Positions 1 through 64,000 of a stretch of 64,000 nt of DNA are shown piece after piece. How positions within the stretch are numbered: position 1 is the stretch's first letter; each line of letters opens with the position of its first letter. The position numbers and the translations under genes were made by a program. Source of the stretch: Candidatus Latescibacterota bacterium (lineage in GTDB: Bacteria > Latescibacterota > UBA2968 > UBA8231); NCBI GenBank assembly GCA_965248265.1, contig CBDFJF010000002.1, forward strand, positions 832,001 to 896,000. The letters run 5' to 3'. Below the pieces are notes generated by a model. That model was given only the letters and a program-made list of their open reading frames with translations. It made no database searches and had not been told where the DNA came from.

Positions 1-190
1 CACCCGTACCGTGCAAATTCGCCCATGCAGGATCCGTTGTCTGCGTGCCTGCGTCCGAATCCGGCACAGGGGCGCAGTATCGCAACGTTACAACGTCGGT
101 TGGCAGGCAATTCTGCAAGCAGCGATATTGATCGACCAGCAAGGCGCTCGAAACGAGCTCAGGCCACAACTCTATCAGAAATAAGCGTAT

Positions 191-1837
191 ATGACTGGTC
201 CCTCTGCCTATCCTCCACCCACTCGCCCGGTCGTGATGGGTACGGACGGTATGGTCTCTGCCGGCAACATGCTGGCGACGATGGCCGGAGTGCGGATGCT
301 GGCCGATGGTGGCAATGCCTTCGATGCGGCGGTCGCGGTGGGGACCACGCTCGGGGTCGTCGAGCCTTACCACTCAGGCCCTGGTGGGGTGGGTACCGCC
401 ATTGTTCGCCTGGCAGGTGAAAGCAAATCGAGGATTCTGGATTTCACGGGCAGGAGCCCGGGTGCCGCCGACCCTGAACGCTATACAGCAGAGATGAGAG
501 ATCTCGGAGTCCTGGCGCCTATGGTTCCCGGCAATGTCGCCGGCTGGCTCGAGTTGCACAGTAAGCACGGTGCGCTCGATCGGGAGCAGGTGTTCGGGCC
601 TGCCATCGACTACGCCGAGAACGGGTACCCGACTACCTATCAGAACAGCTCGGTGATTGATGAGTTCGCCGATCGCTTGCGGCCGTTTACCAGTTCGGTC
701 GAGGCGCTGTTGGAGGAGTCTTCGGGTCGAGCGTCCGCGCCCGGCACACGCCGCCGATGGCCGTTGATGGCGGCCTCGCTGCGGCTGATTGCTCAGCAAG
801 GTCGAGACGCCTTTTACACCGGTGAGCTGGCCGAGCGCATGGTAGGAGATGTTCAGAAGTTGGGGGGCATTCTGACCCTCGATGACTTCGCCCGGTACGA
901 AGCTGAGTGGCAGGATGCGCTCAGTGTCGACTACCGCGGCTACCAGGTCTTTGCGCCGCCATTGCCTTCGTGCGGTTTCCAACTCCTGCAGCATCTCAAG
1001 TTGATGGAGTGCTTCGATCCGAGTGAACTGGAATACCAGAGCGCGGACACCGTACACGCCACGGTCGAAGCGGCAAAGCTCTCCATCGCTGACCGCATCG
1101 CCCTGGCAGGAGACCCGGACTACATCGCGCCCCTGCCGCTTGAGAAGCTGCTCTCGTCTGAGTACGCGGCGCAGCAGAAGGAACGGATCGAAATGAACGC
1201 GGCAGCGGCGGTTGCTGGTGAGAGCTATGTCTCGGATCCACCCGCGGACGCGTTGATGCCGGGCAGCCGATCTAACGGAGGCAACACCACCCACTTCGAG
1301 GTAGCGGATCGCGACGGCAATGCCATCGGTATCACGCAGACGCTGGGAGGATACTTCGGATGCGCCGTCGCCGTGGGGGGTACCGGATTCTTCCTGAATA
1401 ACATGACGCTTTTTGCCGATTCGGATGAGTCAGCCCCAAACCGCTACGGACCAGGACGCAAGATTGCCACCGCACTGGGTCCGAGCCAGACCTTCAAGGA
1501 TGGTCGCTTCGTCCTGACACTGGGCATGCCGGGGGGCTGGGCTATCCTGCAGCGGACGGTGCAGATCATGCTCCACCTCATCGATTTCGGCATGGACGTG
1601 CAGCAGGCGATCGAGGCACCGCAGTTTCGCCAGTATGCCGGGCGCGATCTTCACTTTGAGGATCGCCTGCCGGTGCAGGTGCGGCGAGAACTCGAGGCCC
1701 GCGGTCACCAACTCACCAATCTGGAGTCGTGGTCGTTGCGGGTATCGGGTGCCCACGGAATTCTCGTCGACGAGGAGTCGGGCACCTACATGAGCGGCTG
1801 TTGCACCCGCCGCGAAGGGTACGCCATCGGCTTGTGA
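191..1837 (+). CDS. Gamma-glutamyltransferase (Ntn-hydrolase) family protein, copy 1
   Basis: GGNAFDAAVA...VVEPYHSGPGG, VPGNVAGW, nucleophile-Thr motif GGNTTHF, IEAPQFR; no signal peptide. Confidence 0.93.
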   Translation: MTGPSAYPPPTRPVVMGTDGMVSAGNMLATMAGVRMLADGGNAFDAAVAVGTTLGVVEPYHSGPGGVGTAIVRLAGESKSRILDFTGRSPGAADPERYTAEMRDLGVLAPMVPGNVAGWLELHSKHGALDREQVFGPAIDYAENGYPTTYQNSSVIDEFADRLRPFTSSVEALLEESSGRASAPGTRRRWPLMAASLRLIAQQGRDAFYTGELAERMVGDVQKLGGILTLDDFARYEAEWQDALSVDYRGYQVFAPPLPSCGFQLLQHLKLMECFDPSELEYQSADTVHATVEAAKLSIADRIALAGDPDYIAPLPLEKLLSSEYAAQQKERIEMNAAAAVAGESYVSDPPADALMPGSRSNGGNTTHFEVADRDGNAIGITQTLGGYFGCAVAVGGTGFFLNNMTLFADSDESAPNRYGPGRKIATALGPSQTFKDGRFVLTLGMPGGWAILQRTVQIMLHLIDFGMDVQQAIEAPQFRQYAGRDLHFEDRLPVQVRRELEARGHQLTNLESWSLRVSGAHGILVDEESGTYMSGCCTRREGYAIGL

Positions 1838-3480
1838 AAACCTGGAAGGATCATCCGCCTCCGAGCCGGCCTGTTGCCATGGGCGTCAATGGCATGGTCG
1901 CCGCGGCCCACCCGATGGCCTCTGCGGAAGGGGTTCGCGTACTGGCAGACGGGGGCAACGCCTTTGACGCAGCGGTAGCGACTGCGGCCACCCTCAATGT
2001 AGTAGAGCCCTACATGTCCGGAGTCGGCGGCATCGGCATCGCCCTGGTATACGTCGCCAACGAGGGTCGGGTGCGGGCTCTGAATTTCTCCGGCCGGGCG
2101 CCGCTGGCAGCCGAACCGGACCGCTTCACGGATGAAACGCAGAAAACCGGCCTGCTGGCACCCCTGGTTCCCGGCAACGTCGCGGGTTGGCTGGCGCTGC
2201 ACGAGGCGTATGGCAGCATGGAACGCCAGCGGTTGTTTGCACCGGCGATCGGCCACGCCGAGCGCGGGGTTCCCGTAACACACTGGAACAGCCAGATCAT
2301 GGCCACCAGCGTCGAACGGCTGTGTCAGTTTGAGTCTTCCGCGGCCATCATCCTGGACGCGGATGGCAATGCGCTCTCGCCAGGCAAGCGGCTCCCCATG
2401 CCTCAGCTGGCTCAATCGTTGCGGACGATCGCCCATGACGGAGCGGATTCCTTCTACCGCGGTGAGTTGGCGCAGCTGCTGGTCGATGGTGTCCGCAGCA
2501 TGGGTGGGTTGCTGACGGCAGATGACCTCGCCGACTACCAGGCCGAGTGGGAGGAACCGATCAGCACCCAGTACCGCGGTCACGAAGTCTTTGCCAATCC
2601 GCCCAATTCCTCGGCCTTCCAGGTTTTGCAGACGCTCAATTTGATTGAGGGCTTCGACCCACATGAGCTGACTTCACAGGATCCTCGGACGCTTCATCTG
2701 TTCATGGAATCGATGAAGCTGTGTATCACCGACCGCATTCAGTACGCCGGCGATCCCGATTATGTGCAGGCGCCGCTGGCGGCTCTGCTCTCCAAGAAAT
2801 ACGCGGCCAGTCAACGTGCTCGTATCGACGAAGCACGGGCGGCGGCCGTATCCGGTGAGCATTACAATCTGACTGTACCCCCGGATTCGCTCACATCGGG
2901 CAGTCTGGAGGACTTCGAAGGGGGTATGACGACGCACTTTGCGACGGCCGATCGAGACGGCAACGTCGTCACCGTGACGCAGACGTTGGGCGGCGCTTTC
3001 GGGTCAGCCGTGGCCATCGGCGATACCGGCATTTTTCTAAACAACATGGCCGGCTGGTTTGACCTCGAAGAGGGGAGTCCGAATCTCATCGGGCCGGGGA
3101 AGCGCGTTGATTTCTGCGTGGCACCCACGCAGACCTTCCGCGACGGCGAGTTCGTGCTCAGTGCCGGTACGCCTGGCAGTTGGGGCATCCTGCAGACGAC
3201 GCCGCAGATACTGTTGAATGTTCTAGAGTTCGGGATGAACCTGCAGCAAGCGATCGATGCGCCCAGGTTCAGGTGTTACGGGGGAACGCACGTCGCCATG
3301 GAGGAGCGTTTTCCGATCGAGACCCGGCGTGCCCTGACGGAACTCGGACACGAAGTGGAAGTGCTGGACCCGTGGTCGGCCACTCTCGGGGGTGCCCAGG
3401 CCCTCGCGGCTGACGCGCAACAGGGCGTGTTTCAGGGCGGTGCTGATCCCAGAAGAGACGGATTCGCCTTCGGTTTGTAA
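1834..3480 (+). CDS. Gamma-glutamyltransferase family protein, copy 2
   Basis: GTG start overlaps the TGA of copy 1 (GTGA at 1834-1837); GGNAFDAAVA, VPGNVAGW, GGMTTHF, C-terminal GGADPRRDG. Confidence 0.93.
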   Translation: MKTWKDHPPPSRPVAMGVNGMVAAAHPMASAEGVRVLADGGNAFDAAVATAATLNVVEPYMSGVGGIGIALVYVANEGRVRALNFSGRAPLAAEPDRFTDETQKTGLLAPLVPGNVAGWLALHEAYGSMERQRLFAPAIGHAERGVPVTHWNSQIMATSVERLCQFESSAAIILDADGNALSPGKRLPMPQLAQSLRTIAHDGADSFYRGELAQLLVDGVRSMGGLLTADDLADYQAEWEEPISTQYRGHEVFANPPNSSAFQVLQTLNLIEGFDPHELTSQDPRTLHLFMESMKLCITDRIQYAGDPDYVQAPLAALLSKKYAASQRARIDEARAAAVSGEHYNLTVPPDSLTSGSLEDFEGGMTTHFATADRDGNVVTVTQTLGGAFGSAVAIGDTGIFLNNMAGWFDLEEGSPNLIGPGKRVDFCVAPTQTFRDGEFVLSAGTPGSWGILQTTPQILLNVLEFGMNLQQAIDAPRFRCYGGTHVAMEERFPIETRRALTELGHEVEVLDPWSATLGGAQALAADAQQGVFQGGADPRRDGFAFGL

Positions 3481-3488
3481 GGAGACAG

Positions 3489-5513
3489 TTATAGCACTGT
3501 TTCCTTACCCGCCGCCATCGCCTGTCGCAACATCTGGCTGACAATGCTGTCCGCATCATGCTGCTCGAAGTAGGCGACGTCCGCTACAATCACCAGCTTT
3601 CCGCGCGCCCTCGAGATGCTGACGTTGATGAGGTTGCGGGCCGAAGATCCTGGTCCCTTGCCGGCCAGCAGCACGCCTGGAGGCAGTGGCGCGGCATCCA
3701 CGGTGTCGAGGATGACCATGTCCCGCTCTCCGCCCTGAAAACGGTGCACGGTCCGGCTCTCGACCCGTTCATCCAGATTCCGGTCAGCGGAGAGCAAGCG
3801 CCTGATCAACCGTGATTGTTCGGTATACGGGGTGATGATGGCGACGGATTCGATTCCGTCAGAAACGGCTTCCTGCGCCAATTCCACGCAGGTCTGCGCT
3901 GTCATTTCATTGTAGCGGGAATAGCTTCCATCGGGTGTGGCACATTGCGTCTGGCCGTGGGTATCCACGACGACGAGCGGCTGGCCCGGGTGCGGAGCGT
4001 GGGCGGCGATGTGCTCAGTCTCAACAGTACTGCCGCCATGCTGCAGCCGGCCTTCGTAAAACAACCCACCCACCAAATCGCCGATCCTTGGGTTCATCCG
4101 GTACTGAGTATCCAACATCACAACCAACTCACTGTCGTGAGGCTGTGGTACTGTAACGGCAAAGATGCTGCGGCCCATGGCCCGATAGACGTAGGGCTCT
4201 CTCGACTGAACGATTGGCGGCAACTGCTGCGGGTCGCCGACCATGACGGCACCCTGCCCCAACGCGGCGCAATAAAACAGCGATGGCAGCACGGCCATGC
4301 CCGCCTCCTCGACGATGACGACGTCGAAACGCTGTGGTGCCATCAGACTGCTGATGTAGACATTCGTCATGGTCGCGAAGACGACACAGGCGCCATCGAC
4401 GGCGCCTGCTTCCCGCTTGATCAGCTCGCCTCGCAAATCCCGGGCTCTCTGCGCGCAAAGATCGCGGCAACGTTGCAGCCGGTCTCGCCGGTGGGTGACT
4501 ACCATGATCTGTTGGTCGATTTCTTGCGTGGTCAGCTGCAGTGCACGTTTCGCCGAAAACACTGACGCGAGGCTGCCTTCATCAAGAACAGATGCCGGAG
4601 CATCGCCGAACAGTCCCAGCTGATTGGTCGGGGTCGCGCCGTCGAGTTCAACAAGAAGCTCATCACACTTGGTCAGGAGTTGGCGCACTTCCAGTTGGCG
4701 TTCTTCTAGGAGAAGGAGACGAGATCGCAGGCGCGTGTTCAGTCGCTCGACTACCTCGCGGATGCTGGCTCCATGAGTCTCACCCTGCGCTTGCCCGAGT
4801 CGCACAACTTCTCCCCGATCCAGCGCTTCCTTCCCCGGGTCTAACTCGACGAGCTTGGCGAGGGCTTGATCGATCGCGGCGTGCGTCGTCGAGGTGACGA
4901 GGATTCTCTTGCTCTGCTGCAGCAAGGCGGTGATGATATGCCCGAGGGTCGTCGTCTTACCCGTGCCTGGCGGCCCCAACACGAAGGCGGGTGTGCGCTG
5001 GCAACTCAGCTCAATCGCCTGGAGTTGGCTGTCATTGAGTGGAGTATCATCGATTACCGTGATCGTCGGAGCCTCGGGGAGTGACCGAGACGGGAGCTTT
5101 CCGAACAACTCCAGCGCGGTGTCGGTGCGAAAGCTGTCCCCATCGATCAGTAACTGCAGGGCCGCTTTCAATTTCTCATACAGAAACCACGGATAGATGA
5201 CCAACGTCACAGGACCAGCATCGAAATCTATCTCGCGATCACAACGCACAACGATCTGGTCCTTGTCGATGCCGGTAATCTCGACCAGATGCTCACCGCC
5301 GTTGCCGGTGATCAGGCTGCACTCCCCTCCCAGCGTCAGCTTGTCGTTGGCTTGCAGTACCTTGAACTGGTATAGGCGCCGGCCATTTTCATCCGGGTCA
5401 TCGAGCTGGCCACCTTGACCAAGCGGCACCTCAAAGGGTCCCATGCGGGCACGCATGGCATCCATCTCCATGGACACGGCCTTTTTGAAGCTATCGATGA
5501 ACCGCGTGAGCAT
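3489..5513 (-). CDS. Superfamily 1 helicase (Upf1/DNA2/NAM7-like, AAA_11/AAA_12)
   Basis: LNDSQ, GPPGTGKTT, VEEAGM, VGDPQQLPP, QYRM, IITPY, TVHRFQGGERD, NVSISRAR motifs. Confidence 0.92.
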   Translation of the reverse strand: MLTRFIDSFKKAVSMEMDAMRARMGPFEVPLGQGGQLDDPDENGRRLYQFKVLQANDKLTLGGECSLITGNGGEHLVEITGIDKDQIVVRCDREIDFDAGPVTLVIYPWFLYEKLKAALQLLIDGDSFRTDTALELFGKLPSRSLPEAPTITVIDDTPLNDSQLQAIELSCQRTPAFVLGPPGTGKTTTLGHIITALLQQSKRILVTSTTHAAIDQALAKLVELDPGKEALDRGEVVRLGQAQGETHGASIREVVERLNTRLRSRLLLLEERQLEVRQLLTKCDELLVELDGATPTNQLGLFGDAPASVLDEGSLASVFSAKRALQLTTQEIDQQIMVVTHRRDRLQRCRDLCAQRARDLRGELIKREAGAVDGACVVFATMTNVYISSLMAPQRFDVVIVEEAGMAVLPSLFYCAALGQGAVMVGDPQQLPPIVQSREPYVYRAMGRSIFAVTVPQPHDSELVVMLDTQYRMNPRIGDLVGGLFYEGRLQHGGSTVETEHIAAHAPHPGQPLVVVDTHGQTQCATPDGSYSRYNEMTAQTCVELAQEAVSDGIESVAIITPYTEQSRLIRRLLSADRNLDERVESRTVHRFQGGERDMVILDTVDAAPLPPGVLLAGKGPGSSARNLINVSISRARGKLVIVADVAYFEQHDADSIVSQMLRQAMAAGKETVL

Positions 5514-5522
5514 GGTGTGAGG

Positions 5523-6821
5523 TCAATCGCCAGTCGGCGGCTCTCCGGGAGGTCTGCAAAACAACAGGCAGGCGATTCCGAGGGTGAAGGGTAAGGCAGC
5601 GAAGCCGATGAGGACCGTTGAGTAGCTGCCCAACAGGTCGCGGGCAATGCCGAGGGGCATGGGGCCGAGGGCGGAGCCGGCTATCCCAATGGTCGCGGCC
5701 AGACCCGCAATACTGCCAAGGTGTTGGCGGCCGAAGTAGTTGGCGTAGACGACGCTGATGACGAGCGTCTCGATGCCACCCTGCACACCCATGACGACGC
5801 CGAAGCCGTACGCCATCTTCGCCGAACTCAAGGTGGTGGCCATGATCAGAATCAACGCGTTGAGAAACAACGCCAACGCCTGCAGCACGTGAAGAGGCAC
5901 CCGGCCTACGGCTATGCCGCTGGCCAATTGCATTGCCGCCCCGGTTGCCGCGATAGGAAGGAAGACAGAGGCCGCCACCGTCTTGGAAAGGCCGCTGTCG
6001 GCGAAAATGCTGAAGAGGTGGAAGGACAGGCCGGTGTTGAACATGCTCATGATGACCGCGCCGACCGTCAACAGCCAGAACGCGGAAGTTCTGGTAGCCT
6101 GAGCAAGGGTCCAGTTCGCTTCGAGGGGTTGCTGGGGCCGGTCGTCTGAGTCATCTGACTGAGTGACGCCATCAGGCAGCAGGCCGTGGTCCTCGGGTCG
6201 GTCGCGAGTGAATATCCAGCCGATAGGTAACATGAACAGGATAAGCGCCGCACCCAGGATGATATAAGTCATGCGCCAGCCATAGATGGGAATCATCGAG
6301 TTGATCATGTAGGGAAAGAGGCCGCCCAACAGGGCTCCGGCGACGCCGGAGATTCCCATGACCACGCCGCGGCGGCGCACCCACCAGAGGTTGATGACGT
6401 TCTTGCTGACCAGGCTCAGGCTACCCTGTCCGAACTGGCGCATCATGAAGAAGCCGATGCCGAGCATGAGGGCACCTTGCACGAAGCCCATGTAGATGCA
6501 GGCCAAGCCCAGCAGCAGGCTCATTAGGGTGATCATGACGCGTGCGCCGCGTTTATCGAACTGGCGGCCGACGAACGGCAGGATGAAGCTGGCTGTGAGA
6601 GTGCCGGCGGTGTAGAGGGTGCTGACCAGGGATCGGCTGAGTTCCAGGTCCTCGATGAAATAGTCAAGGAAGGTCGAGAACACATACGTCTGACCGGGGC
6701 TGGTCATGACGCCGCCCAACGATCCGACGATGACGATGACCCAGCCGTAGTAGACGGGTGAGGCGGAGACGAGGCGGCTGGCGCGGGTGGCGTAGCGGAT
6801 GACTGGCCCTCCAGAGAGCAC
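5523..6821 (-). CDS. MFS transporter
   Basis: About 12 hydrophobic segments, GRQFDKRGAR motif A, YYGWVIV start, YFGRQHLGSI. Confidence 0.9.
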   Translation of the reverse strand: MLSGGPVIRYATRASRLVSASPVYYGWVIVIVGSLGGVMTSPGQTYVFSTFLDYFIEDLELSRSLVSTLYTAGTLTASFILPFVGRQFDKRGARVMITLMSLLLGLACIYMGFVQGALMLGIGFFMMRQFGQGSLSLVSKNVINLWWVRRRGVVMGISGVAGALLGGLFPYMINSMIPIYGWRMTYIILGAALILFMLPIGWIFTRDRPEDHGLLPDGVTQSDDSDDRPQQPLEANWTLAQATRTSAFWLLTVGAVIMSMFNTGLSFHLFSIFADSGLSKTVAASVFLPIAATGAAMQLASGIAVGRVPLHVLQALALFLNALILIMATTLSSAKMAYGFGVVMGVQGGIETLVISVVYANYFGRQHLGSIAGLAATIGIAGSALGPMPLGIARDLLGSYSTVLIGFAALPFTLGIACLLFCRPPGEPPTGD

Positions 6822-6988
6822 CTCGGGAAAGCGCCCGATGCGCGACTATCCAGCCGAGCCGCTCATGCGAGGGCCAACCAAGAGTCAGCGGCAAAGATAA
6901 GTACGTTGTGCCGAGAGCCGCCCGTGGCGTTCAACCGGTGAACCCATTCCGGTTATGATGACGGCTCGAATCGACGTATTTTGCCGAC

Positions 6989-8329
6989 ATGGGTACTCCA
7001 CGACACAAAGTCGTCATCCTCGGAGGAGGCTTCGGAGGGCTGTACGCGGCCAAGCAGCTAGGTGGACGGCGGGGGATCGATGTGACGGTAGTCGATCGGC
7101 GCAACTTCCATCTTTTCCAACCACTCCTCTACCAGGTCGCTACCGGAGGCCTTTCCCCAGGTGATATCGCTTCTCCGATCAGGGCGGTGCTGGCCCGGCA
7201 TGCCAACATCCGCGTGCTGACTGGCCACGCGAGCGGTTGCGATCTTGCCGGAAAGCGGCTGATTCTGAAGGACGGTGAGGTACCCTACGATACCCTGGTC
7301 GTCGCCGCCGGCGCACGCTATCACTACTTCGGCAATGATGCCTGGGCGTCCCACGCGCCGGGGTTGAAGACGATTGAGGATGCGCTCGAGATCCGGCGAC
7401 GGGTGTTCATGGCCTTCGAAGCTGCCGAACGCGAAACAGATGCCGATCGGCGTACCGCCTGGATGAGGTTCGCAATCGTGGGTGGTGGGCCAACCGGAGT
7501 TGAGCTCGCCGGGGCAGTCGCCGAGCTGTGTCACAGTACGCTCAAGGGTGATTTTCGCGCCATCGACACACGCGATGCCGAAGTGGTCTTGCTGGAGGGA
7601 ACGGTCCGCGTTCTGCCTCCCTATCCCGAACGGTTGTCAGCGAAAGCCAAGACTGCGCTCGAACGGCTCGGGGTGTCCGTGCTCACGAACGCGATGGTGA
7701 CGGAAATCGATGAGGACGGAGTGTCATACCGGATGGAGGAAGAAGAGGTGCGGATGCTCGCACGAACGAAGCTGTGGGCGGTTGGGGTCAGTGCCTCGGA
7801 GTTCGCTCAGGTCCTGGCGGATGGTACGGGTGCATCAACGGATCGAGGTGGCCGCATCGTCGTTAACGAGGACCTGACCATACCCGGTTATCCGGAGATT
7901 TTCGCGATCGGCGACCTTGCCAGTGTTGCAGGGCCGTCCGGCGAGCCGCTGCCCGGCGTTGCCCCCGTGGCAATGCAACAAGGCCGTTTCGTGGCGCGGG
8001 CGATTCGCGCCAGGTCAGCAGGCCGGGTGCCCGGCCTGTTCAGGTACGCGGACAAAGGCAGTCTGGCCGTTATCGGTCGCAACGCGGCTGTCGCCTATTT
8101 CGGCCGATTCGGCATCAGCGGGTTCCCGGCGTGGTTGACCTGGGTGTTCATCCACATCGCCTATCTCATCGAGTTCGACAACAAAGTGTTGGTGATCTTT
8201 CAGTGGGGGTGGAACTACCTGACCCGGAAGCGCGGCACGCGCCTGATAACAGGTGATGAAATTCTTCCAGTGCCCGACTCGGGTACGGATTTGCAGGACC
8301 TGACCAATGACAGAAAGGACCAATCATGA
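6989..8329 (+). CDS. ndh: Type II NADH dehydrogenase (NDH-2)
   Basis: GGGFGG FAD motif, FQPLLYQVATG, VGGGPTGVELAG, FAIGD, APVAMQQG, YADKGSLAVIGR. Confidence 0.92.
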   Translation: MGTPRHKVVILGGGFGGLYAAKQLGGRRGIDVTVVDRRNFHLFQPLLYQVATGGLSPGDIASPIRAVLARHANIRVLTGHASGCDLAGKRLILKDGEVPYDTLVVAAGARYHYFGNDAWASHAPGLKTIEDALEIRRRVFMAFEAAERETDADRRTAWMRFAIVGGGPTGVELAGAVAELCHSTLKGDFRAIDTRDAEVVLLEGTVRVLPPYPERLSAKAKTALERLGVSVLTNAMVTEIDEDGVSYRMEEEEVRMLARTKLWAVGVSASEFAQVLADGTGASTDRGGRIVVNEDLTIPGYPEIFAIGDLASVAGPSGEPLPGVAPVAMQQGRFVARAIRARSAGRVPGLFRYADKGSLAVIGRNAAVAYFGRFGISGFPAWLTWVFIHIAYLIEFDNKVLVIFQWGWNYLTRKRGTRLITGDEILPVPDSGTDLQDLTNDRKDQS

Positions 8330-8343
8330 CAATGGCGGTGGAC

Positions 8344-8477
8344 ATAGCCTTTCTCGGTACATAGTCGGGCAGACCTACACCATCGACGGTGGACAGATGA
8401 GCAACCTGTACGAAACGGGATCCTTCAAGGAACGAAGGTCCGAGCGCTTCGGAAAGGGGTACGTGGAGGGGATATAA
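8344..8477 (+). pseudogene. C-terminal remnant of a short-chain dehydrogenase/reductase
   Basis: Frame from 8358 reads YIVGQTYTIDGGQMSN...GKGYVEGI*, preceded out of frame by IAFL; resembles the SDR C-terminal FL...YITGQ...DGG motif. Confidence 0.6.
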
Positions 8478-8557
8478 GAGCGCTGGAAGCAGCCGGTTGG
8501 GAGACGGCTGCCTATTTCGTCGCACTCTGGGGCTCGTCCGCCGGCCGCTTTTTGAGC

Positions 8558-8586
8558 TTGCCGTAACTGCTTCCAGTTCAGATACT
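8558..8586 (+). promoter_or_regulatory. Candidate sigma70 promoter for the aldolase/ilvC-like operon
   Basis: TTGCCG-17 nt-GATACT about 100 nt upstream of the ATG at 8685. Confidence 0.4.
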
Positions 8587-8684
8587 TATTAGCTCTTCCC
8601 CAGAATTTCAGAATGGGGACGCCGTCGAGGGAACACCGGCGGGAACATGAATGATACGATTGAATTCAATACGGGAGTGGCCTG

Positions 8685-9677
8685 ATGAGTGAAGACACAC
8701 AACGTGAGCCGGTAGCTGAGTGGTTGTCATACCGCGAGGAGATTCGCGTTCTGGATTGCACGATCCGGGATGGCGGGTTGATGAATAACAGCAAGTTCAG
8801 CGACGAAGTCGTCCGCGGCGTGTACGACGCCTGTGTCGCCGGTGGCGTTGACTACATGGAGATGGGGTACATCAACTCGCTGGAACAGTTCCCGCCAAAG
8901 GAATACGGTCCGTGGCGCCACTGCAAGGAAGAGGACATGAGGCGAATCGTCGGCGACAACGACACGCCGTTGAAGCTGATGGCGATGGCGGATGCCGAGA
9001 AGAGTGACTACAAGACGGACATTCTTCCGGCAGAGCAAAGTGTCCTCGACATGATTCGAGTAGCCACATACATCCACCAGATCCCACTGGCACTGGACAT
9101 GATCAAGGACGCTAACGACAAGGGGTATGAGACGACGCTGAATCTGATGGCCGTGTCCACGGTACCAGAGAGCGAGGTCGATGAGGCGCTGGCGCTGTTG
9201 GCCAAATCGGAAACGCAGGCGGTCTATGTCGTGGACAGTTTCGGCTCGCTCTACATGGAGCAGGTTGACGCGCTCGTGGGCAAGTTTCTCGGTTACATGA
9301 AAAGTGCCGGTATCGAAGTCGGTATACACTGCCACAACAACCAGCAACTGGCTTTCGCCAACACCATCCAAGGGATCGTCAAAGGTGCCAACATGCTGGA
9401 TGCCAGCATGGCGGGATTGGGTCGCGGTGCCGGCAACTGTCAGCTGGAGCTGCTGATCGGTTTTCTGCACAATCCCAAGTACCGCCTGCGTCCGGTGCTG
9501 GAGTGCATTCAGGAGCACATCGAGCCGATGCGGGAGAAGCTGGGTTGGGGCTACGACTATCCCTACATGATCACGGGCAACCTGAACGAGCATCCACGCT
9601 CGGGGATGGCCTACAACGAGTCAAAGGACAGGGGGGACATCGTCAAGTTCTACGATCAGATGACGGAAGAGGACTGA
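8685..9677 (+). CDS. DRE-TIM metallolyase (HMGL-like; 4-hydroxy-2-oxovalerate aldolase-like)
   Basis: LDCTIRDGG, VVDSFGS, GIHCHNNQQLAFAN, GLGRGAGNC. Confidence 0.88.
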   Translation: MSEDTQREPVAEWLSYREEIRVLDCTIRDGGLMNNSKFSDEVVRGVYDACVAGGVDYMEMGYINSLEQFPPKEYGPWRHCKEEDMRRIVGDNDTPLKLMAMADAEKSDYKTDILPAEQSVLDMIRVATYIHQIPLALDMIKDANDKGYETTLNLMAVSTVPESEVDEALALLAKSETQAVYVVDSFGSLYMEQVDALVGKFLGYMKSAGIEVGIHCHNNQQLAFANTIQGIVKGANMLDASMAGLGRGAGNCQLELLIGFLHNPKYRLRPVLECIQEHIEPMREKLGWGYDYPYMITGNLNEHPRSGMAYNESKDRGDIVKFYDQMTEED

Positions 9678-9680
9678 CGG

Positions 9681-10676
9681 ATGAAAATCTACACGGACGC
9701 AGACGCTTCGTTGGAGCCCCTGAAGGGGCAGACGGTCGCGATCTTGGGGTATGGCAATCAGGGCAGCGCCCAGGCCCGGAACCTGAGAGACAGCGGCGCC
9801 GACGTCGTCATCGGCAATCGCGAAGACAGCTATGCGGAGCAGGCCCGCACCGACGGCTTTGAAACCCTGTCGATAGCCGATGCGGCCAGGGCCGCCGATT
9901 ACGCGCTGGTGCTGACGACGGACGAGTCGCAACCGCTGATCTGGGAAGAGCAAATCGCTCCGGGAATCGAAGCGGGCAACACACTGGTATGGGCCAGCGG
10001 TTACAACGTCGCTTATGACCTAATCAAACCTGCCGCCGATGTTGATGTCGTGATGGTAGCGCCACGGACTACCGGCAGCATGGTGCGCCTGTTGTTCGAA
10101 AACGGCAAGGGAGCCATGGCGCAGGTCGCCGTGCACGAGGATTCCTCTGGGAAGGCATGGGAGAGGATGATGGCGATCGCTATGGGAATCGGTGCCACTA
10201 AAGGTGGCGTCTTCGAATCCTCATTCCGCGAAGAGGCGGAGCTGGATCTGTTTGCCGAGCAGGTGGTCTGGGCCGGATTCGTCGCCTGGATCCGGGAGTG
10301 CTTCGATCTGGGTGTGGAGCAGGGTTTTTCACCCGAGTTACTCGTGCTCGAGCTCTACGCTTCGCAGGAGGCGTCTGAGATCTTCGGCCTGATGGCACAG
10401 CACGGTTTCTTCAAGCAGATGGCGCATCACTCGACGACCAGCCAGTACGGCACGCTGTCCCGGGCACCGCTTGTTCTCAACGATGAGGTGCGAGCCCGTA
10501 TGCGTAGCAGCCTTGTAAAAGACATCAAGGGTGGTGGATTCGCCCGGGAATGGAGCAGCGAGCAGGCCGCCGGGTCGAAGGATCTTGCCAAGCTAAAGGA
10601 AGCCGCCTTCGCCAGCGCCATGGCCAAGGCCGAAGAGACGGTTATCGAGCTGGTACAGCAGGCTCACTCGGTCTGA
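9681..10676 (+). CDS. Ketol-acid reductoisomerase (IlvC)-like protein, divergent
   Basis: MKIYTDADASL, ILGYGNQG, NLRDSG, DESQ, DLFAEQ, STTSQYG; several canonical residues differ. Confidence 0.85.
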   Translation: MKIYTDADASLEPLKGQTVAILGYGNQGSAQARNLRDSGADVVIGNREDSYAEQARTDGFETLSIADAARAADYALVLTTDESQPLIWEEQIAPGIEAGNTLVWASGYNVAYDLIKPAADVDVVMVAPRTTGSMVRLLFENGKGAMAQVAVHEDSSGKAWERMMAIAMGIGATKGGVFESSFREEAELDLFAEQVVWAGFVAWIRECFDLGVEQGFSPELLVLELYASQEASEIFGLMAQHGFFKQMAHHSTTSQYGTLSRAPLVLNDEVRARMRSSLVKDIKGGGFAREWSSEQAAGSKDLAKLKEAAFASAMAKAEETVIELVQQAHSV

Positions 10677-10783
10677 GTTTATTCCAAAGAGCAAATAACA
10701 GCTGTCGCGTGGCGTGGCCGGTTCGCGAAGACACCGCCGCCGCCCTTCGAGCAGGACAGTTGCGGCGCACCGGCATCGCGGCC

Positions 10784-11905
10784 TCAGGCAGAATCCACCA
10801 CCGACGGACCTCCGATTTCATCCTCTGAAGCGTAGATCCGCGCAACGCGTTGTGCGATGTCTTCCCAGCCAAATTCCAGCGCCCGGCGGTAAGCCGCTTC
10901 GCTCGCCGCTTCCAGATCGAACAAGTGGATCTGCGAAAGGGCTCGCTCCAGCCCGTCGTCTTCATCGGGGTCGAAGAGGATGCCCATCGAGTCGTCGATG
11001 AGCTCGGGCAGGCATCCTCGCCGCGGCAGGATCACCGGGGTGCCGAATGACAGAGCCGTGATCGCCGAACCTGATGTGAGAACTTCGGCGAACGGTAAGA
11101 CGACGGCGTCGGCAGCGTTCAGATAGATCTGAAAGTCCGACTCGGGAAAATAGGGGTTGGTGAAGACGAGAATCCTGTCGTCACCGACGGCCTGTCGTTC
11201 CAACTCGGCGGCATATTCCGGGTTGAAGGAGGAGCGCAGCATCAATAAGAGTACGGCGTCAGCGTCTGCCGCTCGGCCGAAGGCGGAGATCAGGGATTCG
11301 ACCGACTTGTAGGTGCGGGCATTACCGAAGAACAGGTAGACGAAGCGGGCTTCATCTATGCGCAGCTGAGCTCGGGCCTCAGTGCGGGAGATCTGGTTCG
11401 GAAACGCATTGATGAAATGGCCGTGCGGGATGATCTCGACGCGATCGCGTCGACCGAAGTGCTCAGCCGCCAGCTGTGCCGCATGCCGGCAGTGGGTGAT
11501 GACGACGTCGGCGTGCTCGCACACCAGGAGACGGGCGGCACGGTCTACCTGTGGGAAGGGGCGTTCGTGTGGGTAGAGGTTGTGTAGCGTCCAGATGATG
11601 CGATAGCCGAGTTTGCGTGCGTAGAACAGGTTCGCGGCGAAATGGTCGTAGCGTTCCTGCGTTGCGGCGAGACTATCTTCGCGGTAAAACTGATGCAGCC
11701 AGTTAAAGTGGAGGACGCTGAACTCCTCCCGGTTGTCGCGCAGCCACTCCCGTGAAAAGGCGTAATCGCCCAGTTCCAGTTGGATACCACGGTGGGCAAG
11801 GGCCAGTGCAAGCAGGCCGGCGTACGGATTGCAGCGATGTGCCAGGGTCAGGCCGCCGACGTCCTCCCAGAAAAAGAAGACCTTCACGATCGGCCGTCGG
11901 TACAC
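10784..11905 (-). CDS. Glycosyltransferase family 4 (GT-B)
   Basis: WTLHNLYPHE, IIPHG, LFFGNARTYK, AADAVVLPF...TSGSAITALSFGTPVI. Confidence 0.88.
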   Translation of the reverse strand: MYRRPIVKVFFFWEDVGGLTLAHRCNPYAGLLALALAHRGIQLELGDYAFSREWLRDNREEFSVLHFNWLHQFYREDSLAATQERYDHFAANLFYARKLGYRIIWTLHNLYPHERPFPQVDRAARLLVCEHADVVITHCRHAAQLAAEHFGRRDRVEIIPHGHFINAFPNQISRTEARAQLRIDEARFVYLFFGNARTYKSVESLISAFGRAADADAVLLLMLRSSFNPEYAAELERQAVGDDRILVFTNPYFPESDFQIYLNAADAVVLPFAEVLTSGSAITALSFGTPVILPRRGCLPELIDDSMGILFDPDEDDGLERALSQIHLFDLEAASEAAYRRALEFGWEDIAQRVARIYASEDEIGGPSVVDSA

Positions 11906-14016
11906 ACAGGGGTGCGAGCATAGCTGAACACACGGTCAGCCTCCGCTTCCCCCGGCAGGGTCACTTGCTGTTGCGTCGACAGCGCCACCAGGTGGCGTTC
12001 GCCGTCAGCTATGTGTACCCAAAATGCCAGGGTGCTCTCTGGCATGGTTCCCACGACGGGACTGATCCGGTCAATTCGACACTCGCTATGCCATCCATGG
12101 AACACGGCGACGTACGTCGTCGACTTGGCCGTTCGGCGCCGCAAAACGATATCGCTCGTGCGCGAAGTCGGGTTGTAGGGCACATGGCCCAGGACGACGG
12201 TGGTGCCGCTTTCGAACGGCAGGAATAACGACAGGTGGCCCTGTCGCAGACGCCAATCCAGGCGAGGACTGAGATCATTCGCAGGCGATTCGGGCAGGAA
12301 GAAGGACGCCGCATCGACATGACCATAGCCGTCGCCATCCATGGCTACCGGCTCGTCCGTTACGAATCCCAGGGGGTCGAGCAGGTCGCCATCGACGCGA
12401 CAGGCCCAGTCAAGTCGGCGTTCGCGGCTGGCCTCCACGGTGAAGAAATCGACGAAGTACTCCCCTTCTGCACATTGGAGTATGGTCCGCCGCATCGAGA
12501 TGCCGTCATACGGTTCCTGCTGCCATTCGACCCAGGCATCTGCCGTGCCCGCCAATGGGTCGCTGCCTTCAGCGAGAATTCCGTGCGCCCGGGGTTGTGA
12601 GTATCCGTCGACGATGACGGTATTGTGGCTGAGGGTCTGACGGAACCACGAATCATTCAGGGGAATGCCATAACCAGGAGTGCCAAGGTCAGGCGACGTG
12701 GGGTGGCCTCCGACGTAGAAGGAGATCGCTAGCTTGTCGGGATGGCCGTGGCCTCCGCCGTGGGGTCCGTGTTTGAGGAGAAGGCTGGTTTGGGTGGACA
12801 GCGGATCGCTCGACCGCAATAGGGAAATACCCGCCGTCGGCAGCAGGCAGCCTGTGGGGGCGAATTTGGTGTCTGCCGCTGGCAGATCGACCCCATATAG
12901 CAGCGCTTCGATCGAGTCCCGGCGCGATGGGGAAGTGTAGTTCTGCTGCAGGATCCAGACAAAGCGCCGGTCATCGAACCAGGCATGCGCGACTTCATAC
13001 AGTGCCGCCGCCGTTGGCACGCCGTGGCAGACCTCACCCAGCAACGACGTCGAGAACCAGCAGTCATTCGTGGCCGGCAGTCTTCCGTCCGGTTGCATCA
13101 ACTTGACGGCAACCGAGAACATTCTTTCCAGCCGGGGCTCCTTTCCTGGCAGTGAGTCGTCGGCACATTCACACAACTGTGCCAGCGAGACCAGGGCGGT
13201 TAAGGCGTAGAAGTGGTAGCTGGACGAGCCCTCCCACCACCATCCATCGTCATCGACACCACCACGCAGCTGTTGCCAGAAGCCGAATTCGCTTTTGAGT
13301 GCTTCGTCCTGCCAAGCGGTCTCGCCGAGGCAGAGACCGACGGCGGCGATGGCGGCGTTGTGCCAGCACTCGATGTTGTGAATCTCGAGGAAGCGCTCCC
13401 GTAGCAGGTGCTCGGCGGCCGGGCGCAACAACGCATTCTCGATCTGCTGACGCGCGTCGGTGCCCAGTGACTCCCGCAACAAATCGTAGGCTCGCACCAG
13501 CGGGATCAACCACACCGCCTCGTCCAGAGACTGAAAGGTGGCTTTGCCGCCGCCACCACGTCGTCCGTTGCGGGTCTTTCCGACTTCGGGTCGGGAGCCC
13601 TCATAGTGTGAATAGCGTTCGGCGTACCCGCGCAGGATGTCGTGGCATCGCGAGCGGCAGGCCTCATCGTCGTCCAGACTCCACAGAATGGCGAGTTGAA
13701 AAGCCGTCGTTGACAATCTGTCATTGACGAACCAGCGCCAGGCCGCGTCATACGGCTCACCCACGAATTCGCGTCCATCCTCCGGACAGCGGTGCCTGTA
13801 GGGATCAGCGGGATCGAAGCGGAGTTGCTGAGCGTGATCGGGGCAGAAGTAATCGTGATAGAAGCCGGCAGTCTTATCGGGTGGAGCCAGAGAAGCATTC
13901 GACGATAGAAAGGCTTCGGCCTCGTTTCGGACTCTACTATACGCGGGTTGGAATGCAGGTGTCCGCGAGCGGCTGCGAGCCAGCTCCATACGGCTGGGAC
14001 TCATGATTCGAGACAT
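11884..14016 (-). CDS. Heparinase II/III-family polysaccharide lyase (oligoalginate lyase-like)
   Basis: HNIECWHNAA, WWEGSSSYHFY, HGHPDKL, SHNTVIVDGYSQ; no signal peptide. Confidence 0.85.
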   Translation of the reverse strand: MSRIMSPSRMELARSRSRTPAFQPAYSRVRNEAEAFLSSNASLAPPDKTAGFYHDYFCPDHAQQLRFDPADPYRHRCPEDGREFVGEPYDAAWRWFVNDRLSTTAFQLAILWSLDDDEACRSRCHDILRGYAERYSHYEGSRPEVGKTRNGRRGGGGKATFQSLDEAVWLIPLVRAYDLLRESLGTDARQQIENALLRPAAEHLLRERFLEIHNIECWHNAAIAAVGLCLGETAWQDEALKSEFGFWQQLRGGVDDDGWWWEGSSSYHFYALTALVSLAQLCECADDSLPGKEPRLERMFSVAVKLMQPDGRLPATNDCWFSTSLLGEVCHGVPTAAALYEVAHAWFDDRRFVWILQQNYTSPSRRDSIEALLYGVDLPAADTKFAPTGCLLPTAGISLLRSSDPLSTQTSLLLKHGPHGGGHGHPDKLAISFYVGGHPTSPDLGTPGYGIPLNDSWFRQTLSHNTVIVDGYSQPRAHGILAEGSDPLAGTADAWVEWQQEPYDGISMRRTILQCAEGEYFVDFFTVEASRERRLDWACRVDGDLLDPLGFVTDEPVAMDGDGYGHVDAASFFLPESPANDLSPRLDWRLRQGHLSLFLPFESGTTVVLGHVPYNPTSRTSDIVLRRRTAKSTTYVAVFHGWHSECRIDRISPVVGTMPESTLAFWVHIADGERHLVALSTQQQVTLPGEAEADRVFSYARTPVCTDGRS

Positions 14017-14065
14017 CGTGATCCGTGTTGGCCAAATCGCGGTGACTGAAGAGCGAGCCGATCGG

Positions 14066-15007
14066 CTACTTTTCTTGGGATACCCTTTTGCTGTCCAGGG
14101 TGGTTTTGACCAGCTCGCGCAGGTCTTCGACGCTGACCGGTTTCATCAGGTAGCCGTCAAAGGCATGGGTTTTGAGTTCTTCTTCTTCCATGTAGCCGGT
14201 CACCGCCAGCACTGGAAGCTTCGGGTGCTTGGCTCGCAGCTGCTTGAGTAGACCGATGCCATCCAGCTCCGGCATCTGGATATCGGTCACGACCAGGTCG
14301 GGTGATTCAGCCTTGATCACATCCAGGGCCTGCTTGCCGTCCGCCGCTTCTGATACAACGTACTGGTCCAGCCCTTTGGCGAGGAGTTTGCGTGCGGCCG
14401 GCTCATCGTCGACGACGAGGATGCGTGGCTCATTGGCGCGGGTCTCGATCTCGGCTTCGGCGTCTTTCCGCGGCATACCCTTTTCGGCCAACAGGTCCAA
14501 GGCAATGTTCAGGCGCCGTTCGAGCCGGCTTCCATCTTCGGCGAAACGAGCCTTCGCCGACAGGAAGTCGCGCATGCGGACATTGTCCTGCACCAGCTTT
14601 TCCGAAAGCATGCGGATGACGTTCTCGAAGATCTTTGACTTGAGCTCGCGCTGTCCGCGCAAGATGATGTCGAGTTTGGCTTTCTGGATTATCAGTATTC
14701 GGCTTGGGCTGATGGCTTCAACTGTTGCCGACCGGGGTTGCCCTGTGATCGCTCCCATTTCCCCTACCGTGGTCACCGGACGAATCGTGGCGACTCGGAA
14801 CGAGTTGTCGGCGACGATGGCCAGCTTGCCGGTGAGCAGGACATACATCTCATCACTGGGTTTGCCGCGCACGCACACCTTGGTACCGGGATCGACGCTC
14901 TTGGCCGTGCATTGACCCAGTATCAAGCGGATCTGTGTGGGGGAGAGGCCATGAAAAAGTGGGATCTTCTTCAGGACCTCGACCAGCTCTTTGGTTCTAT
15001 CCTGCAT
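14066..15007 (-). CDS. cNMP-binding domain plus C-terminal receiver domain protein, copy 1
   Basis: IPLFHGLS, VGEMGAITGQPRSATV; ILVVDDE, VTDIQMPELDG, MKP; start taken at MQDRTK. Confidence 0.88.
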   Translation of the reverse strand: MQDRTKELVEVLKKIPLFHGLSPTQIRLILGQCTAKSVDPGTKVCVRGKPSDEMYVLLTGKLAIVADNSFRVATIRPVTTVGEMGAITGQPRSATVEAISPSRILIIQKAKLDIILRGQRELKSKIFENVIRMLSEKLVQDNVRMRDFLSAKARFAEDGSRLERRLNIALDLLAEKGMPRKDAEAEIETRANEPRILVVDDEPAARKLLAKGLDQYVVSEAADGKQALDVIKAESPDLVVTDIQMPELDGIGLLKQLRAKHPKLPVLAVTGYMEEEELKTHAFDGYLMKPVSVEDLRELVKTTLDSKRVSQEK

Positions 15008-15194
15008 ACAACCTGCTCTCCCGCTTCGACGATCCGCTCCATGATTGCGGACAACCGTACAGAATAGTGGAAGTCTTTCTCGGGTTTCTGTCAACGATGA
15101 GCAAACGCCGGTCGCTTGACAGGGTGCGCGGCCGCGATGTACCGTGCCTGCCAACGCGGACCATTCTCCGAACACGGGGAGAGAGAGTGAGATT

Positions 15195-16241
15195 ATGGCT
15201 GTAACATGGACATCGACGAAACGGCTGCACGTGATTCTCGCCGCTGGCGTTTCCTGCATGATCGCGGGCGGCGTTGCCGCTCATGCTCAGAGACCACCGG
15301 CGCCCGTTATCGTATCGGAAGTACTGGCGCAGGAAGTCGTTGACGCGATCACCCTGGTAGGCACCGTCCAGGGACGCCGCAACAGCACGGTTGCCAGCGA
15401 GACGGATGGCAAGGTTGTGGGCGTGCTGAAGGAGGCCGGCCAAGCGCTGCGCGCCGGCGACCCACTGATTCGCCTTGAGAATGATCAGCTTCGCGCGGCG
15501 TTGATCGAGGCGCTCGCCGACGTCAAGTTGCGCCGCTTCAACTCACAACAAAGCGCTGCGTTGTTGCGCGAGGAAGCTGTGTCGGAACAGTCGCAGCGCG
15601 ACAGTGACTATGAGTTTGACCGGGCGCAGGCGAAGCTGACGGATTTGCGCAACCAGGTTGAGGATCTCGAAATCAAGGCCCCTTTTGACGGCTACGTCGT
15701 CCAAACCACGGCCGAGCTGGGAGAGTGGATTGACCGTGGAGAAGGCGTGGCACAGGTCATCTCCATCGACACGGTTCGAATCAGGGTTGACGTGCCCGAG
15801 CATTACGTTGACGGGCTGCGCCTTGGAGCATCGGCCAGCCTCTATATCGATGCCCTGAGTTCCAGTCAATTTGAAGGGCGTGTCGTCGCCATTCTGCCCC
15901 AGGGCCTGCCGGACTCTCGCACCTTCCCCGTCATCGTCGAAACCCTGAATCCGCGCCACCGCATGCGTGGCGGTATGTCGTCGCGAGTGACGCTGGATAT
16001 CGAACGCCCCGGCACGGCCCTTCTCGTGCACAAGGATGCGCTCGTGAGCGGACCCATGGGCCACATGGTCTACCTCGCTCAGCAGGAGCAGGCTGCGGCC
16101 AGACCAGTGACTGCAGGAATGCCGCACAAGGGATACGTCTCCGTCCAGGGTGACCTTGCAGCTGGTGACCTCGTCATCGTCCGCGGCAACGAGCGCCTGC
16201 AAGACGGCCAGACGATTCGGGTCATCCGCCGACAGGAATGA
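15195..16241 (+). CDS. RND efflux periplasmic adaptor (MFP)
   Basis: N-terminal hydrophobic segment, VASETDGKV, IKAPFDG, SRTFPV, VRGNERLQDGQ. Confidence 0.92.
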   Translation: MAVTWTSTKRLHVILAAGVSCMIAGGVAAHAQRPPAPVIVSEVLAQEVVDAITLVGTVQGRRNSTVASETDGKVVGVLKEAGQALRAGDPLIRLENDQLRAALIEALADVKLRRFNSQQSAALLREEAVSEQSQRDSDYEFDRAQAKLTDLRNQVEDLEIKAPFDGYVVQTTAELGEWIDRGEGVAQVISIDTVRIRVDVPEHYVDGLRLGASASLYIDALSSSQFEGRVVAILPQGLPDSRTFPVIVETLNPRHRMRGGMSSRVTLDIERPGTALLVHKDALVSGPMGHMVYLAQQEQAAARPVTAGMPHKGYVSVQGDLAAGDLVIVRGNERLQDGQTIRVIRRQE

Positions 16242-16242
16242 G

Positions 16243-19200
16243 ATGAAGCTCGTCCAGTCCTCCATTCAGCGTCGTCGTCGGCATCATTTTCGTTGCCTTG
16301 TTCGGCCTCATCTCGCTGTTCCGTATTCCCGTACAGTTGACGCCGGATGTCGATCGTCCCGTGGTGACGGTTACGACCACCTGGGCGGGTGCCAGTCCAG
16401 AGGAGATCGAGCAGGAGATCGTTCAACGCCAGGAAGAAAAGCTCAAGAGCGTTGAGGGATTGGTGAAGATGACGAGCGAGTCCACGGACAGTCGCGGCGT
16501 CATCAACCTGGAATTTGCCGTGGGCAACAATCCTGAGGCCTCGCTGTTGACGGTATCGAATAAACTGGAGCAGGTCACCGGCTATCCATTGGATGCGGAT
16601 CGTCCTAACGTGGCCAGCGGCAGTGCTTCCAACACCAACTGGATCACCTGGATCATCCTCGACGTCATGCCCGGTCACGAGGAGGATATCGACGTCGAGT
16701 TGTTTCGCGATCTGGCTGACGATGTTATCAAGGCCGAACTCGAGCGGGTCCCGGGTGTGGCTCAGAGCAACGTGTACGGCGGTTACGACCGTGAACTGCA
16801 GGTGGTCGTCGATCCGGTTGCGTTGGCCGCGCGGGGCATCACCGTCGACGAGATGGCGACGGCGATTGCCAGCGAAAACATCAACATCAGTGCCGGTTCG
16901 TTCGATGAGGGCAAACGTCGTTACATCGTTCGCACCGTAGGCCAATTCCAACGACCCGAGGACATCGAGGCCGTTGTCATTCGAGCGAGCGGAGAACGGG
17001 TCACCGTCGGAGACGTGGCGCGGGCGAAGCTGGGGTACAAGCGTTCCGAAGCGACGGTGCGCGTCAAGGGTCGCCAGGCCATCGCCATCAACGCCACGCG
17101 TGAGACCGGCGCCAACGTGCTGGTAGTGATGGAAGGGATCCGCGAGACCATTGTCGCACTCAACGCAGGGCCACTGGCTGCCGAACACCTGTTCCTGGAG
17201 CAGGTTTACGATGAGACCGAGTACATCTCCTCGGCCATCGACCTGGTGCGCAGCAATATTTTCATCGGCGGACTGCTGTCAATCTGTGTGCTGCTGCTGT
17301 TTCTGCGCAGCGCCAGCAGCGTCCTCATCATCGCCACGGCGATTCCGATTTCGATCGCCGAGACGTTTCTGGTGATGTCGCTGATGGGCCGCAACATCAA
17401 TGTGATCAGCCTGGCTGGGATGGCCTTCGCCATCGGCATGCTCGTCGACAATGCCATCGTTGCCCTGGAGAATATTTTTCGCCACCTCGAGATGGGCAAG
17501 AGTCGCACTCAGGCTGCCTACGATGGCGTCGTGGAGGTGTGGGGCGCATTGCTCGCAAGCACCTTGACGACGGTGGCGATCTTTCTGCCGATCGTCTTCG
17601 TCGAGGATGAAGCAGGACAGCTCTTTCGTGATATCGCCATCGCAGTTTCGGCCTCTGTGACCCTCAGTCTGATCGCGGCGATCACGGTCATACCGATGAT
17701 GGCGAACAAGATCATGCGCAGGCGGGATGCCAGAGAGCGTGACGACAGCCAAGCTGGCATGCTGGCTTTTTTGGATCGTTTTGGGGAGCGAGCCAAAGAC
17801 GGCATCACCAACAGCGTATACAGCATAAGCGGCAGCACCTTCGCCCGTCTTGCCGTCGTTATCCTGCTCGTCGGCAGCTCGGCGTTACTCGTGCGATGGC
17901 TGGCACCAAAAGCGGAATACCTTCCCACCGGAAACCGCAACCTGATTTTCTCGATCCTGCTGCCGCCACCCGGTTACAACCTGGATGAGCTGATCTCCGT
18001 GGGACAGGGGATTGAGGAGGTGCTGCGTCCGCGCTGGGAAGCCGAACCCGGAACGCCAGCTGCAGATGCTATCGAGGGACCATTGATGAAAAACATGTTC
18101 TTCGTGGCTTTTGGCAGAACAGCCTTCATGGGGGCGCGGGCGCAAGATCACGACCGTGCGCGCGAGCTCATCCCCATCATCCAAGGGCCGCTCTTCGGTG
18201 TGCCCGGGATGATCGCCATCGTCATCCAGTCCGGCCTGTTTCAGCGTGGCGGACGAGCCATCGATATCGAGATTACCGGACCGGAACTGGAGCGTCTCGT
18301 CGGTCTCGGAGGTCAGATATTCGGCCAGGTGATGCAGGTGGTTCCCGGCAGTCAAGCCCGACCCATCCCCAGCCTCGACATCGGCAACCCGGAAGTGCGA
18401 GTCATTCCCGATCGCATTCGCGCGGCCGAGGTCGGTCTGTCCACCCGCGAAATCGGAGTCGCCGTGAACGCGCTGATGGACGGGGCCTTGATCGACGGGT
18501 ACCAGTATCGCGGCGAGGAGATCGATCTGGTACTGAAGGGCATGGAGGACTGGTTCCGAACCCAGGACATCGGCAACCTGCTCATCCACACTCCACAGGG
18601 ACGTTTGATTCCACTCAGCTCGGTGGCCGAGGTGATAACGACGACGGGCCCCGAGCAGATCAATCACATCGAGCGCACACGGGCCATCACGATTCAGGTG
18701 ACGCCGCCCGAATCGATCGCGCTCGAGACCGCCATCGATGATATCAGGCAGCAGATCATCGAGCCGTTTCAGGCCAGCGGGCAAGTCAACGCGCCGTTCT
18801 CCATCCAGCTCTCGGGCACCGCCGACGATCTGAGCCAGACCAGGGATGCTCTGCAATGGAACTTCCTGCTCGCCCTGGTCATCACCTTTTTGCTGATGGC
18901 GTCTCTGTTCGAGAGCTTCCTCTATCCTCTCGTCATCATGTTGAGCGTACCTGCTGCAGCCGCCGGCGGGGTGCTGGGATTAGTTGCCGTGAATGCGGCG
19001 GGGACCTTTCAGGCCATGGATATCCTGACGATGCTGGGTTTCGTCATTCTCATCGGCGTTGTCGTAAACGCCGCCATCCTGATCGTGCACCAGACCCTGA
19101 ACATCATGCGAGCCGAGCCCGAGGTTGATCCCCGAGATGCGATTCGCCGCGCCGTGGACAGTCGGGTGCGGCCCATTTTTATGTCGGTGATCACGAGTGC

Positions 19201-19396
19201 CTTCGGCATGATGCCGCTGGTGGTCTTTCCCGGGGCCGGCTCCGAGCTCTACCGTGGGTTGGGGAGCGTCGTCATCGGCGGTCTGCTGCTGTCGACGGTA
19301 TTCACTCTGTTTTTGGTGCCAACGATCTTGAGTCTGGCCATGGATGCCCGTGCCTGGGCTCGCGGGATGAGCCGGCAAGCTAAGGCGGCTCAGTGA
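16243..19396 (+). CDS. RND efflux permease (AcrB-like) with an apparent frameshift near 16270
   Basis: MKLVQSSIQ from 16243 continues in another frame as VVVGIIFVALFGLISL; GMLVDNAIV, RVRPIFMS, GSELYRGLG. Confidence 0.9.
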
Positions 19397-20724
19397 TGGG
19401 GGAGCGGCATCGGCACACGATCGTGGTGACTGCAATGGCTGTCTCTTGTTGGTTGGCGCCTGCCGGTGGGGAGGATGCGCTGGTGTTGACGACGGAGTCC
19501 GGCGTACGACTCGCCCTCCAGCACAACGAGCGCATCATGATGGCGCGTTCGGACCGGATCAAAGCGGATGAGAATGCCAGGGAAGCACGGGCAGATGGAC
19601 TGCCACAGCTGGACGCCCATGTCGATTACGATCGCAACTGGCTGTTGCCGTCTTTCGTCTTCAACGACAACCGGTTTTCTATTGGCAATGACAACAATCT
19701 GACGGGCTCATTGCGGCTGACGCAGCCGCTGTACCGGGGGGGAGGCATTCGAGCACAGGTAAAGGCTGCCCAGCTGGAGGTACAATACGCCCGTGAAGTC
19801 GAAAGGGCCGTTCGCCAACAGCTCACGGCTGAGGTTGAGGCTATGTTCTACGAGTACCTGCTGGCTGCCGAGTTGGCCAGAGTGAGTGACCTGTCTGTCG
19901 CGCGCGCGCGCTCCAACCTGACGCGGGTCGAGGCTCTACGCCGGGCCGGGCAGGTCTCCGAATACGACCTGCTGCGGGCGCGGGTCCAGGTTACCGTGGT
20001 CAGTACGGACTCGCTGAGCGCGCGCACCGATGTCGCCAAGGCGAAGGTCAGGCTGCTGGATCGGTTAGGGCTGGATCTGCAGCGCGCGGTCAGGATAGAA
20101 ACCCGGTTCCGAACCGAAAGTGGGCTCGCCGGTACAGCCATGGACAGCCTGCTGGGCGTCGGCGTCAGGCGCAGGCCGGAAGCGCTACAACTGGCTCAGC
20201 TGATAAGATCTCGCGAACGCCAGATCCAGGTTGAGAAGGCCGAAGGGCGTCCCCGGGTTGATCTGGTGGTGGATGGTCAGATGCAGTATCAGGAAGATGA
20301 TCTGGATTTGAGCGACCCGGATCAGTGGCAGCGCAGTTGGTCGACCGGTGTCAGGGTGGAAGTGCCGATTTTCGACGGAAAACGGTCCGGGGCCCGCACG
20401 GCGCAGGCGAGGGAGGAAACCGTGCGATTGGGCTACGAGCGGCGCCAGCTGGTGCGCGGTATCGAGCGTGAAATCACCGAGGCCTGGATGGATTGGCAGG
20501 AGTCGTTGGCGCGAGAAGGGGCCAGCCGCGGGACGGTTCAGCAGGCGACCTCCGGGCTGGGTGTCGCCCAATCCCGCTATCAGGCCGGGGCTGGCACCCA
20601 GCTGGAGATTCTCGACGCCCAACTGCTGCTGGTGCAGGCCGAGTCAGACCTGGCTGTGGCCCAGCGCGACCGGGCTCTGGCGATCGTCGAACTCGAGCGC
20701 GCCGTCGGTGTCCTGGGGGAGTAG
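19393..20724 (+). CDS. TolC-family outer membrane efflux protein
   Basis: Signal peptide, LTQPLY, PIFDG, RYQAGAGTQLEILDAQ, LERAVG; third gene of the RND operon. Confidence 0.9.
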   Translation: MMGERHRHTIVVTAMAVSCWLAPAGGEDALVLTTESGVRLALQHNERIMMARSDRIKADENAREARADGLPQLDAHVDYDRNWLLPSFVFNDNRFSIGNDNNLTGSLRLTQPLYRGGGIRAQVKAAQLEVQYAREVERAVRQQLTAEVEAMFYEYLLAAELARVSDLSVARARSNLTRVEALRRAGQVSEYDLLRARVQVTVVSTDSLSARTDVAKAKVRLLDRLGLDLQRAVRIETRFRTESGLAGTAMDSLLGVGVRRRPEALQLAQLIRSRERQIQVEKAEGRPRVDLVVDGQMQYQEDDLDLSDPDQWQRSWSTGVRVEVPIFDGKRSGARTAQAREETVRLGYERRQLVRGIEREITEAWMDWQESLAREGASRGTVQQATSGLGVAQSRYQAGAGTQLEILDAQLLLVQAESDLAVAQRDRALAIVELERAVGVLGE

Positions 20725-20740
20725 GCCGGCTATTTTTTCG

Positions 20741-20769
20741 TTGCCGATAACCCGGTGAGCCCCTATACT
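20741..20769 (+). promoter_or_regulatory. Sigma70 promoter of the cold-shock gene (about 155 nt 5' UTR)
   Basis: TTGCCG-17 nt-TATACT. Confidence 0.7.
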
Positions 20770-20930
20770 ATACGCCATCGGCCTCGGACCATTTTGGCCG
20801 GGGCAAAACCACAAGCTCCACAAGTTGGCAGTCGTACTTAAGCTGTACTGAGTTAGTCCTAACCCCAGTCCAGTGTAAGCACCCTGTTTCAACGTTGCAC
20901 CCTGCACAAGGGGAAAGGATAGACTCAGCT

Positions 20931-21140
20931 ATGGCACGTGAAACCGGAACCGTAAAATGGTTCAATGATGCCAAGGGTTTTGGATTCATCGAGCGTGGCG
21001 ACGGTGGCGACGTGTTCGTCCACTTCAGCGCCATTCAGGGCGAGGGCTTCAAGACGCTGACCGAGGGTCAGCAGGTCGAATTCGACGTCGTCGAAGGGCA
21101 GAAGGGTCCTGCCGCCGAGAACGTTTCGGCACCTGCGTAG
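20931..21140 (+). CDS. Cold-shock protein (CspA family)
   Basis: [15 protein letters not shown] (RNP1), DVFVHFSAI (RNP2), [10 protein letters not shown]; 69 aa. Confidence 0.97.
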
Positions 21141-21166
21141 ATCGATCCGAAGTAAAGCTGTAACTG

Positions 21167-21198
21167 GGCGATGTGTGGAAACGCACATCGCCTTTTTT
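21167..21198 (+). terminator. Rho-independent terminator after the csp gene
   Basis: GGCGATGTG...CACATCGCC stem followed by TTTTTT. Confidence 0.9.
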
Positions 21199-21651
21199 GT
21201 TCTGGATTGCGGTGGGTGGCTCGGTCTGCACTGCGCTGGGTGGCCTATGTTCGGGCCCCGGAGCCTGCGGCACATCCAAGCAACTCGGGGCCATCACTCA
21301 ACCTGACAGCTGAGGGGGGATCGACCGCAGGGGATCTCAACTCAAGAGATCCGCGTAGACTTTGCGTGTTTGAGTAGCCGGATGGCAAGTGATGATGGAG
21401 GCCAGAACGGTCACCGTCCATCACGGCAGATGGCATGGCACCGGGGAAGCATCTATCGCGGTGCGTGGGACAAAGAGCTGGCGTGTGAAGGAATTGACAC
21501 ACCACTGTAGGCTGGCAGATACACTCATGGAGCAGCCGCGCAGGAGGGGCCAGATGGAGGGCAAGTGTGGACCGTTGCTTGCTCACCAGCAGGCACGCCA
21601 GCCCAAAACACGCTCTCGACAACACAATCCGCCCCATCTAAACTAGCGATA

Positions 21652-23025
21652 ATGTGCGTTATTTTTCCTATCCGTCCTCAAACGCAAAGGCACTGCTGGC
21701 AACGGCTGTTCGACCCGGTCGACTGCTCGTCGCTGGTGGTTTTCCGGATTCTGTTCGGCGCCATCATGGTCTGGGAGGTCTGCCGCTACTTCAGCAAGGA
21801 CTGGATCCGCAAATACTACATAGCTCCAGATTTCCATTTCAAGTACTACGGTTTCTCCTGGGTAGAGGCATGGTCCGGAGACGGCATGTATTGGCAATTC
21901 GCCGCGCTGGGCGTGCTGGCGCTGCTGCTGACCGTCGGCTTTCTGTACCGGGCTACTGCGGTCCTGTTTTTTCTCGCGTTCACGTACGTGTTCCTCCTCG
22001 ACCAGACGCGCTATCTCAACCATTTCTACCTGACCAGTCTCCTGTTGTTCCTGCTCGCGATCATACCCGCTCATCGGGGTGTGTCCGTGGACGCTCGTTT
22101 GTGGTCCGGACTGCGCGGGCAAACCGTTCCGCGCTGGTCGGTCTGGCTGCTGCGCTTTCAGATCGGTCTCGTCTACTCCTACGCGGCGGTGGCCAAGATG
22201 AACCCGGACTGGCTCCGTGGCGAGCCGATGGGGATGTGGCTGGCCGAGCGCTCGGACTACCCGATCCTCGGAGAGCTGTTCGTTCACGAATGGGCCGGTT
22301 ACGTGGCAGCTTACAGCAGCCTGGCGTTCGACTTGATGATCACACCGCTCATGCTCATGCGCAGAACAAGGCTCATCGGCTTCGTGTGGGCTGTGTCCTT
22401 CCATTTGATGAACGTCTGGCTGTTCTCGATCGGGATTTTCCCGTGGATGGCGATCGTCGCCACCACCGTGTTCTTCGAACCCGGCTGGCCGCGCCGGATC
22501 ATCCCATGGCTCTCGCGGGCTGAACGGCCCGAATCCGCGCCACGGCAGGCCACCCCGCGCCTGCGCGAGACTGCGATCAAAAGTTTCCTCGCATTGTGGG
22601 TCGCACTTCAGACCCTGGTGCCCCTGCGGCATTTTCTGTACCCCGGCAACGTCAATTGGACCGAAGAGGGCCATCGTTTTGCGTGGCACATGAAGCTGCG
22701 AGACAAAAGTTCGCGAATAGAGCTCACTGCGACGGATTCCGCCACCGGCAAGGATTGGAAAATCGACCTAAGTGAGTACCTGACGCGAAAACAGAAATCA
22801 AAGATGTCCAGGCGTCCGGATATGGTCGTCCAGATCGCCAAGCACATCGCTGCGGATTACGAAGAGCAGGGAGTGGCGGATATAGGGATAACGAGCCGAG
22901 TCATGGTCTCACTCAACGGACGTCGGCGGCAGCTGCTCATCGACCCCGAGGTCGACCTGACGAAAGTCGAGCGCTCACTCGCTCACAAGAAATGGCTGGT
23001 GCCCCTCACGGAGCCGTTGCGGTAG
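21652..23025 (+). CDS. HTTM-domain / vitamin K-dependent gamma-carboxylase-like membrane protein
   Basis: SLVVFRILFG, FHFKYYGFSWV, YLNHFYL, YAAVAKMNPDWLRGEP, WTEEGHRFAWHMKLRDK, SLNGR...LIDP; start uncertain. Confidence 0.88.
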   Translation: MCVIFPIRPQTQRHCWQRLFDPVDCSSLVVFRILFGAIMVWEVCRYFSKDWIRKYYIAPDFHFKYYGFSWVEAWSGDGMYWQFAALGVLALLLTVGFLYRATAVLFFLAFTYVFLLDQTRYLNHFYLTSLLLFLLAIIPAHRGVSVDARLWSGLRGQTVPRWSVWLLRFQIGLVYSYAAVAKMNPDWLRGEPMGMWLAERSDYPILGELFVHEWAGYVAAYSSLAFDLMITPLMLMRRTRLIGFVWAVSFHLMNVWLFSIGIFPWMAIVATTVFFEPGWPRRIIPWLSRAERPESAPRQATPRLRETAIKSFLALWVALQTLVPLRHFLYPGNVNWTEEGHRFAWHMKLRDKSSRIELTATDSATGKDWKIDLSEYLTRKQKSKMSRRPDMVVQIAKHIAADYEEQGVADIGITSRVMVSLNGRRRQLLIDPEVDLTKVERSLAHKKWLVPLTEPLR

Positions 23026-23239
23026 TTTCTACGTTGCTGCCTAGCCTGGACACAGGAGAATTCCACACACACATGCCAAGGCCAGTGTCCATACCCGGGA
23101 TGACGACTGTCTGCTCGATCTGGCCCTGCAACAGTGGAACTCAAGCACTCGCATCAACGACGACAGAATTTCCCATCGTGCCAAGCATCAGGAGTTTTGA
23201 GATACCGGTGCCGTTCCAGACTGGGAATCTACAACCAGC

Positions 23240-23776
23240 ATGAGTGACTTCGCAGTCTCTCAGATTCTGGCAGCGATCGCCTTCATGCTCGGGCTGGCGT
23301 CGGTCCAGTTCAAGACGCGGCGGGCCATACTTCTGTGTCTCGTTGTCTCCGCTGTATTCAACAGCGCCCACTTCTTTGTCCTGCATCGGCCCGGGCCGGG
23401 GGCGCTGCTGCTGTTGACCGGGATGCGTCAATTCGTGGCCGTCCGCACCATCGACCGCAGGGTTCTCCTGTTTTTTCTCGTCGCTACAGCTGCCGCTTTT
23501 CTTTCCACCTTCGAAACACGACTCAGCTTCGTGGCGCTTTGCGGTACCCTGTTGGGGACGTTCGGCTCCTTCCAGCCGGCGGGGCGAAAAGTCAGGCTGT
23601 TCTTCATGGGGGGTGGCGTCGCCTGGCTGATTCACAACATTCTGGCGTGGACGCCCGTGGGGATCGTCATGGAGGCGTCGCTGCTGGCCAGCAGCATGGT
23701 GGGGTACTGGCGTCATGAACGCGGCGGGCAGAGCGGTCAGAAGGTCGGTGGATCCAACGTCATTCAAGGTGATTGA
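23240..23776 (+). CDS. YgjV-family inner membrane protein
   Basis: SQILAAIAF...SVQFKTRR, HFFVL, WLIHNIL; multi-pass hydrophobic. Confidence 0.75.
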   Translation: MSDFAVSQILAAIAFMLGLASVQFKTRRAILLCLVVSAVFNSAHFFVLHRPGPGALLLLTGMRQFVAVRTIDRRVLLFFLVATAAAFLSTFETRLSFVALCGTLLGTFGSFQPAGRKVRLFFMGGGVAWLIHNILAWTPVGIVMEASLLASSMVGYWRHERGGQSGQKVGGSNVIQGD

Positions 23777-23799
23777 TTAAGAGACCGCAGGGCAACGAT

Positions 23800-24144
23800 A
23801 TGAGACTGACGGCAGAGCAGCTCAACCATTTTGAGACATTCGGCTTTCTGATTTTCCGACAGCTGCTCACAGGAGAGGAGATGGCGCTCTACGGCCGCGA
23901 GTTCGACACGGCACTTGATTCTTGGACGGACGAAGGCCAGCACGATCGCAAGAAGCGGCATTACGCTTCGCTGATGGAGCAGGAGTCGCCGTTCATCGCC
24001 TCCCAGGCCGATGACTCGCGCTTCGGTGACGTCGCCGAGCACCGCCCGCTGACGCGTGAGGGAAAATCAGCTCCAGCTCGACACAAAGTCGGCGGCCTCG
24101 ACAGGTTCCAGTACATCCTCGAAGAAGTACTACATCGGACCTGA
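23800..24144 (+). pseudogene. Truncated phytanoyl-CoA dioxygenase (PhyH)-like gene
   Basis: Typical start MRLTAEQLNHFETFGFLIFRQLL; recognisable similarity ends after about 80 aa, before any HxD motif. Confidence 0.65.
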
Positions 24145-24453
24145 CTGGTACCCGGGAATGAAATACTCCTCCGTGTGCAACAACCGGGCGTCGATGATAG
24201 CTTGTCGTGGCTAGGAGGTGGCCACGCTAGTCACTGACGGCATTAATTCGTGAGTCCTGAGGTGTCCTGGCTGGAACAACCGTGCCACGCAGAATTCCGG
24301 GCATTGGTCTTCCAATGCGATGGGCGCCAATGGTGGTCACGCAGTCAAAGGAGCCGGGCGTCGAACACCTGGAGATTAACTGGGAAGGAGAATCCGATCA
24401 CCCTTTATCGAGCAGGTCGGTGCATCGGGAGTGGACCGACCTGCAGGTTTTCC

Positions 24454-25896
24454 TCAACTCAAGAGGTCCGCGTACACCTTGCGGCCCTCGGCGAACAAAT
24501 GAAGGACCTCTTCCCGCTGTTCGTCCTTGGTGAAGCGGGCGTAGGCTTTGATCTGCACGTGGGCGTCGTCGATGGCTTGCTGGAAGAAGATGGCGGCCTC
24601 CTTAGCTGCGGATGGAGGCATGCCCGAGCCGATGTAGACGGGGCTGGTGTGGGCGTAGACGGGTTGGTCGAAGCTGTCACGGGACTCGCCGTAGGCGCGG
24701 GCGGCCAGCCAGCCGTCTCGCTCTGAGGGGATGTCTATTTCCAACGTGCCCTTGCGTTGTTCGGTCTGCTCTGATAGCACCCTGCTGTGAACGACCTGGC
24801 CGTCGGCGACTACCTCAATTCGATTCAGCGGGTAGTGGGAGGTCCACTCTACTTTAGTGGACAGCCGGCCTGATGATGGCGCGGCATTCAGCGTGCTGCC
24901 CGGTGCCTGGCCTTCCACTTCGAACAGCAGTGCTGGGCCGTTGGTGATGAAAGTTCTGCCGGCCTGCAAACCACGTAGCCAACTCTCGTAGTTGAAGGAT
25001 TCCCCCGTCTGCACGTAGACCCGGTTGTTGGAGCAGATGAACCAGTCCGACCCTGTCGAAGCGGGCAAATGGATGCCGCAGTTGAGTAATAGGTACCAGG
25101 TGTCGTACTCCTTCTCTTTCCAGCAGGGGTCGAACAGATTGAAGGCGTCGAGCTTTCCGAGAGCGGCGGCAACCGGTACTTCCATGCCGCGCCCATTGTG
25201 GCACCATATCACCACGCCTCCCTGGGTGCGGGCGTCGTCGCAGGCGTAGCACAGGGGTGGGTAGTCGGGATCGAAGGCGCTGATGAGATCGCCACGGCTC
25301 ACCGGTTCGACCAGGTTTCTCAGATTCAGCAGCATGACGTGTCCGTAGCCGCCGCCGTGGCTGGAATTGTGGCGGGTCTCCTCGCCGCATATCACCTGCC
25401 GGTGGTCGGTGGAGAAGTCGGTCATGAAGCCGACGGGGTACTTGTTGCTGGCGTAGGGGATTTCGCCGCGTTGAAGTACGCTGATGGCGGTGACGCTCAA
25501 GTCGTGAACGGCCGGGTCGAGTTGCAGGCGCAGGTCCGGGTTTGCCTCCAATTCGTTGTAATGGATGTGGGTGTTGCCGGGGTACCACTGGCGTGAGGGT
25601 AGATCAATCCAGCGCTCGAGGAGCATCTCGACTTCGATTGTGCCTTTGGCGGGCATGGAAACGACGCGTCGCAAGGGGCGGTACTCGGTGCCGCGCTCGG
25701 CGATGACATCGGTGGAGCCGCGTTGGGCGTTTAGGCTGAATTCACCAGGGCAATAGAAGAACGGCATGCCGGGACCGACCTTGCAGACGCTGTCGGCGGG
25801 TTGCAGAAAGCGCCCGCCGGAGCTCAGCACGTGCACCTTGGCTTCGATGGGAGCGCCTGAGACGGCGTCGCGGATGGTGACCTTCAGCGTAGCCAT
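24454..25896 (-). CDS. CehA/McbA-family (PHP-like) metallohydrolase
   Basis: ERGTEY, WYPGNTHIH, GEETRH, WCH, WYLLLNCG...STGSD, RVYV, GRTFITNGP, AHTSPVY. Confidence 0.85.
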   Translation of the reverse strand: MATLKVTIRDAVSGAPIEAKVHVLSSGGRFLQPADSVCKVGPGMPFFYCPGEFSLNAQRGSTDVIAERGTEYRPLRRVVSMPAKGTIEVEMLLERWIDLPSRQWYPGNTHIHYNELEANPDLRLQLDPAVHDLSVTAISVLQRGEIPYASNKYPVGFMTDFSTDHRQVICGEETRHNSSHGGGYGHVMLLNLRNLVEPVSRGDLISAFDPDYPPLCYACDDARTQGGVVIWCHNGRGMEVPVAAALGKLDAFNLFDPCWKEKEYDTWYLLLNCGIHLPASTGSDWFICSNNRVYVQTGESFNYESWLRGLQAGRTFITNGPALLFEVEGQAPGSTLNAAPSSGRLSTKVEWTSHYPLNRIEVVADGQVVHSRVLSEQTEQRKGTLEIDIPSERDGWLAARAYGESRDSFDQPVYAHTSPVYIGSGMPPSAAKEAAIFFQQAIDDAHVQIKAYARFTKDEQREEVLHLFAEGRKVYADLLS

Positions 25897-25927
25897 ATGC
25901 TACTCCTGTCCTGGTGACTGCTCGATC

Positions 25928-25968
25928 ATCAATCGGCTGTCGCGCTCTTGTCGATGCAGACGCTGCTA
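25928..25968 (-). pseudogene. Remnant of the 5' end of a VapC/PIN toxin gene
   Basis: Immediately after the antitoxin stop: SVCIDKSA, then with a 1-nt shift SRLM, resembling the PIN start xxxDTxAYSxL. Confidence 0.45.
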
Positions 25969-26217
25969 ACGCCACAGCTCCTGGTCTATGTGCTCAAAAA
26001 TCCGGGTGTGTTCGTCGAACTCATCGGATTCCTGCGCACTCCACGTGCCAGCGATCGCTGAAAGATCGCGCTTCTTCTGATCTAAGCGGTCGAGCCCTAC
26101 CGTTTGCTTTAACAGCCTGATCACCGTCTTGTTCATGCTCTCTCCCGCCAAACTGGCACGCGACTCGATTCCCTGCTGAAGATCATCGGGATTCGAGCAA
26201 ATCGTCATCTGCCTCAT
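25966..26217 (-). CDS. FitA/VapB-like ribbon-helix-helix antitoxin
   Basis: MRQMTI...RASLAGESMNKTVIRLL, DLSAIAGTWS...EFD...FEHIDQELWR. Confidence 0.7.
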   Translation of the reverse strand: MRQMTICSNPDDLQQGIESRASLAGESMNKTVIRLLKQTVGLDRLDQKKRDLSAIAGTWSAQESDEFDEHTRIFEHIDQELWR

Positions 26218-26426
26218 CTTGTGTCTTCAAAGTGCACGCAAACGTGCTGTCGTTCAATATACCAACACTCACTCGTTAGTAATGCCGTCCTCGCCGGATT
26301 CCAGAAAAGGAGGCGAATGAGTGCGGGCTGCCATTGCACTGGCAGCGACATGGTTGATGTTTAAGGGCTGTTTTCCGTTTCCGCTCATGACAGCTACTCA
26401 ACCAACATCGAAGGGCATGAATCACT

Positions 26427-27620
26427 ATGGCACAGGTCAGCATCATCCGTCACAATCCGATCGCGATTTTTTCCAATCCCACCGAGGTCATCGTTAAGGA
26501 TGACCACAATAACGTCTTCCGCCTGGTGGAGCCGAGTGGCAATGTCGGCACCCAGTACCCCGCTGAGGTTGGTTCTGAATGGTTTGGCACGATCGAGAAT
26601 CTGAACGCAGGCCTGGAAGCGTGCGGCCTGAACTGGTCCGACGTCTACAAGACCGACGTCATGTGGACGACTCCCTCCAGCGATTTTGACGAGTGTGACG
26701 AGCGCAAGAACGCCTTCAACGCGGTGTACGGGGCGATGATCAGAGCGGCTACGGTTGGACCGATGGGTTCCAATCGCATGGCGCGGTTCACCCATCCTGA
26801 GGGATTCCCCGATCCCAGAGCGTTGTTCGAGGTGCAGATCAAGGCGATCAGGGGCGCCAATGTGACGTTTTCGGGGGGGACCATCGACTATGGCTACTGG
26901 GTCGATCACCAACCCGGCGGCAAGACCGTCATGCATAAGAAAGGGGACGAGTTGATCGACACTCTGGGTGGAGACCTCACTGAGGAGACGAGGTTCGTTC
27001 TGGAGCAGCAGTTTGAGCAGCAGTTCGCTGAAAACGGCGTCGACATGAGGAAGCAGACCGCCTGGATTGAAATACTCGTTGCCGCCGATCTCGCTCCCGA
27101 CAAGATCTGGGAGAACATCGAGACTGTTCGAGCATTGACCTCAGAATTCTACGGGGATCATCCCCCAGCCGGGATCATCTATCCGGTTTCTCGCCTGCCC
27201 AATCTGCGGGGATATATCGAGATCCAACCGCGCATGGTATCTGGGGACATCGAGATCGTGCGTTCAGGTGAGCAAGCGGATGGGTTCAGCACCTGGACAG
27301 CCCTCAAGTACGGTGGCGTTACTGAGGTAATGCTGAGTGCGGTTGGCGGGGATGACGCCAGCAAGATTTTGAGCACCCTCGACGCCCGCATCGTGGAAGC
27401 GGGCGGCACCGGTCTCAAGGAAGATGCCATCTTCAACAACGCCTACATCAGCGCCGGCGACGATTCAACAGCAAATCGGGCGTGGATTCAGGAGTTCAAC
27501 GGTTCGTTCAGCGCCTACTACGAGGGCACGGCGCCCGCCGGGCGCACGGCGCAGTTCGTCGGGGGTGTGCAGCAGCCTGACCACAAGTCGGGTATCTCCA
27601 GCAGGGCCATTTTCGCCTAG
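26427..27620 (+). CDS. Protein of three tandem Rid (YjgF/RidA)-like domains
   Basis: Three ~130 aa units with Rid-like C-termini: MARFTH..FPDPRALFEVQIKA; FYGDHPPAGIIYPVSRLP..GYIEIQ; YYEGTAPAGRTAQFVGG. Confidence 0.6.
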   Translation: MAQVSIIRHNPIAIFSNPTEVIVKDDHNNVFRLVEPSGNVGTQYPAEVGSEWFGTIENLNAGLEACGLNWSDVYKTDVMWTTPSSDFDECDERKNAFNAVYGAMIRAATVGPMGSNRMARFTHPEGFPDPRALFEVQIKAIRGANVTFSGGTIDYGYWVDHQPGGKTVMHKKGDELIDTLGGDLTEETRFVLEQQFEQQFAENGVDMRKQTAWIEILVAADLAPDKIWENIETVRALTSEFYGDHPPAGIIYPVSRLPNLRGYIEIQPRMVSGDIEIVRSGEQADGFSTWTALKYGGVTEVMLSAVGGDDASKILSTLDARIVEAGGTGLKEDAIFNNAYISAGDDSTANRAWIQEFNGSFSAYYEGTAPAGRTAQFVGGVQQPDHKSGISSRAIFA

Positions 27621-27636
27621 TACAGACGGTTTACCG

Positions 27637-27665
27637 CCTACCCGTCTGTCCCGCAGGCGGGTAGG
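27637..27665 (+). terminator. GC-rich stem-loop after the Rid gene (no U-tract)
   Basis: CCTACCCGTCTG / CAGGCGGGTAGG 12-bp stem with one G-U pair, 5-nt loop. Confidence 0.55.
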
Positions 27666-27755
27666 TACACGGCGCTTCAGCCCGTAGTTATTCCCCGGAA
27701 TACACTGGCTTCTATTCCAGAAGCACCTATACCCACTGTTGACTATCCGTACCAA

Positions 27756-27898
27756 ATTGGCAACTGTTACTAGCACATGTTGCTGAATCCAGGTGTGCGA
27801 GGCAAAGACCCCGACACCCGGATAAAACTTCAAGTCTTGTAATTTCAATAGATTAGGAAAAAACTCTGGCGAATTTCAGCATCCGGCATTCCACTTGC
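27756..27898 (+). promoter_or_regulatory. Sigma54 promoter 1 with upstream activator motif and IHF-like site
   Basis: GG-N10-GC (CGGCATTCCACTTGC, GG at 27885); GTTACTAGC-ACAT-GTTGCTGAA at 27766 and ATTGGCAAC at 27756; TTTCAATAGATTA at 27843. Confidence 0.75.
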
Positions 27899-27974
27899 CT
27901 TAGTTTCTTCTGCAGGTGACGCATATGGATTGAGTGCGTCACCTTCTCCAGTCTCACCCTAACACAGAGACATC

Positions 27975-29333
27975 ATGACTGCAAACACCAGCCTCAACGT
28001 GTTACTCGTCGATGACGAGGACATCATTCACCAGACCATCGGCGACTACCTTCACGATCTGGGGCATACCGTCGACAGTGTCCATGACGGCTCCTCAGGT
28101 GTGAAATCGCTGACCGACCAGGAGTACGACCTGGCGCTCGTCGACATCCGCATGCCGGGAATGGATGGGCTCTCGCTGCTCTCTCGGGTGCGCGAGGTCC
28201 GTCCGGAGCTTTTGATCGTCATCATAACCGGTCACGGCGATATGGAAACGGCCATTCACGCGCTGCGTCTGGGAGCGGCTGATTTCCTGCCGAAGCCGAT
28301 AAAGCTACTCGATCTGGATGCCGTGCTGGAAAAGGCGAAGCGTCTCCGGGAGCTGCATACGGAAAGCTCGCAACTGCGAGAAAAAATTCGCGGCTTGCAG
28401 GAAGTCAATGAGCAAAAGGCCAAACTCCGCTTCGTCGGAGAGAGCCAGGCAGTAAGCGAGATTCGAACGCAGATAAAACATGCGGTAGAGGGAGCAGCAG
28501 AAACCGTGCTGGTAACTGGTGAGACGGGCGTTGGCAAGGAACTCGTCGCCAAGGAGATCCACTCTCAATCTCAGGATGCTGACGGTCCGTTGATCGCCGT
28601 CAACTGTGCCGCCATGACCGAATCACTCGTGGAAAGCGAGCTCTTCGGTCACACCAAGGGGGCTTTCACCGGGGCCACGAATGACCGCGCCGGGTACTTC
28701 GAGCTCGCCGACGGCGGAACCCTGTTCCTGGACGAGATCGGTGACCTGTCGCCCTCGGCGCAGGCAAAGATGCTGCGGGTGCTCGAGACGCGCAGTGTGC
28801 GTCGGGTCGGTGGTACTTCGGAGATCAGCGTGAAGGTGCGAGTCGTGGCCGCCACCAACGCGTCGCTGGAAGAGCGGGTGGCGGCGGGAGATTTCCGTCA
28901 GGATCTGTTTTACCGCCTGAACATGTTCACCATTCACGTTCCTCCACTGCGCGACCGGCGTGCCGACATCGAACTGCTGGCACAACACTTTCTGTCCGAC
29001 TACGCCACCCGGAACGGTTTCATCTGTCCTGGATTCGAGGCCTCGGCTGAAGAGGCAATGATGGCCTACGACTATCCGGGCAACGCCCGTGAGTTGCGCA
29101 ATCTGGTCGAGCGTGCGGCCATTCTCGCGCGGGGCGAGTTGATCCGGGCCGAGCATCTGAACCTATCCTCGCCCGGACAGGCACCTACGCAGAGGACTGC
29201 GCCAGAGGGTGAAGAGGCCAAGATTACGTGGGCTCTGGAGGAGACCAAGTGGAATCGCCGCGCTGCTGCCCAGCTGCTGGGGATGCCGTATTCGACATTG
29301 CGCTACAAGATTCAGCGATTGAGGATCGGCTGA
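27975..29333 (+). CDS. Sigma54-dependent response regulator (NtrC/AtoC family: REC-AAA+-Fis HTH)
   Basis: LLVDDE, DIRMPG, GETGVGKE, ESELFGHTKGAFTGA, LFLDEIG, FRQDLFYRL, PGNAREL, C-terminal HTH. Confidence 0.96.
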   Translation: MTANTSLNVLLVDDEDIIHQTIGDYLHDLGHTVDSVHDGSSGVKSLTDQEYDLALVDIRMPGMDGLSLLSRVREVRPELLIVIITGHGDMETAIHALRLGAADFLPKPIKLLDLDAVLEKAKRLRELHTESSQLREKIRGLQEVNEQKAKLRFVGESQAVSEIRTQIKHAVEGAAETVLVTGETGVGKELVAKEIHSQSQDADGPLIAVNCAAMTESLVESELFGHTKGAFTGATNDRAGYFELADGGTLFLDEIGDLSPSAQAKMLRVLETRSVRRVGGTSEISVKVRVVAATNASLEERVAAGDFRQDLFYRLNMFTIHVPPLRDRRADIELLAQHFLSDYATRNGFICPGFEASAEEAMMAYDYPGNARELRNLVERAAILARGELIRAEHLNLSSPGQAPTQRTAPEGEEAKITWALEETKWNRRAAAQLLGMPYSTLRYKIQRLRIG

Positions 29334-29335
29334 TC

Positions 29336-31096
29336 GTGAGTTCCGTCGAAAGCCAGGACCACGACTCTACCGCCGAGGGTGCGGTCGGCACCCTTCAGAT
29401 GGTCGCTCTGGCGTTGAGTTCAGCCGCAGACCTGCCAGGCGCCCTGGTAGAAATCAAGGAAGCCATCGGCAGGGCGGGATTCGCGCCCAGTCGACTTCAC
29501 GTCGATGTCATGGACGAGGACACGAAGCGGTTCGAAAGCTATCCAATCATTGTTGAAGAGAGTCGTTGGCACGACGACCCCATAAACGAGGTGATCAAGT
29601 CCGAGACCCACGGCGACCAGCGACCCCGGCGTTGGGCAATCCAGCAATTGCACGGCTCGTACACATCGATTGCAGTGCCGACCACGCATGGTGTTGCGAC
29701 GGCAGTTGTGCCTGGTCGCGATTCCGTGGGTACCGACTTCGAGGATTTTCTGGGCGCCGCGTCACCGTGGTTGCAGTTGATCGCGATGCGGGCACGTGAC
29801 TGGCAGCGCCAGGAGGACGCCACGCAGGCGTTGGAGCGAGGCGTCGACGAACGCACGGCGGAGCTCTATGAGGCATTGATGATGGTCAGGAAGGAAGTGG
29901 AGGAGCGGCGGATCGCTCAACGGGAACGGAGCAGGGCGCAACAGTTTCTCGAGCACGTCATCCGGTCGAGTCCAGCCGTCGTCTATAGCTGTAAAACAGA
30001 GCGCGGCTTTCCGATGACCTTTGTCAGCGACAACGTCGCGATGTTGAGCGGCTTCACGCCTCAGGAGATCATCGACGATCCCGGGCTATGGCTGAGTCTG
30101 GTCCATCCTGACGACGTGGCCAGACTCATCGACGAAACCTCCGATTTTCTTGAAACCGGCAGCCTGGTATGCGAGTACCGGCTGCGTCACAAGGACGGCA
30201 GCACGAGGTGGATCCACGATGAAATGAGGTTGATTCGCACTCGCGGTCCCCGGCCCGAAATCATGGGCTCGTGGCTCGACATTTCCGAACGCGTGCAGTC
30301 GGAGGCGGCCCGGCGCCAGGTGGAACAAGAACTGGAGTCCCAGCGGGCACAGCACATGCGCTCGGATCGATTGCGTTCGCTGGGTGAGATGGCGGCTGGT
30401 ATCGCCCACGAGCTCAACCAACCTCTCGTTGGGGTCCGTGGCAAGGCCGAACACATAATTCTGGGCTTGGAGCGGGGATGGGATTTGAGTCCGCAGACGC
30501 TGAAAGATCGTGTCACCGGAATCGTCGAGCAGGCCGATCGCATGGAGCATATCATCGAACATGTGCGCATGTTCGCCCGCGAAGCCGGCAACCCCAAGAT
30601 GTCCCGCGTGCAGCTGAACGACGTCGTGAACTCGGCGATCGAGCTGCTGGGCGCGCAATTTCGATCACACGGCGTGGATCTGGCGACGGAACTGGCATCG
30701 GATCTTCCGTTGGTGATGGCGAATCCTTTTTCACTCGAAGAGGTGCTGCTCAATCTGCTGGCGAATGCGCGCGACGCCGTCGAGGAGGCCTATCCAGGCG
30801 CTGGCACGAACGAGGGAAAGGTCAGTATCAAGACCGGTGTGCGCGAAGGCGAGACGCGGCGGCGTGTTAGCATCGAGCTAACCGACAACGGCAACGGAGT
30901 ATCACGCGATCATCTCGAACGCGTGTTCGAACCCTTTTACACGACGAAGGATCCAGACAAAGGAACTGGACTGGGTCTGTCCGTTTCGAGGTCGATCGTG
31001 GAACAGTTGGACGGGCGCATCTGGATGGAGTCCGCTCCCGGAAATGGAACGAAAGTCAGCATCGTGTTCCCGGTTGCTGAGGATACCGGGTCCTGA
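29336..31096 (+). CDS. Cytoplasmic PAS-domain sensor histidine kinase
   Basis: PAS (VHPDD...[11 protein letters not shown]), H-box [27 protein letters not shown]; GTG start. Confidence 0.92.
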
Positions 31097-31309
31097 TCAA
31101 GGTCGTCGACAGCGGTGCGGGTATTCCAGATGACACAGCCTCAAAGGTCTTCGATCCCCTCTTCACGACGAAGGATCCCGACAAGGGAACGGGCCTCGGC
31201 TTGGCCTCGAAATCGACTGTAGAAGAATTCGGCGGTACCCTGTCCCTGGAAACCTCCGTCTGGTAACGGAACCACCATTACCGTGGCATTGCCGGTCCTT
31301 CAGGACTGA
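31093..31309 (+). pseudogene. Orphan HATPase_c remnant of a further histidine kinase
   Basis: [12 protein letters not shown]...[30 protein letters not shown], then a frameshift to [10 protein letters not shown]. Confidence 0.8.
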
Positions 31310-31431
31310 GCAGAACCCAGCTTTCTGGCTCAACGGCTACTCGACCGATTCCACTGATTCGATCCCTCTCATCCCAGTGGTTTCACCTACATCCCACAGC
31401 TCCTGATCAAGTTCAACCGCTCCTGTCAAAT

Positions 31432-31551
31432 GTTGCTAACAAAAGTTGACAACAAACGCAGGCTCTCGACACTCTTTTTGTGGAACAAGTGGTGTAAATA
31501 AAATACAAACAATGAGTTAAAAATCGTTGATAGAACAGGCATGGCTCTTGC
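31432..31551 (+). promoter_or_regulatory. Sigma54 promoter 2 with upstream activator motif and IHF-like site
   Basis: AGGCATGGCTCTTGC (GG at 31538, GC at 31550); GTTGCTAAC-AAAA-GTTGACAAC at 31432-31453; AAACAATGAGTTA at 31507. Confidence 0.78.
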
Positions 31552-31613
31552 ATTGCATAGTGCAGCATCGAGAGACACAGGAATCGACGAAAGGAATCAA
31601 GGGCAACATAGAC

Positions 31614-32000
31614 ATGGAACGAGCACTGAAGGTACTCCTCGTAGATGACGAGGAAATCGTGCACCTGACACTGGGAGACTACCTGTCCGACTGCGGCTAT
31701 CAGGTGGAAAAGGCGGTGGATGGGGTCCAAGCACTGCGGGCCATTGAAGCCGGCACACACGATCTGGTGATCGCTGACGTGCGCATGCCCGGTCTGGATG
31801 GACTGACCCTGCTGGCGAGGGTCAGAGAGAGGGACGCGGAGCTTCCCGTCATCATGATCACCGGCCATGGAGATGTGGACATGCAGGATCAGGCGGAGGG
31901 AATGGGGGCTACCGGATTTCTGCTGAAACCGATCAAGCTGCGGCACCTGGATGAACTTATCAGGCAACTGGTCGAAGGAGTCGGGTCATGCAGCTGCTGA
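31614..32000 (+). CDS. Single-domain response regulator
   Basis: VLLVDDE, ADVRMPGLDG, ITGHG, LLKP. Confidence 0.92.
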   Translation: MERALKVLLVDDEEIVHLTLGDYLSDCGYQVEKAVDGVQALRAIEAGTHDLVIADVRMPGLDGLTLLARVRERDAELPVIMITGHGDVDMQDQAEGMGATGFLLKPIKLRHLDELIRQLVEGVGSCSC

Positions 32001-33961
32001 TCGTAGATGACCAACAGCAGATCCTGGATGTGCTCGGCGACTTTGTCACCGACTGCGGCCACGATGTGTTGACAGCGACGAACGGCGCGGAGGCCCTTGA
32101 AAGACTCGAGGACACCAACCAGGTCGGCGCCGTCCTCAGCGACATACGCATGCCCAAGATGGATGGGATCGATTTCCTCAAGGGAGTACGCGTGCGTTTC
32201 CCCGGGATCCCGGTCGTACTCATGACGGGCCACGGAGACGAAAGCATCGCCACTACGGCGCTCAAGGAAGGCGCTTTCGACTACTTGAAGAAGCCGGTCC
32301 GACTGACAGACCTGTTGGCCTGCATAACACGGATCGAAGAGCGCTCAAAACTGGAGGAAAGCTTCGTCGCTGATTACCCGCAACTCGCACAGTCGAGGTC
32401 CGCAGATATCGACGATCCCGGGCAGGCGATTGAAGAGCCACAGCAGACCGGTCGTTTTCTGCTGGTAGATGTCGACGGACCTTCGCGCCGCGCGCTGCAC
32501 CTGTGGCTAGTTGATCGAGGCCATCAGGTGGACCTGGCGGAAGGTGGGAAAGAGGCCGAGGAGCTGGTCCGTCGGACCGCCTATGACTCGGTGCTGAGCG
32601 AACTCGAGCTCTTTGACACGGACGGGACCGATCTGATCCACAGACTCACTTCGGCCGATCCCTCGATAATCGCCGTGGCGATGACGGCCGACACTGATCG
32701 CGACACCATCTTGCAGGCCATGCATGCCGGAGCCCGCGGGCTGCTGACGAAACCACTGGCAGATGAGGCCATTGCTGAACAGGTCCATATTGCGCTCAGG
32801 GAGCGCAAGCGAGTCGTCGACGGCCGGTTGTTGATGGGCGACCTGATCAAGGTCCGCTCCGACCTGAGGCAGGAAGTCGTGGCACGGGAACGCTATCTGA
32901 GCAACCTGATCGACAGTGCCCCCTTTGGCATCGTATCGACCGACACGAGCGGCTCTATCGTGACCTTCAACAGCAAGGCCGAGCAGATGTACGGCTACAA
33001 GGAAGCCGAGCTGCTGGGCAGGCCACTGTCCGTCCTGTGTGTGGATGGCGCCGAGGTCGTGGTTCCGCCAATGGAGGGCCGTTCCGTGAAGGCCGATCAC
33101 AGCCGTAAGGATCGGTCGAGGCTGCCGGTTCTCGTTTACGGGCGCAATGTCTTTGACAGCAACGGCAAGCATGTTGCGCGCCTGCATGTGTTGGAAGACC
33201 AGACCGCTCGCGAACAGATGGAAGCGCAACTGTTGCAGGCGGAGAGACTGTCGGTGCTGGGACAACTAGCGCCGCGCGTCGCCCACGAGTTCAAGACGCC
33301 GATGCAGGCCATCCTGGGCAACGCCGAGCTGGTGGGCATCGACCTGGACGAAGGCAGGTTGGATCGGGTGCGTGAGAACGCCAACGAGATCGTCGCCGCC
33401 GTGGAGCAGATGCAGTTCCTGGTAAAGCAGATGCTCAACCTTGGCAAGACAGTGGAGAGTAATGACGAAGAGCTGGATCTGGGAGAGGAAACCAACCGGA
33501 TTCTGGATCTGCTCAACCCTCTGAGGGTGCTCAAGCAGTGTCAGGTCATCACCGATTTCGATAGCGATCTGCCCCTGATCAATGGGGACGCCGCTCAGAT
33601 CAAACAGGCGCTGCGCAATCTGCTCGTCAACGCCAGCCATGCGGTGGAAGGCGAGGTTGAGCGAAAGATCACGTTGAGCGCAAAGGCTGATGAAACCCGT
33701 ACCAGGGTCATCTACACTGTAGAGGACAGCGGGTGCGGAATTGCGCCGGAGCTGAAGGACAAGGTGTTCCAACCGTTCTTCACGACCAAACCGGATGGCA
33801 AAGGCACGGGACTTGGTCTGCCGATCGTCAAAACCATCCTCGACCGGCACGGTGTCTCCCTCCGGGTGGATTCAGAGGTGGGCGAGGGCACTTGCTTCAC
33901 GCTCACCTTTCCGGCTGTGTGCGCGAGCCGGGTTCTCCAGGGAAAATTGGACAAGGAATGA
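31988..33961 (+). CDS. REC-REC-PAS histidine kinase
   Basis: Intact first REC, degenerate second REC (LLVDVD...SELEL), PAS, AHEFKTP, NASHA, FFTTKPDGKGTGLGL. Confidence 0.9.
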   Translation: MQLLIVDDQQQILDVLGDFVTDCGHDVLTATNGAEALERLEDTNQVGAVLSDIRMPKMDGIDFLKGVRVRFPGIPVVLMTGHGDESIATTALKEGAFDYLKKPVRLTDLLACITRIEERSKLEESFVADYPQLAQSRSADIDDPGQAIEEPQQTGRFLLVDVDGPSRRALHLWLVDRGHQVDLAEGGKEAEELVRRTAYDSVLSELELFDTDGTDLIHRLTSADPSIIAVAMTADTDRDTILQAMHAGARGLLTKPLADEAIAEQVHIALRERKRVVDGRLLMGDLIKVRSDLRQEVVARERYLSNLIDSAPFGIVSTDTSGSIVTFNSKAEQMYGYKEAELLGRPLSVLCVDGAEVVVPPMEGRSVKADHSRKDRSRLPVLVYGRNVFDSNGKHVARLHVLEDQTAREQMEAQLLQAERLSVLGQLAPRVAHEFKTPMQAILGNAELVGIDLDEGRLDRVRENANEIVAAVEQMQFLVKQMLNLGKTVESNDEELDLGEETNRILDLLNPLRVLKQCQVITDFDSDLPLINGDAAQIKQALRNLLVNASHAVEGEVERKITLSAKADETRTRVIYTVEDSGCGIAPELKDKVFQPFFTTKPDGKGTGLGLPIVKTILDRHGVSLRVDSEVGEGTCFTLTFPAVCASRVLQGKLDKE

Positions 33962-34187
33962 GCAAAACTGGACATCAGCAAAGATGAGTGACCTGCTGGC
34001 CATCGCCCTGCTGCTTGATTCCACCATCACGGAATACGTGGAGCATTCGCCTTACACCCTTCCAGCAAATAGATCTTCTTGCGTTGGAAGAGCTGGTTGC
34101 CGAATACCAGCGGCTGAGCGGCCAGGAGACCTCTACTCCCTTGTATCAGAGTAAGGTGAGGACACATCCACTGGCGTAGCTCGAGAT

Positions 34188-34317
34188 GTTGGCAACTGCC
34201 AAGTATTGTCAGCAAATGTTGCCAACTCGGTACTGTCCGCCTTCAGAACGATATTTTCATAAATAGACAGTTATCAACAAGCTACATCAATAATTCCAAT
34301 TCAGGTATGTAACTTGC
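34188..34317 (+). promoter_or_regulatory. Sigma54 promoter 3 with upstream activator motif and IHF-like site
   Basis: AGGTATGTAACTTGC (GG at 34304); GTTGGCAAC at 34188 and ATTGTCAGC-AAAT-GTTGCCAAC at 34205-34226; TATCAACAAGCTA at 34272. Confidence 0.75.
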
Positions 34318-34397
34318 AGGTAGTCAGAGCATGATTCATTGCCCTGCCCAGAACGAAGCGAGGAGCGCTTCCAGAGTGGCAAGAAGGGGAGATACCC

Positions 34398-35360
34398 ATG
34401 GCAAACGAAAAAGACGCACGCGCATTGATCGAAGTCGTCAAGAAGGTGCCGATTTTCAACGGCCTGTCACCAACACAGATAAAGAAAATTCTTACGGGAT
34501 GCTTACCCCGAACTTTTGCCGAGAACGAAGCCGTCAGCGCGCGCGGTAAGCCGAGCGACGAGATGCTCGTGCTGTTAGCCGGTGAGTTATCGGTAAACAA
34601 GCAGGACGGATCCGTCATCGCCGTGCTGTCACCCGTAACCACGGTCGGCGAGGTGTCGCTGATCGCACGGCTGCCCCACGAGATGAATGTCGTTGCCACG
34701 AAGTCTTCCTCCGCCCTCGTGATCACGCGGACCAAGTTCGACGTGCTGATGCGCGAGGACGTTGACATGTCTCTGAGGATCTACCGCAACATCATCACGC
34801 TGATGGCATCCCGTTTCACGGGAGAGAGCGTTAACTCCTGCGACGTCGAGATGCTGCGGACCCGCAACAAATTGCTCGAAGTCAGGCAGCGCATATCCCT
34901 CGACATGATCACAGACAGTGGTGTCTCGCGTGAGGATGCTGCCCAGCAGATCGCGCAACGGCTGCGAGGAGTCATGCCGACAATTCTTGTCGTCGATGAC
35001 CAGGAGATGATCCGAACCGCTTTCAAGCGAGCATTCAGCAATTTCAACGTGATGGTTGCCTCCGACGGTGAGGAGGCGCTCAAGCTTGCCCAGGAGTGCC
35101 GTCCCGATATCGTCATCACCGACATCCACATGGACGGCATGGACGGATATCAGCTGCTCGAGCAACTCCGAGCTGACTACCCCGATATGCCGGTACTCGG
35201 GATTTCCGGTCAGGTCGAACCCGGTCACGGAGAACGCCTGGGCTTCGATGGATTCCTGGACAAACCGGTTCGTATTGCCGACATGCTGAAAGCCGTGCGA
35301 CAAAACCTGGATACCGAGGAGTCGGAAGAAGAAACTGTGACCGAACCTGAGCCGGTGTGA
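34398..35360 (+). CDS. cNMP-binding domain plus receiver domain protein, copy 2
   Basis: VPIFNGLSPTQI, PVTTVGEV; ILVVDDQ, TDIHMDGMDG, LDKP; paralog of 14066-15007. Confidence 0.88.
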   Translation: MANEKDARALIEVVKKVPIFNGLSPTQIKKILTGCLPRTFAENEAVSARGKPSDEMLVLLAGELSVNKQDGSVIAVLSPVTTVGEVSLIARLPHEMNVVATKSSSALVITRTKFDVLMREDVDMSLRIYRNIITLMASRFTGESVNSCDVEMLRTRNKLLEVRQRISLDMITDSGVSREDAAQQIAQRLRGVMPTILVVDDQEMIRTAFKRAFSNFNVMVASDGEEALKLAQECRPDIVITDIHMDGMDGYQLLEQLRADYPDMPVLGISGQVEPGHGERLGFDGFLDKPVRIADMLKAVRQNLDTEESEEETVTEPEPV

Positions 35361-36454
35361 ACATGACGAAAAAGCATCTCCTTCTCGCTTTCATGATGGC
35401 GACGGCCCCAACGACGGTCAGTTTCGCCGACGAGCGTACACGCATCTTCGTCGTCAGTAGCTACCACGCAGAGTACCTGTGGTCGCAGTCGACTCAACAA
35501 GGATTGTGCGAGGCCATGCTGCAGTTTGGCTACCTGGACAACGGCGACCAGATCGACGAGTTCACGCGGACGGATTCCGTCATGAGTTCGACAGCTGTGG
35601 TGAAGAAGGAGTGGATGGACACCAAGCGAAAGAACACGACCTCCGATATTGCCGCGGCGACCGTCCGTATCACGGCGTCGATCGATCGGTTTCGGCCGGA
35701 TGTTGTTCTTCTCGGAGACGACAACGCCGCCAACTACATCGGCAATCAGCTCCTGGACGCGGAGGTTCCGGTGGTTTTCTGGGGCATCAATGGTTTGCCG
35801 CTCAAGTACGGTCTGCTGGATCGACTGGGTCGGCCGGGTCACAACGTGACCGGTGTCTGGCAATCGGGCTATCAGAAGGAAAGCCTGGAGCTGCTCCATG
35901 AGCTCGTGCCGGAGGCGCGGACTTTTGCCATTCTGGCGTGCGATTCGGAGACCTCGAGGCCGAAAGTCAAGCAACTGCAGGTACAGGCGAGACAGGGGGT
36001 TCTGCCCCTGCAGCTTGTCGAAGTGGTCGTAACCAATTCCTATTCCGAGTTCCAGCGCCGCGCTCTTGAACTCGCCGCCCGGGTAGACGCTTTCTTCGTC
36101 CTCAATCACGACACCATGAAGGACGATCAGGGCAATCACGTCGACATGATGACGGTGGGCAAGTGGTATCTGGAACACATCGACAAGCCAGAGACTTCAC
36201 ACGAGGGCCAGTTCGTGCGTGAAGGAATGCTCTGTACGGCGAATGATTCCGGGTACAACCAGGGTTTCGAGGCTTTGACGATGGCGGCGCAGATATTGCA
36301 GGATGGTTTGGATCCCGCGACGATGAGGCCGCGGACACCTGGAAGGGGCCCCCTGATGATGAATGTTCAGCGAGCCCGGATGCTGCGGATAGGGTTCGAA
36401 GCGAAGCTCGACCAAATCGACGAACTGGCACACGAAGCCCTGGCTCTGCAATGA
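35357..36454 (+). CDS. Periplasmic ABC substrate-binding-like sensor protein
   Basis: Signal peptide; VVSSYH, MDTKR, PDVVLLGDDNA, PVVFWGIN, NVTGV. Confidence 0.75.
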   Translation: MNMTKKHLLLAFMMATAPTTVSFADERTRIFVVSSYHAEYLWSQSTQQGLCEAMLQFGYLDNGDQIDEFTRTDSVMSSTAVVKKEWMDTKRKNTTSDIAAATVRITASIDRFRPDVVLLGDDNAANYIGNQLLDAEVPVVFWGINGLPLKYGLLDRLGRPGHNVTGVWQSGYQKESLELLHELVPEARTFAILACDSETSRPKVKQLQVQARQGVLPLQLVEVVVTNSYSEFQRRALELAARVDAFFVLNHDTMKDDQGNHVDMMTVGKWYLEHIDKPETSHEGQFVREGMLCTANDSGYNQGFEALTMAAQILQDGLDPATMRPRTPGRGPLMMNVQRARMLRIGFEAKLDQIDELAHEALALQ

Positions 36455-38787
36455 AGAGTCAGTCCAAGGAGAGGCCTCTTTTCTTCCGGCTTCTACTCGC
36501 ATTCCTGGGTGTCACCCTCTCCATCAGTGCCCTGCTGGTCACCGTTTCGTATGTGTTCAGCAGCCGGTCCGTCGAGGCTCACGCGCGCGAGGCCGTGGAG
36601 ATTCAGCTGGCTGCCGCCGGACGCATGTTCGAGGCAACCTACAGTGACCACCTGGCGAAGACGCTCCAGCGTCTCATCGCCTCAACCGTACTGGACGACT
36701 ACCTGCTGGGATCCGAAGCGGTGAGATTGGTCACGGCCCGGAAACTGGAGAGACTGTTCAAGCAGTCCGCTCGCGAGCTCGAGGCCATCGAAAGCATCTA
36801 TTTCGTCGACTCGCAGGGAAGGGAACGCGTCGGTATCAGCGGCCAACGCAGGGCCGTGGATCTGGTCGATCTTGGGCGATTGTTGCAGAACTCCGGATCG
36901 CCTGCCAGCGAGTCCAACGTGCACAGTGCGGCGGCTGGCCGCGTCTGCGCCGCACTCGCATCGTTGTCGCCAGGCAGCATCTACGTCGACGGGCCGTACC
37001 TCGACGCCCTTGGGAAGGTTTCAATGTTGGTGGGGATCTCCAAGCTCGATCTAGATACGGGAGGGTTCGGCGGCAGCGTTCTCATACGCCTGATTCTCGA
37101 CCCGTTTTTTGACGACCTGGCCGAGCTGAAACTGCTCGGGGTTGCCAGTCCGATCTGGATCGTCTCAGCGACGGGGCATGTACTGCGCGCGCCAGTCAAC
37201 CAGGATGTCACGTTCCATCCCGAGCCCGCTCTGATACGCCAACTGGCATCAGAGCAGGCCGCCGACAAAGAGGTTAGCCTTATCAGTCTGAAGCAGGGGC
37301 TGATGGCGGTCCGTGAGTTGTCCGTCGTCTCCGGAACGACGCAGCTTCGATTAGTGGCCTGCCTGGCGGACGAGCTGCTGCTCAACGAAGTCGAGCCCGT
37401 GCTGCGGTTTTTCTCCATCGTTCTCTCCGTTTCCATCGTCCTGATCATCGTGGTGGCTGGGTGGATGGCACGGGTGTTGTCGTCGCCGATTCGCCGGCTT
37501 GCCGACGCAGCACTCGAGCTCGCCCAGGGTGACCTGTCAACGCGCGTCGAGGTGGAATCGGCAAGCAGTGAAGTCAGGCTTCTCGTGGACAGCTTCAACA
37601 CGATGGCAGAAGCGCGATATCGAGCGGAAGCACTGCTGCGAGTAAGCGAAGAGCGCTTTCGGTCTCTGGTGGAACAGGCCGCGGACGCGATGTTCGTCGT
37701 GGATAGAAGCAACGGCCGCTTCCTTGAGGTGAATCAACAGGCCTGCGTCAGTCTCGGATACAGCCGCGAGGAGCTTCTCGGTCTGCGTGTGCCCGAAATC
37801 CAGAGCAATCACAGTTGGGAAGAATTGGCGAAGAAATTTCAAGGATTGCTCCCAGGCGAGTCGGTCACCATCGAAGGCAACCATCGACGAAAAGACGGCG
37901 CGAAGTTTCCCGTAGAGGTCCGCGTAGGACTGTTCGAGTCAGGTGACCAGCCGTTGCTGGTTGCCCTGGCTCGGGACATTTCCGAACGACGCCGGAACGA
38001 GCAAGCGCGACAGGATGCCGAGGAAGCCCTGGAGCGCCAGCGCACATTAGGCATGCGAGCGGACCGGCTGCGGTCTCTCGGGGAGATGGCGGCCGGCATC
38101 GCCCACGAGCTCAATCAGCCGTTGGTGGGAGTGCGCGGTATAGCGGAGCACCTGCAGATCGCGCTGCAGAAAGGTTGGGATCTGAGCGACGACATGCTGT
38201 TGGAAAAAACGGGCAACATCGTCGCCCAGGCCGATCGCATGACGCACATCATCGAGCATGTGAGGATGTTCGCGCGAGAATCCGGCAAACCGGATCTTTC
38301 GCAGCTGCAGGTCAACGAAGTGGTGTCCGCCGGCATCGAGTTGCTGGGGGCGCAGCTAAGCACGCACGGGATCGAACTGGACGCCGACCTGGCCGAGGAG
38401 TTGCCCCCAGTAGCAGCTAATCCGTACTCGCTCGAGGAGGTTCTCATCAACCTGCTGACCAACGCGCGCGATGCGATCGATGAGCGACGCCAGATTCAGC
38501 CCTCGTTCTACGGCCGTATCACCGTGCGCACGCTGGCCAGGTCCAACGGCGGTGCTCACGATCTGGTCTGTATCGAGGTCGGCGACAACGGACCCGGGAT
38601 ACCGGAGGCTGTACTTCCCAAAATTTTCGATCCGTTTTTCACCACCAAAGATCCCAACAAGGGTACCGGACTTGGACTCGCCATATGTAAATCGATTATC
38701 GAACAATTCGCCGGTCACGTGTCGATCGAATCTACACACGATTCGGGCACGATGGCGACGGTGGCCCTGCCTGTCAGCATGCCGTAA
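36451..38787 (+). CDS. Membrane sensor histidine kinase (periplasmic domain-HAMP-PAS-HisKA-HATPase)
   Basis: Two TM segments, HAMP (PIRRLADAA...FNTMA), [25 protein letters not shown]. Confidence 0.93.
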
Positions 38788-38955
38788 ACGGATCCTTGCC
38801 CGAGAGCCCGGCAGAAGCTACTTTCCTCGCATTGACCCACGGCAACAACCTCTCCCTGAAATTGCTTCCCAGATCTTCCTCCCCGGGAGGATCACGACCT
38901 CCTGTCGTCCGCACCGATCCTGATTAATCGACAGCCGGGCAACCTCTGCCTGGCC

Positions 38956-40857
38956 GTGCTGCTGTGTATGGGTGCCACGGCTGCCTCCGGGCTCGCGTCG
39001 TACACCGATCCACCCGGTTATCCCAGCGCCTGGTCGTCCGCGCTGGGATCGCAAAGCTATACCTTCCAGGGCAGCTCACAGAGCGATCCCAGCGGTGCGG
39101 TGGACGCTTCCGGCGCTGATGTGCCACTTGCCCACGTTGATTTTTCCGCCGGGCCTTCTCAGGATCAGTCTTCCTTCTTCCACACGGCCACCAGTTCGGT
39201 TCTGTTTTTCCGGTTGCGTCTCGCCGGCTCGCCACTGCAGCTGGTGGCCCCTGGGCTTCCGGCAAAAGCGGCGACCTGGAACATCCTCATCGATATCGAT
39301 GGCGACGGTTACAAGGAATTCGCCGTCACCCTGGACGGTGCCGGTGGCAGCGCTGGGCCGGATGACCTAATCGTATGGTTCGGTGATACGGCATCGCAGA
39401 CGTTTTCTACCGGCCAGGAGGTGTGGCGCCAGGACAGTGCCGGTACCGACGATGATGCCGATGGGGCTGAGGGTGGCATACCGCTCTGGGACATCGATGC
39501 TGATCCCTACGTGTGGGATTTTCGCCGCGTCCGAGTCGTCCAGATCGACATGTCCTTGCCCCCGGGAGATGAGGCTTCTGAGTATTTCCTGGATGTACAG
39601 ATCCCGCTAACGGCCTTCGATGCGTCGACCGCAGGCGGAACCGCGCTGTCGTCGTCGACGGCAATCTCCATGACGGCGACCACCGGCTCGAGCTTCACGA
39701 ACCCGCTGCAGCACGATCTGTTGTTCGCGGGTGAGTTTGCCTTGGCCGATGTGCCGTTGCCGATGGGGGACCCGACCGCAGGCAGTAGCGTTTTTCAGGA
39801 GCCAATCGTGACAGCGGTGACGGCCACGGCGTGTCCGGCGCCGCTGTTTCTGAGTGCTACCGTTTTCGACGCGATCGGACCGGGGGGCGGGAGCGTTGCA
39901 ACCACCGTGGCGGCAGTGCAGTTCGAGTCCTACGCGGACTTGAATGCGGATGGGCAGGCGAAGGACGCGGACGGGGAATGGACTCTGATCGGCGGCGCTC
40001 AACAGGGCTCGGGTGGTTTGAGCCAGTGGGGAGGGAGCTGGAACGTCGACCTGTTGCCGAACGGCAATTATCTCGTGCGAGCGTTGGCCACTGATGCGCA
40101 GGGCAACGAGATGGTTTCAACCGAGCAACCGGCGCAATTGCAACAGGTGTCCGTGGTTGCCGGGGTGACCAACGAATGCAGCATCATCCTTTCGTTCGCC
40201 GGTTCAACCCAGTCGGTCATCGACCTCAACGGTGACCCGGTGGCGCCCGGAGACACCCTCGTCTACAACATCACGCTCAAGAACAGTGGTATCGAGGTGC
40301 CCAACGCGACGGTCCGCGATACGCTCGATGTCCAACTGGAGTACGTCGCAGGTTCAGCGGTCCCTGAACCGGCGCAATCCGGTGCGCAGCTGCTGTGGAA
40401 CGTGGGCACGGCCGCTGCCGGCGCTGAGCAAGCGTTTACCTTCGCTGCCCGAGTTCGCGAATCGACCGTCAACCAGACCACGATCGAGAGTCGTGGTTGG
40501 ATCACGACGGGAACGATAGCGGAGTTGGTGACGGCAATTGTGAGCGTGGTTTCCCTGCCGCGGATACAGTTATCGACGACCGTCGACGGCGACACCGGGC
40601 TTCCGGGAGATACCCTGGCCTACCGGGTCATGTACGCGAATGTCGGTACCGACGCGGCGACGGCCGTGCTGATTTCGGATGAGGCGCCGCCGACGGTTTC
40701 GTACGTCAGCAACAGCGTCACCGTAAACGGATTACCCAAAACCGACGCGTCTGATGGCGACAACGTCGAGGTCGCCGAGGACCTCATCTCCGTCGAGATC
40801 GATACCGTGGCCGTCGGGGAAACGGGAGAAATACGTTTCCTGGTTCGCATTGAATAG
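38956..40857 (+). CDS. Secreted DUF11-domain protein A (putative tip adhesin)
   Basis: Signal-like N-terminus (true start may lie slightly upstream), beta-rich N-domain, Ig-like domain (PNGNYLVRALATD), two DUF11 repeats (PGDTL.Y...N.G), the last one truncated. Confidence 0.8.
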   Translation: MLLCMGATAASGLASYTDPPGYPSAWSSALGSQSYTFQGSSQSDPSGAVDASGADVPLAHVDFSAGPSQDQSSFFHTATSSVLFFRLRLAGSPLQLVAPGLPAKAATWNILIDIDGDGYKEFAVTLDGAGGSAGPDDLIVWFGDTASQTFSTGQEVWRQDSAGTDDDADGAEGGIPLWDIDADPYVWDFRRVRVVQIDMSLPPGDEASEYFLDVQIPLTAFDASTAGGTALSSSTAISMTATTGSSFTNPLQHDLLFAGEFALADVPLPMGDPTAGSSVFQEPIVTAVTATACPAPLFLSATVFDAIGPGGGSVATTVAAVQFESYADLNADGQAKDADGEWTLIGGAQQGSGGLSQWGGSWNVDLLPNGNYLVRALATDAQGNEMVSTEQPAQLQQVSVVAGVTNECSIILSFAGSTQSVIDLNGDPVAPGDTLVYNITLKNSGIEVPNATVRDTLDVQLEYVAGSAVPEPAQSGAQLLWNVGTAAAGAEQAFTFAARVRESTVNQTTIESRGWITTGTIAELVTAIVSVVSLPRIQLSTTVDGDTGLPGDTLAYRVMYANVGTDAATAVLISDEAPPTVSYVSNSVTVNGLPKTDASDGDNVEVAEDLISVEIDTVAVGETGEIRFLVRIE

Positions 40858-40883
40858 TTGCATGAGTAAGTGACAGGAGGAGG

Positions 40884-41441
40884 TTGGAGATCAACATGAT
40901 ACGCATCAGGAGGACCTTGGTAACCGCTTGTATGATCGCATCGAGTGCTCAGGCTCAGGCGCCCGTTGACGAAGCGGCCGTGCCCACCGGGCCGCGGATC
41001 GAGATCGTCATCATGGACGATCTGTTGCTGCCATCGGGCGGAACCGGGACCGTGACCAGAGACGGCGCCGGCAATCTCGTAACTCGCCCCGGAGATGTCA
41101 TTCGCTATCGACTGACCGCTTCGAATCGCGGTAGTGAACCGGCACGCAATACCGAACTCCTCGACCCCATTCCCGCCGGGACGGAGTACGTCATCGGCAG
41201 CGCACGTGGGGACGGTATGCGACTGCTCTTCAGTATCGATGGGGGGCGAACATTCAAACCGCAGCCCGTGCGCTATGAAGTCCGGTCGGCGCAGGGGGAG
41301 GTAGTTGAGGTCGCGGCAGAGCCAACGATGTACACCCACGTGAAATGGTCGGATCTGGCTCCGATCTCCCCCGGTGATGCAGTCGAGGCGAGCTTCCAGG
41401 TGCGCGTTTCGCAGCGACAAGATGCTGAGCAGGCGAAATGA
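40884..41441 (+). CDS. Small secreted single-DUF11-like protein B
   Basis: AGGAGG RBS, signal peptide ending AQA, PGDVIRYRLTASNRG...DPIPAGTEYVIGSA, FSIDGG.TF, YTHVKW. Confidence 0.8.
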   Translation: MEINMIRIRRTLVTACMIASSAQAQAPVDEAAVPTGPRIEIVIMDDLLLPSGGTGTVTRDGAGNLVTRPGDVIRYRLTASNRGSEPARNTELLDPIPAGTEYVIGSARGDGMRLLFSIDGGRTFKPQPVRYEVRSAQGEVVEVAAEPTMYTHVKWSDLAPISPGDAVEASFQVRVSQRQDAEQAK

Positions 41442-43231
41442 TGATGACGGACATGATGATGAAAGGATGGACTCAGATGTCGACCCGACGATTGAACTGC
41501 CCCTCCCCTTTCACTCTAGGGGCGATGGGCGGTTTCGTGCTGGCGTGCACTCTCCTGTGCGGCGTTGTCCCTGCGGCAGCGGCCGGGACCCCGGCGGGCA
41601 CCATCATCCGCAATATCGCCATCGCAAACTACGAGGATACCAGTGGCAATCCGCTGCCTCCGGTGGAGTCGAACGAGGTGACGACGATCGTGGCGCAGGT
41701 TGCCGGCGTCGACGTTTCACCCGAAACCTCATTGCACAATGTCATCGCCGGGTCTGCTACCGTGTTCCTGGTGCAGGTTACCAACGTGGGCAATGGCGCG
41801 GACTCATTCCCGTTGACCTTGAGCGGCATCCCGGGTGGTTGGGGGGCGACCATCTACAATGACGTGAACGGCGATGGTGTTCTGGACGCGAGCGAAGAAA
41901 CCACCGAGAACGAGGTCGTGACGCTTTCATTGAACGCCGACGAAATGGCGTCCATCCTGATGAAAGTCGACGCGCCCATCGCGGCCGAGAGTGGTGAGGC
42001 CGTGACGATGACGCTGTCTGCAACATCTGACTTCGACGTCAGCATACAGGATACCGGGACCTACACGGCGAACGTAACGGCGGCGGCAGTCTCTGCATTT
42101 AAGTCAGCCACGCCAAACAATCCGAAGACCGGCGACGTCGTGACTTATACGATCACAGGAGTGAACGAGGGCACGAGTACGGCATTTGCCGTCGCCTATT
42201 CAGATCCATTGCCGACTGGCGTCACCTATGTTCCGGGTTCGATGCGTTTCGGACTCGAGGGGATTACCTATGACAGCGCCACGCCATTGAGCGACGGCGT
42301 CGACGCCGACATCGGTGATTTCAGTGGTTCCGCCGCGAACACGGTGACCTTTCTATGGGGTGATTCGCCTGGACAGCAGGTCGCCGTCCTGTTCTTCCGG
42401 GTCACCGTCATCGCGGAGCTATCCGCCGGCACCGTCGTCAGCAACACCGCCATCGTCAACTACGAAAGCCCACAGGGGATCCAGGCACCGGCCGTCGACA
42501 GCACGCCTGGTCTGTTCACAGTCGCGCCCACACCACTGCCGATCCTGTCGATCACCTCTACAGCCGGTGCCGCTGAAGCAGGTTCGTCGTTGCCTTATCC
42601 CGCCTCCGTGTCCAACGGCGGCAACGCTACTGACATATTCGATATAACGTCGTCTTCGACGGCCGGTCTGTTGTTACAGGTCTGGGTGGACGTCAACGGT
42701 GACGGTATCGCCGGAACAGCCGGTGATTTCGAGCTTACCGACACCGATGCCGACGGAGATCCGGACCTGGGCAGCATCGTCCCCGGCGCCACGGTGGAGT
42801 TGGTGTTCGTCGTAGAAGTCCCCGCTGGCGTCAGCGATGGCACCATCGACGTAACGACCATCATGGTGACGTCGTCGAATGATCCTGCCGTATCGGCTAC
42901 CGGGACGCTGACGACGACCGTCAGGGCGCCAATCGTCGCCGTGAGCAAGTCAGTCGATCCAGCGGGTACTCAGCCACCGGGTCAGGTACTGACCTATACC
43001 GCCATCGTCGCCAACGGCGGTCAGGGCAGTGCCACCAATGTGCTGTTCAGTGACGCGATTCCAACCAGCACGACCTATGTGCCCAACAGCACACTCGTCG
43101 ACGGCGTGCCCAAAACGGACATCGAGGACGGCGACAACGTCGAGTTTTCCAACCGCACCATCATCGTCGATCTGGGTACAATCGGGCCAGAGGGCAGCCA
43201 CACGATCCGCTTCAGCGTGACCATAGACTAG
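41438..43231 (+). CDS. Secreted DUF11 protein C (putative major pilin/shaft)
   Basis: Signal peptide, GTPAGTIIRNIAIANY N-terminal segment, two tandem Ig+DUF11 units, DxNGDG Ca-binding-like loops. Confidence 0.85.
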   Translation: MMMTDMMMKGWTQMSTRRLNCPSPFTLGAMGGFVLACTLLCGVVPAAAAGTPAGTIIRNIAIANYEDTSGNPLPPVESNEVTTIVAQVAGVDVSPETSLHNVIAGSATVFLVQVTNVGNGADSFPLTLSGIPGGWGATIYNDVNGDGVLDASEETTENEVVTLSLNADEMASILMKVDAPIAAESGEAVTMTLSATSDFDVSIQDTGTYTANVTAAAVSAFKSATPNNPKTGDVVTYTITGVNEGTSTAFAVAYSDPLPTGVTYVPGSMRFGLEGITYDSATPLSDGVDADIGDFSGSAANTVTFLWGDSPGQQVAVLFFRVTVIAELSAGTVVSNTAIVNYESPQGIQAPAVDSTPGLFTVAPTPLPILSITSTAGAAEAGSSLPYPASVSNGGNATDIFDITSSSTAGLLLQVWVDVNGDGIAGTAGDFELTDTDADGDPDLGSIVPGATVELVFVVEVPAGVSDGTIDVTTIMVTSSNDPAVSATGTLTTTVRAPIVAVSKSVDPAGTQPPGQVLTYTAIVANGGQGSATNVLFSDAIPTSTTYVPNSTLVDGVPKTDIEDGDNVEFSNRTIIVDLGTIGPEGSHTIRFSVTID

Positions 43232-43287
43232 CGCCGCGACGGCGAGGAGAGAGCATGTTCGTCGCGCAAGGAGTGGGTTGATTGACG

Positions 43288-46200
43288 ATGCGGTTGAGCG
43301 CGCTAGCACTCAGCATCGTCGTCCTGGGATTGCTGGTCAGTGCAGGGGGAGCGCGGACGCCGGTCGGCACCGTCATCTCCAATCAGGCCACTGTTTCCTT
43401 TACTGACCACGGCGGACAGTCGCTCGTCAGCCACAGCGACATCGCCCGCCTGACCGTGGCCGCCGGCGTCCGCCTCGCCGTCACCGTCGACGCCCTTCCC
43501 AATCCCGTGGCGCCTGGCGACAGCCTCACGGTCGACGTCATCATAGAAAATCCAGGCAACACCGCGGCACAGGAAGTCCTCCTGACCATGGTGACGGACG
43601 TTGTCGGCTCGGTGGCCGCATTCGCCGACAGTGCTGCCATTGTTGAAGGACGGCAGATTTCCTGGCCGGCGGTGGAGATCACACCGGGTTCTCGCGTGCT
43701 GCGGCGATTTCGCGTCCACATCGATTCAACGGCTCAACACGGATCGGACTTCGGACTTGAGGCGACGGTGATCGCGGCCAATGTCGACGAACCACTGCTG
43801 CTCACCAGGCGGGTCAATATCGACTTCGCGCCCCGCCTCGTCCTCACGAAAGACGCTGATCGGGACAGCGTCACTGCCGGGGGGGTGGTTGAGTACTCCG
43901 TCCATTGCGTCAACACGGGCAATGCGACGGCGCGCGGAGTGAGGGTGCGCGATGATGTGGCGAGTGCGCTGACTCCATCATCCTCCTCACGGCCGTTCAC
44001 GAAAGCGGGATCGGTGCTGACCTGGGACGTCGGTGACCTGGAGGCCGGCGCGGTCGTTTCTTTCCAACTGCTCGTTCGCGTCAGTGACGGGGTAGTCACC
44101 GGCAGCAGCCTGCTCAACCAGGTAAGCGCGACGGCGATGGCCACCGGGCCGGATGGTGCCCCGCGATCGTTCGTCTCAGAGTCCCCCACCGTCACCGTGA
44201 CGGTGATCGATCCCGCCTTGAGTCTGGCCAAGATGGTTCAGTCAGAGTTGCCAGTTCCGGGGCGGGGTGATGTGATTGCGTATCGGCTGGAGTTGACGAA
44301 TGCCGCCGCCATTGCCGCCGGCTCCGTGGTGTTACGCGATACCCTGCCTGAACCCTTGCGGTTTGTATCGGCTGAGGCGGAGGTGCCAGTGTCGGTGAGG
44401 GAGCAGATCGTCGAGGCGACGTGGCCCGAGGTCGTTGCCGGCTCAACAGTCTTCCTGAGCATCCTGGCTCGGGTGGACTCCGTGGATACGCTGCCAGAGC
44501 TCATCACGAATCGGGCCTGGGCAGAGTCTTCCATTTCGGTGATTCCATCCAACGCCGTTGAGACGACGCTGCGCCTGGACGAGCCGACGGACGGCGAGTT
44601 GGAGCAACCCAGCAGAATCTTTGCCGGCGCGGACCTGACAATTGAGGTGCGCGACGCCGATGCCAACCACCATCCGACGGTAATCGACACCGTCACGGTC
44701 GGTGTCACCAATCAACGCAGCGGTGAGGTGGAGACACTGCTGCTACCGGAAACGGGCGTCGACACCGGTGTGTTCACGGGTGCAGTTGGAACCGCGCACA
44801 GCCAGGAACGGGGGGAGGATAACGATGGCCATCTGTTCGCTGTGCCAGCCGATCAGCTGGTCAGTACCTATTCAGACCTGCTAACGGCAACGGGCGAACC
44901 CGCGCAACGGTTGGCTCAGACCGAGGTGGCTTTGACATCGATCGCCTTGCGCGTTTATCCAGATGCCATCGTCGCCAACGGGACCGAGCGTGCCATTTTC
45001 ACAGCTACGCTGACCGATGACGAAGGCCTGCCGCTACCCGATGGCACGCCAGTGGTATGGCGGACGGATGCGGGAGTCTTCACGGAGGTGTCTGTCGACG
45101 ACGACGGACAGGCGATGACGAAGACGGTCGGGGGTGGTGGCGAAGCCAGGGTGGCGTTGACGGGGCCGCAGCTGACCCGGCGTGACACACTCATCGTCAT
45201 TGCCTCTCTAGCAGGTTTTGATTCGAATCCACTCGCACTGCAACTGCTGCCCGGCGCCATTGGTGTTCGTGTCTTCGACGATGAGCGCGGCATCGAGGTG
45301 ACGGCGGCCGATCCGGACCTGGAGGTGACGGTACGGGTTTCGGGAAGCACTTCAGCGGGGGCATCACTGTCGGAGGATATCGATCTGGACGACAATGGGG
45401 TCTTCGTCGTCGATCAGCTCCCACCGGGTGACTACTCTCTGGACGTCACGGTCGAAGACGCTGCCACGGGCAGGTTGGTTTTCGCCGGCTTGCTGCAACA
45501 GATCAGCGTCAACGACGACGGCACGGCCACCCCTCCAAAGAACAGCGTCAGCGGCAGCCTCCGTGGCCGTTCCGAATCCTCCGGAGGGCGCTATGCCGGT
45601 AGCATCGTCGAATTGCTGGACAGAGCCACAGGGGCCGTCGTCGACGAGGGTGTCGCGGATACCGATGGTGGCTATCAGTTCCACAACCTGAATCCGGGTG
45701 CCTACGATCTGCGTGTTGTCTTCGATGACGGGACCGTGGTCACGCGTCCAGTGCCCGAGCCGAGTGAGGTCATCGGAACGGCGCTCGTCAACACCGATAT
45801 CCTCATCGATCCGTTCGGTATCGTCTTCGACGCCAGCAGCGGGGAGGCTGTCCCCGGGGTGGAAGTCAGTCTGCGGATGGCCGATGACACGGTTGTGCCG
45901 CTTCCGGGTCTCAACGGAACGGGGGCCGTACCCAACGATGACAACGTCAACCCGTTTACGACAGGAGTTGACGGACGCTACGCCTTCCTGTTCGGCGGTA
46001 ACCAGGTAGGCGCCTTCGGCCGGCCACAGATGTACACCATGGCAGTCAATCCCGATGAGGGGTCTTCATTCTTGCCAAGACGGCTGCTGCTGAGTGTACA
46101 GCCGAGTCGAGCCGGACCGGTCGAATCGACGCCGATCACGATGCGGGTGAGTGCTGCCGATGGCTTGCCGTTGGCAGTTCCAAACTCCTTCGCCCTGACC

Positions 46201-48453
46201 ACGGATGATGTCGTACTCGCCGACATCGAAACCATCGCCCTGCACCTGCCGCTGTTCGCCCGCGCTGCAGTACTCGAATTCGCCAAGATCGCCCTCAGCG
46301 ACACCGTGGCACCCGGAGAATCAGTCGATTTCGGACTTGCCATCGCCAATACCGGCAATGACACCGCTCGCGCCGTACTACTGACCGACTCGCTGGGCGT
46401 CGGCTGGGAGATCGAATGGACAGACCGCGGGACCCTGGCGGCGACGGACGTCGTGCGCTGGGAACTGGGTGATATCGCACCGGGAAGGCGCGATACCCTC
46501 GGGCTGCGCGCCCGCGTCATCGCACCTCAGGCACACGGGACGGTCCTGACCAACCGTGCTCATCTGAGCGTCACGGAGGGCTTCCCGTTGCGTGCTGAGA
46601 CCGCGGTCGTCGTGCACAGTACACCCCTTTGGATACTCTCCAAACAGGCCCTGGCCGACAGTGTTACCTCCAGCCAGGACGTGGAGTACCTGCTTGAGTA
46701 CAGAAACGACGGCACGGGTGTGGCCCGCGGTGGTAGCCTCGTCGACACGCTCGCAGCCGGACTCAGTGTGGTGGCCGCAGAGGGAGCCCAGATAGACGGC
46801 AATGTCGTGCGTTGGTCGCTTGAAGATGTAGCCGTGGGCGCCACCGGCAGCCGGCGGTTGGTGGCGCGAGTCGACGCTGACTTGGTCCCGGGTAGCCTGG
46901 TTTCCAACAGAGCAGTCGTGCTCGCCCCTGATGGATCTGTCGCCGCCGCCGATTCGGCCAGCGTTATCACGCGCGCGCCGCGGATGAATCTGGTCAAGCG
47001 CGCCCTGGTCGATACTGTCACCCAGGGGGACCGGGCAACCTTCACGATCACCGTCACCAACGAGGGTGAAACGCCGGTCACTTCCGTGACGCTGGTGGAT
47101 TCACTGCCTCTTGAGTTGAGCATCGTCGACGCAGCCGATGCCGTCGTCCCGGATGCAGTCGCCGTCGAGCCGGGAGCCGTTACCTGGCAGCTTGACTCTC
47201 TGGCCGCGGGGGCAGCCGACACTTTCAGGGTAACGGTTGAAACGGAAGAAGCGGCGCTAGTCACGAACCAAGCGCGGCTGTTGATCGCATCGCAAACGAT
47301 CGCCACGGCGACGGCCACGATTGCCGTGCGTGAGCGTCCTCCGCTCGAAGTCGGTCTGGTCGCAGACGCCCCCACGCTGGAGGCGGGGGCAGTCATCACG
47401 TACACGGCACACCTGCGGGCGCCGTCATCGATCGCGGGTCAGGTCGTCGTCACCGACAGTCTGCCCGCAGCCCTCGTGTATCAAACCAGTCTGGATGGCC
47501 CGCAGCCTGAGTACGATTCCGACAGCAACGTGCTGACGTGGACGATCGCTGACCTGGGCCCAGAGGGTCCGCTGACGCTGATCTTCACGGCCGCGGTCTC
47601 GGAAGGTCTACCGCCCGGAGAATCGGTGGTGCAAAACCGGGTGGTCGCACAGCTGGGCGCTCAGCAGTTCGTTTCGGAGCGCGTCGAGACGCTGGTTACC
47701 GTGCCGTTTTTGAGGATCGAGAAGTCAGCTGATGTGACCGTCGTCGAGGTCGGTGACTTCGTCGAGTACCGCATTCAGTTACAGAACACGAGCGCGGGAA
47801 CGGACACGCTGCGCAACATCCTCATAAACGATTGGACACCGCCCGGTTTCCGCTATGCGGAAAGCACGGCCGTACTAGACGGAGTACCGCAGCAGCCGAG
47901 TCAACCCGGCTCAGGATTACTCCTGTGGTCCGTGCCGCCACTGGCGGGCAACGACGTTTCAGAGCTGATCTACCGACTGGTAGTCGGGCTCGATGCACCA
48001 TTTGGCGATGGCGACAACACGGTACGGGTCACGGCGCAGACGGCTCGCGGGGCCGATCAGGACGCTGGTCCCGTGTCGGCTCGGGTACGGGTACGCCCGG
48101 ATCTGTTCTCGCGCGGAGAGCTCATTCTGGGACGCGCCTGGATCGACGCCGATGGGGACGGTCTTTTCGACTACGACGAGGAGGTGGTCCCCGGCATCGC
48201 CCTGCTCATGGAAGATGGCACGCGCATCATCGCTGACCGCCACGGCAAGTTTTCGGTCCCCGAAGTCAGACCTGGAGATCACGTGCTGCGTGTACTCAAG
48301 CACAATCTCACCGGTCTGGAACCGACAGCCCTCGGCAGCAGGTCCGCCGGAGATCCCTGGTCGCGCTTCGTGACCGTACCGGTAGCCGGGTCTGCGAAGG
48401 CGAATTTCCCGTTCCGCCGACCAGATGAGAGTCAAACGGTGCAGGAGCCATGA
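43288..48453 (+). CDS. Large multi-DUF11 / Ig / SdrD-B-like surface protein D (putative base or stalk)
   Basis: Signal peptide, TPVGTVISNQATVSF, about 8 DUF11 repeats, invasin-like and prealbumin-like folds, C-terminal GRAWIDADGDG...PGI.L.MEDG. Confidence 0.85.
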   Translation: MRLSALALSIVVLGLLVSAGGARTPVGTVISNQATVSFTDHGGQSLVSHSDIARLTVAAGVRLAVTVDALPNPVAPGDSLTVDVIIENPGNTAAQEVLLTMVTDVVGSVAAFADSAAIVEGRQISWPAVEITPGSRVLRRFRVHIDSTAQHGSDFGLEATVIAANVDEPLLLTRRVNIDFAPRLVLTKDADRDSVTAGGVVEYSVHCVNTGNATARGVRVRDDVASALTPSSSSRPFTKAGSVLTWDVGDLEAGAVVSFQLLVRVSDGVVTGSSLLNQVSATAMATGPDGAPRSFVSESPTVTVTVIDPALSLAKMVQSELPVPGRGDVIAYRLELTNAAAIAAGSVVLRDTLPEPLRFVSAEAEVPVSVREQIVEATWPEVVAGSTVFLSILARVDSVDTLPELITNRAWAESSISVIPSNAVETTLRLDEPTDGELEQPSRIFAGADLTIEVRDADANHHPTVIDTVTVGVTNQRSGEVETLLLPETGVDTGVFTGAVGTAHSQERGEDNDGHLFAVPADQLVSTYSDLLTATGEPAQRLAQTEVALTSIALRVYPDAIVANGTERAIFTATLTDDEGLPLPDGTPVVWRTDAGVFTEVSVDDDGQAMTKTVGGGGEARVALTGPQLTRRDTLIVIASLAGFDSNPLALQLLPGAIGVRVFDDERGIEVTAADPDLEVTVRVSGSTSAGASLSEDIDLDDNGVFVVDQLPPGDYSLDVTVEDAATGRLVFAGLLQQISVNDDGTATPPKNSVSGSLRGRSESSGGRYAGSIVELLDRATGAVVDEGVADTDGGYQFHNLNPGAYDLRVVFDDGTVVTRPVPEPSEVIGTALVNTDILIDPFGIVFDASSGEAVPGVEVSLRMADDTVVPLPGLNGTGAVPNDDNVNPFTTGVDGRYAFLFGGNQVGAFGRPQMYTMAVNPDEGSSFLPRRLLLSVQPSRAGPVESTPITMRVSAADGLPLAVPNSFALTTDDVVLADIETIALHLPLFARAAVLEFAKIALSDTVAPGESVDFGLAIANTGNDTARAVLLTDSLGVGWEIEWTDRGTLAATDVVRWELGDIAPGRRDTLGLRARVIAPQAHGTVLTNRAHLSVTEGFPLRAETAVVVHSTPLWILSKQALADSVTSSQDVEYLLEYRNDGTGVARGGSLVDTLAAGLSVVAAEGAQIDGNVVRWSLEDVAVGATGSRRLVARVDADLVPGSLVSNRAVVLAPDGSVAAADSASVITRAPRMNLVKRALVDTVTQGDRATFTITVTNEGETPVTSVTLVDSLPLELSIVDAADAVVPDAVAVEPGAVTWQLDSLAAGAADTFRVTVETEEAALVTNQARLLIASQTIATATATIAVRERPPLEVGLVADAPTLEAGAVITYTAHLRAPSSIAGQVVVTDSLPAALVYQTSLDGPQPEYDSDSNVLTWTIADLGPEGPLTLIFTAAVSEGLPPGESVVQNRVVAQLGAQQFVSERVETLVTVPFLRIEKSADVTVVEVGDFVEYRIQLQNTSAGTDTLRNILINDWTPPGFRYAESTAVLDGVPQQPSQPGSGLLLWSVPPLAGNDVSELIYRLVVGLDAPFGDGDNTVRVTAQTARGADQDAGPVSARVRVRPDLFSRGELILGRAWIDADGDGLFDYDEEVVPGIALLMEDGTRIIADRHGKFSVPEVRPGDHVLRVLKHNLTGLEPTALGSRSAGDPWSRFVTVPVAGSAKANFPFRRPDESQTVQEP

Positions 48454-51400
48454 GGTTTATCGTCCTTGTCGGCTGCTGCATCGTCCTCGTTGTGGCCGAT
48501 GCCCTGGACGCCGTCGAAATCCAAACGCCGGCTGACAGCAGCGTCACCTACAGGGACCGGATAGCCGTTATCGCACTCGGATTGCCTGGAGTTCCCGCGA
48601 CGCTGGATGTCAATGGCGATCCCGTCGAGACCCTGGTCGTGCGCGCCGACGCGCGAGTTGACTTTCTGAATGTGGCTCTGCCCTCGGGGCCTGTCCTGTT
48701 GAGTGTGCGACAACGTATGCCGAACGGTGAGCGCAAGGCAGACAGTACTCGCATTCATGTTGTCGGCACGGCCAGTGAAGTCCTGATCGAGTTGGAGCAC
48801 ACGACGCTACCTGCTGACAGTTTGTCCCGGAGCCGCGTCGATGTCAGGGTTGTGGACGATTGGGGTATGACGCTCCCGGATGGTCAGCTCATCAATGTGA
48901 GTCTGGATCGCGGCCAAGTGCTGGCGGAAGATCTCTATGCGGCCGAACCCGGTGTACAGGTGCAGGTGCGGGATGGCCGGGCCTCGTTTGACATCATTTC
49001 GGCTGCTTCCGTGGGGGAGGGCCTGCTGCGGCTCAGCGCGGACGGGGCGCAATCAGTCCAATGGATCGGCTACACGCAACCCGTTGAGGATTGGACCGTG
49101 GTTGGGCTGGCTACTGCTCAGCTGGGTTGGCGCTCGGACAAACCGGCACCGCAAGGGATCGCGCCGCCGGCTGCCTTCAAGGGTGGCGCCTACGCCGACG
49201 GAAAAACGGCGGTGTATGCACGGGGCACGGTGGCTGACGACTACCTGCTTGTGACTTCCTACGATTTTGAACGCGACTACGACGATCGCGTCTTCCGCTT
49301 TCTCACCCCGGAACGGGTGTATCCCATCTATGGCGATGCCAGTTCCATCTTTTACGAAGCGCCATCGGCGAGTCCGTTCTACGCCAAACTATCGCGGGGA
49401 CGGGATCATCTGATGTACGGCGACTTTGCAACGCGGATGGGCGCAGACTCGGAAGTGGCTGCATACAACCGCTCCTTAACCGGAGTGTCGACGCGATTGG
49501 AAACCGAACGGGGGATGAAGGTGAAGGTCTTCGGGGCGTCCACGGATCAGTCCATACAGGTAGACGAGGTGCGGGGGGAAGGAGTCTCGGGGTACTACTA
49601 CCTGTCAGCCGCCGGCCGCGGCGTACCGATCGTCGAAGGCAGTGAACGCGTCGTCATTCAGGTGCGCGATCGCCTCCATCCCGAACTCGTCCTCAAGGAG
49701 GATGTCCGATATCGTTTTACTGACTACGAAATCGACTACGAGGCGGGCACGCTATTGTTCAAGCGACCGGTGCCCAGTGTCAGTCCCGAAGAGCACCCCG
49801 TCTTCATCGTGACGACGTACGAGGCCACCCGCTCGATCGAACAGCGCTGGACCGGAGGCGGCCATGTCGAGGTACCGATTCGGGAGCGCTGGCAACTCGG
49901 TGCCACGGCCGTGGGTGAAGAGGGGGAGGCGCGAGAGAACTATTGGCTCACAGCCGTCGACGGTCGCTTTGTGCCCACGGATGACGTCAGTGCACGGCTG
50001 GAGGTGGCGCGCTCGATGGCGGAGGCGGACGGCTGGGCATGGAAGGCGGCTGTGCGTGGTCGACTGACGGGGGAGCACCTGAGTTACGATCTTCAGGTAC
50101 GGGATGCGGGTCGCAACTTCGACAATCCCAGCAGCCCAACGGTACGGGCAGGAGTGCGCAAGGTGCGGGGTCGCGCGGTGTGGTCGCCCGCAAGTGGCAC
50201 CGAAGTGACGGCAGAATCACATAGCCTCAGCGACCGTGTCAATGATGAGGAGCGTTCCAGTGTCGCCCTGGCCACGCGCTGGTGCTGGCGGGCCCTGGAC
50301 AATCGGCTAGGCGTCGATCGTACTCGCAGCGACAGACGGAGTCAGTCCTTTCACAGTCGTACGGTCAGCGCCGCGACTTCGTGGGCGGCGTTGCCGCGGT
50401 GGACTCTCGGGGCGCAACGCGATCAGACCTTCGGTGATCAGGACCTCAGCTACCGGCCCACGCTCACGACCCTGCGCAGTCGATGGAAGCTCAACGAGCG
50501 CAGCGACCTGATCGTCGAACACGCCTTTCGTGATGGCAGTCCAATCGATTCCAGCTTCACGGCGGCGGCGCTGCAATCGAAGGTCGGCGACGATGCGACC
50601 GCCTACGCCAACTACCAGATCGACGGCGGCATTGCCGGCAGGCAGAACCAAGCTATCGTTGGTCTGCGCCATTCTTACCATCCGCGATCTCACCTGAGTG
50701 TGCACACGGCATTCGAGCGCACGTGGACGCTGCGTCAGAACGACGCCTCCAACTTCTACGCCTACAGCCTGGCAGCCGAATTTCTGCCGCCGAGAGATTT
50801 CAAGACGAGTGCTCGCTTCGAACAGCGCCGCGGCAGATCGCTGGACAAGACCGTTATCTCCGGGGCACTCGACCTGGCTGTGGGTGGAGACCTGTTCGTG
50901 TTGACGAAACAGGTCTATACGGATGAGGAGCGGGCACAGAGCAGCGGACCCAGCGGAGCGAAGGCGGGGATTCGAGCGTACCGAATCGCGAACGGGCTCG
51001 CCTATCGTCCCAGTCGTCACGATCACCTGAATGGGCTGGCTCGCTACGAACGGCGCTACGAACGCAACACCCTGGTCACGCCCGCGCATCGACGTTGGAC
51101 CGACATCGGCTCATTCGAGTTCATCTTCGAACCGAAGTCGCAGATCGAATGGTTCGCCCGCTATGCCTTCAAGATTGCTGACTTGACGACACGCGGGTTG
51201 TCAACGGAGACGCTGACGGATCTGTGGATGACGAACCTGCGCCTGGAGTGGGGGGCAAAGGCGCGCTGGGATGTGCTGGGGGAATACCGTCTGCTCACGC
51301 AGCATTACGCCGGAGAGCGCATCCACGGGGCGTCAGCGGAATGCGGCTGGATCTTCACCGGCAACGCTCGGGTGGCCGGCGGCTACAACTTTGCCGGTTT

Positions 51401-51530
51401 TCACGACGGTGATCTGGCCGGGCTTTCGTATTGGGCTCGCGGACCCTATCTCAAGATCCAGAGCAAGTTCTCGGAGGCCGCTGTTGCTCCATGGCTGGAG
51501 GGCATGCAGAGCGCGTGGGACAGCTGGTAG
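48450..51530 (+). CDS. Large outer-membrane beta-barrel protein E with N-terminal Ig-like domains
   Basis: Signal peptide, LPADSLS...VVDDWG Ig domain, YPIYGDAS, YNRSLTG, DYEIDYEAGTLLF, long alternating beta pattern ending GGYNFAGF...GPYLKIQSKF; ATGA overlap with D. Confidence 0.78.
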   Translation: MRFIVLVGCCIVLVVADALDAVEIQTPADSSVTYRDRIAVIALGLPGVPATLDVNGDPVETLVVRADARVDFLNVALPSGPVLLSVRQRMPNGERKADSTRIHVVGTASEVLIELEHTTLPADSLSRSRVDVRVVDDWGMTLPDGQLINVSLDRGQVLAEDLYAAEPGVQVQVRDGRASFDIISAASVGEGLLRLSADGAQSVQWIGYTQPVEDWTVVGLATAQLGWRSDKPAPQGIAPPAAFKGGAYADGKTAVYARGTVADDYLLVTSYDFERDYDDRVFRFLTPERVYPIYGDASSIFYEAPSASPFYAKLSRGRDHLMYGDFATRMGADSEVAAYNRSLTGVSTRLETERGMKVKVFGASTDQSIQVDEVRGEGVSGYYYLSAAGRGVPIVEGSERVVIQVRDRLHPELVLKEDVRYRFTDYEIDYEAGTLLFKRPVPSVSPEEHPVFIVTTYEATRSIEQRWTGGGHVEVPIRERWQLGATAVGEEGEARENYWLTAVDGRFVPTDDVSARLEVARSMAEADGWAWKAAVRGRLTGEHLSYDLQVRDAGRNFDNPSSPTVRAGVRKVRGRAVWSPASGTEVTAESHSLSDRVNDEERSSVALATRWCWRALDNRLGVDRTRSDRRSQSFHSRTVSAATSWAALPRWTLGAQRDQTFGDQDLSYRPTLTTLRSRWKLNERSDLIVEHAFRDGSPIDSSFTAAALQSKVGDDATAYANYQIDGGIAGRQNQAIVGLRHSYHPRSHLSVHTAFERTWTLRQNDASNFYAYSLAAEFLPPRDFKTSARFEQRRGRSLDKTVISGALDLAVGGDLFVLTKQVYTDEERAQSSGPSGAKAGIRAYRIANGLAYRPSRHDHLNGLARYERRYERNTLVTPAHRRWTDIGSFEFIFEPKSQIEWFARYAFKIADLTTRGLSTETLTDLWMTNLRLEWGAKARWDVLGEYRLLTQHYAGERIHGASAECGWIFTGNARVAGGYNFAGFHDGDLAGLSYWARGPYLKIQSKFSEAAVAPWLEGMQSAWDSW

Positions 51531-51541
51531 GGGTGAGTGTG

Positions 51542-52579
51542 CTACCAGCCGATTTGTCCGCTCAACTCGACTTTGCCATCGCCGGCGACAATTTCTCCGA
51601 TAGGCCAGGCTTCGAAGCCCTGTGCGTGAAAGTGTTCGGCGAAGCGTTGGGCCGAGTCACTGGCGCATACCAGAGCAAGGCCGACGCCGAGATTGAATGT
51701 CCTCGTCATGTCTTCATCCGAGACTCCGCCCAAGCGGCGGATGGTCTTGAAGACCTCCGGTACCTGCAGTTTTCCCAGGTCGATGCGCGCCGTGGCCGTC
51801 GACGGCAACACCCGGATGATGTTGTCGTGGAGGCCGCCGCCGGTGATGTGGGCGAGGCCGGTCAGTGATGGATCTGAGAACAGACCGCGTACGCCGTGGT
51901 AGTAGCACAGATGGGGTCTCATGATGACATCGGCGAATGTTTCGTTACCCAGAACGATCTCTCCGACCGCCGGATCGCGATCGAGGAGGGTTCGTACCAG
52001 GGTGTAGCCATTGGTATGCAGTCCGTTGGAGGCAACGCCAAGGACGGTGTGGCCGCTCTCGATGCGCGTGCCGTCGACGACGTGCGCCCGCTCGGCGACG
52101 CCGATGGCGCTGGCCGACAACACGTAAACCCCGTCCGCGACGATGCCGGGTTGGACGGAGGTCTCACCTCCGACGAGGACGGCGCCCTGGGCCCGACAGG
52201 CTTCCGACATACCGCTGACGAGGCGATTGACGATGGTCTTGTCGAGCTCACTGCAGACGATACAATCCATCAGGTACACCGGGTGGGCACCCATGACGAC
52301 GATGTCGTTTACCAGATGGTTGATGAGGTCGTAACACAGGCTCTCGACGCGATCCGTGTCGAAGGCCAGCTTCTGCTTCGATCCGGGCTCGTCGGTTTTG
52401 AGCACCATCACCGGATCTTCGAACCCGGGGAAGCGGGCGTCGACGAGCGGTGCGAAGGCGCCAAACCTGTTGAGAACACGCGGGTCATCAGAGTCGATGC
52501 TCTTTGCCATCTCGCGTTTGGCCGCGTCGGTGGCATTGATGTCGACGCCGGACTTGGCGTAGGAGAGATTGTCAGTCAC
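51542..52579 (-). CDS. purM: Phosphoribosylformylglycinamidine cyclo-ligase (AIR synthase)
   Basis: YAKSGVDI, LVGGETS, SNGLHTNGYTL, AHITGGG, TFNLGVG. Confidence 0.93.
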   Translation of the reverse strand: MTDNLSYAKSGVDINATDAAKREMAKSIDSDDPRVLNRFGAFAPLVDARFPGFEDPVMVLKTDEPGSKQKLAFDTDRVESLCYDLINHLVNDIVVMGAHPVYLMDCIVCSELDKTIVNRLVSGMSEACRAQGAVLVGGETSVQPGIVADGVYVLSASAIGVAERAHVVDGTRIESGHTVLGVASNGLHTNGYTLVRTLLDRDPAVGEIVLGNETFADVIMRPHLCYYHGVRGLFSDPSLTGLAHITGGGLHDNIIRVLPSTATARIDLGKLQVPEVFKTIRRLGGVSDEDMTRTFNLGVGLALVCASDSAQRFAEHFHAQGFEAWPIGEIVAGDGKVELSGQIGW

Positions 52580-52655
52580 AGATCCTGCTCTGGAATCGAG
52601 TATGCGGGGATCGTGCTCTGAAGTAGAGCAAATCATCCATGTCCGTCAACGCGCC

Positions 52656-53603
52656 TCACTCCTGCCGCGTCTCCCACTTCTCTATTTCGACCAGCGCAGC
52701 CGCTATGCGCTGCCGCAATGCCGCGGCGGACTCCGGCGTCCAATCGTAGAATCCCTTGCCTGACTTGGCGCCGAGATCGCCGGCGGCAACCTTCTGTTTC
52801 ACCAATGGTGACACATCGGGCGCCGATGCGAGACCGGGATTGACGGCCGTCGTCATCGCTTCCAGCACGTCCCACCCGGCCATGTCGAAGATCTCGAATA
52901 CGCCGGCAACCGCCCAGCGGCGACCGAGGCTGCTCCTGATGCCCAGGTCGATGTCCTGCGGACTGGCCACTCCGTTTTCGACCATCCACAGTGCTTCGCG
53001 CAGCAGCGCCGCCTGCAATCTGTTGAGGAGAAAGCCCGGGACTTCCTTGCCTAAGACGATCGGCCGTTTGCCCATTACAGTCAGCAATTCGGTCACGGTG
53101 TCGATGGTTTCGGCCGAGGTCTGCGCTGTCGGCACGATCTCGACCAGCGGCACCAGATGGGGTGGATTGACGAAGTGGGCTACAAGAATCTTGTCCGTCC
53201 GTCCGGTGTTCGCGGCGAGCATACTCGGCATGAAACTCGAGGTGTTGCTGGCCAGGATGGTGTGTTCGGGGCAAGTGCGGTCCAGGCGTTCGAAGAGTTG
53301 CTGTTTTACCGCGAGATCTTCGGACACGGTTTCGATCACGAGGTCAGCGTCTTCGACGGCCTTCTCGAATACGGTTGTCGCCTGTATCCGCTCGGGGGCC
53401 ACATTGGCGCGCTCAGGTGTTACGAGTTCGAAGTGAACTAGTTTGTCGAGGCTGAGTTGGATCTCGGTCCGCGCCCAGTCGAGGCTGGCCTGTGTGCGCG
53501 AATGCAGGCTGACGTCATAGCCGGCGACAGCGAACTCCAGAGCGATGCCGTGGCCCATAAGACCGGCGCCGACAACACTGATGTAGCGGATCTCAGCGCT
53601 CAT
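52656..53603 (-). CDS. 3-hydroxyacyl-CoA dehydrogenase family protein
   Basis: VGAGLMGHGIA, IETVSEDL.VK, LASNTSS, HFVNPPHLVPLVE, PGFLLNRLQ, KSGKGFY. Confidence 0.92.
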   Translation of the reverse strand: MSAEIRYISVVGAGLMGHGIALEFAVAGYDVSLHSRTQASLDWARTEIQLSLDKLVHFELVTPERANVAPERIQATTVFEKAVEDADLVIETVSEDLAVKQQLFERLDRTCPEHTILASNTSSFMPSMLAANTGRTDKILVAHFVNPPHLVPLVEIVPTAQTSAETIDTVTELLTVMGKRPIVLGKEVPGFLLNRLQAALLREALWMVENGVASPQDIDLGIRSSLGRRWAVAGVFEIFDMAGWDVLEAMTTAVNPGLASAPDVSPLVKQKVAAGDLGAKSGKGFYDWTPESAAALRQRIAAALVEIEKWETRQE

Positions 53604-53641
53604 GATGAGAAAGCTGCCGTTGTGGAAATCATTGAATCGAT

Positions 53642-55255
53642 TCAAATACGGTCGAAGAAAGTAAGGTCGCAGCCGAAATCGTCCATGGCCTCGACAGCGT
53701 CCCCGCGCAGCCGCACTCGGATCGGCCGGACATGGATACTTCCAGAGAGGGTAAGATCCTGAGGCGCGAGCGGGAAGGAAATGTGAATAGGTAAGCCGAG
53801 GGGGGGCTGCGCGAAAAACAGGTAACCGTTGGAGATCCGGGGAAGAGCCGTGCCCACACCCTCAATGCGCAGTTCTTTCGCGTCCACCCACGAGGGCAGG
53901 CGTACGAACAGGGGGCCTTCGCCGTCCACCTCGATCTCCAGTGCGTCATGGGTATACGGAGAGCGCACGACGATGCCTTCGCCTTCGTGATCGAATAAGA
54001 GATTTACCCATTGCCCCGCGGCGTCTTTCCGGGTTACCTCACGGTACGCCTCGCACAATGAGCCGACCGTTCCTCCCACGACATCCATGTTGAAGGACAT
54101 GCTGTGCCGGCCGTCACCCAAGGGCAGGTGGCCGTAGGGCGCGGGAAAACCGAATGCGCCGAGGTGGCGGTCAGCCAAATCACGCAATCCATCCACGGAG
54201 TCAGGGTTGGGTGGATCTTGTATGAATGACACATCTCGTAACTGCGAGGGCAGGATGTGACACCGGAGGATGCGTTCGGCGTCCTCGTAGTACTCGGTGA
54301 ATCCGTGGCGAGCCAGAATCAGGGCGGTCTCCAGAATGTCGCCGGAGTTGTTCATCTCGCCGTCGTCGATGTTGTCGGCCAACGCACTTTCCGGTGACCA
54401 ACCCAGCTGATCCCGCATCATCCACAGACCGTTGTCGTAGAACGCCTTGACTCTAAGCAGCAGGGCAGCGTCTCCGAGCAGGTCCGCCAGTTGCGCCAAC
54501 GACGACATCACGCAGGTGATGGAGTGCGAGTGCGTGGTGGTGAAGCGATCGGGAAAATCATAAGCGCCGTCGGCCAGGTAATATTCGGAGATCGCCTTGT
54601 CCTTGAAGACGAGGGCCAGGTCCAGGGCTGGCGCGTACCCGGTGGCGCGATACAGCTTCACCAGGGGTCCCACCATCCGGGCCTCGCCGTGGATGAAATC
54701 GACGCATGGCTTGTAGTTCAACCCCATTCCTTCCAGTCGAGGCTCATCCCATCCGCGATCAGCACTCCACAGGCTCAAGACGGAAGCGATGCAGCGTTGT
54801 GCCATCTCGAAGGCCTCAGCGTCATCGCGGTACTTGACCAGGGCGTAAAGAGCGTGCAACCCCTCGCGCAGATTGTGCGGGGAGAAGTTGACCAGCGGGC
54901 CCCCGACGACCTCCCGGTTGAGAGACAGAGGCGCGGCCCCGCTGTGGGAGAAAAATGCGGCGTTTCGGTGTTTCTCTATGGCGCTTTCATCCAGCTCGAT
55001 GTTGACGATGTCCTGAGCGTTCAGGAGGGCATTCAGGTGTCGCCCAGGGACATGGGATTCCGCGTGGCCAGAGTGATACGCCAGGAATGCTTCCGGGTAG
55101 ACGACCGATTTGAAGAAAGGCCGGTCTTCGTCGTCGGCGTTGAAGACGCTCTGCATCGTCCGGCAACCCAGGTGGATGGCATCGGCGATGTTCGTCGTAT
55201 TGACGTCGGCGACCCTGCTCACGAACGCAGACCACGCAGTGGATGCGATTTCCAC
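53642..55255 (-). CDS. GH127-like (alpha/alpha)6 glycoside hydrolase-type protein
   Basis: Helical N-region with HSHS and GEMN, YYEDAERILR, WVNLLFD, LFVRLPSW; family assignment tentative. Confidence 0.5.
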   Translation of the reverse strand: MEIASTAWSAFVSRVADVNTTNIADAIHLGCRTMQSVFNADDEDRPFFKSVVYPEAFLAYHSGHAESHVPGRHLNALLNAQDIVNIELDESAIEKHRNAAFFSHSGAAPLSLNREVVGGPLVNFSPHNLREGLHALYALVKYRDDAEAFEMAQRCIASVLSLWSADRGWDEPRLEGMGLNYKPCVDFIHGEARMVGPLVKLYRATGYAPALDLALVFKDKAISEYYLADGAYDFPDRFTTTHSHSITCVMSSLAQLADLLGDAALLLRVKAFYDNGLWMMRDQLGWSPESALADNIDDGEMNNSGDILETALILARHGFTEYYEDAERILRCHILPSQLRDVSFIQDPPNPDSVDGLRDLADRHLGAFGFPAPYGHLPLGDGRHSMSFNMDVVGGTVGSLCEAYREVTRKDAAGQWVNLLFDHEGEGIVVRSPYTHDALEIEVDGEGPLFVRLPSWVDAKELRIEGVGTALPRISNGYLFFAQPPLGLPIHISFPLAPQDLTLSGSIHVRPIRVRLRGDAVEAMDDFGCDLTFFDRI

Positions 55256-56589
55256 GATGGCCGCGGTGTCCTCTCACCCATGGGCAACTCAACCCGCCCG
55301 ATACTGGCGTAGGCAAATCCCAACTCCTGCATCTCGTGAGGGTCGTAGAGGTTGCGACAATCCAGCAGCCGCGGTTGGGACATCAGCTCGCGGATACGCG
55401 GCATGTCCATGTTGCGGAATTCGTTCCACTCGGTCATCAAAGCCAGTCCGTCGGCGCCCCGAGCGGCATCGTAGGGGTCGGGGCAACAGATCAGATCTGG
55501 CAAGCGTCGTTGTGCATGTTCCATTGAGGCCGGGTCGTAGGCGCGTACGCTGGCCCCTTCTGTCAGAAGGGACTCGACCAATCCGATCGCTGGCGATTCG
55601 CGCAGGTCATCGGTGTTGGCTTTGAACGACAGACCCAGGACGCTGATGGTCTTTCCAGAGAACGCTCCGACCAGACCTCGCAGTTTTTCGACCATCTCCT
55701 GCTTCTGCCGGGCATTGGTCTGTGCGATCGATTTGATGAGCGGAACATCGACGTCGCCGCTTGCGGCCGTGGCGGCAAGTGCGGCCACATCCTTGGGGAA
55801 GCAGCTGCCGCCGTAGCCGGGACCGGCATTCAGATTGTGCGGGCCGATGCGGTCGTCCAGCCCAATGCCGCGCGCCACCTCGGTCACGTCGGCACCATAG
55901 GCCTCGCAGATGCAGGCGATCTCGTTGATGAAGGAAATCTTGGCCGCCAGGAAGGCATTCGAGGCGTACTTGATCATTTCAGCGCTCTCGACATCCGTCA
56001 GCACCATCGGCACATCATTCTTGTAGAGTGGTCGATAGATGTCGAGGATGCCCTCCATGGCGCGCTCGCTGCTACCCCCGATGACGACCCGATCGGGATT
56101 CATGAAGTCGTCGATGGCCGATCCTTCGCGCAGAAATTCCGGGTTCGAGACCACGTCAAAGTCGTCGTGGTTGCACTTTGAACGGATGATCGTGGCTACC
56201 CGGTCACCGGTGCCCGTGGGGACCGTACTCTTGTTGACGACGATCTTGCAAGCATCCATGTAACCGCCAATCGACTCGGCCGCCGCATGCACGAACGACA
56301 TGTCGACTTCGCCACTTGGCAAGGATGGAGTGCCCACACATATGAAGACAATTTCCGACGATCTGATGGCGGGTTCGAGCTCAGCCGAGAAGGACAACCT
56401 GCCCAGCCGTGCGTTGCGCTCGAGAACTTCCTGTAATCCGGGCTCGTAGATCGGCACCTGGCCGGCTTGGAGCTGGGCGATACGCCCTTCGTCGATGTCG
56501 ACGCAGACTACTGTATTGCCGAAGTCAGCCAGGCATGTGCCTGTGACGAGACCGGCGTAGCCAGTGCCCATTACGCAGATGCTTTTCAT
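55219..56589 (-). CDS. ugd: UDP-glucose 6-dehydrogenase
   Basis: GTGYAGL, PIYEPGL, KSTVP, SNPEFLREG, KYASNAFLA.KISF, GYGGSCFPKD, FKANTDDLRES. Confidence 0.94.
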   Translation of the reverse strand: MKSICVMGTGYAGLVTGTCLADFGNTVVCVDIDEGRIAQLQAGQVPIYEPGLQEVLERNARLGRLSFSAELEPAIRSSEIVFICVGTPSLPSGEVDMSFVHAAAESIGGYMDACKIVVNKSTVPTGTGDRVATIIRSKCNHDDFDVVSNPEFLREGSAIDDFMNPDRVVIGGSSERAMEGILDIYRPLYKNDVPMVLTDVESAEMIKYASNAFLAAKISFINEIACICEAYGADVTEVARGIGLDDRIGPHNLNAGPGYGGSCFPKDVAALAATAASGDVDVPLIKSIAQTNARQKQEMVEKLRGLVGAFSGKTISVLGLSFKANTDDLRESPAIGLVESLLTEGASVRAYDPASMEHAQRRLPDLICCPDPYDAARGADGLALMTEWNEFRNMDMPRIRELMSQPRLLDCRNLYDPHEMQELGFAYASIGRVELPMGERTPRPSWKSHPLRGLRS

Positions 56590-56710
56590 CTACCTCTCGC
56601 TCCGTGAAAATGTTAACAATCGACTCACAGTAAAAGATAGAGAAACAGAGGGGTGGATGACTCGGAGCCAGTTGATAAACCCCATTTGGCCTGAGGCCGG
56701 TCCTTTGCTC

Positions 56711-57592
56711 CTAGACGGCGAAGAAAGGCTGGCTCCAGGCGCGCTTGATACCCAGGTGCGCTTCGATGCGGAAGTAGCTCAGATCGGGCTCGGTCTGCCA
56801 CTCGAGTGTCGGGCCCTCCTGTGAATGCAGGGTACGGCCGCCGGGCCCGATGACGTGCAGATGCTGAACCCTGTGGCCGCCGGTGACGCGCAAAGTATCA
56901 TCCTCGAGGGTGATCTGCTCGAAACGGGGATAGGTGGATGCGAAGAAGGCAGCTTCCTTCAGCTGAGAGACGATCATCTGCCAGGTGACGGGTTCGTCTT
57001 CATCCTCCAGTGCCTGGACACAAACCCAGCCGTGTCCGGGGCTTATCAGGGCGAAGTGAAAGTCGTCGTTGGCGCACGCCCACAATCGATTGCCGGCCGT
57101 CAACAATTCATCCCACAATGGCACATTCGCGGCTTCGTCACAGCCGATGGATTCCCGCAGGCCATTGAAGATCTCAACGGCGTGCAGGTCATCGGCGGCA
57201 CTGAAGATATTCTCGGCGCCGTGTTCGGGGTACTGTTGCGGATGGCAGGCAATTGTGAAACCGCCGCCGGATCTGAGCGCATTGGCACGTTCGGCGAACA
57301 CGTCGCTCGGGGTCGGTGTAACCTCGTGAACGCCGATCTCGAGGATGTGTCCGTCATCGCCGTTTTCCTCCCCGGGGACCAGCAGCAGACCAACTTGATC
57401 CTGCCATTTTCGCCACTGCCGTTCGTCGGGTGCTTGGTTGTGGTCGGTGACCGCCAGGAAATCGTAGCCCAGGTTGGCGAATATCGGACCGCTTTGGGAG
57501 ATGTCCATGAAACCGCTGCAGCAGGTGTGGGCGTGCAGATTGCCGCGCAACCAGCGGGTCGAAGTCGAGTAGGGGTTCTGATATGTATTCAT
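56711..57592 (-). CDS. PHP-domain / CehA-McbA-like metallohydrolase
   Basis: WLRGNLHAHT, YDFLAVTDHN, HP, VEIFNG, ANDDFH. Confidence 0.85.
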   Translation of the reverse strand: MNTYQNPYSTSTRWLRGNLHAHTCCSGFMDISQSGPIFANLGYDFLAVTDHNQAPDERQWRKWQDQVGLLLVPGEENGDDGHILEIGVHEVTPTPSDVFAERANALRSGGGFTIACHPQQYPEHGAENIFSAADDLHAVEIFNGLRESIGCDEAANVPLWDELLTAGNRLWACANDDFHFALISPGHGWVCVQALEDEDEPVTWQMIVSQLKEAAFFASTYPRFEQITLEDDTLRVTGGHRVQHLHVIGPGGRTLHSQEGPTLEWQTEPDLSYFRIEAHLGIKRAWSQPFFAV

Positions 57593-57668
57593 GGCGGAAT
57601 AACATACATCAGTGGGGGAATCGCGGATAGGTGACGGGCCGGCATGACATTGACCAGAATCGCGCTTA

Positions 57669-59036
57669 TTGTTTGCCCGGATGGAAACAATAAAGGAAAA
57701 TCACAGCATCAGCGTATCGACCTGTCACAGGTCGAGCATTCGGCGCAGGGAGAATGTCCCTCGCCTTGTCCGCACCATCGCCCGGTGTTGCGCCGGCATC
57801 ATGATCGGACTGGGGCCGCCCTCTACCGCAGCGGAGTCTGAGCCGATCGACCAGACCCCGGTCCAGGAACTCAACCACCTGCTGTCTCAGGCGACGACGA
57901 CAGCGCAGTGGCTGGAGCAACGGCAGCAGTTCGAGTGGCGTGGCGCTCCCTACGGGCTCACCGGCATGCCCGTTACCGTCATCAACGCGCAAAGACGATA
58001 GACCTACGGCGGTCGAATGCACTTGGCCAACTACAGTGCCGTGCCGTACCACTTTCGCGTTGTCTCTGAGTGGGTGCGATCTTCCGGAGGTGACGGCCGC
58101 TTGGTGGTTCGAGTGGCGCTGCCTGACATCGGTTCCGGATTCGGCTTGAAGGCTCTGCTGGATCTGGGACGCGCTGAGGGCCGCTTTCACGGGTGGGGGA
58201 ACGCCAGCTCGTACCACCAGAGTTACACCGATCACGACAGCCCCGAATACATCGATTCTGACTACTATAATTACTTCGTCGAGCGCCGTAGGGTTCTGCT
58301 CATGTTGAGCAAACAGCTATGGCATTCTCTGTGGCTCGATGTCGGAGGCGGAGTGGAAGATGCAGACACCAAGGTTCATTCCGATCAGTCGATGCTGATG
58401 CAGCGCGCTCCCGGCCGTATCGGCAGTACGGACTTCAGTTTGTTGACGATGGCGTTGCGCTGGGACACCCGTGATGATCCCGCCTATCCAAGCTCCGGCA
58501 AATTTCACGAATGGACGTATGAGCGCTCGGAGAATTCGCTGTGGGGAGCGCTGACCGGAGGGGCAGATACGGAACGCTTTACGATAACGGATCGTCGATA
58601 CATAAGATTGCGGCCGCGGCTGGTGTTTGCTGTCCGCAACCTGTTCGAAGTCCTGGACGGTACCGTGCCGATGGATCTGTACGGTGAGGTTGGCAACAGC
58701 TTCGATCGCGTCGACGGGCTCGGCGGTAACAACTCGCTGCGTGGATTTTCGCTGCACCGCTTCATGGATGACGTGCGCTTCCTGTCGAATTCAGAGCTGC
58801 GATACATGCTGCACAGCACGCGGTTGTTCGGCCAGCTGGTCGAGATCAACGGTGTCGGCTTCGTCGATTTGGGACGCGTGTGGGAGGATCTGGACTCGTT
58901 CAGTCTGTCGGATCCACACGGATCGGTGGGTGCGGGGCTGCGCTTCGTGTGGAATCGAGATTTCACCATGCGCGTCGAGGCCGCCCATTCCGGGGAGCAG
59001 AATTCGGCGCTGGCGACGATGGACCGGAATTTCTAA
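57669..59036 (+). pseudogene. Omp85/BamA-TamA-family outer membrane protein interrupted by an in-frame TAG (57999-58001)
   Basis: The two ORFs are in the same frame (...NAQRR*TYGGRMHL); WDTRDDPAYPSSG, LGGNNSLRGF...RF, ELRY, FVDLGRVW, GAGLR, terminal F; start uncertain. Confidence 0.75.
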
Positions 59037-59044
59037 GCCTGAAG

Positions 59045-59887
59045 CTACTCACATGCCGTAGTCCAGTCATGACCGGGCGCCAGACCGAGCAGGCGTTGCG
59101 CCTTGACGCTGCTGATGACGCTGGCATTGCGAGCCAAATCGCCGCGGATCTCAACACGGTCACCGAAGTTGTGTCGGATGAGATCAATGGTCGGCTCGCG
59201 GAAACGCGTTGGTGGCTGGGCGATCAGGAAGGACTCGTGGCCATCGATGTCCGCATCCAGCGACAGGCAGTGTGCCTCAGCGACGGTGTCGATGTGAGCG
59301 TAAGCCCACATCACCAGGGTCACCGGGTCCTCTGGCGTCGGCGGAGGTAAGGGGAATTTCTCAAGCATGTCAGGGCGAGCTACATTGGTGAAGCGCAAGC
59401 TCACGGCACTCGTCAAGGTGCTACGCGAAAGCATCCGCGCGATGCACTCGCCAACCTGCTTCGAGAGACCGTAGGGTTCGAATGGGGTCATCTCGTGCTC
59501 TTCATCGAGAGGGAGATAGGCGGGGACGAAGGCCTCGGGATCGTCGGCCCAACCCATGCCGAAGGCGCTGGACGAGAACACGATTCGCCGCACCTGTTGA
59601 TTCGCCGCCGCCATCATGACGTTGAAGGTGCTCAGCCCATTGTTCCGGAACATCTCGTAAGGGGCGGCGCCGTTGGGACCCGGAATGGCACCCATGTGGA
59701 TGAGGGCCTCGGCGCCATCGACGACTGACTCGGCGGCATCGGGATCGCACAGGTCGGCCTCGATGAAGGGCGTTGGGGATTCCTCAAATGGAACTCGGTC
59801 CGTTCCACGAACCTCCCGTCCTTGTTCCACAAGGCGACGGACGACGTGTTGTCCCAGGCGCCCCGCGGCTCCTGTCACTACGATCAT
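59045..59887 (-). CDS. NAD-dependent epimerase/dehydratase (extended SDR)
   Basis: VVTGAAGRLG, HMGAIP, FSSS, YGLSK, LRF. Confidence 0.9.
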   Translation of the reverse strand: MIVVTGAAGRLGQHVVRRLVEQGREVRGTDRVPFEESPTPFIEADLCDPDAAESVVDGAEALIHMGAIPGPNGAAPYEMFRNNGLSTFNVMMAAANQQVRRIVFSSSAFGMGWADDPEAFVPAYLPLDEEHEMTPFEPYGLSKQVGECIARMLSRSTLTSAVSLRFTNVARPDMLEKFPLPPPTPEDPVTLVMWAYAHIDTVAEAHCLSLDADIDGHESFLIAQPPTRFREPTIDLIRHNFGDRVEIRGDLARNASVISSVKAQRLLGLAPGHDWTTACE

Positions 59888-59934
59888 GGGAGTCTCCTTG
59901 CTGCCCAATCACAACCGATGAGGGATTTCGATTC

Positions 59935-60954
59935 ATGAACCAGAGATTACCGCATACAGTCGCGACCGATCCCGGCACCGAGTGGGTAAAAGATAGTGTC
60001 GCCATCGATGTACCGCCGGATAGCGAAAGCGATCCAGCCCCCGAGGGGCAGTGGCCGGCTGAAGCCCCACGAGGCGGCAAGTACGGTTCGGTGGCCGCGA
60101 CCATCATCGAGTTGGCCGGTGGTGGATACCGCATGTACTACACCCAGATCATGCCGCGACCCGGCTTTCCGAAGGGGGCCAACGACTACGACAATGCCAC
60201 CACGCGAATCCTGAGCGCGACGTCCCCCGACTGTTCGACCTGGACGCCGGAGGCCGGGGTGCGGCTTTCAGCGCGCGAAGGCGGGGCCGGTGAGTTTCGC
60301 GTCGTCGCCCCTGAAGTCGTACCGATTCAGGACGGCAGCGGCCGTTTACGCATGTATTACGAGTGCGCTCCTGGGCAGCAAGCGGTGGCCAGCAGCATTC
60401 GCAGCGCCATCTCCGACGATGGTTTGGAGTGGACGGTGGAGCCCGGCGACCGGCTCAGCGGCCAGGGTGGCAGCTACAACGCCCCGCGTGTTCTCTTCCT
60501 CGACGACGGTACCTGCCGGCTCTACTGCAGTGACACCGTGGAGGGCATCGTCAGTGCCCTCTCAGAGGATGGCGGCACCACATTTCAGCTCGACCCAGGG
60601 CGACGTATCGTGAGGGAGTTGAGCTACGAAGCTCGCACCGCCTACGCTCCCGACGTTGTGAGGATCGAAGGCGGTGGATACCGCATGTACTACTCCGGCT
60701 ACAGCGATGCCACCCGCGCCCAGATTCTCACAGCCGTTTCCGACGACGGCCTGAAATGGTACAAACACCCGGAACCCGTGATTGCGCCCGGAGGCCGGTA
60801 CGATGCAGCCAAATGCTCGGAGATGGTGGTGATGGAATTACCAGAAAAACCCGGGGAAGCGCCGCGTTACCGAATGGTGTACGAGGCCTGTGACGGCACG
60901 GCTGCGGACCAGCGTGGCGTCTGGCGTCTACTCAGCGCGACATCACATGCATGA
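59935..60954 (+). CDS. Five-bladed beta-propeller glycoside hydrolase-like protein
   Basis: Repeated YRMYY...I.SA.S.DG..W blades (about 5). Confidence 0.7.
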   Translation: MNQRLPHTVATDPGTEWVKDSVAIDVPPDSESDPAPEGQWPAEAPRGGKYGSVAATIIELAGGGYRMYYTQIMPRPGFPKGANDYDNATTRILSATSPDCSTWTPEAGVRLSAREGGAGEFRVVAPEVVPIQDGSGRLRMYYECAPGQQAVASSIRSAISDDGLEWTVEPGDRLSGQGGSYNAPRVLFLDDGTCRLYCSDTVEGIVSALSEDGGTTFQLDPGRRIVRELSYEARTAYAPDVVRIEGGGYRMYYSGYSDATRAQILTAVSDDGLKWYKHPEPVIAPGGRYDAAKCSEMVVMELPEKPGEAPRYRMVYEACDGTAADQRGVWRLLSATSHA

Positions 60955-61011
60955 GCCTAATGCGGTGAGCGCCGTGTTCGCTCACGTGTCGCCATGTCCG
61001 TTCTCCGACCC

Positions 61012-62745
61012 TCAGCCCGCTTCGGCTTCGCGCACGGTCAGCCTGGATCCTGAGGGCACTGCTGTGAGCCGGCTGACCTTGCCCGAAGGCCAGTAGACGA
61101 CAATCTCGTCTGCCTGTTTGGCGGAGCCGATGCCGAAGGTCATCGTCTTCGCCGACTGCGAACAATACGAGTGCGCGGCCCGCGTCCACGCCGTCTGCAC
61201 ATCGCCGCTCACGTCGACCGTGATGCGAGCCCCGTAACCGTCTGGGTTTGAACCGGCGCCGCCGACCAGGTCCAGGTGAATGGCCTGACGTCCGTCAGCG
61301 CCATCGTTGCGAAACAGCCTGGCCGGTCCGTCCTTGGTGGTTACCAGCACATCGAGGTCGCCGTCGCCATCGAAATCAGCCGTCGCCGCACCACGCGCGA
61401 CGATGGGCTCACTCAACGCCGCACTCTGTGGGGCCACGTCATCGAAGCGTCCGGTACCCAGGTTGCGGAACAGATGCGGGGCCTGCTCGTAGGTGACCCG
61501 TTCCTGCACCTTGTGGATCTCGTCTTCGACATGGCCGTTGGCGACGAAGATGTCCGGGAAGCCGTCGAGGTCGAAGTCGAAGAAGAAGGTCGCGAACGCC
61601 AACGTCAGTAAGGATTGGCGCCCCACGGCTGAGGTCGGTGCCGAATCGATGAAAAAGCCAGCGCCTTCATTGTCATAAATGGCCAGCATCTCGTTGGAAA
61701 AGTTGCCGACCACGAGGCTGGGCTTGCCCGAACGATCGAAGTCGGCGATGTCGACCCCCATGGCGCCGCGGGCGACACCAGCCTCGTCGAAGGCGACGCC
61801 CGCCATCATACCCTGCTCGCTGAAGGTGCCGTCCCGTTCATTGCGAAACAGGAAATTGGGTTGGGTGTCGTTGGCGACGAAGACATCGTCAAAGCCGTCC
61901 CCGTCATAATCGAAACAGACGATCCCCAACGCCTTGCCGGTGGCGTCGAGAATGCCTGCTGATTCCGTCACATCGGCGAAGCCGGCCTCGCCGTCGTTGC
62001 GGAAGAGCCTTGACGTAGCGCCTGGGTAGACCTCGGGAGTGCAGTAAGATTTATTGACGCCATCCAGAGCGCAGAAAATGTCCGTCTCCGGGGTCCATTC
62101 GACGTAGTTGAGGGTGAACAGGTCGAGGTCGCCGTCGCGGTCGAAGTCGAACCAGGACGCCGATGAACCGAAGCCATCGTCGTCGACGCCAAGATCTCCA
62201 GCAACATCGACGAATCTGCCACTGTCGTTGCGATACAGCCGATTGCGCCCCAGAGTAGTGATATAGAGGTCCGGGTCGCCGTCCGCGTCGTAGTCGCCGT
62301 AGGTCACTCCCATGCTGTAAGCAGGATCAGCAAGACCCGCGGCAACGGTGATGTCTACGAAGCGCCCGCCATCGTTTCTGAACAGGGCCATGGACTGGCG
62401 TCTGGAGGTGGTGTGTCCGGAGAAGTCGTTTCCGGAGAGCAACAGGGCGTCGGGATCACCGTCAAGATCGTAGTCGACGAATGCGCACCCGGAGCCCATG
62501 GTCTCGGGCAGCCATTTCTGGCCGAAGGCGCCAGTGTTGTGGACGAAGTCGATGCCGAGTTCCAAAGCCACTTCCGTGAAGACGACGGGCGTCGTCTGAG
62601 CCGGAGCGGGATCCGGCGAGGCGGGTGGCTCTGACTCGCGTAGACCCTCGCCGCATCCGGTTGCGATCAAAGCGGCGAGCAGCACCATGGCACGCCGGAG
62701 CAGCAAGCTGGCGCACCGGTAGTCGTCAAGACCCCGCACGGCCAT
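61012..62745 (-). CDS. CRTAC1/ASPIC-UnbV family FG-GAP repeat protein (probable lipoprotein)
   Basis: LIATGC lipobox-like motif, PETMGSG, many DxDxDGDxD/LFRN repeats, C-terminal SYCSQ...FGIG...WPSG. Confidence 0.9.
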   Translation of the reverse strand: MAVRGLDDYRCASLLLRRAMVLLAALIATGCGEGLRESEPPASPDPAPAQTTPVVFTEVALELGIDFVHNTGAFGQKWLPETMGSGCAFVDYDLDGDPDALLLSGNDFSGHTTSRRQSMALFRNDGGRFVDITVAAGLADPAYSMGVTYGDYDADGDPDLYITTLGRNRLYRNDSGRFVDVAGDLGVDDDGFGSSASWFDFDRDGDLDLFTLNYVEWTPETDIFCALDGVNKSYCTPEVYPGATSRLFRNDGEAGFADVTESAGILDATGKALGIVCFDYDGDGFDDVFVANDTQPNFLFRNERDGTFSEQGMMAGVAFDEAGVARGAMGVDIADFDRSGKPSLVVGNFSNEMLAIYDNEGAGFFIDSAPTSAVGRQSLLTLAFATFFFDFDLDGFPDIFVANGHVEDEIHKVQERVTYEQAPHLFRNLGTGRFDDVAPQSAALSEPIVARGAATADFDGDGDLDVLVTTKDGPARLFRNDGADGRQAIHLDLVGGAGSNPDGYGARITVDVSGDVQTAWTRAAHSYCSQSAKTMTFGIGSAKQADEIVVYWPSGKVSRLTAVPSGSRLTVREAEAG

Positions 62746-64000
62746 CCTCGATATTTCCTTTATAAACCTGTTTGTCATGACTCTGTTTGCCCGACTTGTC
62801 CGGTTCCATTCTCGTCGGTCGTACGGTTTCGGCTTCAACCGGTCCAAGGTAGCGGTCAGCACCTTCACCCGCTTCGATCAACCGTTGTCCACGCTCGATT
62901 ACCCTTCGCGCGTACTCTGCAGCCTGGCCCGGCAAGACCACGTGTGGGTCGCCGTCGCGCCGGCGCAACTCGATCTCTCTGGCGATCATCTGTGGCGACA
63001 CCGAAATCTGCTCGTGGATGCGCTGGCGCATGCGATTGTCGTCGGGATTGTCGCGCAGGTAGGGGCCCAGAATCATCTGTGCATCTTCGTCGGCCTTGAA
63101 GCGCTCGTATAGCCGGCGCTCGGCATCGGCCTTGTCGTTCTCTCCGAGACCCCGATAACACAACATCAGATTGTAATGTGCCATCAAATCCTCGGGGTCG
63201 ATGGAGATGACGTGCTGCAATTCCTCCACCGCGTCGGCGAACCGTCGCTGCAAAAACAGAATGCGACCGATGCCGTTGCGGACGACGCGATCGCGAGGAT
63301 ACTGCTCTGCGGCCCGCCGCATGTGCTCGAGGGCGTTGTCGTACTGGCCCTGTTCCTTGAGGACGACGCCGAGGAAGTAATGTGACTTAGCCAGGTTGGG
63401 ATCGATTGTCAGTGACTGGTCCAACGCCGTCGCGGCCTCTTCGAGTAATCCCTCCCTCAACGCCACCCGGGCACGGTTGACCCAGCCGTCCGCGTACGCC
63501 GGGTCGAGGTCCGTAACCCTGGTGAAGGCACGACGGGCTCCCTGCAGATCACCCTGGCGCAGCAAGCCGATGCCGAAATCGTTCCAGCGTCCACGGTCGA
63601 GCTGCTGGCCCGCGGGCGACGCGTTGGTGGAGGCCGCACCGGAGTCGACGACTCGAAGTTGGAGGGTGTCCAACGCCATGACGACGATCGGCAGGGCCGG
63701 GACCTCGCGCACCTGAGCGGAGACGTCACCGGGCACCGTGCCGAAAACGAATTCACGGTCGTCGTAATCCCGGGTGACCCGATCGATTCCGGGACCAGCC
63801 GCTGCCGGCTCTCCCGGCGCCGGCACTCCTGAGAACGAGAAGTGGGTGTTGAAGTGGGTGAACTTTCGGTAGTTGAGGCGCGCTTCCAGCGTGAGCACGT
63901 CGCCGCAGTCCTCGGGGATGGCCAGCCGGAAATGGGCGACATCGGCGGCTCCAGGCGGGATCAGGTTGATCCACGCCGCCGTGCGCGCGGCGAAGGCGTT
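62726..64000 (-). CDS. TPR-containing protein, 5' part lies beyond the window
   Basis: Frame open to the window edge (LIPPGAADVAHFRL..ARLNYRKF); RWNDFGIGLL, several TPRs, IDPEDLMAHYNL. Confidence 0.82.
   Translation of the reverse strand, partial: NAFAARTAAWINLIPPGAADVAHFRLAIPEDCGDVLTLEARLNYRKFTHFNTHFSFSGVPAPGEPAAAGPGIDRVTRDYDDREFVFGTVPGDVSAQVREVPALPIVVMALDTLQLRVVDSGAASTNASPAGQQLDRGRWNDFGIGLLRQGDLQGARRAFTRVTDLDPAYADGWVNRARVALREGLLEEAATALDQSLTIDPNLAKSHYFLGVVLKEQGQYDNALEHMRRAAEQYPRDRVVRNGIGRILFLQRRFADAVEELQHVISIDPEDLMAHYNLMLCYRGLGENDKADAERRLYERFKADEDAQMILGPYLRDNPDDNRMRQRIHEQISVSPQMIAREIELRRRDGDPHVVLPGQAAEYARRVIERGQRLIEAGEGADRYLGPVEAETVRPTRMEPDKSGKQSHDKQVYKGNIEDGRAGS

What the first reader, a model, noticed from the sequence alone, without database searches (positions are those of the whole stretch)
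38956..51530. Five-gene DUF11 operon: candidate pilus built by donor-strand complementation with intermolecular isopeptide bonds
Seen in sequence: complete DUF11 repeats here carry a Lys in the first strand (e.g. FKSA, LTKDA, LAKM, IEKSA), an Asp in the D-x-L/I-P motif and a late Asn strand (G-T/S-x-x-x-N-x-A). The last DUF11 domains of A (ends FLVRIE*), B (FQVRVS...) and C (FSVTID*) stop before the Asn strand. The mature N-termini of C (GTPAGTIIRNIAIANY) and D (TPVGTVISNQATVSF) look like that missing segment. So A and B have an acceptor only, C has donor and acceptor, D has a donor only, and E is a large OM beta-barrel. Established knowledge: Lys/Asn/acidic-residue triads form isopeptides in CnaA/CnaB pilin folds, and DUF11 is related to isopeptide-forming fimbrial domains. 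Inference: A is the tip, C the self-polymerising shaft with SpyTag/SpyCatcher-like Lys-Asn crosslinks, D the base or terminator, E the secretion/anchor pore, and B a chaperone or cap. No sortase, PapC/PapD or type IV pilin genes are present, so this would be a distinct diderm fimbrial pathway.
Basis: partly seen in the sequence, partly recalled or inferred. Interest (0 to 1): 0.93.

Follow-up and report, generated by a model that had tools for sequence, protein, structure and literature searches.

The report
Split-domain DUF11 fibre operon
Five neighbouring genes of an uncultured Latescibacterota bacterium appear to build a cell-surface fibre whose subunits lock together by each supplying the missing last strands of the next subunit's domain, probably sealed by a self-forming chemical bond, a kind of pilus not yet described in bacteria with two membranes.

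Summary
With a 148-position profile of a complete DUF11/CLIPPER domain, the C-terminal domains of A, B and C stop at profile position 110-114. The mature N-termini of C and D begin at position 111/112 and carry the Asn strand.

In 48 C-family proteins the donor Asn (45), acceptor Lys (46) and Asp (47) are conserved. One protein has lost all three.

The layout recurs in 28 loci from Latescibacterota to Deinococcus: A and B acceptor-only, C both, D donor-only, E or a D-E fusion.

E is modelled as two Ig-like domains plus a very large beta-barrel.

A complex model put D's N-terminal strands into C's truncated domain even though C's own donor was in the chain: score 0.71, best of 3 controls 0.01. 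The genome has no usher, PapD or sortase match. Five literature searches found no description.

- In this window only C's acceptor keeps the Lys; A has Thr and B has Leu.
- B looks like a small cap subunit rather than a chaperone.
- Polymerisation, the covalent bond and surface location are inferred, not shown.
- An intramolecular clasp in C is not excluded.

The parts
38956..40857 (+). Gene A (633 aa): secreted protein with an N-terminal part of no recognised family, one complete DUF11 domain, and a C-terminal truncated (acceptor) DUF11 domain. Proposed distal tip subunit.
   Evidence: Relatives of 278-2386 aa keep only the C-terminal acceptor domain.
40558..40854 (+). A residues 535-633: truncated DUF11 acceptor domain (profile 2-110). 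Thr replaces the first-strand Lys; the Asp is present.
   Evidence: A-like relatives have Lys in 13 of 16.
40884..41441 (+). Gene B (185 aa as listed; the likely start is the ATG at 40896): signal peptide plus a single truncated DUF11 acceptor domain. Proposed small cap or initiator subunit.
   Evidence: A B-like gene is present in 25 of 28 loci.
41438..43231 (+). Gene C (597 aa; the conserved Met is residue 14): signal peptide, donor strands, CARDB-like domain, complete DUF11, second Ig-like domain with an Asp/Gly-rich insert, and a truncated acceptor DUF11. Proposed repeating or adaptor subunit.
41582..41707 (+). C residues 49-90: N-terminal donor segment, the last strands of a DUF11 domain (profile 111-148). 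It holds Asn59 (codon 41612-41614).
   Evidence: (Asn in 45 of 48).
42926..43228 (+). C residues 497-597: truncated acceptor DUF11 (profile 1-110) with Lys504 (codon 42947-42949) and Asp539 (codon 43052-43054).
   Evidence: Lys in 46 of 48, Asp in 47 of 48; the interface with D's donor.
43282..48453 (+). Gene D (1723 aa): signal peptide, donor segment, eight complete DUF11 domains (six with Lys/Asp/Asn), Big_1-like, CarboxypepD_reg-like and SdrD_B-like domains, and no acceptor. Proposed stalk, base and terminator.
43351..43458 (+). D residues 24-59: N-terminal donor segment (profile 112-145) with Asn34 (codon 43381-43383).
   Evidence: (Asn in 17 of 18 D/DE N-termini).
48450..51530 (+). Gene E (1026 aa): signal peptide, two Ig-like domains (residues 23-210), then a very large predicted beta-barrel (residues 216-1007; 32 long strands between 450 and 1007) with an inserted small-strand region at 310-440. 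Proposed outer-membrane anchor and possible conduit.
   Evidence: (no Pfam family). It is fused to D in 11 loci.

Best explanation
The five genes encode an outer-membrane-anchored fibre held together by completion in trans of a split DUF11/CLIPPER domain.

All five proteins are exported by Sec signal peptides. E is a very large beta-barrel in the outer membrane. D is a long stalk of complete, internally crosslinked DUF11 domains. It is attached to E and is the same polypeptide as E in many relatives.

The first about 35 mature residues of D are the last strands of a DUF11 domain, including the Asn strand. They insert into the C-terminal domain of C, which is a DUF11 domain cut off just before those strands. 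C carries the same kind of donor at its own N-terminus, so it can be extended by another C. It can also be closed by one of the two acceptor-only proteins: A, which has a large variable head, or B, which is minimal.

The subunit logic matches chaperone-usher pili: tip = groove only, shaft = strand plus groove, terminator = strand only. So I infer tip-first assembly, with D added last as terminator and anchor.

Where the acceptor has Lys and Asp (K504 and D539 of C in this window), the inserted Asn (N59 of C, N34 of D) should form the autocatalytic Lys-Asn isopeptide that CLIPPER domains otherwise form within one chain. The joint then becomes covalent, like a natural SpyTag/SpyCatcher pair.

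Shown by computation: the exact split, its conservation, the synteny, the D-E fusions, the barrel model, and a supported D-C interface model.

Inferred: bond formation, homopolymerisation of C, order of assembly, surface exposure, and export through E.
For: 1. Exact complement. Acceptors end at profile position 110-114 and donors start at 111/112 of a 148-position DUF11 profile.

2. Split triad conserved in the C family. Among 48 proteins, the donor Asn is present in 45, the acceptor Lys in 46 and the Asp in 47. P0115 lost all three together (His, Arg, Gly). All 48 end right after the F strand.

3. Orphan partners keep their reactive residues.
- Acceptor-only A-like proteins have the Lys in 13 of 16 where the alignment covers it, plus an Asp or Glu.
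- Acceptor-only B-like proteins have a first-strand Lys in 18 of 26.
- Donor-only D/DE N-termini have the Asn in 17 of 18.
A Lys with no Asn in its own chain, and the reverse, only make sense if the partner comes in trans.

4. Synteny in 28 loci labelled Latescibacterota, Verrucomicrobia, Neomarinimicrobiota, Desulfobacteraceae, Lentisphaeria, Myxococcales, Proteobacteria and Deinococcus.
- B-like gene in 25 of 28.
- A donor-plus-acceptor ORF in 24 of 28.
- An E-like part in 22 of 28; the other six loci end at a contig edge.
- No D-type protein has an acceptor, and no A- or B-type protein has a donor.

5. D and E are one polypeptide in 11 of the 22 loci that hold an E-like part.

6. Complex model of full mature C plus D 24-185.
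- Score 0.71 in three runs, best of 3 controls 0.01. That mark was reached by 58 of 80 solved complexes and 2 of 110 mismatched pairs.
- The runs agree in at least 99% of contacts, and the partner's pLDDT is at least 86.
- The interface is C 497-545 and 579-597 with D 25-62, with strand pairing of C 535-539 to D 40-36.
- C's own donor was present in the chain.

7. E: the AF2 model has mean pLDDT 80.3, with 32 long strands between residues 450 and 1007. The best Foldseek matches are outer-membrane barrels: SprA, LptD, SlpA and TonB-dependent receptors.

8. DUF11 is an established autocatalytic Lys-Asp-Asn isopeptide domain. PDB 9IFR has Lys715, Asp748 and Asn806 (passages of PMC12617251 read).

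9. No Usher, PapD_N or Sortase family match in the 7.3 Mb genome, which is 92% complete.
Against: - The AF2 monomer of C gives residues 50-90 pLDDT about 88-92 as strands. This suggests the model docks the donor in cis, as a closed monomer.
- Discontinuous isopeptide domains closed within one chain are known. GBS104-like_Ig is listed as residues 137-211 plus 587-717 with Lys188, Asp597 and Asn692 (PMC12617251).
- In this window A has Thr and B has Leu at the Lys position. Only joints into C could be covalent here.
- One DE relative (L035/L041) has Ser for the donor Asn. Three of 48 C relatives lack the Asn.
- The complex pass rebuilds a fold that has a solved single-chain structure (9IFR), so it may reflect fold memory. 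It used my own alignments. It does not list a K504-N34 pair or any side-chain geometry.
- E's fold matches have TM-scores of only about 0.1-0.2. I could not check that the barrel closes.
- Some E relatives carry an OmpA domain, so part of such arrays may be periplasmic.
- There is no experimental evidence for a filament, for localisation, or for how A, B and C cross the outer membrane.
Confidence: 0.5

Rival explanations
1. Short covalent display stalk rather than a polymer. The E-anchored D stalk uses its N-terminal tag to capture one acceptor-bearing protein. C serves once as an adaptor (D-C-A or D-C-B), and donor/groove specificity prevents C-C joining. The chemistry is the same as in the best explanation, but no long fibre forms.
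For: All the evidence for trans completion applies equally. Nothing computed here shows a C-C joint, because two full copies of C exceed the size limit of the complex tool. The operon holds one gene of each type, and D alone is already a stalk of at least 12 domains.
Against: C's donor and D's donor are close in sequence, as are C's and A's acceptors, so a C-C joint is not obviously excluded. Some loci hold two B-C pairs or two short C-like genes (L054, L063), as pilus operons with major and minor subunits do.
Confidence: 0.2
2. Intramolecular clasp. In C the N-terminal strands complete the C-terminal domain of the same chain. This is a nested-domain architecture as in RrgA/GBS104-type tip pilins, locked by an N59-K504 bond within the chain. 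C is then a compact closed monomer. Only the orphans pair (D's donor with A or B), or they stay incomplete.
For: The AF2 monomer gives the N-terminal segment pLDDT about 88-92 and an overall pTM of 0.55. A low-confidence linker at 212-217 could allow the chain to fold back. A discontinuous isopeptide domain is a published precedent (GBS104-like_Ig in PMC12617251). Conservation and co-loss of the triad in the C family fit cis as well as trans.
Against: With C's own donor in the chain, the complex model still put D's donor into C's groove: 0.71 against 0.01. Acceptor-only and donor-only proteins keep their Lys or Asn, so trans completion is needed in the system anyway. The number of domains between donor and acceptor varies widely: proteins of 331-370, 559-644 and 906-1006 aa. 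That argues against a fixed ring geometry. A cis bond would be an irreversible dead end for a protein whose termini match those of its neighbours.
Confidence: 0.17
3. The truncated C-terminal domain is chiefly a sorting or recognition domain for export through the giant barrel E, comparable in role to the C-terminal domain of type IX secretion cargo. The N-terminal DUF11-like strands of C and D are then remnants, or fold onto their neighbouring domain. No inter-subunit joint forms.
For: A, B and C, which are otherwise unrelated in size, all end in the same truncated domain. E's best fold match is the type IX translocon SprA.
Against: The SprA match has a TM-score of only 0.18-0.20. The cut falls at the same profile position in acceptors and donors. 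Lys, Asp and Asn are conserved and were lost together in P0115, which a mere signal would not require. The complex model supports insertion.
Confidence: 0.06

Closest known systems
CLIPPER/DUF11 domain (PF01345; PDB 9IFR), an intramolecular isopeptide domain of fibrillar adhesins (PMC12617251; passages read)
   Same: Same domain family. It has the same Lys (first strand) / Asp / Asn (late strand) triad. That triad is complete within one chain in C's middle domain and in six domains of D.
   Different: Here the terminal copies are cut after profile position 110, and the Asn-bearing strands sit at the N-terminus of another protein or at the far end of the same one. The bond would therefore join chains. 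The passages I read describe only intramolecular bonds. I did not read the whole paper or its supplements.
Chaperone-usher pili (type 1, P pili)
   Same: Same subunit logic: the tip has a groove only, the shaft has an N-terminal donor strand plus a groove, and the terminator has a donor only. There is also a dedicated outer-membrane barrel, and all genes sit in one operon. This comparison rests on my own knowledge and on the description of the pathway in PMC11821415.
   Different: No Usher or PapD_N match in the genome. The subunit fold is DUF11, not the pilin Ig fold. The donor is about 35-40 residues with two or more strands rather than a short extension. No strand-donating chaperone is evident. 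The joint is probably covalent. The barrel is far larger than the 24-strand usher (24 is recalled).
Archaeal thread of Sulfolobus acidocaldarius (Saci_0406), PMC9715654 (passages read)
   Same: A filament whose subunits are linked by donor-strand complementation and in addition by proposed intermolecular isopeptide bonds, without a sortase.
   Different: In the thread, the alpha-amino group of N-terminal Asp24 is bound to Asn57 two subunits away. There is no Lys-Asp-Asn triad and no Pfam domain. It is archaeal and has no outer membrane. Here a recognised autocatalytic domain is split between adjacent subunits. No sequence relationship was tested.
SpyTag/SpyCatcher (engineered split CnaB2 domain; listing and abstract of PMC6539128 seen)
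   Same: An isopeptide domain divided into a strand-bearing tag and a truncated catcher, which reconstitute and bond spontaneously.
   Different: SpyTag/SpyCatcher is man-made, uses the CnaB fold, and forms a Lys-Asp bond. Here the split would be natural, in a CnaA-like DUF11 fold with a Lys-Asn bond, and it is used head-to-tail.
Sortase-dependent Gram-positive pili
   Same: Covalent fibres of Ig-like pilins that contain internal isopeptide bonds. D matches NCBIfam TIGR04226.
   Different: No sortase match in the genome. No C-terminal LPXTG sorting signal: the only LPETG is internal in D at residue 488. The host is a diderm with an outer-membrane barrel.
Tat-fimbriae (tafi), TasA fibres and other chaperone-free donor-strand fibres (PMC11821415)
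   Same: N-terminal donor strand; monomers modelled closed and oligomers open; a tip/adaptor/shaft/anchor order is proposed from structure predictions.
   Different: Different folds. No isopeptide is mentioned in the tafi paper (0 occurrences). They are anchored in the cytoplasmic membrane or in the matrix, not to an outer-membrane barrel.

Membership tests
DUF11 / CLIPPER (PF01345, TIGR01451) | Profile match above the curated cut-off | tested here: met
   Pfam scores are A 55, B 24.9, C 53.5 and D 249.9 bits against a cut-off of 24.6. TIGR01451 is met in A-D. B is only just above the Pfam cut-off.
DUF11 / CLIPPER (PF01345, TIGR01451) | Lys, Asp and Asn of the isopeptide triad within one domain of one chain | tested here: met
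   Met for C 215-362 and six domains of D. Not met for the terminal domains of A, B and C, which end before the Asn strand. That shortfall is the point of the finding.
Chaperone-usher pilus | Usher protein (PF00577) | tested here: not met
   No match in the genome, which is 92% complete; the control E. coli genome matched. E has no Pfam family.
Chaperone-usher pilus | PapD-like periplasmic chaperone (PF00345) | tested here: not met
   No match in the genome; the control genomes matched.
Chaperone-usher pilus | Subunits joined by an N-terminal donor strand in the groove of the neighbour | tested here: inconclusive
   The complex model supports D's N-terminal strands in C's groove: 0.71 against a best control of 0.01. 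This is a model only, and the fold differs from CU pilins.
Sortase-dependent pilus | Sortase (PF04203) and a C-terminal LPXTG signal | tested here: not met
   No sortase match in the genome. No C-terminal LPXTG in A-E.
Type V (Bacteroidota) pilus | Lipoprotein precursors processed by a protease before strand exchange | tested here: not met
   No lipobox at the cleavage region of A, C or D. The weak matches in B and E lie inside the hydrophobic core and are not conserved in relatives. No FimA or Mfa family hit. The definition of the family is recalled.
Type IX secretion translocon SprA | Fold and sequence likeness to SprA | tested here: inconclusive
   SprA is the best Foldseek match (8gl6_A, E 8.8e-09), but TM-scores are 0.18 and 0.10. 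No Pfam or NCBIfam family is found for E. The likeness is that of a large barrel only.
Autotransporter (type Va/Ve) | 12-stranded barrel with a passenger threaded through it | tested here: not met
   E is modelled with 32 long strands between residues 450 and 1007 alone. There are no autotransporter families in D or E. The D-E fusions do share the passenger-then-barrel order. The figure of 12 strands is recalled.
Archaeal thread (Saci_0406 family) | Conserved N-terminal Asp whose alpha-amine bonds to Asn of subunit n-2 | not tested
   No sequence comparison was run. The mature N-termini here begin with Ala-Gly-Thr-Pro or Arg-Thr-Pro, not Asp.

The most novel reading that the evidence does not exclude
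This is a previously unrecognised class of pilus, widespread in diderm bacteria. An autocatalytic isopeptide domain has been split between subunits, so polymerisation and covalent crosslinking are a single step and need no sortase, usher or strand-donating chaperone. The irreversible Lys-Asn bond would supply the driving force for assembly outside the cytoplasm. The fibre would be extruded through, and finally anchored to, a barrel of about 32-36 strands, which would be among the largest single-chain barrels. The anchor D, or a D-E fusion, would act as terminator.
Probability: 0.35. Interest if true: 0.92.

Novelty: new variant of a known kind. Interest (0 to 1): 0.85.

Why it matters
If true, it adds a new way of building surface fibres in bacteria with two membranes. 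These would be covalent fibres made without sortase. They follow the subunit logic of chaperone-usher pili with unrelated parts, and they use the chemistry that protein engineers copied in SpyTag/SpyCatcher, but as a natural head-to-tail polymer.

It would also extend the recently characterised CLIPPER/DUF11 domain from intramolecular to intermolecular bonds. It would give a function to a large uncharacterised outer-membrane barrel family: 91 relatives, none with a functional name. And it would supply orthogonal natural tag/catcher pairs for biotechnology.

The cluster occurs in many uncultured lineages (Latescibacterota, Neomarinimicrobiota, Lentisphaeria and others), whose surface structures are unknown. 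A distant version in a cultured Deinococcus isolate (L065) makes it testable.

Tried and rejected
I used the genome search with the E alignment and a 13-row C alignment instead.
- The automatic donor rule missed the donors of several D and DE proteins (L030, L038, L040, L041, L042). These were seen by eye and in the alignment.
- The same rule left the Lys column empty for many proteobacterial acceptors. The Lys is visible by eye. Those rows are not in my 13-of-16 count.
- The protein atlas search for A's N-terminal 400 residues gave only scores of 0.85 or lower and no shared family. 'Adhesin' for A is therefore not supported by any match.
- The PDB sequence search with the C profile found only 9IFR (E 0.0025) and a chance match to a designed repeat.
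- The promoter and terminator scans were no better than shuffles: 4 against 2.6 and 13 against 8.1. I make no claim about transcription units beyond the gene overlaps.
- The internal LPETG in D at residue 488 is taken as chance, because the genome has no sortase match.
- I considered B as a strand-capping chaperone and gave that less weight after one search showed the Lys in 18 of 26 B relatives.
- A homodimer or trimer of full-length C could not be modelled: two mature copies total 1098 residues and the limit is 1000. The cis-or-trans question for C was therefore tested only indirectly, by competition with D's donor.
- I could not see coordinates of any model, so no Lys-Asn distance is reported.
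Supplementary files of papers were not consulted. Table S2 of PMC12617251 may list DUF11 domains without the triad, and I did not see it.
- Five literature searches found no paper describing a split DUF11 domain, a DUF11 donor-strand fibre or this gene cluster. This holds only for the library searched.

Full report
WHAT IS THERE

The region holds five co-directional ORFs:
- A, 38956-40857, 633 aa
- B, 40884-41441, 185 aa
- C, 41438-43231, 597 aa
- D, 43282-48453, 1723 aa
- E, 48450-51530, 1026 aa

B/C and D/E overlap by four bases. Upstream lie two-component signalling genes on the same strand. Downstream lies a convergent AIR-synthase-related gene.

Pfam finds DUF11 (PF01345) in A-D, related isopeptide-domain families (DUF7507, DUF7927, DUF7619, SdrD_B) in C and D, and nothing in E. 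NCBIfam finds TIGR01451 in A-D and the isopeptide-forming fimbrial domain TIGR04226 in D. Named relatives place the window in Candidatus Latescibacterota. The genome is 7.3 Mb in two contigs and 92% complete.

CHECKING THE OBSERVATION

I built a profile of a complete DUF11 domain. It has 148 positions, was seeded on C 215-362, and was iterated on the ORFs of this window and related loci. The seed's Lys, Asp and Asn are profile positions 8, 42 and 122. The split is exact:

| Segment | Profile positions covered | Note |
|---|---|---|
| A 535-632 | 2-110 | protein ends at 633 |
| B 66-179 | 14-114 | 6-residue tail follows |
| C 497-596 | 1-110 | protein ends at 597 |
| C 48-85 | 111-148 | N-terminal donor |
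| D 24-56 | 112-145 | N-terminal donor |

C's middle domain and eight D domains are complete. Seven of these nine carry Lys/Asp/Asn.

A donor profile made only from C relatives finds D's N-terminus at 27.1 bits, E 2.7e-07.

One correction is needed. A has Thr and B has Leu at the first-strand Lys position. In this window only C's acceptor (K504, D539) could form a Lys-Asn bond.

CONSERVATION

From the 60 best C relatives (P0097-P0156) I aligned 47 plus C itself. I left out four fragments and nine near-duplicates or close variants, as well as the separate group of about 900 aa further down the list.

- In all 48, the signal peptide is followed at once by the donor motif. All 48 end two or three residues after the F strand.
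- Donor Asn59 is kept in 45 of 48, Lys504 in 46 and Asp539 in 47.
- P0115 has lost all three (His, Arg, Gly).
- P0138 and P0154 have Ser for Asn. P0120 has Gln for Lys.

GENE NEIGHBOURHOOD

The E alignment matched 23 of 168 genomes of the phylum at E <= 1e-10, about 13 of them over nearly the full length. I fetched 12 regions. A scan of one genome per species with a 13-row C alignment gave 25 loci. Their records are labelled Latescibacterota, Verrucomicrobia, Neomarinimicrobiota, Desulfobacteraceae, Lentisphaeria, Deltaproteobacteria, Myxococcales, Proteobacteria (Allosphingosinicella, Woeseiaceae), Deinococcus and, for one MAG, Clostridia.

In the 28 distinct loci tabulated, the usual order is A-like, B-like, C-like, D-like, E-like.
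- A B-like gene is present in 25 of 28.
- A single ORF with both donor and acceptor is present in 24 of 28.
- An E-like part is present in 22 of 28. The other six loci stop at a contig end.
- In 11 of those 22, D and E are one reading frame.
- No D-type protein has a terminal acceptor. No A- or B-type protein has a donor.

The orphans keep their reactive residues:
- A-like acceptors have Lys in 13 of 16 where the alignment reaches the first strand. The exceptions are this window's A, L052 and L044_8907.
- B-like proteins have Lys in 18 of 26. The window and its four closest Latescibacterota relatives all have Leu.
- D/DE donors have Asn in 17 of 18.

STRUCTURE MODELS

E was modelled with AF2 from 28 sequences: mean pLDDT 80.3, pTM 0.62. 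The model has a signal helix, two Ig-like domains (23-210) and then long antiparallel strands to residue 1007. There are 32 strands between 450 and 1007, three more before residue 272, and a region of short strands at 310-440.

Foldseek's best PDB matches are outer-membrane barrels (the type IX translocon SprA, LptD, SlpA, TonB-dependent receptors, MtrB), plus invasin/intimin for the Ig part. TM-scores are only about 0.1-0.25. 'Large outer-membrane barrel' is therefore supported, but membership of any known barrel family is not.

C was modelled with AF2 from 48 sequences: mean pLDDT 85.3, pTM 0.55. Its N-terminal segment 50-90 forms strands with pLDDT about 88-92. This probably means the monomer model docks it in cis. 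I could not see coordinates.

THE COMPLEX TEST

The rival is a closed monomer, so I folded the full mature C (49-597, with its own donor) together with D 24-185.
- The score was 0.71 in each of three runs, and the best of three controls was 0.01.
- That mark was reached by 58 of 80 solved complexes and 2 of 110 mismatched pairs.
- The runs agree in at least 99% of contacts, and the partner's pLDDT is at least 86.
- The interface is C's truncated domain (497-545, 579-597) against D's donor (25-62), with antiparallel pairing of C 535-539 to D 40-36.

In the model, D's strands take the groove in spite of the cis competitor.

Caveats:
- The model rebuilds a fold with a solved single-chain example (9IFR), so memory of the fold may help.
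- My own alignments were used.
- No K504-N34 geometry is given.
- The tool itself says the result supports binding but does not show it.

WHAT IT MOST LIKELY IS

DUF11/CLIPPER is an established autocatalytic Lys-Asp-Asn isopeptide domain of fibrillar adhesins (PMC12617251, passages read). Here its terminal copies are divided between proteins.

The bookkeeping is that of chaperone-usher pili: two acceptor-only proteins, one with both, and one donor-only protein tied or fused to a giant barrel. That is tip, shaft and terminator/anchor.

I therefore read the operon as an E-anchored fibre.
- D is the base stalk.
- D's N-terminal strands complete C's last domain.
- C's N-terminal strands complete the last domain of another C, of A (variable head) or of B (minimal cap).
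- Where Lys and Asp are present, the inserted Asn should give a covalent joint.

Assembly order (tip first, D last), export through E, and surface exposure are all inference. The genome has no match to the Usher, PapD_N or Sortase families, and it holds only one copy of the cluster.

RIVALS
- C acts once as an adaptor, giving a short display stalk and no polymer. Nothing here shows a C-C joint.
- C is a closed monomer with an intramolecular clasp, as in nested tip pilins. The AF2 monomer and the published discontinuous GBS104-like domain speak for it. The complex test, the orphan Lys and Asn residues, and the very variable number of domains between donor and acceptor (proteins of 331-370, 559-644 and 906-1006 aa) speak against it.
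- The truncated domain is mainly an export signal for a SprA-like pore. This is weak, given the exact complement and the triad.

WHAT IS KNOWN

Five full-text searches found no description of a split DUF11 domain, a DUF11 donor-strand fibre or this cluster. The nearest items are:
- the CLIPPER paper, which covers intramolecular bonds only in the passages I read;
- the archaeal thread, which has donor-strand complementation plus a proposed bond between the N-terminal amine and an Asn two subunits away;
- tafi and TasA-type chaperone-free donor-strand fibres;
- a giant single-chain DUF11 'grappling hook' protein in a Chloroflexota bacterium;
- the engineered SpyTag/SpyCatcher pair (listing and abstract only).

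I rate the finding a new variant of a known kind: a donor-strand fibre built with unrelated parts and a built-in covalent lock. If the covalent polymer and the export role of E are borne out, it would count as a new pilus class.

VERDICT

Interest is high (0.85). My confidence in the fibre model as stated is 0.5. About 0.7 of my weight is on some form of trans completion, that is, the best explanation plus the short-stalk rival.

Noticed in passing
window 38788-39000: Gene A has no ATG, GTG or TTG between the upstream in-frame stop and 38956. The listed GTG start leaves only a 14-residue hydrophobic leader. The in-frame codons just upstream would add the charged n-region of a normal signal peptide. 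Relatives have full signal peptides before the same mature N-terminus. This points to a rare start codon (ATT, ATC or CTG around 38917-38923) or a sequence error.
   Followed up: partly
window 41438-41480: The C ORF begins with a Met-rich extension that has no counterpart in relatives. The nearly invariant Met is residue 14, so the real start is probably near 41477. The 4-base overlap with B may therefore not be real.
   Followed up: partly
P0015, P0022, P0044, P0094-P0096: Some E relatives of 677-1781 aa carry an OmpA (PF00691) peptidoglycan-binding domain, some together with DUF11. In those lineages part of the system may be tied to the cell wall.
   Followed up: no
P0157-P0216: A large separate group of proteins of about 884-919 aa (PF24346/DUF7507; Krumholzibacteria, Latescibacteria and others) matches only parts of C. 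I did not check whether they also have split terminal domains.
   Followed up: no
L054 5183-12520; L063 9884-12513; L061 9902-12594: Some loci hold two B-C pairs (L054) or two short C-like genes of 339-368 aa flanking B (L063, L061). This resembles major and minor subunits.
   Followed up: partly
L065 (Deinococcus sp. Arct2-2, NZ_SSNW01000054.1): A cultured isolate carries a distant version of the cluster: a B-like gene, donor-bearing proteins of 751 and 936 aa, a 1608-aa protein with an E-like part, and an acceptor-only protein of 962 aa. It is a possible experimental model.
   Followed up: partly
window 31988-38787: Directly upstream on the same strand lie four signalling-type genes: a hybrid response-regulator/PAS/histidine kinase, a cNMP-binding response regulator, an ABC-type substrate-binding-like protein and a HAMP-PAS histidine kinase. 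They are possible regulators of the cluster. I did not check whether this linkage is conserved.
   Followed up: no
window 44743-44757 (D residue 488): D contains an internal LPETG. It lies in a region that relatives conserve as YETG, and the genome has no sortase match, so I take it as chance.
   Followed up: yes

Follow-up and report, generated by a model that had tools for sequence, protein, structure and literature searches.

We consider it rather probable that protein C, one of five neighbouring gene products (A to E) encoded in the window (the whole stretch of 64,000 nucleotides that was analysed), is the shaft subunit of a strand-complemented, isopeptide-locked surface fibre of the form A-(C)n-D-E, a reading reached by computation from sequence and structure models. 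C is a real duplication of two units. Since its last domain is without the two strands that its own N-terminus carries, head-to-tail joining of C chains is probable, and perhaps covalent. The genes concerned are:

38956..40857, + strand: gene A, 633 aa as called, candidate tip protein; an N-terminal region without known domain, then DUF11 domains
40884..41441, + strand: gene B, 185 aa, small and secreted, its one DUF11-like core incomplete
41438-43231, + strand: protein C, two-unit duplication, residues 1-597 plus stop codon
43282..48453, + strand: gene D, 1723 aa, candidate base subunit; many complete DUF11 domains, with Big_1 and SdrD_B-like domains in addition (Pfam)
43348-43461, + strand: donor-like segment of D (residues 23-60), directly after the signal peptide
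48450..51530, + strand: gene E, 1026 aa, signal peptide, two Ig-like domains and a very large predicted outer-membrane beta-barrel

The gene order A-B-C-D-E was repeated in all four further genomes examined. Occurrence of the operon is patchy, at 7 of the 151 genomes sampled in the phylum, the genome of the window counted. A promoter scan was uninformative (3 promoter-like sites, 2.4 expected), as was a terminator scan (12 terminator-like sites against 7.4 ± 2.8). Within C, the following parts were delimited, all on the same strand:

41438..41581, + strand: residues 1-48, leader, in which the -3/-1 rule points to a signal-peptidase I site (A-x-A, just ahead of A49)
41582..41701, + strand: residues 49-88, N-terminal donor segment, corresponding to the two final strands of a CLIPPER domain (segment match; part of the modelled interface)
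41612-41614, + strand: Asn59 of the donor segment
41702..42079, + strand: residues 89-214, domain X1, a beta-sandwich by the strands of its AF2 model, carrying the motifs N.GN..D and D.NGDG
42080..42412, + strand: residues 215-325, core of the first CLIPPER/DUF11 domain (Pfam DUF11, 53.5 bits)
42101-42103 and 42203-42205, + strand: triad residues Lys222 and Asp256 of the first domain
42413..42532, + strand: residues 326-365, internal segment copy that closes the first CLIPPER domain in cis (gapless match to 49-88)
42443-42445, + strand: Asn336 of the internal copy
42533..42919, + strand: residues 366-494, beta-sandwich domain X2, a copy of X1 (alignment to X1; AF2 strands)
42920..43231, + strand: residues 495-597 plus stop, incomplete second CLIPPER domain (acceptor), ending before the Asn strands
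42947-42949 and 43052-43054, + strand: acceptor residues Lys504 and Asp539

The duplication is apparent at the level of both the segment and the unit. An earlier note on this DNA had proposed that the N-terminal segment of C aligns without gaps to an internal one, and the comparison bears this out: the N-terminal 35-mer and the internal 35-mer align gaplessly with 14/35 identities, and when the N-terminal 35-mer is compared by Smith-Waterman with the remainder of C the score is 67, a value reached by none of 1000 shuffles (mean 31.1, sd 4.4, max 48). The first copy (TPAGTIIRN...) has its first residue, 51, at 41588 and the second (LSAGTVVSN...) has its first residue, 328, at 42419, so that the coordinates given for C in the note were off by at most one codon (41585 in place of 41588 for TPAGTIIRN...). 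The repeat spans the entire units, beyond the segment alone, with residues 51-327 scoring 261 against residues 328-597 (300 shuffles, 57.6 ± 10.1, max 95; z = 20) and 77 of 235 aligned residues identical. The internal repeat that a self-comparison was expected to reveal is thus highly significant. Using the complete first DUF11 domain (215-362) as a phmmer query against the same protein, residues 49-79 fell on the last part of the query (positions 112-142, i-E 1.1e-4), and its first part (positions 4-56) was matched by residues 500-553 (i-E 2.5e-8); both placements are from the first round only, as the second-round model already contained the segment.

The domains of C belong to a family with known isopeptide chemistry. 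C matches PF01345 (DUF11) in two stretches with 53.5 bits (cut-off 24.6) and TIGR01451 with 83.7 bits (cut-off 24), the latter also above the curated cut-off. A sequence profile (alignment A1) matches PDB 9IFR with E 0.0023. In the available text of PMC12617251, the CLIPPER triad of Lys, Asp and Asn is described as an isopeptide triad seen crystallographically (9IFR), with Lys in the first strand, followed by Asp, and with Asn in the penultimate strand. The first domain of C has the full triad in cis (K222, D256, N336), with K and D aligning with the 9IFR sequence. In the AF2 model, residues 216-364 resemble CnaA-like pilin and collagen-binding domains (Z 11-13.1, rmsd 2.5-3.0 Å, about 130 residues aligned), among them the sortase pilin BcpA (Z 13.1, rmsd 2.8 Å, 128 aligned); 9IFR was not among the best 50 structural matches of these residues. 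A Foldseek search with the whole-C model returned generic multi-Ig matches only (TM ~0.2) and was set aside. Family matches of X1 were weak and sub-threshold (choice_anch_T at 31 bits against a cut-off of 70, and also GEVED), while its residues N116, G118, N119 and D122 are invariant in homologues.

Placed side by side, the two domains show where the chain is divided. The last residue of C, D597, aligns to I325, just before the internal segment, and A49 aligns to A326; the second DUF11 domain is therefore left with Lys and Asp but without the Asn strands. The two claims made earlier on this point both stand, namely that the internal copy completes the first DUF11 domain in cis (gapless match of 326-365 to 49-88) and that the second domain keeps Lys (42947, Lys504) and Asp (in SDAIP, Asp539) but has no such segment, ending at D597. 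The second domain has K504 and D539 with no Asn in cis, and N59 sits in the N-terminal segment. It could be argued that nothing is complemented here: the hairpin would belong to X1, the last domain would be a shorter variant that is complete with seven strands, and C would be a multi-Ig surface protein of the usual kind with an offset in the phase of its repeats. Compact seven-strand relatives (DUF7507) do exist, as described in the available text of PMC12617251, and the last domain of C matches DUF7507. That match covers only profile positions 1-50 of 105 and the match to DUF7927 only positions 3-95 of 132, while the triad Asn of those families, on the same text, lies beyond. A conserved Lys and Asp would be purposeless without an Asn, the chains of 39 of 39 homologues end at one column, and the docking model with its controls, described below, is also opposed. 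We regard this explanation as very improbable indeed, and return to strand complementation.

The neighbouring proteins were compared with C by alignment, since counting strands in A-D by regular expressions overlooked the majority of the domains. Protein A matches Pfam DUF11 (1.2e-14), and its last DUF11 domain is cut off ahead of the Asn strands, with the C-terminus ...IRFLVRIE falling at the same end column as that of C. Its mature N-terminus is not donor-like (the score against the C segment was reached by 266 of 1000 shuffles), and its true start is probably upstream of the called one. At the Lys position A has T in the window and K in all four other genomes. A look-alike search with residues 15-420 of A gave a best score of 0.85 and no usable lead as to tip function. 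Protein B matches TIGR01451 (2.1e-11) and, narrowly, Pfam DUF11 (24.9 bits, cut-off 24.6); it ends about 10 residues past the F.VRV strand, has no Lys at the aligned position (R-D is found there in 5/5 genomes) and has no donor segment, its N-terminus being unlike the C segment (score reached by 776/1000 shuffles). B may be a non-covalent cap or chaperone-like partner. In the case of D the arrangement is reversed, with an N-terminus that scores 53 against the C segment (0/1000 shuffles) and no incomplete C-terminal domain.

Because A and B have the incomplete domain only and D the N-terminal segment only, complementation between chains is required. The earlier note had taken the duplication of C as the strongest internal evidence for polymerisation; the duplication holds, but a stronger argument for joining in trans comes from the lone halves that A, B and D carry. 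The same halves bear on whether the N-terminal segment of C could fold into its own C-terminal domain, with or without an isopeptide, to give a ring-like monomer acting as a stand-alone adhesin or stalk: at least A, B and D would have to pair in trans. Precedents for such cis complementation are available. Discontiguous CnaA-like domains are known, for example GBS104-like_Ig (3TXA, residues 137-211 and 587-717) in the available text of PMC12617251. Some Gram-positive tip pilins assemble a domain from N- and C-terminal pieces. In the AF2 monomer of C, residues 50-85 have a pLDDT of 87-92, which is compatible with docking in cis, and the contacts of the docking model would be identical. Against this, the junction from segment to X domain is gapless between the cis copy and the N-terminus, so that an extended geometry is expected and not a fold-back, and the donor segment is more conserved than its internal copy (figures below), as expected if it fits several partners. 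We judge closure in cis to be quite unlikely, and favour joining between chains.

Docking of the two halves of C is consistent with a rebuilt domain. For residues 492-597 with residues 49-215, the complex model gave ipSAE values of 0.86, 0.85 and 0.86 against 0.00 for the best of three controls, though a complex built from pieces of C gives the same result in cis or in trans and may rebuild a split domain by its likeness to intact ones. Among solved complexes, 58 of 80 attain the mark of the tool, compared with 2 of 110 mismatched pairs. Between runs, 99% or more of the contacts were in common, the pLDDT of the partners was at least 91, and the modelled interface placed residues 57-68 and 76-86 against 500-506, 509-514, 530-545 and 596-597. 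Another possibility is that chains do join in trans without homopolymerisation, C being a single-use adaptor in a defined A-C-D chain on E, its segment fitting only A (or B) and its acceptor taking only the D segment. There is one gene per subunit type, the complex tool also passes close cousins of the true partner, and C, already a double unit, could be a spacer of fixed length; yet pairing of C with C was itself modelled at 0.86. The donor and acceptor triad residues are moreover co-conserved in C, and lost together in one homologue, which fits self-pairing, though D-to-C and C-to-A pairing would conserve them likewise. An adaptor role appears unlikely to us, and a C shaft of one or more units is preferred.

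Conservation was assessed in 39 homologues of C with 32-86% identity to it. The putative leader cleavage site is well kept, with position 48 being A in 35 of 39 and position 46 being A, V, S or T in 35 of 39; residues 1-48 have a pLDDT below 50 in the AF2 model. All 39 terminate at the column of D597. Of these homologues, 36/39 retain the split triad K504/D539/N59 in full and 29/39 the cis triad K222/D256/N336; individually, K504 and D539 are each kept in 38/39, N59 in 36/39 and N336 in 37/39. The sole homologue without K504 is also without D539 and N59, having R, G and H instead. Residues 49-88 are the most conserved part of C, with a mean majority fraction of 0.73 against 0.44 for the internal copy, and the incomplete core is likewise ahead of the complete one (0.61 against 0.52). 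The trans-acting halves of C are under more constraint than their cis counterparts. Head and tail are constant across the family and the middle varies: the single-unit homologues of about 300 aa that the earlier note had called for were found, accounting for 11 of the 12 short matches fetched (the twelfth is a fragment), alongside one form of 453 aa and five of about 900 aa. In 5/11 single-unit homologues the position that aligns with Asn is Ser or Ala, and the putative isopeptide lock is thus not universal. A pattern search of genome contigs from the C protein alone gave 138 matches, of which none was confirmed.

From these observations we propose the following scheme, in which interchain polymerisation and the covalent bond are both probable on sequence and model evidence. 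Subunits would end in a CLIPPER (DUF11, CnaA-like) domain short of its last two strands, and donor subunits would start, directly after signal-peptide cleavage, with those exact two strands. The N-terminal hairpin of one chain would enter the C-terminal domain of another to give a whole CLIPPER domain nicked between D597 and A49, and this insertion would bring the incoming Asn59 beside Lys504 and Asp539 of the acceptor. These residues correspond to the triad responsible for the spontaneous isopeptide bond of intact CLIPPER domains, and the bond here would be interchain. Because C is two fused units, its internal junction (core, 326-365, X2) can serve as a model, in cis, of how chains would join in trans. 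The fibre would probably run from A (acceptor only, at the tip) through one or more C to D (donor only, at the base), and the giant outer-membrane barrel E would hold D or be fused to it. Export through E, the count of C units in each fibre and whatever part B may play are inferred.

Protein E is the putative anchor of the fibre, and D is often fused to it in relatives. E has no Pfam or NCBIfam match and no PDB sequence match at E-values up to 1. Its AF2 model (pLDDT 81.3) contains about 36 long antiparallel strands over residues 216-1008; Foldseek matches, none of them close, include the large barrels SprA, LptD, SlpA and MtrB. Look-alikes fall in clusters without a name, apart from one row labelled 'outer membrane protein' (DUF2490 in 14% of members, score 0.91), and the barrel family comprises at least 2815 clusters at 50% identity, in no curated family. 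The host genome (completeness 92.28%, 13 Omp85 matches) is on sequence grounds that of a diderm. No PapD-like chaperone or PF00577 usher appears in Pfam scans of A-E and 12 flanking proteins, no chaperone or other assembly factor was identified for the operon, and the A-E operon has no peptidase gene.

Several known systems share parts of this scheme. The CLIPPER domains of PMC12617251 (9IFR) are, in its available text, of the same family, with the same triad and in Gram-negative surface proteins, but there the domain is whole, the bond intrachain, and the domains form stalks of single-chain adhesins, whereas the terminal domain of C would be split across chains; the words 'split' and 'truncated' are absent from the main text of that paper. 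BsaA of Clostridium perfringens (TasA family) combines a donor strand with a lock: as described in the available text of bioRxiv 10.1101/2024.11.04.621531, its N-terminal stretch enters the sheet of the next subunit, and 'donor-strand exchange and lock' involves an Asn-Lys isopeptide that forms spontaneously, with an acidic residue of the acceptor as catalyst. On the same text BsaA differs in having a TasA-like fold, an N-E-K triad, a monoderm host and SipW processing, with no outer-membrane component; C has a CnaA-like domain, Asp as the acidic residue, a two-strand hairpin as donor and a giant barrel in its system. No TasA- or camelysin-like subunit was found among A-D, all Pfam matches of these proteins being to DUF11-type and related Ig families. 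The thread of Sulfolobus acidocaldarius is described, in the available text of PMC9715654, as uniting donor-strand complementation with isopeptide bonds between subunits; it is archaeal, of an unrelated subunit family and without an outer membrane.

Chaperone-usher pili (Fim, Pap) similarly have, in the available text of PMC11821415, a tip that is an acceptor without donor and an outer-membrane pore at the base. The present system would differ from them in a donor of two strands and not one, a probable covalent lock, and a barrel of no known family that is often fused to the base. The archaeal donor-strand fimbria of PMC11821415 is, as far as its available text goes, unrelated, and its term match is to DUF1102, not DUF11. 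Sortase pili (BcpA, RrgB, SpaD, EbpB) have the same CnaA-like fold (Z 11-13) and form covalent isopeptide-linked fibres, in which sortase links the pilin-motif Lys to the C-terminal Thr of LPXTG. The link in C would instead be autocatalytic and within a rebuilt domain; PF04203 (sortase) has 0 matches in the 92.28% complete genome, and an LPXTG-like motif (LP.T[GAS]) occurs in the last 60 residues of 0/39 C homologues. In Tag/Catcher pairs such as SpyTag/SpyCatcher, an isopeptide domain is split into a peptide and a remainder that spontaneously reconstitute and bond. These engineered pairs are man-made splits of CnaB-type domains, whereas in C a CnaA-type domain would be split by nature and serve polymerisation. 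Type Va autotransporters have the same order of passenger (D) and barrel (E) as the fused relatives, but their C-terminal barrel has 12 strands (PF03797), unlike E with its lack of a Pfam match and about 36 long strands in the model.

No published description of such a split-CLIPPER fibre was found in the literature. Whether the operon stands for a widespread, unpublished class of diderm fibre is a matter on which we are evenly balanced; in such a class, subunits would be natural Tag/Catchers built on a split CnaA-like CLIPPER domain, joined without sortase or chaperone by a spontaneous interchain Lys-Asn lock, and exported and anchored by a barrel of about 36 strands and of a new family, mostly fused to the base subunit. 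If the proposal is true, it would describe a covalent pilus-like fibre of Gram-negative, diderm bacteria that follows a principle known to date from archaeal threads and clostridial BsaA alone, using a Gram-positive pilin fold without sortase, and its machinery would be new as well, including the E barrel family. Residues 49-88 and 495-597 of C are a candidate natural CnaA-type Tag/Catcher pair, for which the double unit in C would itself show what the joined state looks like, and the family would offer many diverged donor-acceptor pairs that might be orthogonal.

Five co-oriented genes on the forward strand form a cluster in the window, with reading frames that overlap by four bases at B/C and at D/E.

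Genes of the cluster
38956–40857, + strand, gene A
40884–41441, + strand, gene B
41438–43231, + strand, gene C
43282–48453, + strand, gene D
48450–51530, + strand, gene E

DUF11-type domains are present in each of A, B, C and D, and gene E matched no family in Pfam or NCBIfam. Two-component and sigma-54 regulator genes lie 5′ of the cluster and housekeeping genes lie 3′ of it on the opposite strand. The regulator run adjoining the operon upstream (27975–38787) holds a sigma-54 activator, two PAS histidine kinases, a hybrid kinase, a cNMP-binding response regulator, a periplasmic binding protein and a HAMP-PAS kinase, and these regulators may control the fibre operon. Gene A is called from GTG at 38956, leaving an uncharged leader of only 14 residues; the frame stays open further 5′, reading ...LSSAPILINRQPGNLCLA (window 38886–38956), with GGAGGA at 38886–38891 and CTG at 38902. 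As judged from sequence, a start at this CTG would yield a normal signal peptide, like that of the homologue in the related locus L017. Protein C as listed starts MMMTDMMMKGWTQ (window 41438–41479), ahead of Met14, and because Met14 is nearly invariant among homologues, the true start may be 41477.

The earlier note had described C, the candidate shaft subunit, as a tandem duplication of a donor, Ig and acceptor unit, and the duplication is confirmed. An N-terminal 35-mer (TPAGTIIRN... from residue 51, 41588) aligns without gaps to an internal one (LSAGTVVSN... from residue 328, 42419) with 14 identities, and its score against the remainder of C is 67, compared with 31.1 ± 4.4 (maximum 48) in 1000 shuffles. 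The repeat covers the whole unit: residues 51–327 score 261 against residues 328–597 (300 shuffles, 57.6 ± 10.1; z = 20), with 77 of 235 positions identical.

Layout of protein C, encoded on the + strand
Residues 1–48, leader
Residues 49–88, segment
Residues 89–214, beta-sandwich X1
Residues 215–325, first CLIPPER core
Residues 326–365, segment copy
Residues 366–494, X2
Residues 495–597, second CLIPPER core, followed by the stop

In each X domain a D.NGDG..D loop (residues 139–147 and 415–423; window about 41852–41878 and 42680–42706) resembles calcium-binding DxDxDG loops, and the profile of A1, our 39-row alignment of C, weakly matches PDB chain 3VDZ (E 0.006), which is rich in DxDxDG-like loops.

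CLIPPER is the new name of DUF11, a CnaA-like sandwich in which an isopeptide bond links a first-strand Lys to a penultimate-strand Asn with the assistance of an Asp, the triad in 9IFR being K715, D748 and N806 (PMC12617251). The first CLIPPER domain of C carries K222, D256 and N336, and the match of the C-family profile to the 9IFR sequence (E 0.0023) aligns the Lys and the Asp. Residues 216–364 in the AF2 model of C (mean pLDDT 85.7, pTM 0.53) resemble CnaA-like domains known from sortase pilins and from collagen adhesins, with Z 13.1 and rmsd 2.8 Å over 128 aligned residues for BcpA and Z 11–12.5 for EbpB, PilA, RrgB and SpaD.

The C-terminal domain of C spans just positions 3–95 of 132 in DUF7927 and 1–50 of 105 in DUF7507. 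Residues 500–553 map to the first part of the complete first domain (query 215–362; i-E 2.5e-8) and residues 49–79 to its last part (i-E 1.1e-4). This second domain has the Lys and Asp that the note had reported (K504, D539) and, as it had also stated, no segment; the sole Asn in a suitable context, N59, belongs to the N-terminal segment. The gapless alignment pairs D597 with I325 and A49 with A326, so that a segment inserted in trans would restore the layout of the first domain with one nick and no residue missing or extra.

Scoring 8000 candidates gave 189 homologues at E ≤ 1e-3, from which A1 was assembled as C plus 38 two-unit homologues (32–86% identity with C), chosen by eye among P0002–P0061 with fragments and near-duplicates omitted. 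All 39 sequences end at the D597 column, with no LPXTG-like motif in any of them. Ala occupies position 48 in 35 of 39, and position 46 is A, V, S or T in 35 of 39, from which we infer a signal-peptidase I site, and cleavage, before residue 49. Conservation in C is highest in the N-terminal segment (majority fraction 0.73 versus 0.44 for the internal copy), and it is higher in the incomplete core (0.61) than in the complete one (0.52). The split triad K504/D539/N59 is complete in 36 of 39 sequences and the cis triad in 29; one homologue has R/G/H in place of all three split-triad residues.

Single-unit homologues, which the duplication had led the note to predict, do exist. Searching the shorter proteins returned 40 matches; of 12 sequences inspected, one is a fragment and 11 (286–325 aa) consist of leader, segment, X and incomplete CLIPPER core. 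The Lys strand and Asp motif are kept in all 11, and the aligned Asn position holds Asn in six and Ser or Ala in five. The same head and tail enclose a different middle in a 453-aa protein and in five others of about 900 aa. A quick, unrooted maximum-likelihood tree covered 88 units (39 first, 39 second and 10 single; P0123 and P0148 omitted). Branches with SH-aLRT 97 separate its first units from its second units, and the singles split five per side. The duplication is therefore older than the 39 sampled two-unit proteins.

We modelled residues 492–597 in complex with residues 49–215, using the 39-row alignment for each. The ipSAE was 0.86, 0.85 and 0.86, and the best of three controls scored 0.00. 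In the tool's calibration, 58 of 80 solved complexes reach its mark, as do 2 of 110 mismatched pairs, which holds only roughly for a custom alignment. Contacts agree between runs to at least 99%, with partner pLDDT at least 91. Strand 57–68 lies on 530–545 (the Asp strand), strand 76–86 on 500–506 (the Lys strand) and 509–514, and the interface includes both chain ends, 596–597 and 49–51. The model supports binding of the segment to the acceptor domain, though it may have rebuilt a split domain by its likeness to whole ones, and it fits joining in trans and in cis alike.

Joining in trans is favoured over joining in cis because the neighbours A, B and D each have one half without its counterpart. 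The last domains of A and B are incomplete like that of C (...IRFLVRIE, and ...FQVRVSQ plus nine residues), and their mature N-termini are unlike the segment, with scores reached by 266 and 776 of 1000 shuffles, respectively. D carries a C-like segment directly after its leader (score 53, reached by 0 of 1000 shuffles; 42 against the internal copy of C, 1 of 1000), and its last domain, SdrD_B/CarboxypepD_reg-like, is complete. The order A-B-C-D-E and the pattern of unmatched halves were found again in all four further genomes examined; a sample of 151 genomes of the phylum had C in 7, one of them the window's own. The Lys position of the A acceptor is Lys in 4 of 4 related genomes and Thr in the window (40560–40580; A residues about 535–545), so the tip joint may be non-covalent in this organism. 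B has Arg-Asp at the Lys position in 5 of 5 genomes, and any binding of a segment by B would thus be non-covalent only. B (40884–41441), which is small and secreted, is conserved, as is its N-terminal strand (I.I..D.L.LP), and its CLIPPER-like core is incomplete; one could speculate that B caps donor segments or acts like a chaperone.

The model of E, built from the 24-row alignment A2 (pLDDT 81.3, pTM 0.65), has a leader, two Ig-like domains and then about 36 long antiparallel strands within residues 216–1008. Foldseek found no close relative of this model; its matches include the large outer-membrane barrels SprA, LptD, SlpA and MtrB at TM about 0.2. The E family comprises 2815 representative clusters (50% identity) at E ≤ 1e-3 and 1176 at ≤ 1e-30. 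Among the best 150 relatives, 110 are at least 1300 aa with the E module C-terminal, and a strict donor-like motif occurs in the first 100 residues of 49 of the 110 long forms versus 1 of 28 stand-alone forms; several more look donor-like by eye. The family is without a curated model and mostly makes up the C-terminal half of proteins about 2000 aa long (P0162–P0311), often with donor-like N-termini. D and E are one reading frame in two of four related loci (L017 and L019; 2451 and 2402 aa), and are ambiguous in L018 and L020, where breaks lie elsewhere, perhaps through frameshifts or assembly errors. In the window they are separate, with an ATGA overlap at 48450–48453 and a leader on E. Searching the genome (92.28% completeness) gave 13 matches to the Omp85 family and none to sortase.

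We propose that Sec would carry the subunits across the inner membrane and that, after leader removal, the hairpin 49–88 of one chain would complete the last domain of another, a Lys504–Asn59 isopeptide bond forming beside Asp539 as in whole CLIPPER domains. A offers only an acceptor and would end the chain at the distal tip; D offers only a donor and would end it on the cell side, attached to barrel E or fused with it, and this barrel could perhaps be wide enough for folded subunits to pass. New subunits might be added at the base, as by an usher, or at the tip, with D as the nucleus; the sequence is compatible with both. The principle of strand exchange plus isopeptide bond is already known from BsaA (bioRxiv 10.1101/2024.11.04.621531) and is reported for archaeal threads (PMC9715654); a literature search of open-access main texts returned no description of a split CLIPPER/DUF11 fibre. 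The reading of C as a donor/acceptor polymer, for which the note had taken the duplication as evidence, is supported as far as computation goes. What the window contributes is the double unit, in which the internal junction of C is a reference in cis against which to read the trans joint. That the cis and terminal halves differ in conservation is the clearest sign within the protein that the terminal ones function between molecules.
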